A stretch of DNA of 64,000 nucleotides, from NCBI GenBank assembly GCA_963734965.1, contig CAVTJK010000004.1:1799241-1863240 (forward strand). The letters are read 5' to 3'. This DNA comes from an uncultured Microthrixaceae bacterium (lineage in GTDB: Bacteria > Actinomycetota > Acidimicrobiia > Acidimicrobiales > Acidimicrobilacustridaceae). Positions 1-64,000 of this stretch are shown here, piece by piece. The number at the start of each line of letters is the position of its first letter. The stretch's first letter is position 1. The notes beneath the pieces are model-generated. The model made no database searches and was not told where the DNA came from. It saw only the letters and a program-made list of their open reading frames with translations. Both the position numbers and the translations under genes were made by a program.

Positions 1-281
1 TGGCAGCCGAGGTGGGGCCCGCCCTGCCCGACTACACGCTGGTCGACGACATCGAGGCCATCCCCCGCGAGCTGCGCGGGCTGCACCCGGACAACCCGGT
101 CAACCTCGCCCGCCACGGCGGTGTCCAGCTCGAGCTGCCGCCACGCGTCCGCGGCCTCGGGCCGTTCTGGGAGGGGGCGGCGCACCGCCAGGCCGGCCGA
201 CGCTCGCCCCACACGATCGCCCTCATCGACGGGCTGACCCGAACGGCGCTCGCCCACGCCCACGCTTCTGGCGGCGATTGA
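1..281 (+). CDS. 3' fragment of a poly-gamma-glutamate hydrolase-like (UPF0714/YjqB-type) protein; the 5' end lies outside the window
   Basis: ORF 12..281 stays open to the window edge. The segment NPVNLARHGGVQLELPPRVR resembles the conserved core of that family, recognised from memory only. The stop codon lies inside the palindromic repeat at 270..308. Confidence 0.35.
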   Translation, partial: AAEVGPALPDYTLVDDIEAIPRELRGLHPDNPVNLARHGGVQLELPPRVRGLGPFWEGAAHRQAGRRSPHTIALIDGLTRTALAHAHASGGD

Positions 282-308
282 GGGCGCCCAGCGCCCTCAG
301 ATGCCGCC
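270..308. repeat. 39-nt palindromic repeat, copy 1 (GGCGGCGATTGAGGGCGC-CCA-GCGCCCTCAGATGCCGCC)
   Basis: A perfect 9-bp inner stem (279..287 / 291..299) has a 3-nt loop, flanked by an outer GGCGGC/GCCGCC stem. It shares 34 of 39 nt with the copy at 29484..29522. Confidence 0.7.
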
Positions 309-357
309 GGAACCCCGAGCGGGGAGGTTCTGAGCCGCGGCGATAGCCTCGCCGCCC

Positions 358-1293
358 ATGGACGCGCGCATCTTCACCGAGCCTCAACAGGGTGCCTCGT
401 ACGATCAGCTGCTGGCCGTGGCGCAGCGGGCCGAGGGCAACGGCTTCGACGGGTTCTTCCGGTCGGACCACTACCTGAAGATGGGCAACGTCACGGGTCA
501 GCCTGGTCCGACCGACACCTGGGTCACGTTGGGCGCCATCGCTCGCGAAACCACGAGCATCCGCTTGGGGACACTGGTGTGCTCGGCGACCTTCCGCCTC
601 CCCGGCCCGCTGGCCGTCGCCGTGGCCCAGGTCGACGACATGAGCGGCGGCCGGGTCGAGCTGGGCATCGGCGCCGGCTGGTTCGACAGCGAGCACGTCG
701 CCTACGGCATCCCGTTCCCGCCGCTCGGCGAGCGCTTCGACCGACTCGAGGAGCAACTCGAGATCATCACCGGCCTGTGGCGCACCCCGGCCGACAGCGA
801 GTACTCCTTCGAGGGCCAGCACTACACCGTGGTCGGCTCGCCGGCCCTGCCCAAGCCGATCCAGTCCGGCGGCCCTCCGGTCATCATCGGGGGCCATGGT
901 CCCACGCGCACACCGAGATTGGCGGCCCGGTTCGCCCGCGAGTTCAACGTCGGCTTCTCGTCCATCGACGTCACCGCCGGACAGTTCCAGAAGGTCCGCG
1001 CCGCCTGCGAAGCCATCGATCGCGATCCCGACGAGCTCGTCTACTCGGCGGCCCTCGTCGTGTGCTGCGGCGAGACCGACACCGAGCTCGAGCGACGGGC
1101 GGCGGCCATCGGCCGGCGCCTCGACGGCGATCTGCGCGAGAACGGCGCCGCCGGCTCGCCCGCCGAGGTGCTGGACAAGCTGGCCGCCTACGCCGAGGCC
1201 GGCATCCAGCGGGTCTACCTGCAACTGCTCGACCTCGACGACCTCGATCACATCGACCTGATCGGCCACCAGGTCCTCCCGCTGCTCGCCTGA
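358..1293 (+). CDS. LLM-class (luciferase-like) F420-dependent oxidoreductase
   Basis: Intact 311-aa ORF. It carries typical LLM motifs: FDGFFRSDHY, IRLGTLVCSATFRLPGPLAVAVAQVDDMSGGRVELGIGAGW and a C-terminal AGIQRVYLQ. Confidence 0.85.
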   Translation: MDARIFTEPQQGASYDQLLAVAQRAEGNGFDGFFRSDHYLKMGNVTGQPGPTDTWVTLGAIARETTSIRLGTLVCSATFRLPGPLAVAVAQVDDMSGGRVELGIGAGWFDSEHVAYGIPFPPLGERFDRLEEQLEIITGLWRTPADSEYSFEGQHYTVVGSPALPKPIQSGGPPVIIGGHGPTRTPRLAARFAREFNVGFSSIDVTAGQFQKVRAACEAIDRDPDELVYSAALVVCCGETDTELERRAAAIGRRLDGDLRENGAAGSPAEVLDKLAAYAEAGIQRVYLQLLDLDDLDHIDLIGHQVLPLLA

Positions 1294-1351
1294 CTCCCCC
1301 CTGTCTCCCGCCTGTCTCCCCGTTCCCGGCCTGACGAGCGCCAAGATCCCC

Positions 1352-1400
1352 AACCTGTGCCGTCAGATGTACCCCCCAGGCGCGCGTTGCGGCACAGGTT
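1352..1400. terminator. Perfect 11-bp inverted repeat (AACCTGTGCCG-N27-CGGCACAGGTT) between convergent genes; possible bidirectional terminator
   Basis: The arms at 1352..1362 and 1390..1400 are exact reverse complements. The element lies between the LLM stop (1293) and the pdxH stop (1416). The loop is large and there is no U-tract. Confidence 0.35.
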
Positions 1401-1415
1401 CGAGCACGGAGTGGA

Positions 1416-2072
1416 TCAGGGGGCGAGGCGCTCGATGATCCAGTCGGCGCTGTCGTCCCCAGACTGGGGGTCGTCAGGGCGGCGGTAGCGGAGCCGATCG
1501 TGCAGGCGGGATCGCCGGCCCTGCCAGAACTCGATCTCGACGGGCTCCACGACGAACCCACCCCAGTGCGGCGGACGCGGGACCTCACCGCCGGCGTACT
1601 GGCGCTCGAGGGCGGCGAAGCGGTCAGCGAGCACGGCTCGGTCGTCGATCACGGTGCTCTGGTCTGACGCCCAGGCGCCCAGCTGGCTGTCGCGTGGACG
1701 GGAGGCGAAGTAGGCGTCGGACACCTCGGCGCTGGTGCGCCGGGCTCGGCCGGCGACCCGGACCTGACGACCGATGGCGATCCAAGGGAAGCACAGCGCG
1801 ACATCAGGACTGGCCTCGATCTCTCGGGCCTTCTGGCTGCGGTAGTTGGTGTAGAAGGTGAAGCCCCCGTCGGTTCCCCGCAACAGCACGTGGCGCGAGG
1901 ACGGCGCTCCCGTCGCTGACACCGTCGACACGACCATGGCCTCGGGCTGGTGGACGCCGGCCTCGGCGGCGACCTCGAACCACCGAGCGAACTGGACGTA
2001 GGGATCGGCATCGACATCGACCTCGTCCAGGCCGATCAGCTCGAGCTCGACCCGGCGTGCTTCTAGATCCAT
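1416..2072 (-). CDS. pdxH: Pyridoxamine 5'-phosphate oxidase
   Basis: The C-terminal 218 aa of ORF 1416..2288, starting at the ATG at 2072 (MDLEARR). Motifs: PYVQFARWF, MVVSTV..PSSRHVLLRG..GFTFYTNYRSQKAREI, ALCFPW, RQVRVAG, SRPRDSQLGAWAS, HWGGF, EFWQGR.SRLHDR. Confidence 0.9.
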   Translation of the reverse strand: MDLEARRVELELIGLDEVDVDADPYVQFARWFEVAAEAGVHQPEAMVVSTVSATGAPSSRHVLLRGTDGGFTFYTNYRSQKAREIEASPDVALCFPWIAIGRQVRVAGRARRTSAEVSDAYFASRPRDSQLGAWASDQSTVIDDRAVLADRFAALERQYAGGEVPRPPHWGGFVVEPVEIEFWQGRRSRLHDRLRYRRPDDPQSGDDSADWIIERLAP

Positions 2073-2083
2073 CTGACGACCGA

Positions 2084-2572
2084 TCAGGAAACGTTGAACG
2101 AGAACACGGTCGACAGCGCGAGGACCCCGATCGTCGCCAAGACGACGGCGAGCACGACCGTGATCGTCGTGGCCATCGCCGATCGACCGAGGCGACGGGT
2201 CAGCAAGCCGTTGACGCCGAGTCCGCCGTGCCCGAGCGCGAGAACCAGCAGGATGCCGTCGAACAGCCGCCAACCTCCCGAGTGCCACCGATCGACGTAG
2301 AAGGCCACGCCGAAGTGACCCGGATCATGGAACACCCACGTGGAGAGCACGTGCACGAGCAACAGCAGTACCAACAGCCACGACGACACCTGCATGAGGT
2401 GCCAGGACCAGCTGCGGACCTCGGCGTCGCCGCCGGCCGCGCCCTCCGATCGGGACGCTTCGGTTGGCGACGAGGGCGGCGGAGGCGGTGGGGAATCGAG
2501 GGCGTCAGCGGTGTCGACGACGGCGTCGGCGGGGGGAGGCGGGGGGATCAACGGGTCGTCTCGGCGATCCAC
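2084..2572 (-). CDS. sdhD: Succinate dehydrogenase hydrophobic membrane anchor (SdhD)-like protein; start uncertain
   Basis: The C-terminal part of ORF 2084..2872, [64 protein letters not shown], matches the actinobacterial SdhD pattern (FAWLFMRFSGV..GH..RW.SPFW..DL.LLWLA.LHG.NG....FDANIS) as I recall it. A GTG candidate start is at 2572. Confidence 0.6.
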
Positions 2573-3048
2573 GGCCAGACGATGGCGGCGAAGCACGGGA
2601 TGGCCACGGCCCAGGTGAGGAAGAGCACCGCCGCCCGGATGCGCACGTCGTGGGCGACCGAGCCGGGCGCGACCTCGGCCACCAGCCGACGCAGCCCGTC
2701 GAAGGTGTGGAACAGGGTCGCCAGCACGACGACGCAGATGACGAGGCGGGCGCCGAGACTGCCCATGGCCGCGCCCCATCGGTTGAAGCGGTTGCGATCG
2801 GCGATCTGGCCCAGGGCCGCGGCGAAGACGACCACGTAGACGAACACGACGACCCCGGCCACCGCGCCCCACGGGCTGCGCCTCGCCCTCCCGGCGGCAT
2901 CAGCGCCTCCATCGGCCGGGCGAGCCGGGGGATCGGGATCGCGAACGAGATCGGGCTCGGGATCGACATCCACGTCGACGCCACCCGGCCCGACGTCATC
3001 GGGGTCGCCCGGTGACGGGACGAGACCCTGGTCGTCGGTGTCGTCCAC
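2548..3048 (-). CDS. sdhC: Succinate dehydrogenase cytochrome b (SdhC)-like small membrane protein; start uncertain
   Basis: The 3' part of the reading frame of ORF 2548..4101 has three predicted TM helices and a [16 protein letters not shown] motif (compare LFHALNGIRV in SdhC). It lies immediately upstream of, and overlaps, the sdhD-like gene. A GTG candidate start is at 3048, just after the serS stop. Confidence 0.4.
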
Positions 3049-3050
3049 GA

Positions 3051-4348
3051 TCAGCCTGCGGCCGGTTCGAGGCGGGTCAGGCCGCTCAGGTAGGGGTGGA
3101 GGAGCTCGGGCAGCACGACCGTGCCGTCGGGCTGGCGGTGGGTCTCGACCAGCGCCGCCCACACCCGCGGCACGGCGAGCGCCGACCCGTTCAGGGTGTG
3201 GCAGATCTCGGTGCCCTTGCCGTCGGCCGGGCGGTACCGGACGTTGGCGCGACGCGCCTGGTAGTCGGCGAACCACGACACCGACGACACCTCGAGCCAC
3301 CGATCGACCCCGGGCGAGTACACCTCGATGTCGAACGTCCGGTGCTGGGACGACCCGAGGTCGCCGGCGCACAGGTCGAGGATCCGGTAGGCCAGCCCGA
3401 GGTCGCCGATGAGGGACTCGGCCCGGGCGAGGATCTCGGCGTGGATCGTCGGGCGCCTGATCGGGCGTGGCGTAGGCGAGGAGCTCGACCTTGTCGAACT
3501 CGTGGACGCGCAGCAGCCCACGGGTGTCCTTGCCGGCCGAGCCCGCCTCGCGACGGAAGCACGACGTGTGGGCGCAGAGCCGCATCGGCAGCTCGTCCTC
3601 GTCGAGGATCTCGTCCCGGGCCAGCGACGTGAGCGGCACCTCGGCGGTGGGGATGGCCCACAGGTCGTCGCGCTCGAGGTGGTAGGCGTCGTCCTCGAAC
3701 TTGGGGAGGTGACCGGTGGAGATCATGCGTCGCGGTTCGCACCAGGGTCGGCGGTCGGACCTCCTCGTAGAGATCGGCGTTCCGGTCGAGCGCGAGCTGG
3801 CACAGCGCCCGCACCAGCGCGGCGCCCGGCCTCGCGGTACATGACGAACATCGACCCCGACATCTTGGCGCCGCGCTCGAGATCGAGGATGCCGAGCTCC
3901 TCGCCGATGTCCCAGTGCGGCACCCGCTGGTGCTCGGCGTACGAGTCGGGGTCGAAGTGCTCGACGCGCACCACGACGTTGTCGTCGGGCCCGGCGCCGT
4001 CGGGCGCCTCGTCGGCGGGCAGGTTCGGCAGCGCAGCAGCAGGTCGCGGAGCTCGGCCGCGAGCTGCTCGGCGCCTGCGTCGAGCTCCTTCTCTCGCGCA
4101 CGCCGAGCGCGGCTCTCCTCCTGCAGCTCGGCCGCCTCGTCGACCTTGCCGTCCCGCCTCAGGAGCCCGACCTCCTTCGAGAGCTTGTTCACCTGGCCGC
4201 GCAGATCGTCGCGTTCGCTGGCCAGGCCGCGTTGCTGCCGGTCGAGGTCACGGGCCCGCTCGAGCGTGGTGATCTCGACATCGCCTCGGCGGGCCAGCGC
4301 GGCGGCGACCTCGTCGAATTCGGAGCGCAGCCGGCGCACGTCGAGCAT
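3051..4348 (-). CDS. serS: Seryl-tRNA synthetase; the reading frame is broken at least 4 times in this sequence
   Basis: Fragments in different frames tile a complete SerRS. The coiled-coil arm [23 protein letters not shown] starts at the ATG at 4348 (frame of ORF 3191..4516). [45 protein letters not shown] is in ORF 3723..3974. [42 protein letters not shown] is in the frame of ORF 2548..4101. [30 protein letters not shown] is in ORF 3051..3521. The 1298-nt span is not a multiple of 3. Confidence 0.9.
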
Positions 4349-4503
4349 CCCAGCAAGGTACCAAGCCGCTGGTCGACGACCCGACACCGTTGTGCGTAGG
4401 GACCCGACGCCCACCAGGACCGGTCTTGGGGTCGGCCCCGGGCTGGCGGTAGCGTCGCCGCCGGTGCCGACCTCCCCCCGACCGCTCGACGCCGCCTGAC
4501 CCC

Positions 4504-5511
4504 TTGCCGACGCCATCGGCCGTCGAGGTCCGAGACCTGGTGATCCGCTATGGCGATCGGATGGCCGTCGACCAGCTCTGCGTTCTCGGCGGAGCCGGGC
4601 ACGGTGTTGGCCCTGCTGGGACCGAACGGGGCCGGCAAGACGTCGACGGTCGAGACGCTCGAGGGCTACCGGCAGCCGTCGGCCGGGCAGGTGCGGGTGC
4701 TCGGGTCTCGACCCGCGCGCCGATCACGCCGGCGCTGACCCGACGCATCGGCGTGATGCTCCAGACCGGCGGCGTCTACACCGGCATCCGCCCCGGCGAG
4801 GCTGCTGCGGCTGTTCGCGTCGTACTACGACGACCCCGCCGATCCCGACGAGCTGCTCGAGCGGGTCGGCCTCGCCGACCGCCGGCCGCTCGACGTGGAA
4901 GAGCCTCTCGGGTGGCGAGCAGCAGCGGCTCTCGCTGGCGCTGGCGCTCGTCGGCCGACCCGAGGTCGCCTTCCTCGACGAGCCCACCGCCGGCATCGAC
5001 CCGAGCGGGCGCCAGCTCATCCGTCGCGTGATCGCCGAGCTGCGCGACGCCGGGCGTGACCGTGCTCCTGACGACCCACGACCTCGACGAAGCCGAGAAG
5101 CTGGCCGATCGGGTCGTCATCGTCGACCACGGGCGGGTGCTGGCCAGCGGGACCCCGGCCGAGCTGACGACGAGCGGCCAGCGCGACGAGATCCGCTTCG
5201 GCGCGCCCACCGGACTCGACGTGTCCGACCTCGGCCGGACCATCGTCGGCGACGGTGACCGAGGTGTCACCGGGCGAGTACCGCGTCGACCGGCGACCCC
5301 GACCCCGACCCGCATCGCCGCCATCACGACCTGGCTGGCCGAGCGCGATCTGGCCCTGGCCGACCTGCGCGCCGGTCGCCAGCGACTCGAGGACGTGTTC
5401 CTGCGCCTGACCGAGGCCGCCGCCGCCGACCGTGACGCCGCGGTCGGAGATCCGGTCACGGCGCGGCGCGCCGGTCGGGGCCGGCACCGGTCTCGCCGGG
5501 GTCGACCGTGA
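4504..5511 (+). CDS. ABC transporter ATP-binding protein (ABC-2/DrrA-like exporter); frame-disrupted
   Basis: [13 protein letters not shown] is in ORF 4504. The Walker A segment [24 protein letters not shown] is in ORF 4550..4738. The signature and Walker B regions lie in the 4900-5000 stretch ([33 protein letters not shown], read across frames). [47 protein letters not shown] is in ORF 5056..5511. At least 4 frame switches are needed. Confidence 0.85.
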
Positions 5512-6236
5512 AGGCCTACGCGGGCCAGACCCGCGCCGAGCTGACCCTCAGCCTGCGCCAGGGCGAGCAGCTGCTGGTCAGCGTGGCCATCCCGCTGGTT
5601 GCTGCTGGTCTTCTTCTCCCTGGTCGACGTGCTGCCCACGCCGGCGGGCGTGTCCAAGTCGGTCGACTTCCTGGCCCCGGGCATCCTGGCCCTGGCCGTG
5701 ATGTCGACGGCCATGGTGAGCCTCGGCATCGGCACGGGGTTCGAGCGCCAGTACGGCGTGCTCAAGCGGCTCGGGTCGACCCCGCTCGGTCGACCCCGAC
5801 TGGATCGCGGCCAAGACCACGATGGTGTTGGCCATCGAGCTCGGGCAGGTGATCATCCTGGTGCCGACCGCGCTGGCGCTCGGCTGGAACCCCGACGGCA
5901 ACGTGGCCCTGGTGGTGCCGGCCTACGTGCTGGGCACGGCCGCCTTCGCCGGGATCGGCCTGCTGCATGGCCGGCACCCTCCGGGGAACGATCACCCTTG
6001 CGGCGGCCAACGGGTTGTACATCGTGCTGCTGCTGCTCGGCGGGATGATCATCCCGCTCTCCAGCCTGCACGGCCTGCGCTTCGTGGCCGATCTCCTGCC
6101 GGCCGGCGCGCTGAGCCAGGTCATGGCGGCCGCCTTCCGATCCTCGGTCCACGTCTCGACGCAGAACTGGATCGTGCTCATCGCCTGGGCCGTCGCCGCT
6201 CCGCTGGCCGCCGCCCGCTGGTTCCGCTGGGAGTAG
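5508..6236 (+). CDS. ABC-2 type transporter permease; frame-disrupted
   Basis: The GTG at 5508 overlaps the ATPase stop (GTGA). Fragments are [25 protein letters not shown] (ORF 5508), FLAPGILALAVMSTAMVSLGIGTGFERQYGVLKRLGSTPL (ORF 5599..6048), VLAIELGQVIILVPTALALGW (ORF 5822..) and TLRGTITLAAANGLYIVLLLLGGMIIPLSSL (ORF 5967..6236). Confidence 0.8.
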
Positions 6237-6239
6237 CGA

Positions 6240-6872
6240 TCAGCGCCGAATCGGGCGCACGATGACCTCGGAGCCGATGGCCTCGAAGTCGAGTCCGAGG
6301 AACATCCGCAACGATCGGGCGTTGCCCGGACTCACCGCGGCGAAGACCGGCTCCCCCGACGCCACGAGGGCGAGCGCGTCGCACACGAGCGATCGACCCC
6401 AGCCCCGACCCTGGCCGTCGGGCTCGGCCTCGACGCTGATCTCGCGACGGCCGGCCAGACCCCGGCTCAGGACGACCACCCCGCGATCGTCCCCGTAGGC
6501 GTCGATGTCGGTCCGAGCCAGGTATCGGGCGTGGACGACCCGTGGATGGTCGTCGTCGTCGAGCCGGGCCAGGTCGGATCCCTCACCGGTGCCGCGTCCG
6601 ACGAGGGTCGCGTCGAGGCAGCTGATCCAACCCGTCGGTCCCGCCAACCACCTCAGGAAGTCCGGGTGCTCGCAGCCGCCGAAGGCATCGCCGGACCGAG
6701 CGACCACCTGGTCGGGATCGGCGGCGGTGGCCACGATGGCGTGCCCGGTGAAGCCGACCACCGCCTCGATGCCCTCCGCGGGCGGCACCACCACCTCGAC
6801 CACCCCGTCGACCGCCGGAAAGCGACCCTCGGCGGCGCTGATGAAGGTGGCGAGCAGGGGGTGATTGGTCAG
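6240..6872 (-). CDS. GNAT family N-acetyltransferase; start uncertain
   Basis: The C-terminal part of ORF 6240..7082 carries acetyl-CoA motif A (EPDGQGRGWGRSLVCDAL) and motif B (AAVSPGNARSLRMFLGLDFEAIG). It is the last gene of the cta operon and abuts the ctaF stop. Confidence 0.7.
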   Translation of the reverse strand: MTNHPLLATFISAAEGRFPAVDGVVEVVVPPAEGIEAVVGFTGHAIVATAADPDQVVARSGDAFGGCEHPDFLRWLAGPTGWISCLDATLVGRGTGEGSDLARLDDDDHPRVVHARYLARTDIDAYGDDRGVVVLSRGLAGRREISVEAEPDGQGRGWGRSLVCDALALVASGEPVFAAVSPGNARSLRMFLGLDFEAIGSEVIVRPIRR

Positions 6873-7237
6873 GGGTGCGGGTGCCCGTGGTACCACAGGT
6901 TGAGGATGGTGAGCACGGCGATGTAGACGACCACGGCCAGGATCAGACCCGAGTAGAAGACGACCGTCAGCACCCGCTGGTCGAAGCGCAGGTGCATGAA
7001 GATGTAGGCGACGGTGAAGAACTTGACGGCCATCAACAGCAGCAGCACGAAGGTGACGGACTTGGTGCCGGCGAAGTCCCAACCCGGAAAGCTCGGCCAG
7101 AGGTAGGTCGCCACCTCGATGGCGGTGAGCACGGCGAGGAAGATCGCGGTCAGCACGTAGAGCTTCTCGCGCGGGTACTCCTCCTTGGCTCCGTCGAGTA
7201 CGGAGGTCGGGATCGGTTCGGCGGTCTCGGTGGCCAT
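6869..7237 (-). CDS. ctaF: Cytochrome c oxidase subunit IV (prokaryotic COX4_pro type)
   Basis: Intact 122-aa ORF with three TM helices. The motif AVKFFTVAYIFMHLRFD is typical of the COX4_pro family. It follows ctaE. Confidence 0.75.
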   Translation of the reverse strand: MATETAEPIPTSVLDGAKEEYPREKLYVLTAIFLAVLTAIEVATYLWPSFPGWDFAGTKSVTFVLLLLMAVKFFTVAYIFMHLRFDQRVLTVVFYSGLILAVVVYIAVLTILNLWYHGHPHP

Positions 7238-7247
7238 GTCCGCGCTC

Positions 7248-7820
7248 CTATGGGATCAGGTAGACGACGGCGAAGATGACGATCCACACGACGTCGACGA
7301 AGTGCCAGTACAGGCCGATGACCTCGACCGTCTCGGACCGGTGCTCGGGTATCTTGCCGCGCAACGAGAGGATCAGGAGCGAGACCAGCATGATGATGCC
7401 GATCGTGACGTGCACGCCGTGGAAGCCGGTGAGCGTGTAGAAGGCCGATGACGAACGGCTGGTCGTGAAGCCCATGCCCTCGTGCAGGAACACCGTGAAC
7501 TCATAGACCTGGCCGGCGACGAAGGTCGAGCCGAGCAGGGCCGTGGCGACGAGCCAGGTGCGCAGGCGGTGGTGATCGCCGCGCTCGATGGCCGACACGG
7601 CCAGCACCATGGTCAGCGAGCTCATCAGCAGCAGGAACGAGCTCACGGAGGTGAACCCGAGGTCGTACACCTGCTTGGGCGCCGGGCCCTGGCCGGCGAC
7701 GGGCACCTTGTACAGCAGATAGGTCGTGATGAGCCCCCCGAACAGCAGGCACTCGGACGCGAGGAACAACCACATCCCGAGCTTCGTGTTCGAGATCCCG
7801 GTGTTGGTGTCGTGCTCCAT
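7248..7820 (-). CDS. ctaE: Cytochrome c oxidase subunit III
   Basis: Read from the ATG at 7820 (MEHDTNTGISNTKLGMWLFLASECLLFGG). Also carries FYTLTGFHGVHVTIG and GLYWHFVDVVWIVIF. The upstream part of ORF 7248..7988 overlaps the ctaD end and is not coding. Confidence 0.9.
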   Translation of the reverse strand: MEHDTNTGISNTKLGMWLFLASECLLFGGLITTYLLYKVPVAGQGPAPKQVYDLGFTSVSSFLLLMSSLTMVLAVSAIERGDHHRLRTWLVATALLGSTFVAGQVYEFTVFLHEGMGFTTSRSSSAFYTLTGFHGVHVTIGIIMLVSLLILSLRGKIPEHRSETVEVIGLYWHFVDVVWIVIFAVVYLIP

Positions 7821-7863
7821 GTGGGGGGCGGGAGCCCGCAGGTCGCGGTCGGCGGCGACGGTC

Positions 7864-9897
7864 TCAGCCAACGGTCTCGACCTCCTTGGACTCGACCGAG
7901 TCGAGCTCGGCGGCGGCGTCGGATGTCTCGGCCTCGGCTTCGTCGGCGGTCCCCTCGTCGGGGCCGTGCTCGTCGCCATGACCACCACCAGGGGCGTCGG
8001 GGGGCTCGAGGGCCCACCCGAACACGGCCACCAGCAGCATCAGGCCACCGACGAGGCTCAGCCAGAGGGTGTAGAGCAGGCCGTAGGCGATCACCGGCAG
8101 CGAGAAGGCGGCGATGATCGGCCAGTACGACGGCGACGGCAGGTGGACGCCCTTGCCGTCGCTGTGCTGGGCCACCTCCTCGATGGTGTGGATGCGCACC
8201 AGCTTGTGGTCGGACGTCTCGGCGTACTTGCGGTACCAGAAGTCGTCGAGGCGGGTCACGACCGGGACCGGGTCGTAGTTCCACTCGGGCACCGGGCTCG
8301 GCGTCATCCACTCGATGGTGCGGGCATCCCACGGATCAGGCCCCGGCGGAGGCAGGGACTTGGCCTTCTGGCGGCTGTAGAAGATGTTGAAGATGAACAT
8401 GGCCACGCTGAAGGCCAGGGTGAAGGCCCCGATGGTGGCGATCTTGTTCCAGAGCTCGAAGCCGTAGCCCGCGTCGTAGGTGTAGATGCGGCGCGACATC
8501 CCCTGCAAGCCGAGCACGTGCATGGGCGCGAACGTCAGGTTGAAGCCCAGCAGCATGACCCAGAAGTTGGTCTTGCCCAACCGTTCGTTGAGCAGGTAGC
8601 CGAACACCTTGGGCCAGTAGAAGTAGAAGCCGCCCATGAAGCCGAGGAAGGCACCGCCGAACAGCACGTAGTGGAAGTGGGCGACGATGTAGTACGTGTC
8701 GTGCTGCTGGGTGTCCGACGGGGCGACGGCGTGGGTGACACCTGACAGGCCGCCGATCGTGAACATCGTCACCAGGCCGATCGAGTAGAGCATCGGCGTC
8801 GTGAAGTGCAACTTGCCGCCCCACATCGTGGCCGTCCAGTTGAGGATCTTCACGCCCGTCGGCACGGCGATGAACATCGTGGTCAACGAGAACGTCGTGA
8901 CCGAGATGGGCCCGATGCCGGACACGAACATGTGGTGGGCCCACACGCCCCAACCCATGAACCCGATGGCGATGCCGGACCAGACGATGAACTTGTAGCC
9001 GAAGATGGGCTTGCGCGAGAAGACCGGGAGCATCTCCGACACCAGGCCGAAGGCCGGCAGGATCATCAGGTAGACCTCGGGATGGCCGAACACCCAGAAG
9101 AGGTTCTCCCAAAGTAAGGGATTGCCGCCGCTGCGGACGTCGAAGAAGTTGGCGCCGAACAACCGGTCGAACATCAGCAGGAACTGCGCGCACGTGAGCA
9201 CAGGGATGGCGAACAGCAGCAGGAACTGGGTCACCAGCGTCATCCACGTGAACACCGGCATCTTGAACAGGTCCATGCCGGGACAGCGCATGTTGAGCAC
9301 GGTGACGATCAGGTTCACGGCACCGGTCAACGACGCCACACCGGTGATGATCAGGCCGAGGTTCCAGTAGTCGATGCCGTGGCCCGGCGAGAAGATGACC
9401 CCGGAGTTGGGCGCGTAGTTGAACCAGCCGCCGTCGGCCCCGCCGCCGAACAACCAGCTCGAGTTGAGGAACAGACCGCCGGCGAGGAACGACCAGAAGC
9501 TGAAGGCGTTGATCCGCGGGAAGGCCACGTCGCGCGCCCCGATCTGGAGCGGCATCAGGTAGTTGGCGAAGGCGGCACCGATGGGCATGACGACCAGGAA
9601 GACCATGGTCGTGCCGTGCATGGTGAAGACCTGGTTGTAGGTCTCGGCCGACAGCAGCTGGTTGCGGGGTGCCCACAGCTGCGAACGGATCAGCAGCGCC
9701 TCGCAGCCTCCGATGATGAAGAAGATCAGGGCCGCCGACCCGTACATGATGCCGATCTTCTTGTGGTCGACGGTGAACAACCACCGGCGCCACGACGCCT
9801 TGGGATGGGTCGGACGCGACAGCACCCCCAGCGGCTCGAACGGCGCGCCTGGGCCCCCAGCGGGCAGAGCGAGTGGCTGAGGGTCAGTGGTGGCCAT
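7864..9897 (-). CDS. ctaD: Cytochrome c oxidase subunit I with a C-terminal two-helix CtaF-like extension
   Basis: Intact 677-aa ORF with all canonical motifs: FTMHGTTMVF, WVFGHPEVYLMILPAFG, VWAHHMFVSG, VAHFHYVLFGG. About 110 extra C-terminal residues include HLPSPSYWPIIAAFSLPVIAYG..LLVAVFGWALE and an acidic tail. Confidence 0.95.
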   Translation of the reverse strand: MATTDPQPLALPAGGPGAPFEPLGVLSRPTHPKASWRRWLFTVDHKKIGIMYGSAALIFFIIGGCEALLIRSQLWAPRNQLLSAETYNQVFTMHGTTMVFLVVMPIGAAFANYLMPLQIGARDVAFPRINAFSFWSFLAGGLFLNSSWLFGGGADGGWFNYAPNSGVIFSPGHGIDYWNLGLIITGVASLTGAVNLIVTVLNMRCPGMDLFKMPVFTWMTLVTQFLLLFAIPVLTCAQFLLMFDRLFGANFFDVRSGGNPLLWENLFWVFGHPEVYLMILPAFGLVSEMLPVFSRKPIFGYKFIVWSGIAIGFMGWGVWAHHMFVSGIGPISVTTFSLTTMFIAVPTGVKILNWTATMWGGKLHFTTPMLYSIGLVTMFTIGGLSGVTHAVAPSDTQQHDTYYIVAHFHYVLFGGAFLGFMGGFYFYWPKVFGYLLNERLGKTNFWVMLLGFNLTFAPMHVLGLQGMSRRIYTYDAGYGFELWNKIATIGAFTLAFSVAMFIFNIFYSRQKAKSLPPPGPDPWDARTIEWMTPSPVPEWNYDPVPVVTRLDDFWYRKYAETSDHKLVRIHTIEEVAQHSDGKGVHLPSPSYWPIIAAFSLPVIAYGLLYTLWLSLVGGLMLLVAVFGWALEPPDAPGGGHGDEHGPDEGTADEAEAETSDAAAELDSVESKEVETVG

Positions 9898-9954
9898 GGG
9901 CGGGCTCCGTGACGACAGGGTGCGGTCGCGTGGGATGGGGGTGGGGGCGGGTGA

Positions 9955-11115
9955 TCACTTGAGCGTCTCGAAGTAGGCGACCAGCTCAGTGATCTGCAAC
10001 TCGCTGAGGTGGAGGTTGGGCATGCCGCGGTGCTGGAGGGCGGCCTCGGGCAGCACCAGCGGAGGGTTCCGGATCCAGGCCTGCAGGGCCGTCCGGTTGA
10101 AGATGAACGGACTCGGATCGCCGCCGTAGAGGGCGTTGCCCGGGTCGCCGGCCAGCGCCAGATCGTTCGGATCGCCCGGATGGCCCGGGTTGTTCGGGTC
10201 GTTGGGCGAGTAGAGGTTGAAGACGGAGCCGGCGAAGGTGCCGCGGGTGGCGATGTGGGTCAGGTCGGGAGCGACGCCACTGACGAGCTCCTTCTTGGCC
10301 GAACCCGACGCGATCTTGGCGTCGTTCACGCCGCGGATCAGGTGGCACGACGAGCACAGCTGGCCCTTGAAGACGGCCTCGCCGGCCTTGGCCGTCTCGT
10401 CGGTCGGCGTCACCGCCGGCTTCTGTTGGTTCTTGATCCAGGCGTCGAACTGCGTCTTGGTGACCACCCGCACGACCATCCGCATGTTGGCGTGGGACAG
10501 GCCGCAGAACTGCGTGCACTGGCCGCGGTAGACGCCCACCTTGTTGGCGTTGAACAGCAGCGGGTGGTGCTGGCCCGGCACGGCGTCCTTCTTGCCGTTC
10601 AGGGCCGGGATCCAGAACGAGTGGATGACGTCTTGCGAGGTGATCGTGAGCTCGACCGGCTGGTGGACCGGGATGATCATCTCGTTGGCGGTGATGATGT
10701 CGCCCTTGGCGGTGTCGGTGTACCGGCCGTCGTTGTTCATGTCGTAGTGGAAGGACCACCACCACTGCTGACCTGAGACCTCGACGTGCAGCGCGTTCTT
10801 GTCCGTCTGGTTCAGCTTGATGATCGTGGCGACCGTGAAGATCCCCACGACGACGAGGATCAGCAGGGGCACGATCGTCCAGCCGAGCTCGAGCACCGTG
10901 TTGCCCTCGAGCTGGCTCGGGAACTCGTCCTCGTCCTCGCCCGTGTCCCGGAAGCGCCAGACGATGTAGAAGATCACGGCGAAGAGCCCGATCATGACGA
11001 CCAGGGCCACCGCGTACACCGGCGTGATCAGGGTCTGGATCTGCTCGGACTGCACGCCGTGCGGGGTCAGCGAGGTCAGGGGCTTGCCGCCGTTGGCGAA
11101 CACGCCCGCGATCAT
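9955..11115 (-). CDS. ctaC: Cytochrome c oxidase subunit II fused to a cytochrome c domain (caa3 type); probable N-terminal extension to 11224
   Basis: Intact 386-aa ORF. It has a CuA site (CTQFCGLSHANM) and a C-terminal heme c site (CSSCH). An upstream ATG at 11224 in another frame encodes a signal-anchor-like peptide (see findings). Confidence 0.92.
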   Translation of the reverse strand: MIAGVFANGGKPLTSLTPHGVQSEQIQTLITPVYAVALVVMIGLFAVIFYIVWRFRDTGEDEDEFPSQLEGNTVLELGWTIVPLLILVVVGIFTVATIIKLNQTDKNALHVEVSGQQWWWSFHYDMNNDGRYTDTAKGDIITANEMIIPVHQPVELTITSQDVIHSFWIPALNGKKDAVPGQHHPLLFNANKVGVYRGQCTQFCGLSHANMRMVVRVVTKTQFDAWIKNQQKPAVTPTDETAKAGEAVFKGQLCSSCHLIRGVNDAKIASGSAKKELVSGVAPDLTHIATRGTFAGSVFNLYSPNDPNNPGHPGDPNDLALAGDPGNALYGGDPSPFIFNRTALQAWIRNPPLVLPEAALQHRGMPNLHLSELQITELVAYFETLK

Positions 11116-11223
11116 CGAGCGCGACGTAGAGGCCGCCGATGATGAGCACGACGAGACCCGCCAACAGCAGACCGACGCGGGCCTTGCCCCGACGGGGTGA
11201 CCCTCCGCTGGCCGGAGCGGCCA

Positions 11224-12120
11224 TCAGGACCTCGCCTCGCGTCGGGAGGGCGCGCCGCTGGCGACGCCCGGCTCACGGGACAGCTGGGGCATGGTCACCT
11301 TCCCGATCCCTCCGGCACCTGGTGGCCGGACGTGCGATCGTCCTTCTCGACTCGACGTGGTCCTCGGGCGGCGCCGACGAATCCCCCCGAAGATGATGGC
11401 CAACCCCAGCACGAACAGGATGAGCGTGATGGCCGAACGGCTGATCTTGGGACGCAGGGCGACAACGATGCAGCCGCCCAGGATCAGCACGCCGATGATG
11501 CCGAACACGGCGGTCGACGCGTGCTTGTTGGGCAGCGTGAGCAGCACCCTCGAGAAGCCGACGATGACGACGGCCACCAAGATGAAGGCGGTGATGGGCA
11601 GCCGCATGGGCTCGGCGATCTGACGGTAGAGCTCGAGGTTGATGCGGTCGTCGCCGGTGGCCCGCTCGGCCCAGGCCCGGATGGTCCACATCACGACCGA
11701 GGCTCCGAGCACGATGGCGGCGGCCAGGGCCAGCGGTCGACTCGAGATGGCCAGCCCGACCAGGATCGTGCCCACGCTGAAGGCGGTGATCACGGGCCAG
11801 TAGTTGGTGCCGCTCGGGGCTCGCGAGACGGGCACGGCGTCGAGCTCGATGGCCTCGGCCTGGGCGGTGGCGTCCGCATCGCGCAAGGCCGTGAACACGA
11901 CGCCCAGGGCGCCGGCGACGATGGCCACGCCGAGCACGAGGGTGTAGGCGAGGTGGTTGCCGACGCCGCCCTTCCACCCGATCGTGAGCGGGCCGATGAC
12001 CTGGTCGATGATCTGCTCGTGGTGGCTGGTCACCCCGACGAGGTAGGCACCGATCAGCGCGACGATGAAGAAGGCGCCGTAGAAGCGCATGGTGATGGTG
12101 ATGGTGCGGGACTTGAACAT
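11224..12120 (-). CDS. Polytopic membrane protein containing a CtaF-like (actinobacterial oxidase subunit IV-like) segment; function unknown
   Basis: Read from the ATG at 12120 (MFKSRTITITMRFYGAFFIV) in the frame of ORF 11224..12960, with about 8 hydrophobic helices. The segment SGTNYWPVITAFSVGTILVG..VVMWTIRAWAE resembles the CtaD tail. Its stop overlaps the ATG at 11224 (TGATG). The Arg-rich C-terminal 50 aa is doubtful. Confidence 0.6.
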   Translation of the reverse strand: MFKSRTITITMRFYGAFFIVALIGAYLVGVTSHHEQIIDQVIGPLTIGWKGGVGNHLAYTLVLGVAIVAGALGVVFTALRDADATAQAEAIELDAVPVSRAPSGTNYWPVITAFSVGTILVGLAISSRPLALAAAIVLGASVVMWTIRAWAERATGDDRINLELYRQIAEPMRLPITAFILVAVVIVGFSRVLLTLPNKHASTAVFGIIGVLILGGCIVVALRPKISRSAITLILFVLGLAIIFGGIRRRRPRTTSSREGRSHVRPPGAGGIGKVTMPQLSREPGVASGAPSRREARS

Positions 12121-12125
12121 GACGC

Positions 12126-12749
12126 CTACTTCGCCACGTAGATCGCGTACCAGATCAAGGCGTAGGCCGCGACGCTCGTGTGCCAATAGAGAGCCGCCGC
12201 GGTGATGCCGTCGTGCTGGCGGCTGGTGTACTGGCCGGCCAGCGCCCGGAACCCCATCAGCCCGACGAAGATCATGGCGACCACCGTCATGACCAGTTGG
12301 GCGCCGGTCACCGTGTAGATCAGCACCGACTGCTGGTTGGCGTGGATGTCGAGGCCCATCAGCGAGTACAGGTAGGCGGTCTGGTTGAGGAAGGCGAAGG
12401 CCAGCAGCAGGGACACGCCGATGGCCAGGTAGGTGTGGCGGCGATCGTCGTTCTTGATGGCCGAGACGGCCCACTGGATGGTGGCGGCCGACATGAGCAG
12501 CGTGGCGAACATCATGTTGGGCTGGGTCAGCGGGATGTGCACGCCCTGGGGGAGCCAGGTCCCGCCGTGCTGGCGACCCAGGCTGCGCTGGGTGAGGTAG
12601 ACGCCGACCAGGCCGAGGATCAGCATCATGCTGGCGGCGCTGGCGAAGGCGGTGCCCACGAGCAGGACGCGTGGTCGTGACAGCGGTGGCGGCGGGGCCT
12701 CCCCGATGGCCAGGGGCTCGTGTTCGTCGACCGCGACGATCGCCGCCAT
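12126..12749 (-). CDS. Divergent cytochrome oxidase subunit III-like membrane protein
   Basis: Read from the ATG at 12749 (MAAIVAVDEHE) within ORF 12126..12854. Its helices align with CtaE (IYTVTGAQLVMTVV versus FYTLTGFHGVHVTIG; AALYWHTSVAAYALIW versus GLYWHFVDVVWIVIF). The start overlaps the upstream stop (TGATG). Confidence 0.7.
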   Translation of the reverse strand: MAAIVAVDEHEPLAIGEAPPPPLSRPRVLLVGTAFASAASMMLILGLVGVYLTQRSLGRQHGGTWLPQGVHIPLTQPNMMFATLLMSAATIQWAVSAIKNDDRRHTYLAIGVSLLLAFAFLNQTAYLYSLMGLDIHANQQSVLIYTVTGAQLVMTVVAMIFVGLMGFRALAGQYTSRQHDGITAAALYWHTSVAAYALIWYAIYVAK

Positions 12750-14365
12750 CAGGGTGCCTCCTGTGCTTCGGCCCGATCGAGGAGCGGCTCGGCCGAGACC
12801 ATCCGTTCGAGAACCCCGAAGTTGGCCGCCTCCGGCGGGCTGGTCGTGGCCCATTCGAGGGATTGGCCGACGCCCCAGGCGTCGTCGGGCGCGTCGCCGT
12901 GGCCCATGAACAGCGAGATGACCACCAACGCGATGGCCACGACCAGCAGGGCGGCCCCAAGGGCGGACGTGCCGTAGAGGAAGTGCATCGAGTCAGCCAG
13001 GCCCGACGCCTTGAACTTGAAGCCGTAGACGAACAGCGGCAGGCCGACGACGAGCGCCCCGACCGTCCCCACCAGCGCCGCCAACTTGGCCACGCCGTCG
13101 TGGGCGAAGCGACCGAAGAGCTTGGGGGCCCAGTAGACGATCCCGCCCAGCCCGGCGAGGGTCGCCACGGCCACGATCAACAACAGGTGGCCGTTGGCGT
13201 AGGGCGAGCCGAACCCCTGCTGTCCCCACCGGATGTCGTGCAGGTCGAGTTGCTTGATGGTGTAGATGCCGCCGGCCAGGACGGCGAGGAACAGCACCAG
13301 GGCCGAGCCGAGCACGAACAGCATCGGGCTCTTGAGCATCGACGAGCCGGAGCGACCCGAGCGCGCCGTCGCCATCCACCCGCCGAGCAGGACCACCGTC
13401 GGGAGGATGATCAGCACCGACAGGGCGATGAACAGGGCCTCGTTGTACACGTCCGGGTAGAAGGCGGGCTGGGCGAAGGCCCCGAAGGTGAGGATGCCGA
13501 AGGCGCCGATGGCGGCCATGAGGGTGCTGCGGTGCTTCTGGCGGACCCCCGACAGGGTGGCGACCACGTCATTGGCCAAGCCGAGGGCGGGGATGGCCAA
13601 CGCGTAGATCTGCGGCTGGGCGAACACCCAGGACACCTGGGTCCACTGGTTGGTCCCGGTCGCGAAGAACGACGGCTTCCCGTAGTGGTGGTCGACGTAG
13701 ATGAGCACGATGTTGGCCAGCAGCACGGGGAGGGTCAGCACCCAGATCGAGGCGGCCACCACCACCGACCACGAGAACATCGGGATCCGATCGAGCCACA
13801 GGCCGGCCGTGCGCAACGAGATGATCGTGGTCAGCAGGCAGATGCAGGCGACGATCAGGCCCGCCGCGACCAGCGCCAGTCCGGCGTAGGTCAGGTCGAC
13901 GGCCTTGACGCGCCCGCCCAGGGGCCCGCCGTCGATGACGTAGGAGGCGACGACGATGAGCGAGCCGATCAGCCAGCCCCAGAAGCCGGCGGCCGCGGCG
14001 CGCGGGAACGCGACGGTGTTGGCGCCGATCTGAAGGGGCGTGATGAAGGTGGCGAGGCCGACGAAGAGCGGGATGGCGAAGAGCAGCACCGCCGCGATCT
14101 GGCTGGCCGTGTAGACCTGGAAGACGTGGGCCGTGGGCAGCAGGTGATGGGCCTGGTGGGCGGCGTAGAGGGTGTCGAGCACCCAGGCCGCCGCTCCGAA
14201 GAACAGGGCGAACCCGATGTAGGCCCGGCCCAGGGAGCGATGATCACCCGTACCGATGAAGCCGGCCAGGCCCGTCTGGGAGTGCTCGGGCAGCCCGATG
14301 AATCGCTCGGGCTCGGTCTCGTCGGCGGCGGGTTCGGTGGTGGGTCTGGTCTCGGTGATCGCCAT
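12749..14365 (-). CDS. Heme-copper oxidase subunit I-like protein lacking most canonical metal-ligand histidines
   Basis: Intact 538-aa ORF with about 12 TM helices, collinear with CtaD (TPLQIGANTVAFPR, IPMFSWSVVV, YWAPKLFG). The ligand motifs are changed: FQVYT, WVFAQPQIY, FAQPAF and YANGHLL replace FTMHG, WVFGHPEVY, WAHHMF and VAHFHYV. Confidence 0.8.
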   Translation of the reverse strand: MAITETRPTTEPAADETEPERFIGLPEHSQTGLAGFIGTGDHRSLGRAYIGFALFFGAAAWVLDTLYAAHQAHHLLPTAHVFQVYTASQIAAVLLFAIPLFVGLATFITPLQIGANTVAFPRAAAAGFWGWLIGSLIVVASYVIDGGPLGGRVKAVDLTYAGLALVAAGLIVACICLLTTIISLRTAGLWLDRIPMFSWSVVVAASIWVLTLPVLLANIVLIYVDHHYGKPSFFATGTNQWTQVSWVFAQPQIYALAIPALGLANDVVATLSGVRQKHRSTLMAAIGAFGILTFGAFAQPAFYPDVYNEALFIALSVLIILPTVVLLGGWMATARSGRSGSSMLKSPMLFVLGSALVLFLAVLAGGIYTIKQLDLHDIRWGQQGFGSPYANGHLLLIVAVATLAGLGGIVYWAPKLFGRFAHDGVAKLAALVGTVGALVVGLPLFVYGFKFKASGLADSMHFLYGTSALGAALLVVAIALVVISLFMGHGDAPDDAWGVGQSLEWATTSPPEAANFGVLERMVSAEPLLDRAEAQEAP

Positions 14366-14476
14366 GTCAGTGCAGGGATGACCTCGTCGTCACCGCGACC
14401 TGCGAACGCACACCCAACGCCGGGACAGGCGAGGCGGCGTCCAGGTTCGCGGGGCCGGAGCAGGGAACGAACAGGG

Positions 14477-14482
14477 ACTCTA
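14477..14482 (-). promoter_or_regulatory. Candidate -10 box TAGAGT for the oxidase-like/ctaCDEF transcript
   Basis: The minus strand reads gggtgtgTAGAGTccc in the 199-nt gap between ctaB and the subunit I-like gene, about 110 nt upstream of the ATG at 14365. The -35 is weak. Confidence 0.3.
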
Positions 14483-14564
14483 CACACCCCATGCAGGTGG
14501 GCCGAAAACCCGTGCCGACCGGTGATCGACGGGGGTCGGTGGGGCGGCTCGGGCAGGTCATGGC

Positions 14565-15463
14565 TCAGATCCCGTGGCGAACGAGCACGTCGACGACCAT
14601 GGCCCCGAACAGCAGCGTCACGTAGGTGATCGAGTAGGTGAACAGGCGCATGGCCTGCTTGGGCGACTCGGTGCGCAGCACCTGGACGGCCAGGTAGGTG
14701 AAGACCCCTCCGAGGACGATGGCGCTGCCGAGGTAGATCACGCCGAGGTGGCCCACCGCGTCGAACAACAGGGTCAGCGCCCACAGCAGCAGCGTGTAGA
14801 TGAGGATCCGCACGGCCGTCGTGTGGAAGCTGGCCACCGCCGGCAGCATGGGCACGTCGGCGGCGGCGTAGTCGTCCTTGTAGCGGATGGCGAGGGCCCA
14901 GAAGTGCGGCGGGGTCCAGTAGAAGATGACGGCGAAGAGCACGACGGGCGCCCACGCCAGGTGGCCGGTGACGGCGGTCCAACCGATGAGCACCGGCACG
15001 GCCCCGGCGGCGCCACCGATCACGATGTTGCTGCTCGAGGTCCGCTTGAGCCACAGCGTGTACACGAACACGTAGAAGAGGCAGGCCGACGACCGCCAAC
15101 ACGGCGCTGATGAGGTTCACGAACGCGCCACAGCCACACGAAGGCCACCACTTCGAGGACCACGGCGAAGATCAAGGCGTGGCTCGGCTCGATCAGACCC
15201 GTCACGAGCGGACGGTTCTGCGTCCGCTTCATCACCGCGTCGATGTCGCGATCGACGTACATGTTGATGGCGTTGGCGCCGCCGGCGGCGAGCGTGCCGC
15301 CGACGACGGTCGCGACCATCAGCCAGATCGGGGGCACGCCCCGCTCGGCGACGACCATGGTGGGCACCGTCGTGACCAGGAGGAGCTCGATGATGCGGGG
15401 CTTGGTCAGAGCCACGTACCCAGCCGCGCGGGTGCGCATGGAGGGACGCATCGTGGAGGCCAT
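14565..15463 (-). CDS. ctaB: Protoheme IX farnesyltransferase (heme O synthase); two frame breaks near 15075 and 15115
   Basis: The ATG at 15463 opens [51 protein letters not shown] (ORF 15020..15628). [13 protein letters not shown] is in a second frame. [42 protein letters not shown] is in ORF 14565..15071. Confidence 0.9.
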
Positions 15464-15472
15464 CAGCCGCCG

Positions 15473-15478
15473 ATCGTA
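15473..15478 (-). promoter_or_regulatory. Candidate -10 box TACGAT, 9 nt upstream of the ctaB ATG (leaderless-type)
   Basis: The minus strand reads gtgccTACGATcggcggctgATG. Confidence 0.3.
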
Positions 15479-15525
15479 GGCACGGGTCGGGCGGCTGGGA
15501 CAATCGCCCTCACAGGGTCTCCACA

Positions 15526-15531
15526 TACAAT
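15526..15531 (+). promoter_or_regulatory. Candidate -10 box TACAAT, 7 nt upstream of the GTG at 15539 (leaderless-type)
   Basis: The plus strand reads ccacaTACAATcccgcggGTG. No Shine-Dalgarno sequence is present. Confidence 0.35.
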
Positions 15532-15538
15532 CCCGCGG

Positions 15539-16432
15539 GTGCGCATCGGCGTCGTGATCCTGCCCACGATGGACTGGCCCGACGCCCGGTCGCTCTGGCG
15601 GCGAGCCGAGGCAGCTCGGCGCGCACACCGCCTGGACCTATGACCATCTGACCTGGCGGGATCTGAAGGACGGGCCGTGGCTCGGGGCCGTGCCCTTGCT
15701 GGCCGCCGTCGCCGCGACCACCGAGACCATGAGGATCGGGACGCTCGTCACCTCGCCCAACTTCCGCCACCCCGTGACGCTGGCCAAGGAGGTGATGACC
15801 CTCGACGTGATCTCGGGCGGACGCCTGACGTTGGGGATCGGCGCCGGGGGCGTCGGCTGGGACGCCACCGCCCTGGGTCAGGCGCCCTGGTCCCGATCTG
15901 AGCGGACCCGACGCTTCGAGGAGTTCGTCGCCGCGCTCGACCACCTGCTCGACCCAGGCGACCACCGCCGAGCTCGACGGTGAGTTGTACGACGCCATCG
16001 ATGCCCGCTGCGTCCCTGGCTGCACGCAGCGGCCGCGCGTGCCGTTCGCCGTCGCCGGGGGAGGCCGACGGGCCATCGCGCTGGCCGCTCGCTTCGCCGA
16101 GATCTGGGTGACCATGGGCGATCCCCAACACGCCGGCGACCTCGACGCCAGCGGGTGCATCGAGGTCGTTCGGCGCCAGAGCGATGCCCTCGACGAGGCG
16201 TGCGCGGCGGATCGGCCGCGACCCCGCGACGCTCGATCGGCTCTACATGCAGGGCGCGACCCGCGAGCCGTGGCTCGAATCGGTCGGTGCCTTCGAGGAC
16301 CTGGCCGGGCGCTACTCCGGGCTCGGCTTCACCGACCTGGCGCTGCACTGGCCGCGCGCCGAGCCGCCCTATGTCGCCGACGTCGACGTCTTCGAGGCCA
16401 TCCTGGCCGGCGCCGTCAGCGGCTCCGGCTGA
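15539..16432 (+). CDS. LLM-class F420-dependent oxidoreductase (second paralogue); frame-disrupted
   Basis: [24 protein letters not shown] comes first. Then [52 protein letters not shown] is in ORF 15690..15983. [27 protein letters not shown] is in ORF 15985... The C-terminus [24 protein letters not shown] is in ORF 16184..16432. Confidence 0.8.
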
Positions 16433-19400
16433 GCCGGCGCCGCCAGGCCAGCAACCAGGCTCCCCCGCTGATGAGCGCGGCTGCCACCAGCAGCAAGATG
16501 ACGATGTCGGCACCCGTCAGCGGCAGCGTGCCTTCGCCCTGGGTCGCGGTGCTCGGGCCCACGGCGACACCCGTCGTGGAGGGAGGCGCGGTCGGCGCGG
16601 CGGTCGTCGGCGGGGTCGTCGGGGGCGGGACGACGGCGGCGTCGGTCGACACAGCTCCCCGAGTTGTGGGCGTCGCAGTTGTACGAACCCCACTCGGGGT
16701 CGGCGGTCCCGGTCGTGTGCCACACGAGCAGATCGCCGTCCCGGCGCTGCTGGGCGACCTCGAGGTGGCCGTCGCCGTCCCAGTCCCCCACCGCCGGCGT
16801 GCCGATGCGTCCACCCACCGGTGAGCTTGGGCCAGCCCGCCGGCGAACGTCCCGGTCGCGTCGAAGGCGTCGAGGGTGTACAGGCCGTTGCCGGCGATCA
16901 CCTCGTTGTGACCGTCGCCGTCGAGGTCGGCGATGGCCGGCGCCACGAACAGGGCCAGGTCGGCCGTCGTCTGCGGCGACCCCGGCAGCTCGTTGCCGGT
17001 GGCGCCGTCCCAGGTCGAGAGCTGGTCGTCGTTGGGCAGCTGGAGGTCGGGCGCGAGCAGGTCGATGAAGCGGGTCAGCCCGGCGGTGTTGGCCGCGATC
17101 TCCTTGGTGCCACCGCCCTGGAGCTCGCCGATCGTCGGACCCGAGAGCCCGATGAGCGAGGCCACGATGTCGTTCGAGTTGCGATCGGCGCCGAAGCGGC
17201 CGCGTTCTGCAGCGCGAGCCCGCCCGCCCACGCCACGGGGATGTCGCCCGCCGGCGGTCGTCGCCGTAGACGCTGTGACCGTGCGCGTCGAGCACGTAGA
17301 GGGTTCCGGCCGACGAGGCGGCCACGATCTCGGGGCCCGGGTGGGTGGGGTCGACATCGCCGACCGACCGCGGGCATGGCCACGCCGTCACCGATCGTCG
17401 GCAGCAACGACGGTGGCCAGCTGGCTGAGCTTGGCCGGCCAGCCCGGGAGGTAGGCCTGGGCGTCGGGGTTGGCCGACGACGTTGGGGTTGCGGGCATCG
17501 GTGCCCTCAGGCGAGATCACGTACAGCCGCGAGTTGCCGGGCGTGCCGGCCGCGCCGAGCAGGCCGAGCACGTCGGCGCCGTCGCCGATGTTCGGGCGGC
17601 TCGACGTACTGCTCCTGCGCCCCCGACGACGATCTCGGGTCGGCCGTCGCCGTTGACGTCGGCCACCGTCGGCGTGGCGATGAGCTCACCGCCTTCCCGC
17701 ACCCCCGAACCCGGCGCGAAGGTCACCTCGTTGCTGACCGGATCGACCGGCGACACCTTGGTCGGGTCGACGAGCAGCACGGGGAAGCCGGCCACCGGCG
17801 AGCCGTCGGCGTGCCAGGCGTAGACGTGGCGGTCCATGGCGCGCGGCCACGATCTCGAGCGTGCCGTCGCCGTCGAGGTCGCCGAGCGACGGCGAGCTGG
17901 CGAACGCAGGCTTGGTCCGGTTGAACTCGTTCTGGTCGCTCGGGTTGTCGCGCGAGTACGCCGGGTTCACCGCCATGGTCGCCAGCCGTTGCGCCGGTGG
18001 CCGACCACACGTACGACCTTGCCGTCGAGGTCGGTGTCGACGATCTCGAGGTGGCCGTCGTGGTCGAGGTCGCCGACGGCGGGCGCACCCACTCCGAAGG
18101 CGCCGCGGTGGACGGGGATGTGATCGGCCTGCGCGGTCGGCGAGCTCGGCGTTCCACCAGGGCGACACGTCAGCCAGGAGGGGGAAGCCCGGGCAGCTCG
18201 CTCATGTCGGAGCGGTAGGCGTGGATCTCGCCGTCGGCCGTCGCCAGCAGCAGCTCCTGGTGACCGTCGCCGAGGAGGTCGACGAAGCGCGGGCTCGACG
18301 TGCTGACCCCGGCGATCTTCATCGGCGAGCCCGGCGACGAGATCGGGGTCGTCGTGGACGAACACCTGCTTCTGCATCTCGCCCGTCTGATCCGTCGTCC
18401 GTCGCCGCCGTGCGGCGGTGACGACGACGCGGATGCGCACCGAGAACTTCTCCTCGTCGGGGCGGTTCTGGTTCGTCGGGTCGACGGGGGCGCCGTGGCC
18501 CGTCGATCGGGCAGGCGAGGCCGCGATCGAGGCCAGGTCGAGGGTGGCCAGCGTCCCCGACGCCGGGCGCGGTCAAGCCCGGTGCCCGAGCCGGCCACGG
18601 TCCAGTGGTCGGTCGCCGGGTAGAGCGGCGGCTGCGAGGCCGGGCGCCCACTCGACCCGGTAGTCGTAGGAGTCGAGCCCGCGGCGCGGCCACGCGCCCG
18701 GTGACGGCGGCCGTGCCCGTGGTGGGCAGCACGTCGAACCAGGCCGGCGCGTCGATCATGGCCTCGGGCGGGATGCGCCCGTCGCGCACGCGCCTTGAGC
18801 ATCTCGTACGCGTTGACCCGGCCGTAGCCGAACGTGCGCGTCCCAGCCCGTCGTGGTCGGGTAGCGCACGGTGTCGAGGATCGGGTTGCCGTTCGGCGTG
18901 CCGAAGTTGTTGGCCGGGTCGACGGCGTTGGGGGTCGAGAAGTCGATGTCGTCGGCGGTCGAGCGCGCACGATCTGCATGGCCTCGTCGGCCGAGAGCAC
19001 GTTGTCGCCGGGCTGCCACGACGTCAGAGCCGGGTTCGGCGCGATGCCGAGCTGGCGGGCGTAGCTCTCGATCAGCCCGACCATGCCCGCCGACTCGCCC
19101 GTCGCCTCGGACGAGCAACTGCTCGACGGGACGCTCACGAAGGTGTGGCCGCCGAAGTTGGTGCAGCCGTTGAGCGCCAGGTAGCCCGTCGATCGTGCCT
19201 CCGCCGAGCGGGTTGCTGGTCAAGGTCGTCACCGAGTTCACGTCCATCGTGTGCTCGAGCGACGCCGGCAGGTTCGGGTGCTTCGACGCCTCGTCGGCCA
19301 TCGACGCCACGACGACCACGCCGCGGTGGTAGGCGGCGTCGATGGCCTCCTGGGCCTGGCGAGGGTCGTTGAGCGCGCCGAGCGCCTCCTGGATGACGTC

Positions 19401-20259
19401 GGCACCCGAGTCGAGGCCGAACAGCACGCCGGCCGCGAAGCGACCGCCGTCGGCGATGAACGAGTCGCCGACCCGCACCGGGATGAACAGGCAGCTCGGA
19501 CAGGTCCCCACGATCCCGGTGCCGTTGGCGGCCGCGCGTCGAGTCCTTGGCCTCGCCGGTGCCGTGGCCGTAGTCGACGGTGTCGAGCGGGTCGTTGTCG
19601 CCGTAGAGGAAGTCCCAGCCGGAGATGTCGTCGACGTAGCCGTCGTGGTCGTCGTCGGTGCCGTTCGAATAGGTCGGGTTGAGGATGAGGTCCTCGGGGT
19701 CGGCCACGCCGTTGCCGTTGAGGTCGGGGATGGGCGCCGAAGTCGGTGATGTTGAACACGCCGTCGTGGTTGCAGTCACCGTCGGCGACCGCCGGCCAGC
19801 AGGGCGGCTTGCGCCTCGCCGAGGTTGATGTAGGCCTTGGTGGCCAGGTCGGCCATCGAGCCGGGATCGCGCCAGCCGATGCCCGAGTCGAGGATGGCGA
19901 TGCGCACCGACGGGGCTGCCCTCGCGACAACCCCCAGGCCAGGTCGACGGCCGCGCCCTTCTGGCCGCACTGGTTCTGCGGTGAGTCGACCAGCGCCGGA
20001 CTGGGATCGCGCAGCGAGGTGCGCTTGTAGTCGTTGCGGTCGAACTCGGCCGGCAGCGAGGCCGGCTCGTCGGCCGGGCCGTAGCGCCAGTTGGTGCAGT
20101 CGAGCGGCGTCGGCCGGGACCCGCGCGGGCGGCCGACGACACCGGTCGGGCGAGCGGGGGCTGGATGCGGAACCCGCTCGCGGACCAGCACCCGCCGGTG
20201 AGCGCGACCACCACGAAGAGCGCCGTCACGAAGCCGTTCACGACGCTGGGCCAATCCAT
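16416..20259 (-). CDS. Large secreted S8 (subtilisin-like) serine peptidase with multiple FG-GAP/VCBS-type repeats, a Pro/Thr linker and a C-terminal LPXTG sortase anchor; heavily frame-disrupted
   Basis: The N-terminal signal-like peptide is MDWPSVVNGFVTALFVVVALTGG (ATG at 20259). The catalytic triad contexts are VRIAILDSGI (Asp), DTVDYGHGTGEA (His) and SSCSSEATGESAGMVGLIESY (Ser). Repeats include LGDLDGDGTLEIV, VADVNGDGRPEIVVG, VGDLDHDGHLEIV, IADLDGDGHNEVIAG and VGDWDGDGHLEVA. The C-terminus is [55 protein letters not shown]. The fragments are spread over at least 10 listed ORFs. Confidence 0.8.
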
Positions 20260-20371
20260 TCCCCCGAGCTCGACGGCGCGGCTGGCCGCGCGCCGACGGG
20301 GCCGACGCTACTGCCTGGCGTCGGAGGGAGGCGATTGGGTCGGCGTCGACGTCCGCCCGTACCCTCGCGCC

Positions 20372-21320
20372 GTGCGCCTCCCCCGCCTCTCGGCCGCGCA
20401 GTACCGCCGCATCACCCTGGTCGTGGTGCTGGCGGTGTGCGCCATCATCGTCACCGGAGCCGCGGTGCGCCTGACCGACTCGGGCCTCGGCTGCTCGGAC
20501 TGGCCGAACTGCACGCGCAACCACTTCGTGGCCAAGGCCTCAGTTCCACCCGCAGGTCGAGTTCACTCAACCGCGATCTTCACCGGCGCTCGTCTCGGTG
20601 GCGGTGATCATCGCCGTGCTCGGCTCGGTCGCCCGCCGGTCCGCGCCGGCGCGACCTGATCTGGTGGTCGCTCGGCTCGTGGCCGGTCTGGTCGGCGACG
20701 ATCGTGCTCGGCGGCATCGTGGTGCTGTCCCACCTGTGGCCCCCCTTCGTGATGGCCCACTTCCTGCTGTCGTGCGCTCATCGTCTGGAACGCCGTCGTG
20801 CTCCACGATCGGGCCGGCCACTCCGACACGCCCGGGGTCGCTGACCGTGTCGCCGGGCCAGCGCAACCTGGCCCGCGTCCATGGTCGGCGGCGGCCGGCG
20901 CCGTGCTGGTCACCGGCACGATCGTGACCGGCACCGGACCCCACGGCGGCGATCAGCACGTCAAGCGGCTGCCGTTCCTCGTCGAGGACGTGGCCCGCAT
21001 CCACAGCCTCACCGCCTGGGCGCTTCCTCGCCCTGACCGTCGTCGTCGCTGGTGGTGCTGGCACCGCACCGGCGCCAGCCGCGGTGACCGAGCGCCGCGG
21101 CTCGGAGCTGATCGCCCTGATCGTGGCCCAGGGCGCGCTCGGTTACACCCAGTACTTCCTCGGCGTCCCGCCGGCGCTGGTGCTGCTGCACGTCACCGGG
21201 GCAGTGGCGGTGTGGGTGACGCGCTGCGCTTCTACCTCGGCCTGTTCGCCCACCCCGAGGCCGAGCCCGCTCGAGTCGAGCGCGAGCCCGTGGGCCGGTC
21301 CCGCGGTCGAGCCGGACGTG
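20372..21320 (+). CDS. ctaA: Heme A synthase (COX15/CtaA); frame-disrupted, 3' end not resolvable
   Basis: The GTG at 20372 opens [47 protein letters not shown]. Later fragments are [37 protein letters not shown] and [34 protein letters not shown]. No in-frame stop defines the end. Confidence 0.8.
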
Positions 21321-21371
21321 AACGCAACGAGGGGATACGACACGGTCCCGCCGATGGGCGACAATGGTCTG

Positions 21372-21678
21372 ATGCAGGCGGCCGCGCCGATGCCGAGTCC
21401 CGTCGAGGTCGACGAGCCCATCCGACGACACCGACCTCGACCTCGATCGTCCGTGGGTCGTGCATCGTGTGGAACGACCCCATCAACCTCATGGACTACG
21501 TCACCTTCGTCTTCCAGAAGCTCTTCGGCTACAGCCTCGAGAAGGCGCAGCAGCCTGATGCTCGACGTCCACGAGAAGGGTCGGGCCAGCGTGTCGACCG
21601 GCGTCGCGCGAGAAGGCCGAGTTCGACGTGTTCCGCCTCCACGAGCATGGCCTGTGGGCCACCATGCAGCAGGACTGA
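21372..21678 (+). CDS. clpS: ATP-dependent Clp protease adaptor ClpS; frame-disrupted at least 3 times
   Basis: The core [30 protein letters not shown] is followed by [13 protein letters not shown] (second frame) and [22 protein letters not shown] with a stop at 21676..21678 (third frame). Confidence 0.85.
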
Positions 21679-21684
21679 GCGCCC

Positions 21685-22172
21685 ATGCCTCGAGGGTTCA
21701 GCTTGGCCGGGCGCATGGGCTGGCTGCCGCTGGTCGAGACGGTGCCCGGTGGCTACCGGGTCAACCTCGGTCGGGCCGAGCAACGCGTCGTCATGGAGTG
21801 CCTCGACGAGCTGCGCGTGATGCTGGCCAACCAGGATCCGGCCACTCGCCGGCTGTTCCCGACGGCGTACGTGACCGACCCCGAGCTCGACGCCGAGTAC
21901 CAGCAGCTGGTCGGCGACGACCTGCTGACCGGTCAGCTCGAAGCCCTCGACATCGTGGAGCGCACGATCGACGGCCAGATCGTCGACCGCGGCGAGCTCG
22001 AGGCGTGGATGCGGGCGGTCAACGGGGTCCGCCTCGCTCTCGGCACCCGCTCGACGTGGGCGAGGAGGAAGCGGTCGAGATCGACCCCGACGATCCCAAC
22101 GCCCACCTGATGTTCGTCTATCAGGTGCTGACCGTCATCCTCGGCGCCGTCGTCCAGGCCCTGACCGGCTAG
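21685..22172 (+). CDS. DUF2017-family protein (conserved clpS neighbour in Actinobacteria); one frame break near 22050
   Basis: ORF 21685..22110 (..[44 protein letters not shown]) continues in the frame of ORF 21084..22172 ([38 protein letters not shown]). Confidence 0.7.
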
Positions 22173-22246
22173 GCCCGTCGACAGTCCGGCGGGCCGGGTT
22201 CGCCATCCGCGACATGGCGATCAGCAGCTGCGCTCCGCTGCCCGCG

Positions 22247-24282
22247 TCAGTGGCAGGCGGCGACGGCGGCGGAGACGGCGGCGGGATCGTCCTTCTCGGC
22301 GGTCGCGCTCTTGCCGGTGATGTCGTCGATCGACAGTCGGGCGATGGTGCCGTTGCTCACGCACTCGGCGACCGAGTCGGGGAAGTGGGCTTTGGCCATC
22401 TCCTCGGCGATCTCGATGCGAGCCTCGATCACTCCCAGGGCGTCGGTCGAGTGATCGGTCCCCGTGAGCTTCACCGACTTGCCAGGATCGCACGTGATCA
22501 GCTCGATGGTGTCGTTGCCGGAGTTGGTGATGGCCGCATCGGTGCTCGGCCCCGCCGCCTTCCACTTCTCGAGCAACGTCTCGACGGTGGTGGCGCCACC
22601 GGCGCTGGTCGCCTTGTAGCGCAAGGCGACAGCAGACCCGGCCTGACTTCTCCTTGTAGGTCAGGGTGGTGTCGGCCGACCAGTTGTCGACCACCTTGAT
22701 GGCGTCGTGGATGTCGAGGCGGCGGGCCAGCATCAGGTACCAGCTCATCGCCCCGAACGTCGCGTCGCCGTTCTCGACTCGCGTCTGGCCCGCCTGCAGC
22801 TTGACCGGGGCCAAGGTCGTCGTGGGCGTCGGCGACGAGGGCTGCGCCAGATAGGTGAAGATGTCCATCAGCGCCGCCGTGGTGGCCGGCGGGTGCTGGA
22901 TGGCCTGGTTGATGGCCTCGTTGCCGCCGCGAGTCTTCAACAGGTCGACGAAGGCGGGGCCGACGATGTAGGGCTCGGCCTGCTGGGCGACGAGGACGTC
23001 GGGGATGCCCGAGTAGGCCTGGTCCGATCCCTGGTCCTCGGCCTTGTGGTACGTGTCCTGATCGGCCGTCGACATCGTCTCGGCGTAGGCGTTCTGCACG
23101 ACGACGGCGTCGCCTTCGACGACGGTGCGGAAGGCCAGCTGGCGGATCGTCCTTGAGCGAGTCCTCGCGGTGGAGATCGAAGTACTGGTCCTGCAGCGCG
23201 TGGGTCAGCTCGTGGGCCAGCGTCACTCGCACGTCGGGGGTCAGCTCCGTGCCCTTGACCCTGACCTTCTGGTCCTTCGGGTTGTAGTAGGCGAGGATCC
23301 CGCCTGAGTTGAGGTCGTTCTCCTGCTTGAACAGGTCGACCTTGCCGTCGATCAGACCGATGGCGCGCAGGCTGGCTTCGGAGCTCTCGATCTCGGCCTT
23401 GTCCTTGGCCGAAAGCGAGTCCGAGGACGTGGTGACCGTCTTGTTGAACTCCTTGGCCGGCAGGTACAGGACCTCGACCGGATGCTTGAAGGTGAGCCCG
23501 CGCTCGTGCTCGTCGAAGTGGACGATGGGCAGGATGCGGCTGTCCCACTGCTTGGGATAGGCGGTGGCCTTGTCCCGGGTGCCGACGAAGGTCACGACGG
23601 TGGCGCCGATGAGCACCACGGCGATGATGGCCAGCCCGATGATCAGGCCCTTCGTGCGACGTGGCGCCGGCGGCACCGGGTAGCCCGGAGGCGGTCCTTG
23701 GCCGGGGCCGTACCAGCCCGGAGGTGGCGATCCCGGAGGACCCGAGGGCCACGCCGTCCCGCCCGGAGCGGGCGGCGGGGTCCACGCCGATGGGCCCGCG
23801 GGCGCGGTCGACGTCGGCCACGTCGTCGGCGCCGCCGGTGGGGGTGATCCCCACGCGCCCGGCGGAGCCGGAGTCGTCGGGGGCTGACCGGGGACCGACC
23901 ACGACGCCGGGGCGCCGGACGGAGCGGGTGGCGCCGAGGTGGGGGCGCCGGGCGCAACCGGAGGCGGAGGTGGCGGCGGGGGCGACGGCGGAACGGCAGC
24001 CGGCGGCCCAGGCGGGCGAGGGTCCTGGGTGGGGGTCGGCCACACCGGAGGGGCCACATTGGTCACCGGCGCCGGCGCCGGGGCCGGCGTGGGCCAGGCC
24101 GGAGCCGGCGCGGAGTGCGGTGCCACCGGGGGCGCAACGGCGCCGACGGGCGGAGGAGCGACCGCGGGAGGTGTGGGCGCGGTCTTCGGCGTGGGAGTGG
24201 ACTCAGCGGGCGCTGACGAGGGCTCCTCGCCGTCATCGGGGGCCGGAGTCGGGATGGCGCCCCAGGGCGGGATCTCGGTCAT
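22247..24282 (-). CDS. Proline-rich, single-pass membrane protein with an extracytoplasmic HExxH metallopeptidase-like domain; two frame breaks
   Basis: ORF 22498..24282 encodes about 210 aa of Pro-rich low complexity, the TM segment GLIIGLAIIAVVLIGATVVTFV, and then VTLAHELTHALQDQYFDL. The protein continues in ORF 22221..23099 (VVQNAYAETMS..) and in ORF 22247..22624 (ending ..AVAACH). Confidence 0.65.
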
Positions 24283-24462
24283 GGTGGTTTCCGATCATAT
24301 GGCTGGGGGTGCGAAAGAAGGGGTAAGGCCGAAGCGGTCAGATGCCCGGCGGGGCGCGGGATCCTGGGTCACATCGAGAGGGTTCCCCGTCCGCCGCGAC
24401 GGGGAACCTCGTCGGGCTCGACGGCGGGGCTCTGGTATCGTGGGAGGCCCCTCGGGAAGCGA

Positions 24463-24538
24463 GCCCCCATCGTCCAGTGGCCCAGGACGCCGCCCTTTCA
24501 AGGCGGTAACACGGGTTCGAATCCCGTTGGGGGTGCCA
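24463..24538 (+). tRNA. tRNA-Glu (anticodon TTC), CCA encoded
   Basis: A 76-nt cloverleaf was folded by hand: acceptor GCCCCCA/TGGGGGT (G1:U72), anticodon arm CCGCC-CTTTCAA-GGCGG, T arm ACGGG-TTCGAAT-CCCGT. Confidence 0.85.
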
Positions 24539-24822
24539 CACCGTCTCGGCGGATCACCCGGATGATGGAGGCGGCGGAGCCCCGGCCGGCGACCTGATGA
24601 GGAGTTCGCTCGACTGGTGGAGGACATCGCTCGGTCTCTATCGTCTGGCGCCGATGACGCCTTGACCACGTTTGGGCGGGACCACTGCCCGTGCGGGTGG
24701 CCGCCACGGCCGGGAGATACTTGGCGTCGGACGGGCGGGCTCGTGTAGCGTGCCCTCCGCCCCTGGGCTCCGCTCGCCTCGAGAGGCCGGCTCGGGGGTG
24801 CATGACCTCGAGCACGTTGCGA

Positions 24823-24900
24823 GGTCCCGTGGTGCAGTTTGGAGTGCACGCCGGCCTGTCAAGCCGGAGGTCGCGGGTTCAAATCCCGTCGGGACCGCCA
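24823..24900 (+). tRNA. tRNA-Asp (anticodon GTC), CCA encoded
   Basis: Acceptor GGTCCCG/CGGGACC, anticodon arm CCGGC-CTGTCAA-GCCGG, T arm GCGGG-TTCAAAT-CCCGT. Confidence 0.88.
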
Positions 24901-24952
24901 CCCGCGCCGCTGGCCGGCCGGGTCCAGACGGCTGGCCGCGGGCCGGCCGCCC

Positions 24953-25028
24953 GGTCGGGTAGCTCAGTTGGCAGAGCGTCCGCCTGAAAAGCGGAAGGTC
25001 ACCGGATCGACGCCGGTCCCGACCACCA
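24953..25028 (+). tRNA. tRNA-Phe (anticodon GAA), CCA encoded
   Basis: Acceptor GGTCGGG/CCCGACC, D arm GCTC-AGTTGGCA-GAGC, anticodon arm TCCGC-CTGAAAA-GCGGA, T arm ACCGG-ATCGACG-CCGGT. The T-loop is atypical. Confidence 0.85.
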
Positions 25029-25280
25029 GCGAAACCCCTGCCGAGCAGGGGTTTCGGCGCGTCTGAGGCCCGCTCTCCGCCCTCGGAACTGCGGTGGCTC
25101 CGCCGCGAAGATCCGTCGCGGCGGCAGATGACCACCCGGGAGGTGGCGAGCTGCCGCCGATCGATCAGGGGCGTTGGGTCGAACGTCCCGAATCGGGGCA
25201 ATGAGTCAAGACCGGGCCGTTCGAGGCCGACGCCGGTGGGGTCGAAGCGACGCATCGGACCCGAGGAGCCAGTTCACCTA

Positions 25281-26594
25281 GTGGAATTTCCCAGCCGCGA
25301 GACCCCGCACACCATCCAGGATCTGCGCATACCGGCCACCGTCGTCGAGGACCTCGTGCTCCGGCGGGCTCTGCTCGACGGTCGCACGTCGACCTTGCGC
25401 CTGGCCGAGAGCCTGGCCCTGAGCGTGTCGTTGATGGAACGGGTCCTGGAGGACCTGCGCGACCTGCGCCTCATCGAGGTGGCCAGCTCGGAGGGTCGCA
25501 ACCTCATGCTCACGCTGTCAGACCTCGGCAAGACGCAGGCCAACGAGCGGATGCAGCTCTGCCGGTATGTCGGCCCCGTCCCGGTCAGCCTGCACGACTA
25601 CACGAACGTCGTCGTCGGCCAGGCCGCCCGCCCGTCGATCGACAAGGCCGGTCTCCAGGAAGCCTTCTCGGACCTGGTGATCGACGAGGCCCTGCTGGCC
25701 GAGCTGGGTCCGGCCATCCGCTCGAAGGGCGCCATCTTCCTCTACGGACCCCCCGGCACCGGCAAGACCTCGATCGCCGAGCGACTGGTGCGCGTGGACC
25801 ACGACGCCGTGCTCGTCCCCCACGCGGTGCAGGTCGACGGTCAGATCATCACCGTCTTTGACCCCGGCGTGCACGTGCCCCTCGATCCCCAGCCCGAGCG
25901 CCTCGACCCGCGCTGGATGGCGTGTCGGCGGCCGTCGATCATCGCCGGCGGCGAGCTCACGGCGTCGGCGCTCGAGCTCACCCTCGAGAACAGCACCGGC
26001 ATCTACCTGGCGCCGCTGCAGATGCAGGCCAACAACGGTGTCCTGGTCATCGACGACTTCGGCCGCCAGCTGGTCACGCCCGAACAGCTGCTCAACCGGT
26101 GGATCGTCCCCCTCGACCGCGGCATCGACTACCTCTCGCTGTCGTACGGCTTCAAGTTCACGATCCCGTGCATCCCCAAGATCGTCTTCTCGACCAACCT
26201 CGAACCGCAGGCGCTGGGCGACGAAGCCTTCTTCCGTCGCATCAAGAGCAAGGTGCTCATCCCGGCGATCGGCGACGATCAGTTCGACGAAGTGCTGCGA
26301 ATCGTCGCCGAGCACCGCGACGTCTCGGTGGCCGTCGGCGCGGCCGAGTACCTGAGGTGGGTGTCGCGCGAGCGGGGCGACGGGGATCTGCGTCCCTACC
26401 TACCGACCAGCGTGTGTGACATCGTCGAATCGATCTGCGACTACGAGGGCATCCCCCGCGTGCTCGATCGGGCCATGGTCGACCGCGTGGCCACGCTGTA
26501 CTTCACCCACAACAAGGCCATGACGGGCGCTGTCGATCTCGACGACGATCTCGACTCGTACGTGCCCGGGACCTTGGCCGTCTCGGTGTTCTGA
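25281..26594 (+). CDS. AAA+ ATPase with an N-terminal winged-helix-like domain; function unknown (ORF opens at 25128, GTG at 25281 preferred)
   Basis: Intact ORF with Walker A (IFLYGPPGTGKTSIAERL) and Walker B (GVLVIDDFGRQ). It also carries LLNRWIVPLDRGIDYLSL and IVFSTNLEP..DEAFFRRI. The first 51 aa of the listed ORF are Arg-rich and look non-coding. Confidence 0.75.
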   Translation: MEFPSRETPHTIQDLRIPATVVEDLVLRRALLDGRTSTLRLAESLALSVSLMERVLEDLRDLRLIEVASSEGRNLMLTLSDLGKTQANERMQLCRYVGPVPVSLHDYTNVVVGQAARPSIDKAGLQEAFSDLVIDEALLAELGPAIRSKGAIFLYGPPGTGKTSIAERLVRVDHDAVLVPHAVQVDGQIITVFDPGVHVPLDPQPERLDPRWMACRRPSIIAGGELTASALELTLENSTGIYLAPLQMQANNGVLVIDDFGRQLVTPEQLLNRWIVPLDRGIDYLSLSYGFKFTIPCIPKIVFSTNLEPQALGDEAFFRRIKSKVLIPAIGDDQFDEVLRIVAEHRDVSVAVGAAEYLRWVSRERGDGDLRPYLPTSVCDIVESICDYEGIPRVLDRAMVDRVATLYFTHNKAMTGAVDLDDDLDSYVPGTLAVSVF

Positions 26595-26612
26595 GGCGCC
26601 CGACCAGCGGGC

Positions 26613-27364
26613 TCAACCGAGACCGAGGACGCTGAGCAGGTCGCGGTAGTCGTCGATCACGTGGTTGGCCTCGGGATGGTCCTCGGCATCGTCGGCCGGA
26701 CCCGAGTCGTCGTTGGCCCCCCGGTAGCGCACGGCCGTCATCCCCATGGCCTGGGACCCGGCCACATCGGTGCGGCGCAGATCGCCGACATGGGCCGCTC
26801 GCTCGGGCGCCACGTCGCCGAGACCGGCCAGCGCGTGGCGGAAGATCTCGGGCGCCGGTTTGTAGTAGCCGACCTCATCCGAGAACGACCAGTGATGGAA
26901 CAGGCGCAGCACGCCGTGGTCGGCGAGCCAGCCGCGCAGGACCGGTGACGGCGTCATCCCGACGTCGCAGATGATGCCGAGCTTGATCCCCCGATCGTGC
27001 AACTCGGACAGGGCACCGGCGACGTGGTCGGTGAGGTCCATGTGGAGGTCGGCCGCCGCGTTCTCGTAGGCGTCGATGGCGGCGGCGCGCTGGTCGGGAT
27101 CGAGCTCGAGGTCGAGGAGGGTCAGCACATGGGCGCCGCCGTCGGTCGCCAGGAACTGCTGGTTGGCGCGCCAGTGGTCGGAGTAGACCGCGAACGTCTG
27201 GCGGAAGGCGTCATCGAGCACCACCGCCTCGACGGCGTGGCCGAAGCCCCCGAGCACGGCGATCAGCTTGGCCCGCCGGGCGTTCAGCGTCTCCTTGTCG
27301 TCAGTGCGGACGAGGGTGTTCCAGAAGTCGAAGGTGACGGCTTCGATGCCCGATGCCGGGGGGC

Positions 27365-27368
<4 letters not shown>
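26613..27368 (-). CDS. HAD-superfamily hydrolase
   Basis: Read from the ATG at 27368 (MSPPASGIEAVTFDFWNTLV), which gives the DxD-type motif I (FDFWNT). Motif III/IV is YYKPAP..AAHVGDLRRTDVAG. The start overlaps the malic enzyme stop (ATGA). Confidence 0.8.
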
Positions 27369-28783
<1,415 letters not shown>

Positions 28784-28792
28784 AGGTGCCCG

Positions 28793-28798
28793 ACGCTA
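28793..28798 (-). promoter_or_regulatory. Candidate -10 box TAGCGT, 9 nt upstream of the malic enzyme ATG (leaderless-type)
   Basis: The minus strand reads cgcgGGTAGCGTcgggcacctATG. Confidence 0.3.
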
Positions 28799-28868
28799 CC
28801 CGCGGCAACCGGACCGGCCCCAACCGAATCGAGGCCGAACATCCCGGCTCACACCTCGGTCCTCGGGC

Positions 28869-29426
28869 TCAGGCGCCCTCGTAGTCGAAGCCGAGATCGG
28901 GCGCCGTGACCAGGGCGTGGAAGCCGACCCCCTGGGCCTCGGCCATCGCCGCGCACGTCCCGCCGCGATCGACCAGCACCAGGATCATCACCGGATCGGC
29001 ACCGAGCTCGCGCACGACCTGGGCCGCTTCGAGCGGCGACGTGCCCCGCGTGACCGCGTCCTCGGTGATCACGACCTTGTCCCCGGGTTCGAGCGCGCCG
29101 GCCAGGCGACCGGCGACCCCGTGGTCCTTGGCCTCCTTGCGGATGGTGAACGAGCGCAGATCGCGACCCCGCGTGGCGGCCACCGCGGCGATGCCGTAGG
29201 CGACCGGATCGGCACCGACGGTCAGCCCCCCGACGGCGGCGATGTCGTCGGGCAGGGCGGCCAGGGCCAGATCGGCCATGAGCAGCAGACCGTCGCGCCG
29301 ACAGGCCGTCTGCTTGGCGTCGATGAACCACGAGCTCTTCCGGCCCGACTTCAACGTGAAGTCCCCCGTGCGCACCGAGTGCTCGAGCAGGTGGCGAACC
29401 AACGCGTCCTTGGTCTGGGTGCTCAC
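28869..29426 (-). CDS. pyrE: Orotate phosphoribosyltransferase
   Basis: Intact 185-aa ORF (GTG start). Motifs: GDFTLKSGRKSSWFIDAK and the PRPP motif KVVITEDAVTRGTS. Confidence 0.9.
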   Translation of the reverse strand: MSTQTKDALVRHLLEHSVRTGDFTLKSGRKSSWFIDAKQTACRRDGLLLMADLALAALPDDIAAVGGLTVGADPVAYGIAAVAATRGRDLRSFTIRKEAKDHGVAGRLAGALEPGDKVVITEDAVTRGTSPLEAAQVVRELGADPVMILVLVDRGGTCAAMAEAQGVGFHALVTAPDLGFDYEGA

Positions 29427-29483
29427 TTCGGGGTGCTTGCGTCGCTCACATCGCCGACGCTACCCGGCCCGCCATCGCCTTTC

Positions 29484-29522
29484 GGCGGCGATTGAGGGCG
29501 CACCACGCCCTCAGGAGCCGCC
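29484..29522. repeat. 39-nt palindromic repeat, copy 2 (GGCGGCGATTGAGGGCG-CACCA-CGCCCTCAGGAGCCGCC)
   Basis: It sits between the purM stop (29553) and the pyrE start (29426). The inner 8-bp stem is 29493..29500 / 29506..29513. Differences from copy 1 are confined to the loop and the internal bulge. Confidence 0.7.
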
Positions 29523-29552
29523 AGAAGCCGGGAGAGCCGGTGCTCGGGCGGG

Positions 29553-30590
29553 TCAGACGAGGTGGACGGTGCGGTCGCCGGACTGGATGGTGCCGATCAC
29601 CGTGGCGCGCTGGCCGGCGGCGCGCAGGACATCCAGGGCCTTGTAGGCATCGCCCTCGGGGACCGCGGCCACCATCCCGATCCCGAGGTTGAACGTGCGC
29701 GCCATCTCGTCGTCGGTCACCTCGCCGAGGCGCTGGAGCTCACCGAAGATCCTCGGCGGCTCCCACGACGAGCGCAGCACCACGGCGTCGAGGCGGCCGG
29801 GGAGGACCCGGACCAGGTTGCCCGTGATCCCACCGCCGGTGATGTGAGCGATGGCGCGCACGTCGACGGCGCGGAGCAGGGCGGCGATGGCCGGCGCGTA
29901 GATCACCGACGGCTCGAGCAGCTCGTCGGCGACGGAGTGGTGCGCGCCCGAATAGGCCGGGTCGTCGAGGGACAGCCCGGCCCGTTCGAGCAGGATGCGC
30001 CGGGCCAGCGAGTAGCCGTTCGAGCGCAGACCGGGAGAGGGCAGGCCGATGAGCACGTCGCCGGCGACGAGGTGCTCGCCGGTGATCAGGCGATCACGTT
30101 CGACCACGCCGACGGCGAAGCCGACCAGATCGAACTCGCCCGGCTCCATCGCTCCCGGGTGCTCGGCCATCTCGCCGCCGATGAGCGCGCACCCGGCCTG
30201 GCGGCAGCCCTCGGCCACGCCTTCCACGAGCTGAGAGATGTGCTCGGGGTCGAGCCGGCCCACGGCGATGTAGTCGAGGAAGAAGAGCGGCTCGGCACCC
30301 TGGCAGACGATGTCGTCGACGCACATGGCCACCAGGTCGACGCCGATGGTCTCGAACCGACCGGTCGCCTGGGCGATGAGCGCCTTCGTGCCGACCCCGT
30401 CGGTCGACGAGACCAGCACCGGGCTGCGGTAGCGACCGGTGTCGAACCCGAACAGCCCGCCGAACCCGCCGATGTCACCGATGACCTCGGGGCGGAAGGT
30501 CGACCGCACCTTCTCCTTGATCCGTTCGACGGCCTCTTCGCCCGCGGTGATGTTGACGCCAGCGGCCTCGTAGGTCTCGCCCGTGGACAT
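29553..30590 (-). CDS. purM: Phosphoribosylformylglycinamidine cyclo-ligase (AIR synthetase)
   Basis: The last 345 aa of the fused ORF 29553..33401, read from the ATG at 30590 (MSTGETYEAAGVNI). Motifs: STDGVGTK, DLVAMCVDDIVCQGAEPLFFLDY, GGEMAE, HITGGG. The gene is uninterrupted. Confidence 0.92.
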   Translation of the reverse strand: MSTGETYEAAGVNITAGEEAVERIKEKVRSTFRPEVIGDIGGFGGLFGFDTGRYRSPVLVSSTDGVGTKALIAQATGRFETIGVDLVAMCVDDIVCQGAEPLFFLDYIAVGRLDPEHISQLVEGVAEGCRQAGCALIGGEMAEHPGAMEPGEFDLVGFAVGVVERDRLITGEHLVAGDVLIGLPSPGLRSNGYSLARRILLERAGLSLDDPAYSGAHHSVADELLEPSVIYAPAIAALLRAVDVRAIAHITGGGITGNLVRVLPGRLDAVVLRSSWEPPRIFGELQRLGEVTDDEMARTFNLGIGMVAAVPEGDAYKALDVLRAAGQRATVIGTIQSGDRTVHLV

Positions 30591-32180
30591 CAGGACCGGG
30601 CGCGCCGAGCGTGGGCCGACGGCAGGCCGGCCTCGTCGTCGGTCAGCAGGGACAGACCGGGCAGCGGCGCCGCGACCGAAACCGGCTCGCCGGTCTCGAG
30701 CACGTCCTTGTGCAGGCTGACGGGGACCTCGACCGGATAGGTGCCGGTGAGGCAGGCATCGCAGAAGCCGGCACCGGTGGCGCCGGTGGCGGTGACCAGC
30801 CGATCGAGGGCGAGGTAGGCGAGGGTGTCGACGTTGAGGTAGTCGCGGATCTCCTCGACGCTCATGTTGGCGGCGATGAGCTCGCCCCGCTTGCCGGTGT
30901 CCATCCCGTAGTAGCAGGGCCACCGGTACGGCGGTGACGACAGGCGCAGGTGGACCTCGGCGGCGCCGGCCTCGCGCAGCATGCTCACGATGGCGCGACT
31001 CGTCGTGCCGCGCACGATCGAGTCGTCGAGCACGATCAGGCGCTGGCCGGCGATGTTGTCGCGCAGCGGGTTGAGCTTCATGCGCACGCCGAGGGCCCGC
31101 ATCTCCTGGTTCGGAGCGATGAAGGTGCGGCCGATGTAGCGGTTCTTGACCAGCCCCTGGCCGTAGGGGATGCCGGTGCGCGCGGGCGTAGCCCTCGGCC
31201 GCGGGCAGGCCCGACTCCGGGACACCGATCACGAGATCGGCGTCGACGGGGGCCTGCTCGGCGAGCTGCTCGCCCATGCGCACGCGAGCGCGGTGCACGC
31301 TCTGGCCGTAGAGCGAGCTGTCGGGTCGGGCGAAGTACACGAACTCGAACAGGCAGAGCTTGGGGTCGACCTCGACCTCGGGGAAGGCCCGCACCGATCG
31401 GTAGCCCGACGCGTCGATGATGATCATCTCGCCGGGGTCGAGCTCGCGGACGAAGTGGGCGCCGACCACGTCGAGCGCTGGGCTCTCCGACGCCAGCACC
31501 CATCCGTTGTCGAGCTTGCCCAGGCACAGCGGACGAAACCCGTGCGGATCGCGGACACCGACGATGTGGCCCTCGTCCATCAGCACGAACGAGAAGGCGC
31601 CCTCGAGCATGGGCAGCACCTCGAGCAGGGCGCGCTCCAGCGCTCGCCCGTCGGCGCTGGACTCGGGACTGCGGCCCAGCTCGTGGGCCAGCAGCTCGGC
31701 GACGAGGTCGCTGTCGCTGGTGATGGCGCCGGGCAGCATGCCGACCACCTCGGCCAGCGCCTCGGTGTTGACCAGGTTGCCGTTGTGGCCGAGCGCGAAG
31801 GTGTGGGCACCGACGTCGCGATACACCGGCTGGGCGTTGCGCCAGTTGCTCGAGCCGGTGGTCGAGTAGCGGTTGTGGCCGATGGCCAGGTGACCCGTGA
31901 GCGCGGCCAGCGTGCGATCGTCGAAGGCGTTGGACACCAGGCCCATGTCCTTGACGACGGTGATGGTCTGTCCGTCGCTGACCGCCATGCCCGCCGACTC
32001 CTGACCCCGATGCTGCAGGGCGTAGAGCCCGAGGTAGGTCAGATGGGCGACCGGCTGACCCGGGGCGTACACGCCGAACACACCGCAGGCTTCCTTCGGC
32101 GTGTCGTCATCGGGGCCCGCCGGCTCGTCGTCGTCGAAGCCGGAGCGCGACCGATCCACAGCGCCGTCTGGGGGAGTCAC
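30590..32180 (-). CDS. purF: Amidophosphoribosyltransferase; one frame break near 31180
   Basis: The GTG at 32180 is followed by EACGVFGVYA..LQHRGQESAGMA..GHNRYSTTG..HNGNLVN (frame of ORF 29553..33401). GIPYGQGLVKNRYIGRTFI..LDDSIVRGTT..PCYYGMD..FCDACLTG continues in ORF 30590..31225. Its stop overlaps the purM ATG (TGATG). Confidence 0.9.
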
Positions 32181-32212
32181 GTGGCCAAGTGTAGTGGGAC
32201 GCCGAGCGCGTT

Positions 32213-34457
<2,245 letters not shown>

Positions 34458-34464
34458 GCCGGGC

Positions 34465-34470
34465 ACGCTA
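34465..34470 (-). promoter_or_regulatory. Candidate -10 box TAGCGT, 7 nt upstream of the purL ATG (leaderless-type)
   Basis: The minus strand reads ctcGGGTAGCGTgcccggcATG. A TCGACG candidate -35 sits at 17-nt spacing (34488..34493). Confidence 0.35.
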
Positions 34471-34599
34471 CCCGAGCCGACCGATCGCGTCGACCGGGTC
34501 GGTCCACGACCGGATCGACGGCCGTCAAGTGCACATGTAATCGCAGTCGGTTACATAGGCTTGCAATTGTCTCATATAAGTGTGATCCCATTTGTGCGT

Positions 34600-35025
34600 A
34601 TGCCTGCAATCGCAAACGCAAGAAGACCCCGATGTCCGACTGCCCACAAGGCCGCCCTGGCCGAGGGCCGGGCCCAGGGCCGGGCCGTGCGCAACTATCT
34701 CGAGGCGCTCGAGGCCCACAAGCCCAAGCGAGGTCGCAAGCGCACCCCGGATTCCATGAACAAGCGCCTGGCCAAGATCGATGCCGAGTACGCGCGAGGC
34801 CGATCAGCTCAAGCGGCTGCAACTGGCCCAGGAGCGGCTCGATCTCCAGCGCGAGCTGAGCAGCTCCGAGCGACGCGGTCGATCTCAGCGCGCTCGCAGA
34901 AGGAGTTCGTCGAGGCCGCGGCCAAGGCCTACGGCGAGCGCAAGGGCATCACCTACGCGGCCTGGCGCGAGGTCGGCGTGCCCGACGCCGTCCTCAAGAC
35001 GGCCGGCATCACCCGGGCGTCCTGA
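34600..35025 (+). CDS. Small basic/coiled-coil protein of unknown function; two compensating frame breaks
   Basis: The ATG at 34600 opens [59 protein letters not shown]. The middle segment reads better in ORF 34781.. ([24 protein letters not shown]). It then returns to [42 protein letters not shown]. Confidence 0.5.
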
Positions 35026-35087
35026 GCCCAGAGCCGGTCGGCATCGCCCACGAGGGGCCACCTGCGCCCGCCGGCGGATCGGCGGAT

Positions 35088-35762
35088 TCAGCCGACGGCG
35101 GACTTCAGCAGCGACTCGAGCAGCGGAACACCGTCGGTGCTGCCGAGCAGTTGGCTCGACGCCCGCTCGGGGTGGGGCATCAGACCGACCACGTTGCGGC
35201 CCGGCCGAGCAGACCCCGGCGATGTCGTCGATCGATCCGTTCGGGTTGTCGATGTAGCGCAGCACGACCCGATCCTCGGCTCGCAGCTCGTCCAGCGTCG
35301 TCGGCGAGCAGGTGTAGTTGCCCTCGAAGTGATTGATGGGCAACTGGAGCACCTGGCCGACGGGTGCCGCCGCGGTCAGCACCGAATCGGTCGACTCGAC
35401 CCGCACGCCGACCGTGGCGCACAGGAACTTCAGGCCCCGGTTCTTCTGCAGCGCGCCCGGGCAGCAGACCGGCCTCGGTCAGCACCTGGAACCCGTTGCA
35501 GATGCCGACCACCGGCCCGCCGGCCTGCGGCGAACGTCGACCACCGCGCTCCATGACCGGCGAGAACCGGGCGATGGCGCCCGGACGCAGGTAGTCGCCG
35601 TGGGCGAAGCCGCCGGGCACGACGACCGCGTCGACCCCGTCCAGCGGTCGCGTCGCCGTGCCAGAGGATCTCGGCCTCGCCGCCGAGCTGGTCGATGGCC
35701 TCGACCACGTCCTGCTCGCAGTTCGAGCCGGGGAACAGGACCACGCCGACCCGGGCGCTCAC
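35088..35762 (-). CDS. purQ: Phosphoribosylformylglycinamidine synthase I (glutaminase subunit); at least 3 frame breaks
   Basis: The GTG at 35762 opens [64 protein letters not shown] is in ORF 35180..35620. [39 protein letters not shown] is in ORF 34885..35406. The tail is [19 protein letters not shown], with a stop at 35088..35090. Confidence 0.88.
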
Positions 35763-36032
35763 GCAGGCCGCCGCCCACCACGCTCGACCGACGTCGATCG
35801 GTCGACGTCCTCGATCACCGGGTTGGTCAGGAAGCGGTCGCACAGGTCCTCGACCTGGGCGCGGGCGGTGGCCTCGTCGGCGGCCTCGATCTCGAAGCGG
35901 ATGCTCTTGCCGACCCGCACCTCGCCGATGCCCTCGAAGCCCAGCGTCGGCAGCGACCGCTCGATGGTGGAGCCCTGGGGATCGGCGATGCCCGGGACGC
36001 AGCTGCACGTCGACGTGCACCGCGAAGATCAT
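35759..36032 (-). CDS. purS: Phosphoribosylformylglycinamidine synthase subunit PurS; frame-disrupted, end approximate
   Basis: The ATG at 36032 opens MIFAVHVDVQLRPG. Read across frames, the rest is IADPQGSTIERSLPTLGFEGIGEVRVGKSIRFEIEAADEATARAQVEDLCDRFLTNPVIED. A TGA overlaps the purQ GTG (GTGA). Confidence 0.7.
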
Positions 36033-36059
36033 GGCCCCATGCTCGCACACGCCGCCAGG

Positions 36060-36989
36060 CCGCTCAGCCGGTTCGACCCGACCGATCGAGCTCAGGCGCT
36101 GGCCGCCCGGCCAGTCGGCGAGATCGAGGCCGGTGATCCGCTCGTAGGCCTCGACGTAGCGGTCCCGGGTGGCCAGCACGACCTCGGCCGGCAGCGGCGG
36201 CGGCGGCGGCTGCTTGTTCCAGTCGAGCCCGTCGAGGTAGTCGCGCACCGGCTGCTTGTCGAACGACGGCGGCGTCGACCCCGGCTCCCACTCGTCGGCC
36301 GGCCAGAAGCGCGACGAGTCGGGGGTCAGCACCTCGTCGGCCACGACCAGCTCGCCGTCGACCAGACCGAGCTCGAACTTGGTGTCGGCGATGATGATGC
36401 CCCGCTCGCCGGCCCACGTCGCGCCCCGGCGGTACAGCTCGAGGCAGACGTCGCGCGCCCTGGCCGCCAGATCCTCGCCGACCAGCTCGACGGCCTGCGT
36501 CGAAGGAGATGTTCTCGTCGTGGCCCTCGGCCGCCTTGGTCGACGGCGTGAACACCGGCTCGGGCAGCTGGCGAGGACTCGAGCAGGCCCTCGGGCAGGG
36601 GCGTGCCGTGCATGGTGCCGGTGGTCCGGTACTCCTTCCACGCCGAGCCGGTGAGGTAGCCCCGCACGATGCACTCGATGCGGCAGCATCTCGGCCCGGC
36701 GACACAGCATCGACCCGGCCCGGCCAGCTCGGGCTTCTGGGCGCCCGGCGGGCAGGTCGTCCAGGTCGGTCGAGATGAGGTGGCTGGGCGCCACGTCGGC
36801 CAGGTGCTCGAACCAGAAGGCCGACATGGCCGTGAGCACGCGGCCCTTGTCGGGGATCGGCTCGGTCATCACCACGTCGAACGCCGACATGCGGTCGGAG
36901 GTGACCAGCAGCAGCCGTCCCTCGCCGGCGTCGTAGATGTCGCGGACCTTGCCCGAATAGAGGTGGGGCAGATCGACCTCGACCGTCAC
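36060..36989 (-). CDS. purC: Phosphoribosylaminoimidazole-succinocarboxamide synthase; frame-disrupted, 3' end approximate
   Basis: The ATG at 36989 opens [54 protein letters not shown] is in ORF 36326..36667. Later come [38 protein letters not shown]. The frame runs into purS without a stop. Confidence 0.88.
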
Positions 36990-37119
36990 GGCGCTCCTCT
37001 GGATCTGGATGGTGGCGCCATTCCATCAGCGGGGCGACGACTCCGCAATCGGCGCCGCCGGGCTCGCGTCCTTGTGGAGGAGGGCGGTCCCGTGGCGAGT
37101 CATCTCCGAGCCCCACTCG

Positions 37120-38064
37120 TCACCGGTGCGCCCTCCGATCGGTGAGCGACCTGGCGGCGTACTTGACCCGAGCGCGGTAGCGGGTGGCCGTCGGCACCGG
37201 TCGGGCCTCGGTCAGCACCCGGGTCAGGAAGGCCGTCAGGGCGTTGCGGGTGTCGGCCAGCTGCTCGTTCATCCGCCCGGTCCGAAAGGGGTTGTGCCGG
37301 CGGTACTGCTCGTACAGAGCCGGATCCTCGTCCACTTCGAGCACCCGTTCGACCAGCTTGCTCAGGGTGGGATGGTCGTAGAACGAGATGAAGCACCGCG
37401 GGTCGACGTCCAGATCGATGCACGGGTTGCCCCAGTAGATGGGAACGGTGTCGGCCTGGAGCGCATCGATGATCTTCTCGCTCGTGTAGCCGGCGAGCTC
37501 GGTGCTCTCGAAGGCGATGGTGAACCGGTACTTCGACAGCACGCTCATCTTGGCGTCGTGCCAGCCCGCGTCGCTGCGACGACCCAGGCTCGGATCGTCG
37601 GTGTCGTGGTGCACGGAGCCCAGGCTGGCGACCCGGCGCCGTCGGTCGAGCATCGAGTAGAAGGCGTTGCGCATCGGGCACCGCCCGTTCGAGTAGATGA
37701 AGTTGCAGAAGTCGCGTCCGGCGGGATCGGGCGCCGGGTAGAGGGCGGCCTCGCCCTCGGCTCCGGTGTGACCCAGCGCGTGCACCAGCCCGGTCAGCAT
37801 GCGGAGGTGGCGGTCCTGCTCGACGAGTCGCCAGTCGATCGTCCAGTCCGAAGCGGAGCGGCTCGTCCAGGGGTCGCCCGAGTAGAGCAGCTTGGCCCCT
37901 CGCGCCTTGAGGTGCTCGCGACCGAAGAGCGAGTGGACCACGAGATCGGCCTCGGCCACGTCGGGGGTCAGCTCGGCCGACGCCGGGAGGGCGGCGACCA
38001 AGGGGTCGGTCGCGGGATCGAAGCCCAGCCGCTGGTCGGTGAAGGCCACTCGCTTCGCGGTCAT
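37120..38064 (-). CDS. Glycosyltransferase family 10 (alpha-1,3/4-fucosyltransferase-like)
   Basis: Intact 314-aa ORF. The motif KYRFTIAFESTELAGYTSEKIIDALQADTVPIYWGNP matches the GT10 signature (compare Helicobacter FucT YKFNLCFENSQGYGYVTEKILDAYFSHTIPIYWGSP), followed by FISFYD..DEDPALYEQY. Confidence 0.8.
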   Translation of the reverse strand: MTAKRVAFTDQRLGFDPATDPLVAALPASAELTPDVAEADLVVHSLFGREHLKARGAKLLYSGDPWTSRSASDWTIDWRLVEQDRHLRMLTGLVHALGHTGAEGEAALYPAPDPAGRDFCNFIYSNGRCPMRNAFYSMLDRRRRVASLGSVHHDTDDPSLGRRSDAGWHDAKMSVLSKYRFTIAFESTELAGYTSEKIIDALQADTVPIYWGNPCIDLDVDPRCFISFYDHPTLSKLVERVLEVDEDPALYEQYRRHNPFRTGRMNEQLADTRNALTAFLTRVLTEARPVPTATRYRARVKYAARSLTDRRAHR

Positions 38065-38087
38065 CCCGAGTGCCTACCCCGGCCCGC

Positions 38088-39515
38088 TCAGAGGATGGGC
38101 GCGGGGTGATACGAGGCGGCCTCGGGGTGGGCCACGACGATCGGCTCGACCGTGGCCACGAAGGCCGCGACCTGATGGGGCGCAGCACCCACGAAGTCGA
38201 GGGGGTTGGCGAGCAGGCCCTCGAGCACTTCGGCGTCGAGGCCGAGCCTCGGGTCGGCGGCCAGTCGGGCCACCAGGTCGTTGCCCTCGGCCCCCGCTTC
38301 GCGCTGAGCCAGCGCCACGCTCACCGCGTGCTCGCCGATGGCCTCGTGGGCCGCTTCGCGGCCGACGCCGGTCCGCACCGCCGCCATGAGCACCTTGGTG
38401 GTCGCGAGGAACGGCAGGTACCGATCGAGCTCCCGGGCGATGACCGCCGGGTAGACCCCGAAACCGTCCAGCACCGACAGGAACGTCTCGAACAGGCCGT
38501 CGGTGGCGAGGAAGGCGTCGGGCAGGGCCACCCGGCGCACGACCGAGCAGCTCACGTCGCCCTCGTTCCACTGATCACCGGCCAGGCCCGCCACCATCGT
38601 CAGGTGGCCGCGGAGCACGACCTCGAGGCCGTTGATCCGCTCACACGACCGAGTGTTCATCTTGTGGGGCATGGCCGAGGACCCCACCTGACCCGGGGCG
38701 AAGCCCTCGGTCGCCAGCTCCTGACCGGCCATCAGGCGGATGGTCAGGGCCAGGCTCGATGGTGCGGCGCCGGCCTGCACCAGGGCCGACACCACATCGA
38801 GATCGAGCGAGCGGGGATACACCTGACCGACGTTGTCGAGCACGTGATCGAAACCCAGATGGCGGGCCACCGCCCGCTCGAGGTCGTCCAGTCGCTCGAG
38901 ATCGCCGTCGAGCAGGTCGAGCTGGTCCTGCTGGGTGCCCACGGGACCCTTGATCCCACGCAGCGGGTAGCGCTCGATCAGCTCGTCGACGCGCCGATAG
39001 GCCGACAGGAGCTCCTCGCCGGCGTTGGCGAAGCGCTTGCCCATCGTGGTCGCCTGCGCGGCCACGTTGTGGCTGCGGCCCGTGATCACCAGCTCCGAGT
39101 AGGTCGCCGCCAGTTCGGCCAGCCGGGCCAGCGCCGTGACCATGCGGGCACGGATCAGCTGGAGCGACGAGCGGATCTGGAGCTGCTCGACGTTCTCGGT
39201 CAGGTCCCGCGACGTCATCCCCTTGTGGATGTGCTCGTAGCCCGCCAGCGCCGAGAACTCCTCGATGCGGGCCTTGACGTCGTGGCGGGTCACCCGCTCG
39301 CGGGCGGCGATCGAGTCGAGGTCGATCACGTCGATCGCCTTCTCGTAGGCCTCGATCGCCTCGAGCGGGATGTCGACGCCGAGCTCGCGCTGGGCTCGCA
39401 GCACGGCGATCCAGAGTTGGCGCTCGAGCCGGATCTTGGTGGTCGGCGACCACTGGTCGACCATCTCGGTGCTCGCATAGCGATCGGCGAGGACGTTGGG
39501 CAGATCCGGCTTCAC
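38088..39515 (-). CDS. purB: Adenylosuccinate lyase
   Basis: Intact 475-aa ORF. It carries a fumarate-lyase signature region (GSSAMPHKMNTRSCE) and typical PurB N- and C-terminal segments. Confidence 0.92.
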   Translation of the reverse strand: MKPDLPNVLADRYASTEMVDQWSPTTKIRLERQLWIAVLRAQRELGVDIPLEAIEAYEKAIDVIDLDSIAARERVTRHDVKARIEEFSALAGYEHIHKGMTSRDLTENVEQLQIRSSLQLIRARMVTALARLAELAATYSELVITGRSHNVAAQATTMGKRFANAGEELLSAYRRVDELIERYPLRGIKGPVGTQQDQLDLLDGDLERLDDLERAVARHLGFDHVLDNVGQVYPRSLDLDVVSALVQAGAAPSSLALTIRLMAGQELATEGFAPGQVGSSAMPHKMNTRSCERINGLEVVLRGHLTMVAGLAGDQWNEGDVSCSVVRRVALPDAFLATDGLFETFLSVLDGFGVYPAVIARELDRYLPFLATTKVLMAAVRTGVGREAAHEAIGEHAVSVALAQREAGAEGNDLVARLAADPRLGLDAEVLEGLLANPLDFVGAAPHQVAAFVATVEPIVVAHPEAASYHPAPIL

Positions 39516-39707
39516 CTCTCGATCCTACGCCCGACGCTGTCGCGCCACGGGTGCCCAGGGCCTGTGAGGATGGGCTGGATGGCTCAAATCGCCTTCCAAA
39601 CGACCCTGATCCGTAAAGAACCCTTGGAGGGCCGTCGAGGTAAGCGAGGAACATCCGGTAGCCAGCCGGGTGACATGCCGATTCGAGCGATCACGGGGTA
39701 TCGGAAC

Positions 39708-40085
39708 ATGGAAGAGCGTTGCGCCAAGCACCAGTTCGAAGGGGCCGAGGACGTCTGTCGGACCTGCGGCCACGACTTCTGCGGTGAATGCCTGGTGTAC
39801 GCGTTCGGTGCCAACAAGCCTCCGTATTGCCTGTCCTGTGCCTTGGCCGCCTCTGGCGTCCGCTCGACGTCGATCATCCGCCCGATTCGCACCAAGCGCG
39901 AGATCAGGAACCGGCACAAGCAATGGTGCCGGGCTCGCAACTCGAGCCACCGCGACGCCCCCCGCGTCGAGATCTCGCCCTTCGACGAGTTCGTCCCGAC
40001 GATGGCGAACGGCCAAGAGGACGAGAACCCGCTGGCCTGGCTCGACGACCACCTCGGTGGCACGGGCGAGCGCGTCCCCTTCTAG
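39708..40085 (+). CDS. Small Cys-rich zinc-ribbon/B-box-like protein; function unknown (alternative ATG at 39675)
   Basis: This is the 3' end of the frame of ORF 38070..40085: MEERCAKHQFEGAEDVCRTCGHDFCGECLVYAFGANKPPYCLSCA, then a basic stretch and an acidic tail. The upstream part of that ORF is antisense to purB. Confidence 0.55.
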   Translation: MEERCAKHQFEGAEDVCRTCGHDFCGECLVYAFGANKPPYCLSCALAASGVRSTSIIRPIRTKREIRNRHKQWCRARNSSHRDAPRVEISPFDEFVPTMANGQEDENPLAWLDDHLGGTGERVPF

Positions 40086-40091
40086 GGACAG

Positions 40092-40537
40092 CTACACGCC
40101 GGCGCGCTGGCGACGGTCCTCGAGCAGCTTCTCGGTCAGATCGGCATCAGCGATGGCCAGCATCTCGACGACCAGCAGCGCCGCGTTGAGCGAGCCGTCG
40201 ATGGCCACGGTCGCGACCGGGATGCCCTTGGGCATCTGCACCGTCGAATAGAGCGCGTCGATCCCACCGATGGCCCCGCCCGACAGGGGTACGCCGACGA
40301 CCGGCAACGTGGTGTGGGCGGCGACGACGCCCGCCAGATGGGCGGCCATGCCGGCCCCGCAGATGAAGGCGACGTAGCCGTCGTCGCGGGCGGTGCTGAC
40401 CAGCTCGACCACCTCGGTCGGGTTCCTGTGCGCCGACAGGACCCGCACATCGGTCTCGATGCCGAACGCCTCGAGGGTGTCGGACGCCGCGCTCATCTTG
40501 TCGCGGTCGTTGGGGGATCCCATCAGGATTCCTACCT

Positions 40538-40541
<4 letters not shown>
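40092..40541 (-). CDS. purE: N5-carboxyaminoimidazole ribonucleotide mutase
   Basis: The GTG at 40541 is preceded by GAAAGAGGAGAG. The product reads VKVGILMGSPNDRDKM..VRVLSAHRNP..FICGAGMAAHLAGVVAAHTTLPVVGVP. The gene is intact, and its start overlaps the purD stop (GTGA). Confidence 0.9.
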
Positions 40542-44454
<3,913 letters not shown>

Positions 44455-44458
<4 letters not shown>

Positions 44459-45811
44459 GGCCTCGCCTCGACGGCCTCGTCCGAACGGTCACGGGTGACC
44501 GCCACCCACGCGGCGTCGAGGGCCACCGCCGCCAGCAGGCACAACGCGCCTTCGGCGGTCGCCCGGAAGCGGGTGGCGGCATAGAACAGCGCACACGTCG
44601 CCAGCACGGTGACCACCGGGGCCAACAGCGGGAACACGGCCTCACGCCGGCGACGCAACAGCACCGCCCCCGCGACCGCGAGCAGGGTCATCGGATAGAA
44701 GGTGTACAGCCCCCAGGTGGCGACCCACGGCGTGGTGTTCTCGAGGTAGACGTCCAGGTGCGCCTCCTCGCGGGGGATGGAACAGGTCGGTGATGCGCCC
44801 GACCCTCGCCGCGACGACAACGGGGATCCGGCCCTTGTGGGCCCGCATGTAGTCGATGGCACCCTCGCGCTGCAGCCGGTCGGCGGCGCCGTTGAAGGCA
44901 TAGGGGCCGATGCCGTGGCGATCGAGGATGGCCTGCCCGCACGGGTAGTACCAGTAGCCGATGAGGGGGCCGTAGTAGGTCTGGTCGCAGTTCGAGGTGG
45001 CCAGCGTGCCGCCGAGGTTCTCGGACAGGATCACCGTGTGGTCGAAGCGCACGAGGTTGCCTCCGACCCACGGCGCCAGAACGAGCGCGGTCGCGCCCAG
45101 ACCGACGACGAGGCGACGGGCGCGACGGCGGCGGCTGGCATCGGGGGTGAGCAAGGCCAGCGGCACGACCAGGAAGAGGGCGAGCAGCACGAGCTCGGAG
45201 CGCGACAGCGCGGCCAGACCCACGGCCGCACCGACTCCGGCCATTCGCCATCGGCTCGGCCGGTGCCAGTACCGGTAGGCGAGCCAGACCGAGACCAGCA
45301 CGGTCAGGATCACCATCGATTCGGACAGCAACATGCCGTCGTAGCGCCAGGTGTTGGGGTAGACGGCCACGAGCACGGCGGCGATCAGCCCGACCCGCTC
45401 GCCCCCGATCTCGCGCCCGGCCAGGCCGGCTACGACCACCGACGCCGTTCCGATCAACGTCGAAGCCAGGAGGTGTCCGGTGATGGTCGTGACGCCGAAC
45501 AGCGAGAACGCCGACAGGTAGAGCAGGTAGAGCGGAGGGTGGTCGGCCGCCTGCACGATCTGGTGGCGCGCGTAGGCGTACGGATTGATGAACCCGTGGC
45601 CCTTGGCCAGCAGGTTGGCGCCCAGGTGGAAGTAGAGCGGATCGCCGCCGTAGACCGTGTGCCGGCGGTTGAACCAGACATAGGCCAGACGCAGGATCAG
45701 CGCCAGCACGGTGACCACGACCAGCGCCGCCTTGAAGTGCCGGCGCGAGAACGTGGTCGGGATCACCTCGGTGGTCGGGTGCTCGATCTCGAGGGCGTCA
45801 ACCACGAGCAT
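44455..45811 (-). CDS. Second GT-C fold glycosyltransferase-like membrane protein; one frame break near 44770
   Basis: ORF 44642..45811 (GGDPLYFHLGANLLAKGHGFINPY..HPPLYLLYL) continues in ORF 44455..44901 (EEAHLDVYLENTTPWVATWGLYTFYPMTLL..). Its stop overlaps the next ATG (ATGA at 44455..44458). Confidence 0.6.
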
Positions 45812-47958
45812 CGACGGGAAGCGGCGGCAGCCCGTTGGCGATGTCGATCAGCGAGCTCCCGACCCACGGCGCCAGCGCCAGCGAGGCCGTGGTCGACCAG
45901 TGGATGCCGTCGTGACGATCGGCCAGGCTCATCTGGCCCTCGGGCAGCGTGTCCATGTGCCCGGGCAGATCCAGGATCTGGACCCGCGGCTTGGTGGCCA
46001 CGACCTCGCGGACGAGCTTGTTGAGCAGGTCCATGCCGCGCCGGGCTCTCCTCGGGGAACGGGCCGGGCAGGCCCTCGGTGATCCCGTCACGGATGTACG
46101 GCGACATGAACCACACCACCGTGGCGCCTTGGGCCGTCATGGTGTCGATGGCGGCCGAGATCTCGCTGCGGAGCCAGTTGTCGTAGACGGGGTCGCCGAC
46201 CGCTCGCCACACGGTGTCGCCGGGGATGAGCCGGTCGGCCACGTCCCAGGTGCCGAACATGACCCCGATCACCTGAGGTCGGGCGCGCGCGATCTGGGCC
46301 GGGTACTCGTTGGTCCAGTCACACGTGGCGTAGACGGTGATCACCTGGTAGAGGTACTTGTACTGGCCGCCGCGTCCGACCGGGCAGCCGAGCTTGCCGG
46401 CATCCCAGACCTGCATCCGGCCGGTGGTCGCGCCCCACATCCGCAAGCCGTAGCCGAGGGTGTACATCGACGAGTCGCCGAGCAGGAGCACCCGAGGCGC
46501 CTCGCCCGCCGCCAGCGGCACCTTCGGGACCATCGGCGCCGAGACGACCCCGTTGACCGAGACGGGCGCCGCCGTGGTCGTCGGGGCCGCCGACGGCACG
46601 GGCCTCCCGCTCGGCGGAGGCACGGGGGCGGCCTGGCTGGCCAGGCTGATCACGTCGGACGCGGGGTTGGCGGTGACGGCAAGGGTCGCGATGACGAGCA
46701 CACCGATGGCCATCAGGCTCACGAGCGCCGGGCGCACGCGAATCGGCAACTGGCGACGGCGAACCGGGACCTCGAGCAGGCGCAGCGACACGGCCGCCAG
46801 CACCAGCGTCACGCTGACCCGCAAGGCGAACAACGGCCAGGCGCTCAGCCCGGTGCGCACGGGGGTGAGCCAGAGGTAGATCGGCCAGTGGAACAGGTAG
46901 GCCCCGTAGCTCACGACCCCGAGCCAGCGCAGCGGACGCCAGGACAACATGGACCGGATCGGTCCCCGGCGGATGGCGGCCACGATCACGAAGCACGACA
47001 TCAGCGCGTAGCCGGCGAGCCCGCCCTGATAGAGCCACGGGGCGGTCTGGCGGGCCGTCACCCAGAGCGCCACCACGACGGACAGGCCGACGAGGCCGAC
47101 GACCTCCCAGGCCCAGCGGGGCATGCGGAGCACGAACCCGCCGGGGTGGGCCAGCACCATGGCCAGGAGGGCACCGAGCAGGAGCTCGAGGGCCCGGGTG
47201 CCGGTGCCGTAGTAGACGCGTGAGACGTCCTGACCCGGGCTGTAGAGGGCGAACATGGCCAGGAGGGACAGCGCCGAGGCGACAGTCAGCATCAGGAACA
47301 CGGCCCGACGCGAGCCCCGCGCCAGCTTGAACGTCACCACCATCGCGACCGGGAACACGATGTAGAACTGCTCCTCGATGGCGAGGGACCAGAAGTGCAA
47401 GACCGGCGACGGGGCGGTGAAGAGCTGGGCGTAGGACTGACCGGTCACGATGAAGTGCCAGTTGGCCACATAGGCCATCGCCGAGATCACGTCGCCGCGG
47501 AGGCTGGCGAGCTGGCCGGGCGAGGCGACGGTGGCGCCGAAGACGAGCACGCCGGCGATGCACAGCAGCGAGGCCGGCATGAGCCGGCGGTAGCGACGGC
47601 CCCAGAAGCCGCGGAGGCTGATGCGCCCGGTCGTCGACCGCTCCCAGATCAACAGCAGCGTGATGAGGAAGCCCGACAGCGTGAAGAACGTCGAGACCCC
47701 GAGGAAGCCGCCCTGGGCCCAGGAGAACCCGTTGTGGTAGAGCAGCACCGCCAGCAGCGCCAGCCCGCGCAGGCCCTCGACCCCGGGCAGGAACGGGATC
47801 GTCGGGCGCGTGGAGGCCTTCCGCTCGTCTCTCGACTCAACCGGACCCCTCGCACGCACGGCCGTCTGAGCTGGCGCGGGCACGGGGGCGAGGTTACTCC
47901 TGACCCAGCTACGGTCACCGCCAGGTGAAGACACATCCCCGTCCTGTGGCGTCCGCAC
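45798..47958 (-). CDS. Acyltransferase-3 (OafA-like) membrane domain fused to an SGNH/GDSL hydrolase-like domain; one frame break near 46035, start uncertain
   Basis: ORF 45763..47958 carries LPGVEGLRGLALLAVLLYHNGFSWAQGGFLGVSTFFTLSGFLIT, about 10 TM helices, and then VLLLGDSSMYTLGYG. The C-terminus continues in ORF 45798..46091 (MDLLNKLVREVV..DRHDGIHWS). Confidence 0.75.
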
Positions 47959-49052
47959 TGGGCTATCGGCCCGAGCTCGACGGCCTGCGTGCGCTCGCCG
48001 TGGCCGCCGTCATGCTGTTCCATGCCAACGTGTCCTGGGCCAAGGGGGGGTTCCTCGGGGTCGACGTCTTCTTCGTGCTGAGCGGGTTCCTGATCACCCG
48101 CCTCCTGCTCGAGGAGCGCGAGCTGACCGGCCACGTCGCCCTCCTGCGCTTCTACCTGCGGCGGATCCTGCGCCTGTTCCCCGCCCTGGTGGTCGTGTCG
48201 ATCGCCGTGGCGATCTACGCCGCGATCTGGTTGCCCCACGACCAGTTCGTCCGCACGTTCCACGACGTCCTGGCCACCGCGACGTATCGCATGAACTGGG
48301 TGCAGGCCCTCCACCAGCAGCCCCCGTTCGGCCTGCTCGACCATGCCTGGTCGCTGAGCATCGAGGAGCAGTTCTACGTGCTGTGGCCTCTGCTGCTCAT
48401 CTTCGGCCACCGCCTCGGCGGGGTCCGCGGCGTCGCCATCGTCGCCTTGGTCGGTGCCGTCGCCTCGGCCGCGCTCCGACTGCTCCTCATCAGCAACGGC
48501 CGCCCCGACATCCGGGTCTACTTCGGACTCGACACCCACGCCGACGGCCTGCTGATCGGATGCGCGTTGGCCGCGCTCACGTTGTTGTGGCCCGGGCTAC
48601 CCGACGCCTTCCGCCGGAGCACCACCAGATGGATCGGCCCCGTCGCGCTGGTCGCCATCGGCATCGCCGCGTCGACGGTCTCGCTCACCAGCCGGGCCCT
48701 CTTCATGTGGGGCTACCTGGTGTTCGTGGCGGCCACCGCCCTGGTCATCGCCGACCTCTACTCGCGTGGTCTCACCAGCCGGCCGCTGCATCACGAGCCC
48801 TTCGTCGCCATCGGCCGCATCTCCTACGGGCTCTACCTGTGGCACTGGCCGGTCTTCCTGGTGCTCAACGGCGGACGGATCCACTGGGGGTTCATCCCGC
48901 TCACGATCGTGCGGTTCATCGTGAGCGGGATCGCCGCGACCGCCTCGTTCCTGCTCGTCGAGCAGCCGTTCCTGCGCCTCAAGCAGCGACTCGAACCGGC
49001 GCTGCTCGCCCGCAGCCGTCGGGTTCGAACCACGATCGGCGGCACCGACTAG
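47925..49052 (+). CDS. Acyltransferase-3 family membrane protein (start 47925 or 47946)
   Basis: Intact 375-aa ORF reading YRPELDGLRALAVAAVMLFHANVSWAKGGFLGVDVFFVLSGFLIT..ISYGLYLWHWPVF. It is divergent from, and overlaps the 5' end of, the previous gene. Confidence 0.8.
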   Translation: MKTHPRPVASALGYRPELDGLRALAVAAVMLFHANVSWAKGGFLGVDVFFVLSGFLITRLLLEERELTGHVALLRFYLRRILRLFPALVVVSIAVAIYAAIWLPHDQFVRTFHDVLATATYRMNWVQALHQQPPFGLLDHAWSLSIEEQFYVLWPLLLIFGHRLGGVRGVAIVALVGAVASAALRLLLISNGRPDIRVYFGLDTHADGLLIGCALAALTLLWPGLPDAFRRSTTRWIGPVALVAIGIAASTVSLTSRALFMWGYLVFVAATALVIADLYSRGLTSRPLHHEPFVAIGRISYGLYLWHWPVFLVLNGGRIHWGFIPLTIVRFIVSGIAATASFLLVEQPFLRLKQRLEPALLARSRRVRTTIGGTD

Positions 49053-49065
49053 CTCGGCGCTCCGG

Positions 49066-51549
49066 TCACCTCAGGATGATGGCGCCGGCGTCGTCGACGT
49101 CGACGGTCACGGTGTCGCCTTCGGCCAGGTTGCGGTCGAGCAGGGCCATGGCCAGGCGATCGCCGATCTCGCGTTGGATCAGGCGCTTGAGCGGCCGAGC
49201 CCCGAAGGCGGGATCGAAGCCCTCGCGGGCCAGCGCGTCCTCGGCCGCCTCGGAGACCTCGAGGGTGATGCGTCGATCGGCCACGCGCTTCTTGAGCGTG
49301 ACCAGTTGCAGGTCGACGATGCGGCGGAGGTCGTCCTCGGTGAGCTCGCGGAACCGGACGATGTCATCGACGCGGTTGATGAACTCGGGCTTGAAGAAGG
49401 CGGCGGGGTCGCCGGGCAGGTTCGAGGTCATGATCAGCACCACGTTGGTGAAGTCGACCGTGCGACCCTGACCGTCGGTGAGCCGGCCGTCGTCGAGCAG
49501 CTGCAGCAGCACGTTGAACACATCCGAGTGCGCCTTCTCGATCTCGTCGAGCAGGACGACGGCGTAGGGCCGGCGGCGGACGGCCTCGGTGAGCTGGCCG
49601 CCCTCGTCGTAGCCGACGTAGCCCGGAGGCGCACCGATGAGCCGACTCACCGAGTGCTTCTCCATGTACTCGCTCATGTCGATGCGGACCATGGCCCGCT
49701 CGTCGTCGAAGAGGAACTCGGCGAGCGACCGAGCCAGCTCGGTCTTGCCGACGCCGGTCGGTCCGAGGAACAGGAAGCTGCCGATCGGACGGTTCGGATC
49801 CGAGAGCCCGGCACGGTTGCGCCGGATGGCGTTGGCCACCGCGGTGACGGCGTCAGCCTGACCGATGACGCGCTCGTGCAACAGCTCCTCGAGGTGGACG
49901 AGCTTGTACATCTCGCCCTCCATCAGCCGCGAGATGGGCACGCCCGTCCACTTGCTGACGACCTCGGCCACGTCCTCCTCGTCGACCTCCTCCTTGAGCA
50001 TCTTCTCGGAGGCCTGCAGCTCGTCGAGGGCCTTCGTCGCCTCGTCGATGCGACGCTCGAGCTCGGGCAGCTGGCCGTAGCGGATCTCGGCCGCCTTCTC
50101 GAGATCGCCCTCGCGCTCGACCTCGCTGCGCTTGGCCTCGAGCTGCTCCTTGAGCTCACGGATCTGGGCGATGGCGTCCTTCTCGTTCTCCCAGTGCGCC
50201 TTCATGGCCGCCGACTGCTCGTGCAGGTTGGCCAGCTCCTCGTCCAGGGTGGCCAGCCGCTCGCCCGAGACGGCGTCGGTCTCCTTGGCCAGCGCGACGC
50301 GCTCGATCTCGAGTTGGCGGATGCGCCGCTCGACCACGTCGATCTCGGTCGGCATCGAGTCGATCTCGATGCGGAGCTTGCTCGCCGCCTCGTCCATCAG
50401 GTCGATGGCCTTGTCCGGTAGGAAGCGCCCTGTGAGGTATCGATCGGACAGCACCGCCGCCGCGACCAGGGCCGCGTCCTGGATGCGCACGCCGTGGTGC
50501 ACCTCGTAGCGCTCCTTGAGGCCGCGCAGGATGGCGATGGTGTCCTCGACGCTGGGCTGACCGACGAAGACCTGTTGGAAGCGTCGCTCGAGGGCGGCGT
50601 CCTTCTCGACGTACTTGCGGTACTCGTCGAGGGTGGTCGCGCCGATCATGCGCAGCTGCCCGCGCGCCAGCATGGGCTTGAGCATGTTGCTGGCATCCAT
50701 GGCGCCCTCGCTGCCGGCCCCGGCGCCGACGACGGTGTGCATCTCGTCGATGAAGGTGACCACCTCGCCGTCGCTGTCGGTGATCTCCTTGAGGACGGCC
50801 TTGAGCCGTTCCTCGAACTCGCCGCGGTACTTGGCGCCGGCCACCATGCTCGACAGGTCGAGGGCGATCAGGCGCTTGTCCTTGAGGCTCTCGGGCACGT
50901 CACCTTCGACGATCCGCCGGGCCAGCCCCTCGACGATGGCGGTCTTGCCGACGCCTGGCTCGCCGATCAGCACCGGGTTGTTCTTCGTCCGCCGCGACAA
51001 CACCTGGATGACGCGCCGGATCTCGTCGTCACGACCGATCACAGGATCGATCTGACCGGCGCGGGCGGCTTCGGTGAGGTCCCGGCCGTACTTCTCGAGG
51101 GCCTGGTACTGCTCCTCGGGGTTCTGGCTGGTCACCCGGTGGCTGCCCCGCACCTGGGCCAGGGCGGCCAGCAGGTCCTCGCGATCGACACCGAGCCGCT
51201 CGGCCAGCGCCAGGAGCAGGTGCTCGGTCGAGAGGTACTCGTCGTGCAGCTCGCGGCGGGACTCGTCGGCCGCGTCGAGCAACGTGGTCAGCTCGCGGCT
51301 CATGCGCGCGTCCGAGCCGTAGGCCTTGGGCAGACGCTCGATGGCGGCCTGGGCCTCGTTGCGCACGGCGAAGGGCGCCTTGCCGACCTTGGTGAGGATG
51401 GGCAGGACGACCCCTTCCTCTTGGCCGAGCAGCGCCGCCAGCAGGTGGTCGGGCGTGACCTCGGGGTTGGCGTTGGACCGGGCCGACTCGATGGCCTGGT
51501 TGAGCGCCTCTTGGGTCTTGAGGGTCCAGCGATTGGGGTCGAGGGCCAA
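49066..51549 (-). CDS. clpB: ATP-dependent chaperone ClpB
   Basis: Intact 827-aa ORF. It has two AAA modules ([15 protein letters not shown]; [15 protein letters not shown]), a coiled-coil middle domain, and a Clp N-domain start ([10 protein letters not shown]). Confidence 0.95.
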
Positions 51550-51591
51550 GGGATCGCAGCTCCTGAGTGAACAGCCGACGTTGTGACTTAG

Positions 51592-51616
51592 AAAAGTTGA
51601 TGGTCATTGTATCAAG
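51592..51616. promoter_or_regulatory. HAIR-like inverted repeat (putative HspR operator) overlapping a TTGATA -35 upstream of clpB
   Basis: The plus strand reads AAAAGTTGA-TGGTCATTG-TATCAAG, 43 nt upstream of the clpB ATG. The same AAAAGTTGA-N9-TATCAA motif occurs upstream of dnaK at 61145..61169. Confidence 0.55.
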
Positions 51617-51849
51617 TTTTACGGCCCTCGTCTATACCGGCCCGTCCGGAATGCGGGCTCGTCCCGTAGACCCATCAGGGCATCTCACCAAGGATCATCG
51701 TGGCGCCGCCGCGTCCCGGCGGGGTAGGGAGCGCAGTTGAACGAGGGCGAAACATTTGTCGGTCGACTGACCGGGCCCGACGACGCCTCGGTACCGTGGC
51801 TCGAACCCGTGGCCGGGTCGGCTCGGCCCGGGAAGGAGATGAGGGGCTC

Positions 51850-51945
51850 ATGACCAAGCTGAGATATCCACCTCCCCATGACTGGCTGTCGCTGCCGGCC
51901 ATCCGAGACACCGACTGGGTCGAAGCCCAGTTCGGCCACAGCTAG
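51850..51945 (+). CDS. Possible 31-aa small ORF immediately upstream of egtA (MTKLRYPPPHDWLSLPAIRDTDWVEAQFGHS)
   Basis: The ATG at 51850 follows GGAAGGAG (51826..51833). The TAG stop lies 2 nt before the egtA GTG. There is no homology evidence. Confidence 0.2.
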   Translation: MTKLRYPPPHDWLSLPAIRDTDWVEAQFGHS

Positions 51946-51947
51946 CC

Positions 51948-53216
51948 GTGCCCGGCCACCAACGCGCGCTGTCGATCGGCGATGTCCACCGCTTCGTCAG
52001 CGACCACGTCTTCGCCGCGTCCGGCGATCCTCACGGCCTCGGTGTCGAGCTCGAGTGGCTCACCAGCCACGGTCGACGCGAGCGCCGTCTGCCCATCGCT
52101 CGCGCCAACCGGCTCATCGATGACCTGTCACCCCTGCCCGCCGGCAGCCACCTGACCCTCGAGCCGGGCGGCCAGCTCGAGCTGAGCTCAGCCCCGTTCA
52201 CGTCGATCGACGAGGTCTGCGCGGCGGCGGCGTCGGATCTGGCGCTGCTCGACGAAGCGTGCGACGACTGTCAGGTCGAGCTGATCGCGCTCGGCGCCGA
52301 TCCGTTGCGCCCGCCCGAGCGCGTCGCCGTCGGACCGCGCTACCAGGCCATGGAGCACTACTTCGATCGCCTCGGAGTCGCGGGGCGGATGATGATGTGC
52401 AACACCGCCGCCATCCAGGTCAACGTCGGGCTCGGCGAGCCGGGCCAGACCGCGGCGCGGTGGCGACTGGCCAACCGCCTCGGTCCCGCCCTCATCGCCG
52501 CCTTCGCCAACTCGCCGTTCTCGGGCGGACTGCCGAGCGGCTGGCAGTCGACGCGGCTGCGGTCGTGGTGGGCGCTCGACCCGAGCCGATCCGCACCCGT
52601 GCCGTGCGAGGTCGACCCGACGACGGCGTGGGCCGCCTATGCCCTCGACGCGCGCGTGATGCTCATCAAGGTCGACGTCGACAACTACGCCCCGGTGATC
52701 GAGGAGCTCTCGTTCGGGCAGTGGCTGCGCGACGGCCACGATCTCGGCTGGCCGACCGCCGACGACCTCGAGTACCACCTGACCACGTTGTTCCCGCCGG
52801 TGCGCCCGAAGGGCTGGCTCGAGCTGCGCATGTTCGACGCGCTGCCGTCTCCGGCGTGGCAGGTCGCGGTGGCCGTCACGGGTGCGCTGCTGACCGACGC
52901 CTCGCTCGAACCCGAGCTGTCGGCCGTGCTCGAGCCGACGGCTGACCTCTGGGTCGATGCCGCCCAGCTGGGGCTGGCCCATCCCGAGCTGGCCGGCGCC
53001 GCGATCCGCGTGTTCGACCTGGCCCTCGACGCCCTGGGGTCGGGCGGCGTCAGCGCCGAGCGCCGCGAGCTGGTCGAGGCCTACGCCGATCGCTGGGTCA
53101 GGCGCGGGCGCTCGCCCGCCGACGATCGCCTCGATGCGTGGCGACGCACGGGTGAGCTCTTCCCGCCGGCCGAGACCCCCGACGTGATCCGCGCTCACGT
53201 CGAGCCGGTCCTGTGA
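51948..53216 (+). CDS. egtA: Glutamate-cysteine ligase EgtA (ergothioneine pathway)
   Basis: Intact 422-aa ORF with GCS2-type motifs (LGVELEWL, LTLEPGGQLELSS, MMCNTAAIQVNVG, LELRMFDA). It is placed first in an egtABCD array. Confidence 0.85.
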   Translation: MPGHQRALSIGDVHRFVSDHVFAASGDPHGLGVELEWLTSHGRRERRLPIARANRLIDDLSPLPAGSHLTLEPGGQLELSSAPFTSIDEVCAAAASDLALLDEACDDCQVELIALGADPLRPPERVAVGPRYQAMEHYFDRLGVAGRMMMCNTAAIQVNVGLGEPGQTAARWRLANRLGPALIAAFANSPFSGGLPSGWQSTRLRSWWALDPSRSAPVPCEVDPTTAWAAYALDARVMLIKVDVDNYAPVIEELSFGQWLRDGHDLGWPTADDLEYHLTTLFPPVRPKGWLELRMFDALPSPAWQVAVAVTGALLTDASLEPELSAVLEPTADLWVDAAQLGLAHPELAGAAIRVFDLALDALGSGGVSAERRELVEAYADRWVRRGRSPADDRLDAWRRTGELFPPAETPDVIRAHVEPVL

Positions 53217-54598
53217 GCACCGTCGCGCCGGGCGTCGAGATCGACCTCGACGGTGTGGTCGACGCCCTGCAGCGCGCCCGCGCCCGCACGCTCGGTCTGG
53301 TCGACAACCTGACCGACGAGCAACAGCGGGCGCAGGTCTCGCCGCTGATGTCGCCGTTCGTGTGGGACCTGGCCCACATCGGCAACTACGAGGAGCTGTG
53401 GCTGCTGCGCGCCCTCGACGGGCGCCAACCGATCGACGCGGCCCTCGACGACCTCTACAACGCCTTCGAGCATCCGCGATGGACCCGCCCGTCGCTCCCG
53501 ATCCTCGGCCCCGACGAGGCTCGGAGCTACCTCGGCCAGGTCCGGGACGAGGTGATCGACCTGATCGGTCGTCTCGATCGGGCCACCGACGACGCCGCCA
53601 CCCGGCGCCTGGTCCACGACGGCTTCGTCTACGGGATGGTGCTGCAGCACGAGCACCAGCACGACGAGACGATGGTGGCCACCCACCAGCTCCGGGGCCT
53701 CGATGCCGTCGAGCCACCCGTTCGCGACGCCGACGCCGCCGGCTTGGCGCCGGTGGGCGCCGATCTGACCACGGGGGCGACGCGAGAGCGAGGCGAGCAG
53801 CCGCCCATGCTGCGGATCTCCGGCGGTCGGTTCACGATGGGTAGCTCTCATCGGTGGGCCTATGACAACGAACGGCCCGCCCACCACGTCGAGTTGGGCG
53901 ACTTCCTCATCGACACCACGGCCGTCACCAACCGCGCCTACCGGGCCTTCATCGAGGCCGGCGGCTACGACGACCAACGCCTGTGGGCCCCGACCGGTTG
54001 GGCCTGGCGCCTCGACCAGCAGCTGGCCCATCCGCAGTTCTGGCAGCGCGAGGGCGACCGAGCCTGGAGCGTCCTGCGCTTCGGTCAGCGAATCGATCTC
54101 GATGCCCTCGAGGACGAACCGGTCCAGCACGTGTGCTGGTACGAGGCCGATGCCTTCGCCCGATGGGCGGGCTCGCGGCTACCGACCGAAGCCGAGTGGG
54201 AGCGAGCGGCCGTCGGCGCGGTCGGACGGGCCGACGGCGCCGAACCGGCGTGGCCCTGGGGCGGCGAGCACCCGAGCCTGGCCCACGCCAACCTCGGCCA
54301 GACCCGGCTGGGCCCGTCGCCCGTCGGGTCCCATCCGGCCGGTGCCAGCCCGGAGGGATGTCTCGGACTCATCGGTGACGTCTGGGAGTGGACGTCGTCG
54401 GACTTCACGCCGTATGCGGGCTTCGAGGCGTGGCCCTACCGCGAGTACTCCGAGGTGTTCTGGGGCGACGAGTACAAGGTGCTGCGCGGCGGCTCGTGGG
54501 CCACCGACCCCGTCGCCATCCGCAGCTCGTTCCGCAACTGGGACCTCCCGATCCGACGCCAGATCTTCGCCGGCTTCCGCTGCGCCCGCGACGCCTGA
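53213..54598 (+). CDS. egtB: Hercynine oxygenase / gamma-glutamyl-hercynylcysteine sulfoxide synthase EgtB
   Basis: Intact 461-aa ORF. It has a DinB-like N-domain (WDLAHIGNYEELW..LQHEHQHDET) and an FGE-sulfatase domain (GGRFTMGS..YDNERPAHHVEL..GDVWEWTSS..LRGGSWAT). Its start overlaps the egtA stop. Confidence 0.92.
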   Translation: MSTVAPGVEIDLDGVVDALQRARARTLGLVDNLTDEQQRAQVSPLMSPFVWDLAHIGNYEELWLLRALDGRQPIDAALDDLYNAFEHPRWTRPSLPILGPDEARSYLGQVRDEVIDLIGRLDRATDDAATRRLVHDGFVYGMVLQHEHQHDETMVATHQLRGLDAVEPPVRDADAAGLAPVGADLTTGATRERGEQPPMLRISGGRFTMGSSHRWAYDNERPAHHVELGDFLIDTTAVTNRAYRAFIEAGGYDDQRLWAPTGWAWRLDQQLAHPQFWQREGDRAWSVLRFGQRIDLDALEDEPVQHVCWYEADAFARWAGSRLPTEAEWERAAVGAVGRADGAEPAWPWGGEHPSLAHANLGQTRLGPSPVGSHPAGASPEGCLGLIGDVWEWTSSDFTPYAGFEAWPYREYSEVFWGDEYKVLRGGSWATDPVAIRSSFRNWDLPIRRQIFAGFRCARDA

Positions 54599-54601
54599 GC
54601 C

Positions 54602-55372
54602 ATGTGCCGCCTGATCGCCTATTGGGGACCCCCCGTGCCCATCGTCAGCCTCGTCGTCGAGCCCGCTCACGGTCTGGTGGTGCAGTGCACGGCGGCGCGC
54701 GAGCAGACGAGCGGCCACGAGAACCCCGACGGCTGGGGAGTCGGCTGGTACCCCGACGATGCCCTCCTGCCGAGGCGCTATCGCAGCACCACACCGATGC
54801 CGGCCGACCGGGCCGGGCTGGAGGAGCTGTCCGCGCTGACCGCCGGACGGTTCGTGGCACACGTCCGCCACAAGTCGCCCGGTTCGCCGACCGAGCTGGC
54901 CGGCAACGCCCCCTTCATGGAGGGCCGGCTGCTGTTCGCCCACAACGGCTTCGTCGAGGGCTTCCGCTCCGGCCTCCGTGAACAGCTTCGGGACCAGCTC
55001 ACCCCTCGACGCCGAGCCGGTCTGCGCGGCGATGCCGACAGCGAGGTGCTGTTCGGCCTCGTGCTCGATCGCATCGACGCCGGCGACGACCTCGCCGACG
55101 CGCTCGGCCGCGTGATCGCCGCCATCGACCAGCCCGACGGCAAGTTCAACATCGTCCTGACCGACGGCGAGCAGATGGTCGCCAGTCGGTGGGGCAACTC
55201 GCTGCACCTGCGACGTGATCAGCCGCACCCCGGCTCGATCATCGTCGCGTCCGAGCCCTACGACGACGACCCGGACTGGGAGTGCGTACCCGAGCACAGC
55301 CTGGTCCGGATCGACGCCGAGGGCGTCACCTCGTCCTCTCTCAGCTCCCCCTCAGCGGAGGCCTTGCCATGA
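54602..55372 (+). CDS. egtC: Class II glutamine amidotransferase EgtC
   Basis: Intact 256-aa ORF with an N-terminal MCRLIAYWG (Cys2 nucleophile). Also carries NPDGWGVGWY and FAHNGFV. Confidence 0.88.
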   Translation: MCRLIAYWGPPVPIVSLVVEPAHGLVVQCTAAREQTSGHENPDGWGVGWYPDDALLPRRYRSTTPMPADRAGLEELSALTAGRFVAHVRHKSPGSPTELAGNAPFMEGRLLFAHNGFVEGFRSGLREQLRDQLTPRRRAGLRGDADSEVLFGLVLDRIDAGDDLADALGRVIAAIDQPDGKFNIVLTDGEQMVASRWGNSLHLRRDQPHPGSIIVASEPYDDDPDWECVPEHSLVRIDAEGVTSSSLSSPSAEALP

Positions 55373-56359
55373 ACGAAGATCCCCGACCGGCGACGATCCG
55401 GATCGAGGTCCACATGGGCCCGACCGATCTCGACGACGCGCTGCGCGCCGATGTCCGACGCGGGCTCACCTCGACGCCCAAGGAGCTGCCGCCCAAGTGG
55501 TTCTACGACGACCGCGGCTGCGAGCTCTTCGAGGCCATCACGCGGCTCGACGAGTACTACCCGACCGAGTGCGAGCGGGCGATCCTGCGCGCCGAGGCGC
55601 CGACCATCGCCGCGGTCTCGCAGGCTGACACCCTGGTCGAGCTCGGATCGGGCACCTCGGACAAGACACGCGTGCTGCTCGACGCCCTGGCTCGGCGCGG
55701 GCAGCTCCGACGGTTCATCCCCTTCGAGATCAGCGAGACGACGCTGCGGACCGCCGCCCGCGCCATCGGCGACGAGTACCCGGGCATCGACGTCCATGCC
55801 GTCGTCGGTGACTTCGAGCGCCACCTCGGCGATCTCCCCCAGAAGGGCACCCGACTGATCGCGTTCCTGGGCGGGACCATCGGCAACTTCGCGCCCGCGG
55901 AGCGCAAGCGCTTCCTGGCCGACCTGGCCGACGGCATGCGGCCCGGCGATCACTTCCTGCTCGGAACCGATCTGGTCAAAGACGTCGTCCGGCTCGAAGC
56001 GGCCTATGACGACGCCCAGGGCGTGACGGCCGAGTTCAACCTCAACGTGCTGCGCGTCGTCAACCGCGAGCTCGACGCCGATTTCGACCTGACTCGCTTC
56101 GCCCACGTGGCCCGGTTCGATCTCGACGAGGAGTGGATCGAGATGCGGCTGCGCTCGCTCGCCGATCAGACCGTCCACGTCGGCGCGCTGGGCCTCGACG
56201 GTCGACTTCGCCGAAGGCGAGCAGATGCGCACCGAGATCAGCGCCAAGTTCCGCCGCTCGGGCGTCGAGGCCGAGCTGGCCGAAGCCGGCCTGCGGCTCG
56301 ATCGCTGGATGACCGACCCGGCCGGCGACTTCGCCCTCAGCCTCTCGGTGCGCGACTGA
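55369..56359 (+). CDS. egtD: L-histidine N-alpha-methyltransferase EgtD; one frame break near 56200
   Basis: The ATG at 55369 overlaps the egtC stop (ATGA). Motifs: [52 protein letters not shown]. After VHVGALGLD the frame shifts to [27 protein letters not shown], with a stop at 56357..56359. Confidence 0.9.
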
Positions 56360-56487
56360 CCCGACCCGCGACCGCTGCGCCGCCGCCCTCCTGATCCCCT
56401 CCCCGTGGCCTTTTGGCGATCAAGATGGCCCCTGACGGGGCCAGGATGGTCGCCAGAACGGCATGAGGCGCGACGGGAGGAGGAGCG

Positions 56488-56925
56488 TTGGGCACGATCT
56501 ACGAGGACATCGCCACCGCCGCGTCCGCCATCGCCGACGAGCTCACCGGTCACGGCTTCGAGCTCGACTTCAGCCTGGCCAGCCTGGGCGAGGTCGATCG
56601 CTTCTTCGACGAGAACAGCTCGCCGGACGTCGAGATCACCGACAGCCTGTTGGCCGAGCGGCTCGGACCGTGGATGTTCTCGCTCGGGGCCTATTCGGGA
56701 GAGGTGGTGCGGCGCCACGTCGGGGGCCGGTGGCGGTGGGACGGCGCCGATGACGACAAGGCCGCCTCGACCGAAACCGAGCTGGTGCTCGTGGACGACT
56801 CGATCATCTTCCCGTTCCAACGCGCCTGGAAGCGTCTGATGAACGGACCGGTCGACAGCATGGAGGCATGGGGCCACGAGATGACCGAGGCGGTGAGACC
56901 CGGCTTCGACGACCCTCCGAGCTGA
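56488..56925 (+). CDS. Hypothetical acidic cytoplasmic protein
   Basis: Intact 145-aa ORF. The TTG start is preceded by GGGAGGAGGAG. No family was recognised. Confidence 0.5.
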   Translation: MGTIYEDIATAASAIADELTGHGFELDFSLASLGEVDRFFDENSSPDVEITDSLLAERLGPWMFSLGAYSGEVVRRHVGGRWRWDGADDDKAASTETELVLVDDSIIFPFQRAWKRLMNGPVDSMEAWGHEMTEAVRPGFDDPPS

Positions 56926-56982
56926 GCCCGACGTTGGTTCCCGAGATGCGCTGACGATCGGCGGCCCGACCGGCGCCGGACC

Positions 56983-57378
56983 TCAGCGATCGCCGAGGAT
57001 GGCCGTGTCGCGTCCATACAGGGCGACGGCCTGGGTGAAGGGCACGAGATCGCGCCGGTACTTGCGGTGGGTGCGCTCGACCGCCTCGTCGGCCGCCGAA
57101 CGGGTGCGTTCGAGCTCGCGCCGCAGGCGCTCGTTCTCGGCCTCGAGCTCGAGGACGCGCTTGACCCCGGCCAGGTTGAGACCCGACTCGGTGAGATCCT
57201 GGATGCGCTGCAGCAGGCGGATGTCGTCGTCGCTGTAGCGGCGGCTGCCGCCACCGGTGCGGGCCGGCTCGAGCAGGCCCTTGCGCTCGTAGATGCGCAG
57301 GGTCTGGGGATGCACGCCGGCCAGCTCGGCGGCGACCGAGATGACGTAGACGGCCCGGGCTCTCGGGTCATCGTCCAT
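56983..57378 (-). CDS. hspR: MerR-family heat-shock transcriptional repressor HspR
   Basis: Intact 131-aa ORF reading [50 protein letters not shown]. It is the last gene of the dnaK-grpE-dnaJ operon. Confidence 0.9.
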
Positions 57379-57399
57379 CGCTGCCTCCTCGCCAGCGGT

Positions 57400-58557
57400 T
57401 CAGCACTCGCCGAGGTGCGCTCGGGGCGACTCGGTGCTCACCTCGGCCAAGGCCTCGACGGCTCGGCGCTCGCTCGGCGCTCAGCTTGGCCGGGACGGCC
57501 ACCTCGACGGTGACCATCAGGTCGCCGCGGCCCTTCTTGGCGTCGACGCCCCGACCCTTGACCCGGAACACCCGGCCCGAGCTGGTGCCCGACGGCAGCT
57601 TGAGGGTGACGGCGTCGCCTTCGAGCGTCGGCACCTTGAGCTTGGCGCCGAGCGCGGCCTCGGGATAGGTGACCGGCACGGTGATGGTGAGGTTGCGACC
57701 GTCGCGTCCGAAGAGCGGATCGGCGGCCACGTGGGTCGACGACGTAGAGGTCGCCCGGCGGACCACCGTTGCGGCCGGGACCACCGCGGCCCTTGAGCCG
57801 GATGCGCTGACCGTCGTGCACGCCGGCGGGGATGCGGACCTTGACCTCGCGGGGACGGCGCTCGACCCCCGGCCGTGGCAGGTGGGGCACGGGTCGGTGA
57901 TGATCGTGCCCGCGACCGCCGCACTCGGGGCACGGCGTGCTGAACGAGAAGAAGCCCTGGTTGTCGTCGAGCACGCCGCGGCCGTGGCAACGCGGGCAGA
58001 CCGTCGGCGCGGTGCCCGGCTTGGCCCCGCTGCCGTGACAGGTCGAGCACGTCGCCTCGGACACGAGGTTGACCGAGGTCTCGACCCCGTTGACGGCGTC
58101 GAGGAACGACAGGTGCAGCTCGGCCTCGAGATCGTCGCCCCGCTGGGGACCAGGACCACGCGACTGGCCGGGCCACCGCCACCCCGCCGACCGCCGCGGT
58201 CGAAGAGCCCGCCGAGCAGGTCGCCGAGGTCCGTCGCGTTGGTGAACGTGAAGTCGCCGTTGGCTCCGCCCGGTCCGCCGAAGCCACCCAGCCGCCCGGG
58301 CCGCCCATGCCCCCCATCGGGCCGAGGCGCGCGCACCTCGTCGTACTCCTTGCGCTTGGCCTCGTCACCGACGACGTCGTAGGCCGCCGAGACCTCCTTG
58401 AACCGCTCCTCGGCCGCCGCGTCGTCGGGGTTGGCGTCGGGGTGCAGCTCGCGGGCCAGCTTGCGGTACGCCTTGGTGATGTCCTTCTGGGACGCGGTCG
58501 AGAGACGCCGAGCATCTTGTAGTAGTCCTTCTCGAACCACTCGCGCTGGGGCGCCAA
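57400..58557 (-). CDS. dnaJ: Molecular chaperone DnaJ; many frame breaks
   Basis: The ATG at 58557 opens [19 protein letters not shown], followed by a J-domain ([16 protein letters not shown]). The Zn-finger repeats [36 protein letters not shown] are spread over ORFs 57438..58064 and 57368..58993. The C-terminus ..[20 protein letters not shown] stops at 57400..57402. Confidence 0.9.
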
Positions 58558-58563
58558 CGGTCG

Positions 58564-59126
58564 TTACCCCTTGACCTTGACCATGGCCGGCCGAAGCACC
58601 CGTCCCTTCCAGAGGTAGCCGGTGCGCAAGCTCTCGGTGACGACGCTCTCGCCGCCGTCGCCGGGCTCGTGCATGACGGCCTCGTGCATCAGCGGGTCGA
58701 AGGGCTGGTCCTCGACGACCATGGCCTCGAGCCCTTGCTTCTCGAGCGTCTCGAGCAACATCTTCGAGATCGGCCCGACGTCGGTCGCGCCGTGGACGAC
58801 GGCGGCGTCGCAGGCGTCGAGCACGGGCAGCAGCTGACACGACGAGCGCTTCGGCGGCTCGGTCACGGGTCTCGGCCTCGGCCTTGGCCGTGCGCTTGCG
58901 GTAGTTCTCGAACTCGGCCTTGAGCCGCTGGAGCGCGTCGCGGTACTCGTCGCGCTCGCCCTGGGCGGCGCGCACCGGGTCGTCGTCGACCACGATGACC
59001 TCGTCGACCGCGAGCGTCGGGATCGTCGCCCCGCATCATCTCGTCGATGGCGGCGACGGGGTCCTCCACCGGCCCGTCGGCGGAGGCGCCGGTCGGCTCC
59101 TCGGCCGGCGGCATGGGGCGGCCCAC
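58564..59126 (-). CDS. grpE: Nucleotide exchange factor GrpE; frame-disrupted, start uncertain (59126, 59114 or 59181)
   Basis: The acidic N-terminus [26 protein letters not shown] is in ORF 58863..59126. [25 protein letters not shown] is in the frame of ORF 57368..58993. [41 protein letters not shown] is in ORF 58564..59187. Confidence 0.85.
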
Positions 59127-59183
59127 CCGCGGGCGCCCCCGGCGGGGCGCCCCTGGCGTGATCGTCAGTGGGTCGGGGCATGC

Positions 59184-61032
<1,849 letters not shown>

Positions 61033-61139
61033 GATGGTTCTCCTGGAGTGCGAGAGGGATGGGGTAGGGGAAGCGATGAGAGAGAGGATCGGGCTGGGAC
61101 GGGGGAATTCCGGTACTGCGGAAGATTGCGTTGCCATCC

Positions 61140-61169
61140 AGTATAAAAGTTGAGTCGACGGTTATCAAC
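61140..61169 (-). promoter_or_regulatory. dnaK operon promoter (TTGATA-N17-TATACT) overlapped by a HAIR-like putative HspR operator
   Basis: The minus strand reads gagTTGATAaccgtcgactcaactttTATACTgg. The -35 is at 61168..61163 and the -10 at 61145..61140. The plus strand reads AAAAGTTGA-GTCGACGGT-TATCAAC, with the TTGAGT-N7-xxTCAA core. Confidence 0.6.
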
Positions 61170-61213
61170 TCGCCCCGATGAGCAATCGGGGACCGGGTTC
61201 GGCCCGCCCTGGC

Positions 61214-61219
61214 TAAGGT
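61214..61219 (+). promoter_or_regulatory. Candidate -10 box TAAGGT, 8 nt upstream of the gpmA GTG (leaderless-type)
   Basis: The plus strand reads ctggcTAAGGTtcctggccGTG. Confidence 0.25.
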
Positions 61220-61227
61220 TCCTGGCC

Positions 61228-61986
61228 GTGAACCACACCCTGATCCTGTTGCGCCACGGCCAGAGCACCTGGAACCAGAAGAACTGGTTCACCGGCTGGG
61301 TCGACGCCGACCTGAGCGACCAGGGCCGCGACGAAGCCCGCTCGGCGGGCCAGGCGCTGGCCGGCTCGGGCATCGACATCGACGTCGTGCACACCTCGTT
61401 GCAGGTCCGGGCCATCCGGACCGCTCAGCTCGCCCTCGACGAGATGGACCGGCTCTGGCTGCCGGTCCGACGGAGCTGGCGCCTCAACGAGCGCCACTAC
61501 GGGGCGCTGCAGGGCAAGGACAAGAAGCAGACGGCCGACGAGTTCGGCGCCGAGCAGTTCAAGATCTGGCGCCGCTCCTACGACACGCCGCCGCCGCCGC
61601 TCGATCTCGACGACCCGGGCCACCCCCGGTTCGATCCTCGCTATGCCGGGCTGGCACCGGACGTACTACCGGCCACCGAGTGCCTCAAGGACGTCGTGAT
61701 CCGGATGCTCCCCTACTGGTACGACGGGATCGTCACCGATCTCGGGGCCGGCGCCACGGTGCTGATCGCGGCGCACGGCAACAGCCTGCGCGCCCTGGTC
61801 AAGCACCTGGACGGGATCTCCGATGCCGACATCGCCGAGCTCAACATCCCCACCGGCGTGCCCATCCACTACGAGCTGGGCGACGACTTCCGCCCGCTCG
61901 AGGATCTCCCGGTGGACGAGCGGTACCTGGGCGATGCCGATGCGGCCCGGGCGGCGGCCGAGGCCGTGGCCCGCCAGGGTGGCTAA
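61228..61986 (+). CDS. gpmA: 2,3-bisphosphoglycerate-dependent phosphoglycerate mutase
   Basis: The GTG at 61228 lies within ORF 61150..61986. The product reads [54 protein letters not shown]. The gene is intact. Confidence 0.92.
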
Positions 61987-62004
61987 GCGGCGGAGCGGAG
62001 CCGC

Positions 62005-63741
62005 CTAACCGCCCGGCTGAGGCAGCGAGCGTTCGACGAGGGTGAGGACCGGGAGGTCCGGGATGGCCGAGAGAGCCTTCGCGGCGGGGAGCAGCTCGGG
62101 GTGGGCCTGGACCATCCGGATTCGGTCCGCAAGCGGAACGCTGCTGCTGAGCTCGGGGTGCTCCATCGTGATTCGGTTTCGCTCGCCGCGCTCCTGCTCC
62201 GAGAGGGGGTCGGCGCTGGCGACGGCTTCGTAGCCCGGTGGGACTCGCTCTCGGTCGGTGATGAGGCGAAGCTCTCGCACGGCGCGCGCCGGTTCGGCCC
62301 GGTGCGGGCCGTAGTGGTCGGCCAGATCGGCCTCGACGACGACATCGACCCCGGCGCGCTCGAGGGCGAGGACGAGCGATGGCAGACCGGGGTCGTTGCC
62401 GAGGACCTCGGTCGGATCTGTCCCGGCCGTCACCAAGGTGGCGCCGTGCTGCAACTCCGGGACCACTGCGGCAGCTAGCCGGTGGACGGCGTCGACCGAT
62501 GGCGTAGCCGGAGGGTCGGTGCTCGCGGCAGCGGCCAGGTTCGCTACGGTCGCGATGCCGAGGATGATGCAGAGCAGTGGGACCGTGATTCTGTCGATGA
62601 TCCGCCGGTGGCTGACTGCGGCGAACTCGTAGATGCACCAGGCGACTGCCACCCAGCAGGCGAAGCCGAGCGCGCGGGTCCATTCCGGGATCCAGATGAA
62701 CAACGGCCCTAGCAGGCGACCGAGTGAGGCGACAGCACCGATGACTCCGATCGCGACGGTGGCGGCGAACAGTGCGGCCGGCAGGCCCCGACGAGCGCCG
62801 ACGACCAGCGCCGCCACGAGGACGATGAGGGCGACCAGGCCCACCGGGCTGACCCACCTGCCGCTCAGATCGACCGTGGTGCTGAACGCGCTGAGCGGCT
62901 GGTGGGATCGTAGCCATGGCCCATCCGGACCGAGTTCGAGGGCGACCGCGCGCCAGCCATCGCCGAACCCCAGGGTTGGTGCGGTCGGATGTTGCATCGA
63001 CCTGACCAGGTCGGCCAGGTTGCCCGGCTCGTCGCCCATGAGCGCGAGGAGAGGAGGCAACGAGAGCACTACGATGGCCACCCCGGCAGCCAGGAGGGCG
63101 CCCGCGGCCGAGCGCCGTTCGGCGCGCCCGGCGGGGGAGCCGCCGGCGCGTACGGCTCGCACCGCGACCGCGATCCCCGTCCACAAGACGATCAGGACCG
63201 CGAACGCCACGAGACCAGCTTGCGCCTGGGCAAGGACGGTCGCCACCACGGCGGTCCCAACCAGGGCTGCTCGGCCACCGAGGATCGCGTCGTAGGCGAG
63301 GAACAGCAGGGCTGCGCAAAGGAGGGTGAGCGCGTGCGGTTCCCAAGGAGACGCGACCCACTGGGGTCCCAACCCGTGCACCAGCACAGCGAGCAGCGCC
63401 CCGACGATCAGCAGGTGAACGGCGCTCCCACGGCGGCGACTCACGGCCAGCATCGCGACGATGGCGGCCACGTTGACCAGGAGCACACCGACCTGAAGAG
63501 CGGCATAGCTCGAACCGAGCAGCCGGTACGGGACCGCGAGCACGTAGAACCACAGCGCACCGGGCTGGCTGAACCCGTACCGTCCATACGATCCCAGCAG
63601 CGGCGTGTGGGGACCAACATCGCGAACCCTGAGCTCGATGAGCGCGAGGTCACCACCAGGATTGGTCCACCCGCTGCTCATCGCTCGCACAGCTGTGATG
63701 GCCATGGGCGCGACGAGAACCGCGAGAGTGAGCCAGAACAC
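62005..63741 (-). CDS. Large polytopic membrane protein with a C-terminal soluble domain; function unknown (possibly GT-C-like)
   Basis: Intact 578-aa ORF with about 12 hydrophobic helices, followed by a roughly 170-aa hydrophilic C-terminal region. No diagnostic motif was recognised. Confidence 0.5.
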   Translation of the reverse strand: MFWLTLAVLVAPMAITAVRAMSSGWTNPGGDLALIELRVRDVGPHTPLLGSYGRYGFSQPGALWFYVLAVPYRLLGSSYAALQVGVLLVNVAAIVAMLAVSRRRGSAVHLLIVGALLAVLVHGLGPQWVASPWEPHALTLLCAALLFLAYDAILGGRAALVGTAVVATVLAQAQAGLVAFAVLIVLWTGIAVAVRAVRAGGSPAGRAERRSAAGALLAAGVAIVVLSLPPLLALMGDEPGNLADLVRSMQHPTAPTLGFGDGWRAVALELGPDGPWLRSHQPLSAFSTTVDLSGRWVSPVGLVALIVLVAALVVGARRGLPAALFAATVAIGVIGAVASLGRLLGPLFIWIPEWTRALGFACWVAVAWCIYEFAAVSHRRIIDRITVPLLCIILGIATVANLAAAASTDPPATPSVDAVHRLAAAVVPELQHGATLVTAGTDPTEVLGNDPGLPSLVLALERAGVDVVVEADLADHYGPHRAEPARAVRELRLITDRERVPPGYEAVASADPLSEQERGERNRITMEHPELSSSVPLADRIRMVQAHPELLPAAKALSAIPDLPVLTLVERSLPQPGG

Positions 63742-64000
63742 CAGACGCGCTCGTCCCTCGCGACCGAGTGCGGATCGGGCAGGGGTCGACGGATCAGTGA
63801 TCGTTAGAGTGTGTCACTGCGCGATGGCGGATCGGGACACCTCTTGCCGCAGACCCGGGCCTTTCCGAGCGGGCGAACGGACTCCGATCGGGGTGGATGA
63901 CGGCGGATGTGCCATCTGTGTGCGATGGCGGCGGAAGCCTCTGGCAAGGAAACCGGGAGGAAACACTCAGGTTCGGGGCGGACAATGGTGGGGATGGATC

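Follow-up and report, generated by a model that had tools for sequence, protein, structure and literature searches.

The window, by which we mean the whole 64,000-nt stretch of DNA analysed, carries on its minus strand a caa3-type cytochrome c oxidase gene cluster with three additional genes between ctaB and ctaC. These encode a subunit I-like protein (X1, 12749..14365), a subunit III-like protein (X3, 12126..12749) and a CtaF-like protein (X4, 11295..12120), and the three open reading frames were found on this strand, at the positions given by an earlier, sequence-only reading of this DNA (for X4, in its longer annotated form). Upstream of them lies ctaB (14565..15463), coding for a heme O synthase of the UbiA family, which falls into two frames with an indel near 15071..15120 and whose Pfam UbiA match is split between ORF 15020..15628 (positions 1-87) and ORF 14565..15071 (positions 103-244). 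Downstream, ctaC (9955..11224, with an ATG start at 11224) encodes a subunit II that has a fused cytochrome c domain besides its CuA domain and matches TIGR02866 (1e-61) and the Pfam families COX2, COX2_TM and Cytochrom_C; comparison of its N-terminus with those of four other loci (L001, L002, L003, and L017) reveals an indel near 11116..11125 that parts the N-terminal anchor helix from the remainder. The product of ctaD (7864..9897) is a canonical subunit I in which all six His ligands are present (TIGR02891, 688 bits, above the cut-off; Pfam COX1, 1.6e-155), with a C-terminal two-helix extension that is Cyt_c_ox_IV-like (1.2e-6) and equivalent to QoxB helices 13-14, the QoxB alignment reaching residue 623. 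The cluster continues with ctaE (7248..7820), a canonical subunit III (COX3, 2.3e-21, with matches to the NCBIfam CyoC, QoxC, and CtaE families), and with a gene for a Bacillus-type small subunit IV (6869..7237; Pfam COX4_pro, 1.7e-8), all likewise on the minus strand. A ctaA gene is divergent from ctaB, and no Caa3_CtaG gene was seen with Pfam profiles within the window's part of the cluster.

X1 is a protein of 538 amino acids with 12 transmembrane helices that belongs to the COX1 superfamily by sequence, scoring 151 bits (5e-44) against Pfam COX1 (PF00115; gathering score 34.8), and the window's own CtaD aligns to it end to end with 25% identity. Its AF2 model (pLDDT 84, pTM 0.86) has the 12-helix COX1 fold; Foldseek found Corynebacterium and Mycobacterium CtaD as the best matches (TM about 0.78), within a range of 0.75-0.79 to CtaD, COX1, and CyoB chains. 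Scores against the NCBIfam models CtaD_CoxA (TIGR02891; 194.5, cut-off 670.75) and cyt_aa3_Actin (NF050116; 189.9, cut-off 880) both fall far below threshold. The gene has a GC3 of 0.95. The C-terminal tail, where 12 positions within 495-530 are invariant, is the most conserved stretch of the protein; it is unplaced in the AF2 monomer (pLDDT about 40) and is a possible interface.

The cofactor ligands of the oxidase are lost from this fold. We followed the two low-spin heme ligands (H61 and H378), the high-spin heme ligand (H376) and the three CuB ligands (H240, H290, and H291). The sequence-only reading had paired a series of X1 motifs with their CtaD counterparts and claimed the loss of about five of these six His; all of the pairs recur in our alignment of X1 with the window CtaD, and the ligand columns of X1 hold Ser (H61), Gln (H240), Gln (H290), and Pro (H291), with a single His left in helix X that is not conserved across relatives. 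None of the six His is left in 221 of 316 X1 relatives and none of the relatives (0/316) keeps all three CuB His. Within the window's clade, the H61 column holds Ser or Gly and the H378 column Leu or Phe. Residues of the D and K channels are replaced as well, in the window X1 and across the 316 relatives (D91 by Thr, E242 by Gln, and K319 by Leu), apolar residues stand in both canonical proton pathways, and the heme-propionate Arg pair is lost, with R438 replaced. The Tyr244 column is Tyr or Phe across the family, and since H240 is Gln, the His-Tyr cross-linked cofactor is impossible. We note that Gln is strongly conserved in the family at the H240, E242, and H290 columns and that Q299 is invariant. 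By the six His, the channel residues, the Arg pair, and the His-Tyr cofactor, X1 was rejected as a catalytic A-family oxygen reductase; it was also rejected as an NO reductase of the HCO superfamily, because the heme axial His and the three His that, with or without a Glu, hold FeB (features as given in PMC11214002) are missing from the ligand columns. The classification against HCO families that the earlier reading had proposed thus found no defining oxidase or NO-reductase feature in X1.

X3 (207 aa) is of the five-helix actinobacterial CtaE type. It scores 48.1 bits (1.8e-12) against Pfam COX3 (PF00510; cut-off 23.8), matches PDB COX3 and CtaE chains with E values down to 1.6e-12, and aligns over its full length to aa3_CtaE_Actin (NF050119) at 44 bits, below the cut-off of 190. 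A functional subunit III was expected to show E90, the H204/H207 pair, E236, and D246 and to exceed the NCBIfam cut-off. All of the residues tested are present in the neighbouring CtaE, and the X3 family replaces canonical ones (E90 by Ser, Thr, or Ile; H207 by Met; E236 by Thr or Ser; D246 by Val). Given these replacements and the score of 44 against 190, X3 was rejected as a functional CtaE, CyoC, or QoxC equivalog, and its earlier description as subunit III-like yet divergent, with TGAQLVMT in place of TGFHGVHV, is borne out.

X4 has seven transmembrane helices, of which helices 1-4 are CtaF-like (Cyt_c_ox_IV) and are followed by three more. Its relationship to CtaF is transitive: hhalign shows SGTNYWPVITAFSVG.. 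to be a homologue of the CtaD tail (95.7% probability and E 1e-8 between the profiles of X4 and of the tail), and that tail in turn matches Pfam Cyt_c_ox_IV (PF12270) at 29.1 bits, with a cut-off of 26.9, which agrees with the resemblance to both CtaD tail and CtaF noticed in the sequence-only reading. By this route helices 3-4 are homologous to actinobacterial CtaF and carry the hairpin motif ..S.WWP... A direct PF12270 match was obtained for 2 of 24 relatives, at best 7.8e-4, and not for the window X4; the X4 profile matches Mycobacterium tuberculosis CtaF weakly (E 1.1), and so does the X4 AF2 model (pLDDT 79) the CtaF chains in Foldseek (probability about 0.4, E about 1.4). Subunit II (COX2) was rejected as a source of the C-terminal part, since the window X4 is without an extramembrane domain; where relatives have such a domain, it is Cupredoxin_1 (35 bits), not COX2. 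Searches of X1, X3, and X4 with Pfam and NCBIfam returned no match to Caa3_CtaG, Surf1, Sco, or Cox11 profiles or to transporter or channel families.

All three genes had been taken to be uninterrupted, and for X4 this is not so. Its close homologues are all 274 aa long and end in ..GSGR and a stop, whereas near 11383 the window X4 carries a single surplus base; its actual stop codon lies at 11297..11295, and the public annotation continues to 11224 through a tail (11385..11224) that is non-coding in composition (GC3 0.74 versus 0.96). This 1-nt frameshift is private to the window's error-prone assembly and is probably an assembly error. The window looks like an indel-prone assembly, with ctaC (near 11120) and ctaB frameshifted too, and because other essential genes are struck in the same way, the frameshifts speak of assembly quality and not of X-gene decay.

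Of the junctions described earlier, the TGATG overlap of the X1 stop with the X3 start at 12749 and the 5-nt gap between X3 and X4 (median 6 nt across loci) stand, but the TGATG at 11224 is no X4/ctaC overlap. With the true X4 stop at 11297..11295 it is the start of ctaC, and the coupling of X4 to ctaC is spurious in the window genome, where a spacer of about 70 nt (11225..11294, minus strand) lies between them. Direct coupling into ctaC, wrong here, is true of some relatives, in which X4 and ctaC overlap in TGATG (L006), lie 3 nt apart (L004), or are 62-75 nt apart (L001, L003, L017, and L005); a spacer of 70-160 nt precedes ctaC in many lineages. On the other flank, the ctaB-X1 spacer measures 199 nt (14366..14564, minus strand; median about 180 nt in 63 loci), and the spacers flanking the X module are longer than the gaps within it. 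Two blocks of the ctaB-X1 spacer are invariant in an 8-genome alignment and the remainder is variable: GGTGTGTAGAGTC at 14490..14476, in which TAGAGT resembles an actinobacterial -10 element, and a 30-nt leader (14394..14366) adjoining the X1 ATG. Judged by its sequence, the block GGTGTGTAGAGTC may be a promoter. With a promoter-like block before X1 and a spacer before ctaC, the X genes could be expressed at a level of their own, as would also suit an assembly factor.

An X1 relative is encoded in 179 species-level genomes, and 699 X1-family matches below 1e-30 were found among 50%-identity representatives, the best 150 of the 699 all exceeding 280 bits. A linkage survey of species-level genomes, for which 80 loci were kept and only long-enough loci were informative, showed the order ctaB-X1-X3-X4-ctaC-ctaD-ctaE-subunit IV in every sufficiently long Acidimicrobiia locus, with ctaB upstream of X1 in all loci and an identical gene order around divergent X members. 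The synteny is obligate in both directions: among loci from metagenomes with the CtaD tail as anchor, X4 precedes ctaC in 37/37, with X3 present in 33/33 and X1 in 27/27, and no caa3 cluster without X genes was found there. Full-length genes are the rule in the genome loci (X1 in 73 of 80, X3 in 76 of 78, and X4 in 69 of 75). The X genes are under purifying selection, their dN/dS of 0.15 (X1), 0.24 (X3), and 0.16 (X4) comparing with a range of 0.07-0.24 in the oxidase genes (ctaD 0.09, ctaE 0.07, ctaC 0.12, and subunit IV 0.24), and they have a coding-type GC3 of 0.95-0.96 and a codon bias equal to that of the oxidase genes. The fixed place in long-enough loci, selection, coding composition, and family-wide ligand loss uphold the earlier argument for a functional, co-expressed module and against decaying duplicates: Acidimicrobiia keep a second, selected subunit I/III/IV set in the cytochrome c oxidase operon.

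A recent origin of the X genes as shadow copies of ctaD and ctaE next to them was rejected, because X1 groups with M. smegmatis and mycobacterial-type CtaD in a rough NJ tree (80% bootstrap). Its relatives form a series from both hemes kept, through the low-spin heme only, to none, and both low-spin heme ligands, H61 and H378, are kept in 25 of the 316. At one locus (L083) the X4 homologue has at its end a cupredoxin domain in which the type-1 copper motif (H..C-x2-H-x2-M) is complete, and a TlpA-like thioredoxin-fold gene, whose product we take by family match to be of the CuA-assembly type, lies between X4 and ctaC. Some deep relatives that keep low-spin heme ligands or a type-1 copper domain suggest that the X module arose by stepwise decay of an aa3-type oxidase. 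Since some relatives keep bis-His heme ligands or X4 type-1 copper, the ancestral role was probably redox, and given such relatives a residual role of another kind is possible for the X module.

We tentatively favour, with slightly less than even confidence, a role for X1, X3, and X4 as a non-catalytic structural partner of the caa3 oxidase. The three are ancient cofactor-less paralogues of the actinobacterial aa3 subunits I (CtaD), III (CtaE), and IV (CtaF), made from a tightly coupled three-cistron unit, and they would assemble in the manner of a 12+5+7-helix oxidase core that is devoid of hemes, CuB, CuA, and proton channels. An assembly of this kind could neither reduce O2 nor pump protons, and because the set is without a subunit II of its own and always stands directly upstream of ctaC-ctaD-ctaE-subunit IV, a partner role seems the most likely. 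What we infer is a single X1-X3-X4 complex that is bound to the caa3 oxidase and serves it structurally, as a stoichiometric "pseudo-oxidase" half that would stabilise caa3, dimerise it, or dock it in a larger respiratory assembly. Supercomplexes do host actinobacterial oxidases, and their component parts stabilise one another (review PMC9145763). A bolder version, which we consider unlikely, is that of a fossil actinobacterial aa3 core whose catalytic centre was lost at the base of the Acidimicrobiia and which is now an obligatory scaffold, in a hetero-dimer with the Bacillus-like caa3 and docked to the actinobacterial bcc complex; if true, a whole pseudo-enzyme "complex IV" would sit inside a respiratory supercomplex. 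Against a structural partner stand the faster evolution of the X genes relative to ctaD and ctaE, the room for separate expression levels, and the redox ligands kept by some relatives; nor do we know of a case in which a whole inactive oxidase core serves as a subunit.

The position of the module between the heme A genes (ctaA and ctaB) and the structural genes, the L083 thioredoxin-fold gene between X4 and ctaC, the lack of a visible Caa3_CtaG gene in the window part of the cluster, and spacers and a promoter-like block that permit non-stoichiometric expression would all suit a biogenesis factor, an empty scaffold that is transient in oxidase assembly and gone from the mature enzyme, perhaps taking heme O or heme A from CtaB or CtaA, or holding CtaC or CtaD before cofactor insertion. 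We regard this as a serious if somewhat improbable alternative: about 1020 aa in three membrane proteins with oxidase-like codon bias would make a costly chaperone, review PMC9145763 names no assembly factor of the X type, and X1 pockets without an axial ligand or a propionate-binding Arg pair do not obviously favour heme handling. It is decidedly unlikely that the X proteins form a complex that works independently in some new, non-redox way (conducting ions or protons, transporting, or sensing) and whose linkage to cta is mere co-regulation with aerobic respiration. The conserved Gln residues with the invariant Q299 do suggest a selected polar cavity rather than random filling, and the module has its own conserved upstream element, but both canonical proton pathways are apolar, no transporter or channel family was matched, and a strict two-way linkage to one oxidase type class-wide exceeds usual co-regulation. 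A residual redox protein, with the window X1 binding heme or metal through non-His ligands and relaying electrons, would accord with the relatives that keep H61 and H378 (25/316) and with the L083 cupredoxin domain; it is highly improbable in the window clade, where these positions are Ser/Gly and Leu/Phe, the helix X His varies among relatives, no Arg pair is left, and a cupredoxin domain is absent from X4. Decaying duplicates, or an annotation or assembly artefact, are scarcely credible: several frameshifts occur in the window, one of them in the X4 tail, but they occur likewise in essential genes such as ctaB and ctaC, and the predominance of full-length genes, dN/dS well below 1, a GC3 of 0.95, and a confident AF2 model all speak for intact genes.

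Acidimicrobiia abound in freshwater, marine, and soil communities and in those of activated sludge. X1 genes carry the public-record label "cbb3-type cytochrome c oxidase subunit I," and the oxidase counts in metabolic reconstructions of the class may therefore be inflated. At least one HCO classification study discarded sequences without the six His (PMC3084760), a filter by which a large class-wide family may have been overlooked. No description of the X family, or of a module of this kind, was found in the literature searched. Should the structural-partner reading hold and the X proteins belong to caa3, they would be the first complete inactive oxidase core known to us as a structural element, with a bearing on the construction and evolution of respiratory supercomplexes. 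The X1 relatives are also a natural series of cofactor loss, useful for learning how the subunit I fold is kept intact when its cofactors are gone.

Like X1, the cNOR, qNOR, eNOR, bNOR, sNOR, gNOR, and nNOR families are COX1-superfamily non-O2-reducers found by sequence surveys; compared by description, these NORs are catalytic and retain a high-spin heme together with an FeB- or CuB-type site (PMC11214002), whereas X1 is A-family-like and its metal ligands are missing. The surrounding cluster matches the layout of the Bacillus-type caa3 operon (ctaA / ctaB-ctaCDEF-ctaG), including the cytochrome c-fused ctaC and the COX4_pro subunit IV, and departs from it in the three additional genes between ctaB and ctaC and in a ctaG that was not seen in the cluster. 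The X module itself has the subunit set of the actinobacterial aa3 core CtaD/CtaE/CtaF, as in the CIII2CIV2 supercomplexes of Mycobacterium and Corynebacterium (PDB 6adq, 6hwh, 7q21, and 8hcr): a subunit I with 12 helices, a subunit III with five, and a subunit IV of CtaF type. X1 finds its best matches, in sequence and in fold, among actinobacterial CtaD chains and shares with them the C-terminal motif D.WG.G..LEWAT.S.PP..NF, and X3 aligns over its full length to CtaE chains. The module differs from that core in that ligands for heme a, heme a3, and CuB are missing, as are proton channels and a separate subunit II, and in the three additional helices of X4. Mycobacterial ctaD, ctaE, and ctaF genes are scattered, unlike the contiguous X genes of the Acidimicrobiia locus. 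Cytochrome bd, with CydB, and alternative complex III, with ActF, contain duplicated membrane subunits that lost their redox cofactors and were kept as structural halves. In its proposed mode the X module would be analogous, a cofactor-less paralogue retained structurally; CydB and ActF, however, are single subunits of one enzyme, whereas here a whole three-subunit core has been both duplicated and emptied, and its partnership with the active enzyme is one that we infer.

The minus strand of the window holds every gene of interest, in the transcription order ctaB-X1-X3-X4-ctaC-ctaD-ctaE-subunit IV. ctaB (about 15463..14565) is followed, after a 199-nt spacer, by three genes that we call the X module: X1 (14365..12749, 538 aa), which is subunit I-like and matches Pfam COX1 (5e-44); X3 (12749..12126, 207 aa), which is subunit III-like and matches Pfam COX3 (1.8e-12); and X4 (12120..about 11295), which encodes a CtaF-like protein with seven transmembrane (TM) helices. 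A spacer of about 70 nt leads from X4 to the canonical caa3 oxidase genes: ctaC (11224..9955), with its CuA and cytochrome c domains, ctaD (9897..7864, 677 aa), which scores above the TIGR02891 cut-off, ctaE (7820..7248), and COX4_pro subunit IV (7237..6869). ctaB, ctaC, ctaE, and subunit IV were assigned from Pfam/NCBIfam. The X module is very probably a conserved pseudo-enzyme module, composed of cofactor-less paralogues of oxidase subunits I, III, and IV within the caa3 operon of Acidimicrobiia.

X1 aligns over its full length with the window's own CtaD at 25% identity, with all of the motif pairs quoted in the sequence-only reading present, and can also be aligned with solved CtaD, QoxB, CyoB, and COX1 chains. 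Its AF2 model is confident (pLDDT 84, pTM 0.86) and has Corynebacterium and Mycobacterium CtaD as top Foldseek matches, at a TM score of about 0.78. We compared ligand columns across 116 X1 relatives, bovine COX1, and the window CtaD. In the X1 family, the low-spin heme ligands H61 and H378 are replaced by Gly or Ser and by Phe or Leu, respectively, the high-spin heme ligand H376 by Gly, and the CuB ligands H240, H290, and H291 by Gln, an invariant Gln, and Pro; the proton-pathway residues D91, E242, and K319 have become Thr, Gln, and Leu, and R438 is also lost. When 316 members were aligned with more care, the outcome agreed with the proposed loss of His ligands: the three CuB histidines occur together in none, and 221 members have none of the six histidines. 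The window X1 has one His in helix X, and it is not conserved. X3 likewise lacks E90, H207, E236, and D246, all four of which are retained in the adjoining CtaE, and the Gln of the window X3 at the H204 position is a minority state, with His retained in most X3 proteins. Conservation in X1 peaks in the C-terminal tail, where 12 positions between 495 and 530 are invariant; this tail is unplaced in the AF2 monomer and would lie on the cytoplasmic side if the canonical subunit I topology applies to X1.

X4 alone has no Pfam or NCBIfam match, and a Foldseek search with its AF2 model (pLDDT 79) gave no significant match. The resemblance of X4 to CtaF, which had been suggested from the sequence, was resolved only by profile-profile comparison, in which a profile of 47 X4 relatives matched a profile of the Acidimicrobiia CtaD C-terminal extension over X4 residues 105-148, corresponding to helices 3-4 (probability 95.7%, E 1e-8). 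That extension itself matches Pfam Cyt_c_ox_IV and can be aligned to Bacillus QoxB at helices 13-14. Three weaker signals agree: Mycobacterium tuberculosis CtaF matched X4 with an E value of 1.1, Cyt_c_ox_IV was matched directly by 2 of 24 X4 relatives, and CtaF chains ranked 4 and 5 in the Foldseek search. From these matches we conclude that the first four helices of X4 form a CtaF-like unit, to which three more are added. X4 has strongly conserved loops, of which the second and fourth would be cytoplasmic by the positive-inside rule. Caa3_CtaG, which also has 7 TM helices, was rejected as an identity for X4 because there was no match, and a degenerate subunit II was rejected because those X4 relatives that have a cupredoxin domain carry one of a non-COX2 type.

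The X4 reading frame was reported as uninterrupted, and this did not hold. Close relatives are 274 aa long and end in ..GAARGPR..GSGR*; in the window, one extra base near 11383 shifts this ending out of frame, and the true stop falls at 11297..11295. In the public record the window X4 (P0121) is annotated as 298 aa, and GC1/2/3 of its annotated tail is 0.69/0.76/0.74, compared with a GC3 of 0.96 for the X4 body. The N-terminal anchor helix of ctaC is likewise split from the remainder of the protein by an indel near 11120 (11116-11125), ctaB is split over two frames (15071-15120), frame breaks occur in ctaA (20165-21820) and a dnaK-like fragment (59338-60051), and other genes of the window look broken. 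These single-base frame changes are best explained as assembly indels, and the window appears to derive from an indel-prone (long-read) assembly. With X4 ending at 11297..11295 and the ATG at 11224 being the real ctaC start, the TGATG at 11224 is not the X4/ctaC overlap it was taken for in this genome; among relatives, this junction is a TGATG overlap in one locus (L006), a 3-nt gap in another (L004), and 62-75 nt in four (L001, L003, L017, L005). X1 and X3 do overlap, and the gap between X3 and X4 is indeed 5 nt; both features are typical of the family, in which the X3-X4 gap has a median of 6 nt.

Two blocks of the ctaB-X1 spacer, 14476-14511 and 14366-14394, are invariant in 8 genomes while the remainder drifts. 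The first, GGGTTTTC..GGTGTGTAGAGTC, resembles a -10 element (TAGAGT at about 14484..14479), and the second comprises the 30 nt immediately preceding the X1 ATG and is readable as an 8-codon mini-ORF (GTG..TGA) that stops 1 nt short of this ATG. Together they may form a promoter and translational leader. A sigma-70 scan found no promoter, and a terminator scan gave weak, mostly intragenic hits, one of which, at 14490..14474, is more plausibly a conserved DNA motif. Rfam found nothing in the window beyond three tRNA genes, clustered at 24463-25025. In the composition-based gene list there are no qcr genes nearby, and three successive plus-strand genes at 51882-55372 have ends that, judged by eye, may resemble those of EgtB/C/D-like genes of ergothioneine biosynthesis. 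The ∼4.5-kb interval between ctaB and ctaA (15629-20160) encodes an FG-GAP-repeat surface protein, LPXTG-anchored and frameshifted; the interval looks like an insertion, since ctaA is directly divergent from ctaB in two relatives (L005, L011).

A word-based search recovered 347 X1 relatives below 1e-10, and an exhaustive profile search recovered 699 below 1e-30, with the best 150 cluster representatives all exceeding 280 bits. Relatives occur in 179 species-level genomes; nearly all of the 80 kept are labelled Acidimicrobiia, Acidimicrobiales, or Actinomycetota, and the few Bifidobacterium or Acidobacteria MAG labels are taken to be mislabels. The three divergent members that carry names are labelled Acidimicrobiales or Actinomycetota. 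Searching from the X side, we found ctaB-X1-X3-X4-ctaC-ctaD-ctaE-subunit IV on one strand in every locus long enough, including those of divergent members. The C-terminus of the canonical CtaD (7864-8200) carries a two-helix extension homologous to CtaF and QoxB helices 13-14; beyond it lies a class-wide conserved stretch that is acidic and rich in His (..GGGHGDEHGPDEG..). From the oxidase side, a scan of metagenome contigs was anchored on the CtaD tail, and among loci with enough upstream DNA, X4 (37/37), X3 (33/33), and X1 (27/27) were always present upstream of ctaC. dN/dS, estimated from close genome pairs only, as the all-pairs estimate was saturated, was 0.15 for X1, 0.24 for X3, and 0.16 for X4, alongside 0.09 for ctaD, 0.07 for ctaE, 0.12 for ctaC, and 0.24 for subunit IV, and the GC3 of the X genes (0.95-0.96) is the same as that of the oxidase genes. 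Distribution, two-way synteny, dN/dS, and composition exclude decay of the X genes, in agreement with the original proposal of an intact module rather than decaying duplicates.

The possibility that X1 is a recent duplicate of the adjacent ctaD was rejected on the basis of its 25% identity, its C-terminal motif, and a neighbor-joining (NJ) tree. The motif, DDAWGVGQSLEWATTSPP..NF, is of the mycobacterial CtaD/QoxB type; the window CtaD has PDPWDARTIEWMTPSP in its place. The NJ tree (484 aligned columns, 100 bootstraps) is rough and susceptible to long-branch artefacts; in it the X1 family forms a single clade (100% bootstrap) that joins Mycobacterium smegmatis CtaD (80%), not the Acidimicrobiia CtaD clade (100%). 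Basal X1 members retain more ligands. The COX1-like protein P0351 (L081:1143-2735), which adjoins an Rrf2-type regulator, is followed by a UbiA-like gene, and branches basally to the X1 family in this crude tree, retains H61, H290, H376, and H378, has Arg at H240 and H291, and may represent an intermediate form. Both low-spin heme ligands are kept in 25 of 316 X1 members, among them seven Acidimicrobiales species representatives (L045, L050, L054, L056, L061, L076, L080) in which CuB is gone; in such lineages X1 may still be a cytochrome. One X4 homologue (L083, 4242-5225) carries a C-terminal Cupredoxin_1 domain with a complete type-1 copper motif (H..C-x2-H-x2-M), and another (P0209) has the same domain with the Cys lost. 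The simplest history would be that of a once redox-active aa3-type set that lost its binuclear center first and, in most lineages including that of the window, its low-spin heme and copper domain later, the genes having stayed in place under selection throughout.

For the X module, the analysis establishes homology and fold, a complete lack of catalytic residues, selection on the genes, their tight coupling to one another, and an obligate link with one oxidase type. On this basis we infer that X1, X3, and X4 would come together in the manner of CtaD-CtaE-CtaF to give a cofactor-free core, which would serve as a noncatalytic partner of the caa3 oxidase. This structural role is our leading reading, put forward tentatively; the conserved X1 tail that AF2 leaves unplaced and the strongly conserved X4 loops fit a stable complex. 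The main rival is a role in oxidase assembly, which draws on the position of the module next to ctaA and ctaB, the TlpA-like thioredoxin-fold gene between X4 and ctaC in L083, and the conserved promoter-like block before X1 together with spacers allowing different expression levels. We consider a residual redox function, or an autonomous one of non-redox kind, less likely.

The X module is apparently undescribed: no description of the family was found in the literature searched for it, and the public record names X1 "cbb3-type cytochrome c oxidase subunit I" and X4 "hypothetical protein." At least one classification study of heme-copper oxidases (HCO) discarded sequences without the six histidines (PMC3084760), and a review of oxidase assembly factors contains nothing resembling the X genes (PMC9145763). 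X1 does not belong among the NO-reductase families, from which it is set apart by their description as keeping the high-spin heme and an FeB- or CuB-type site (PMC11214002). Among known systems, the actinobacterial aa3 core comes closest; the X proteins match its subunit set and fold but lack every defining feature of an active member.
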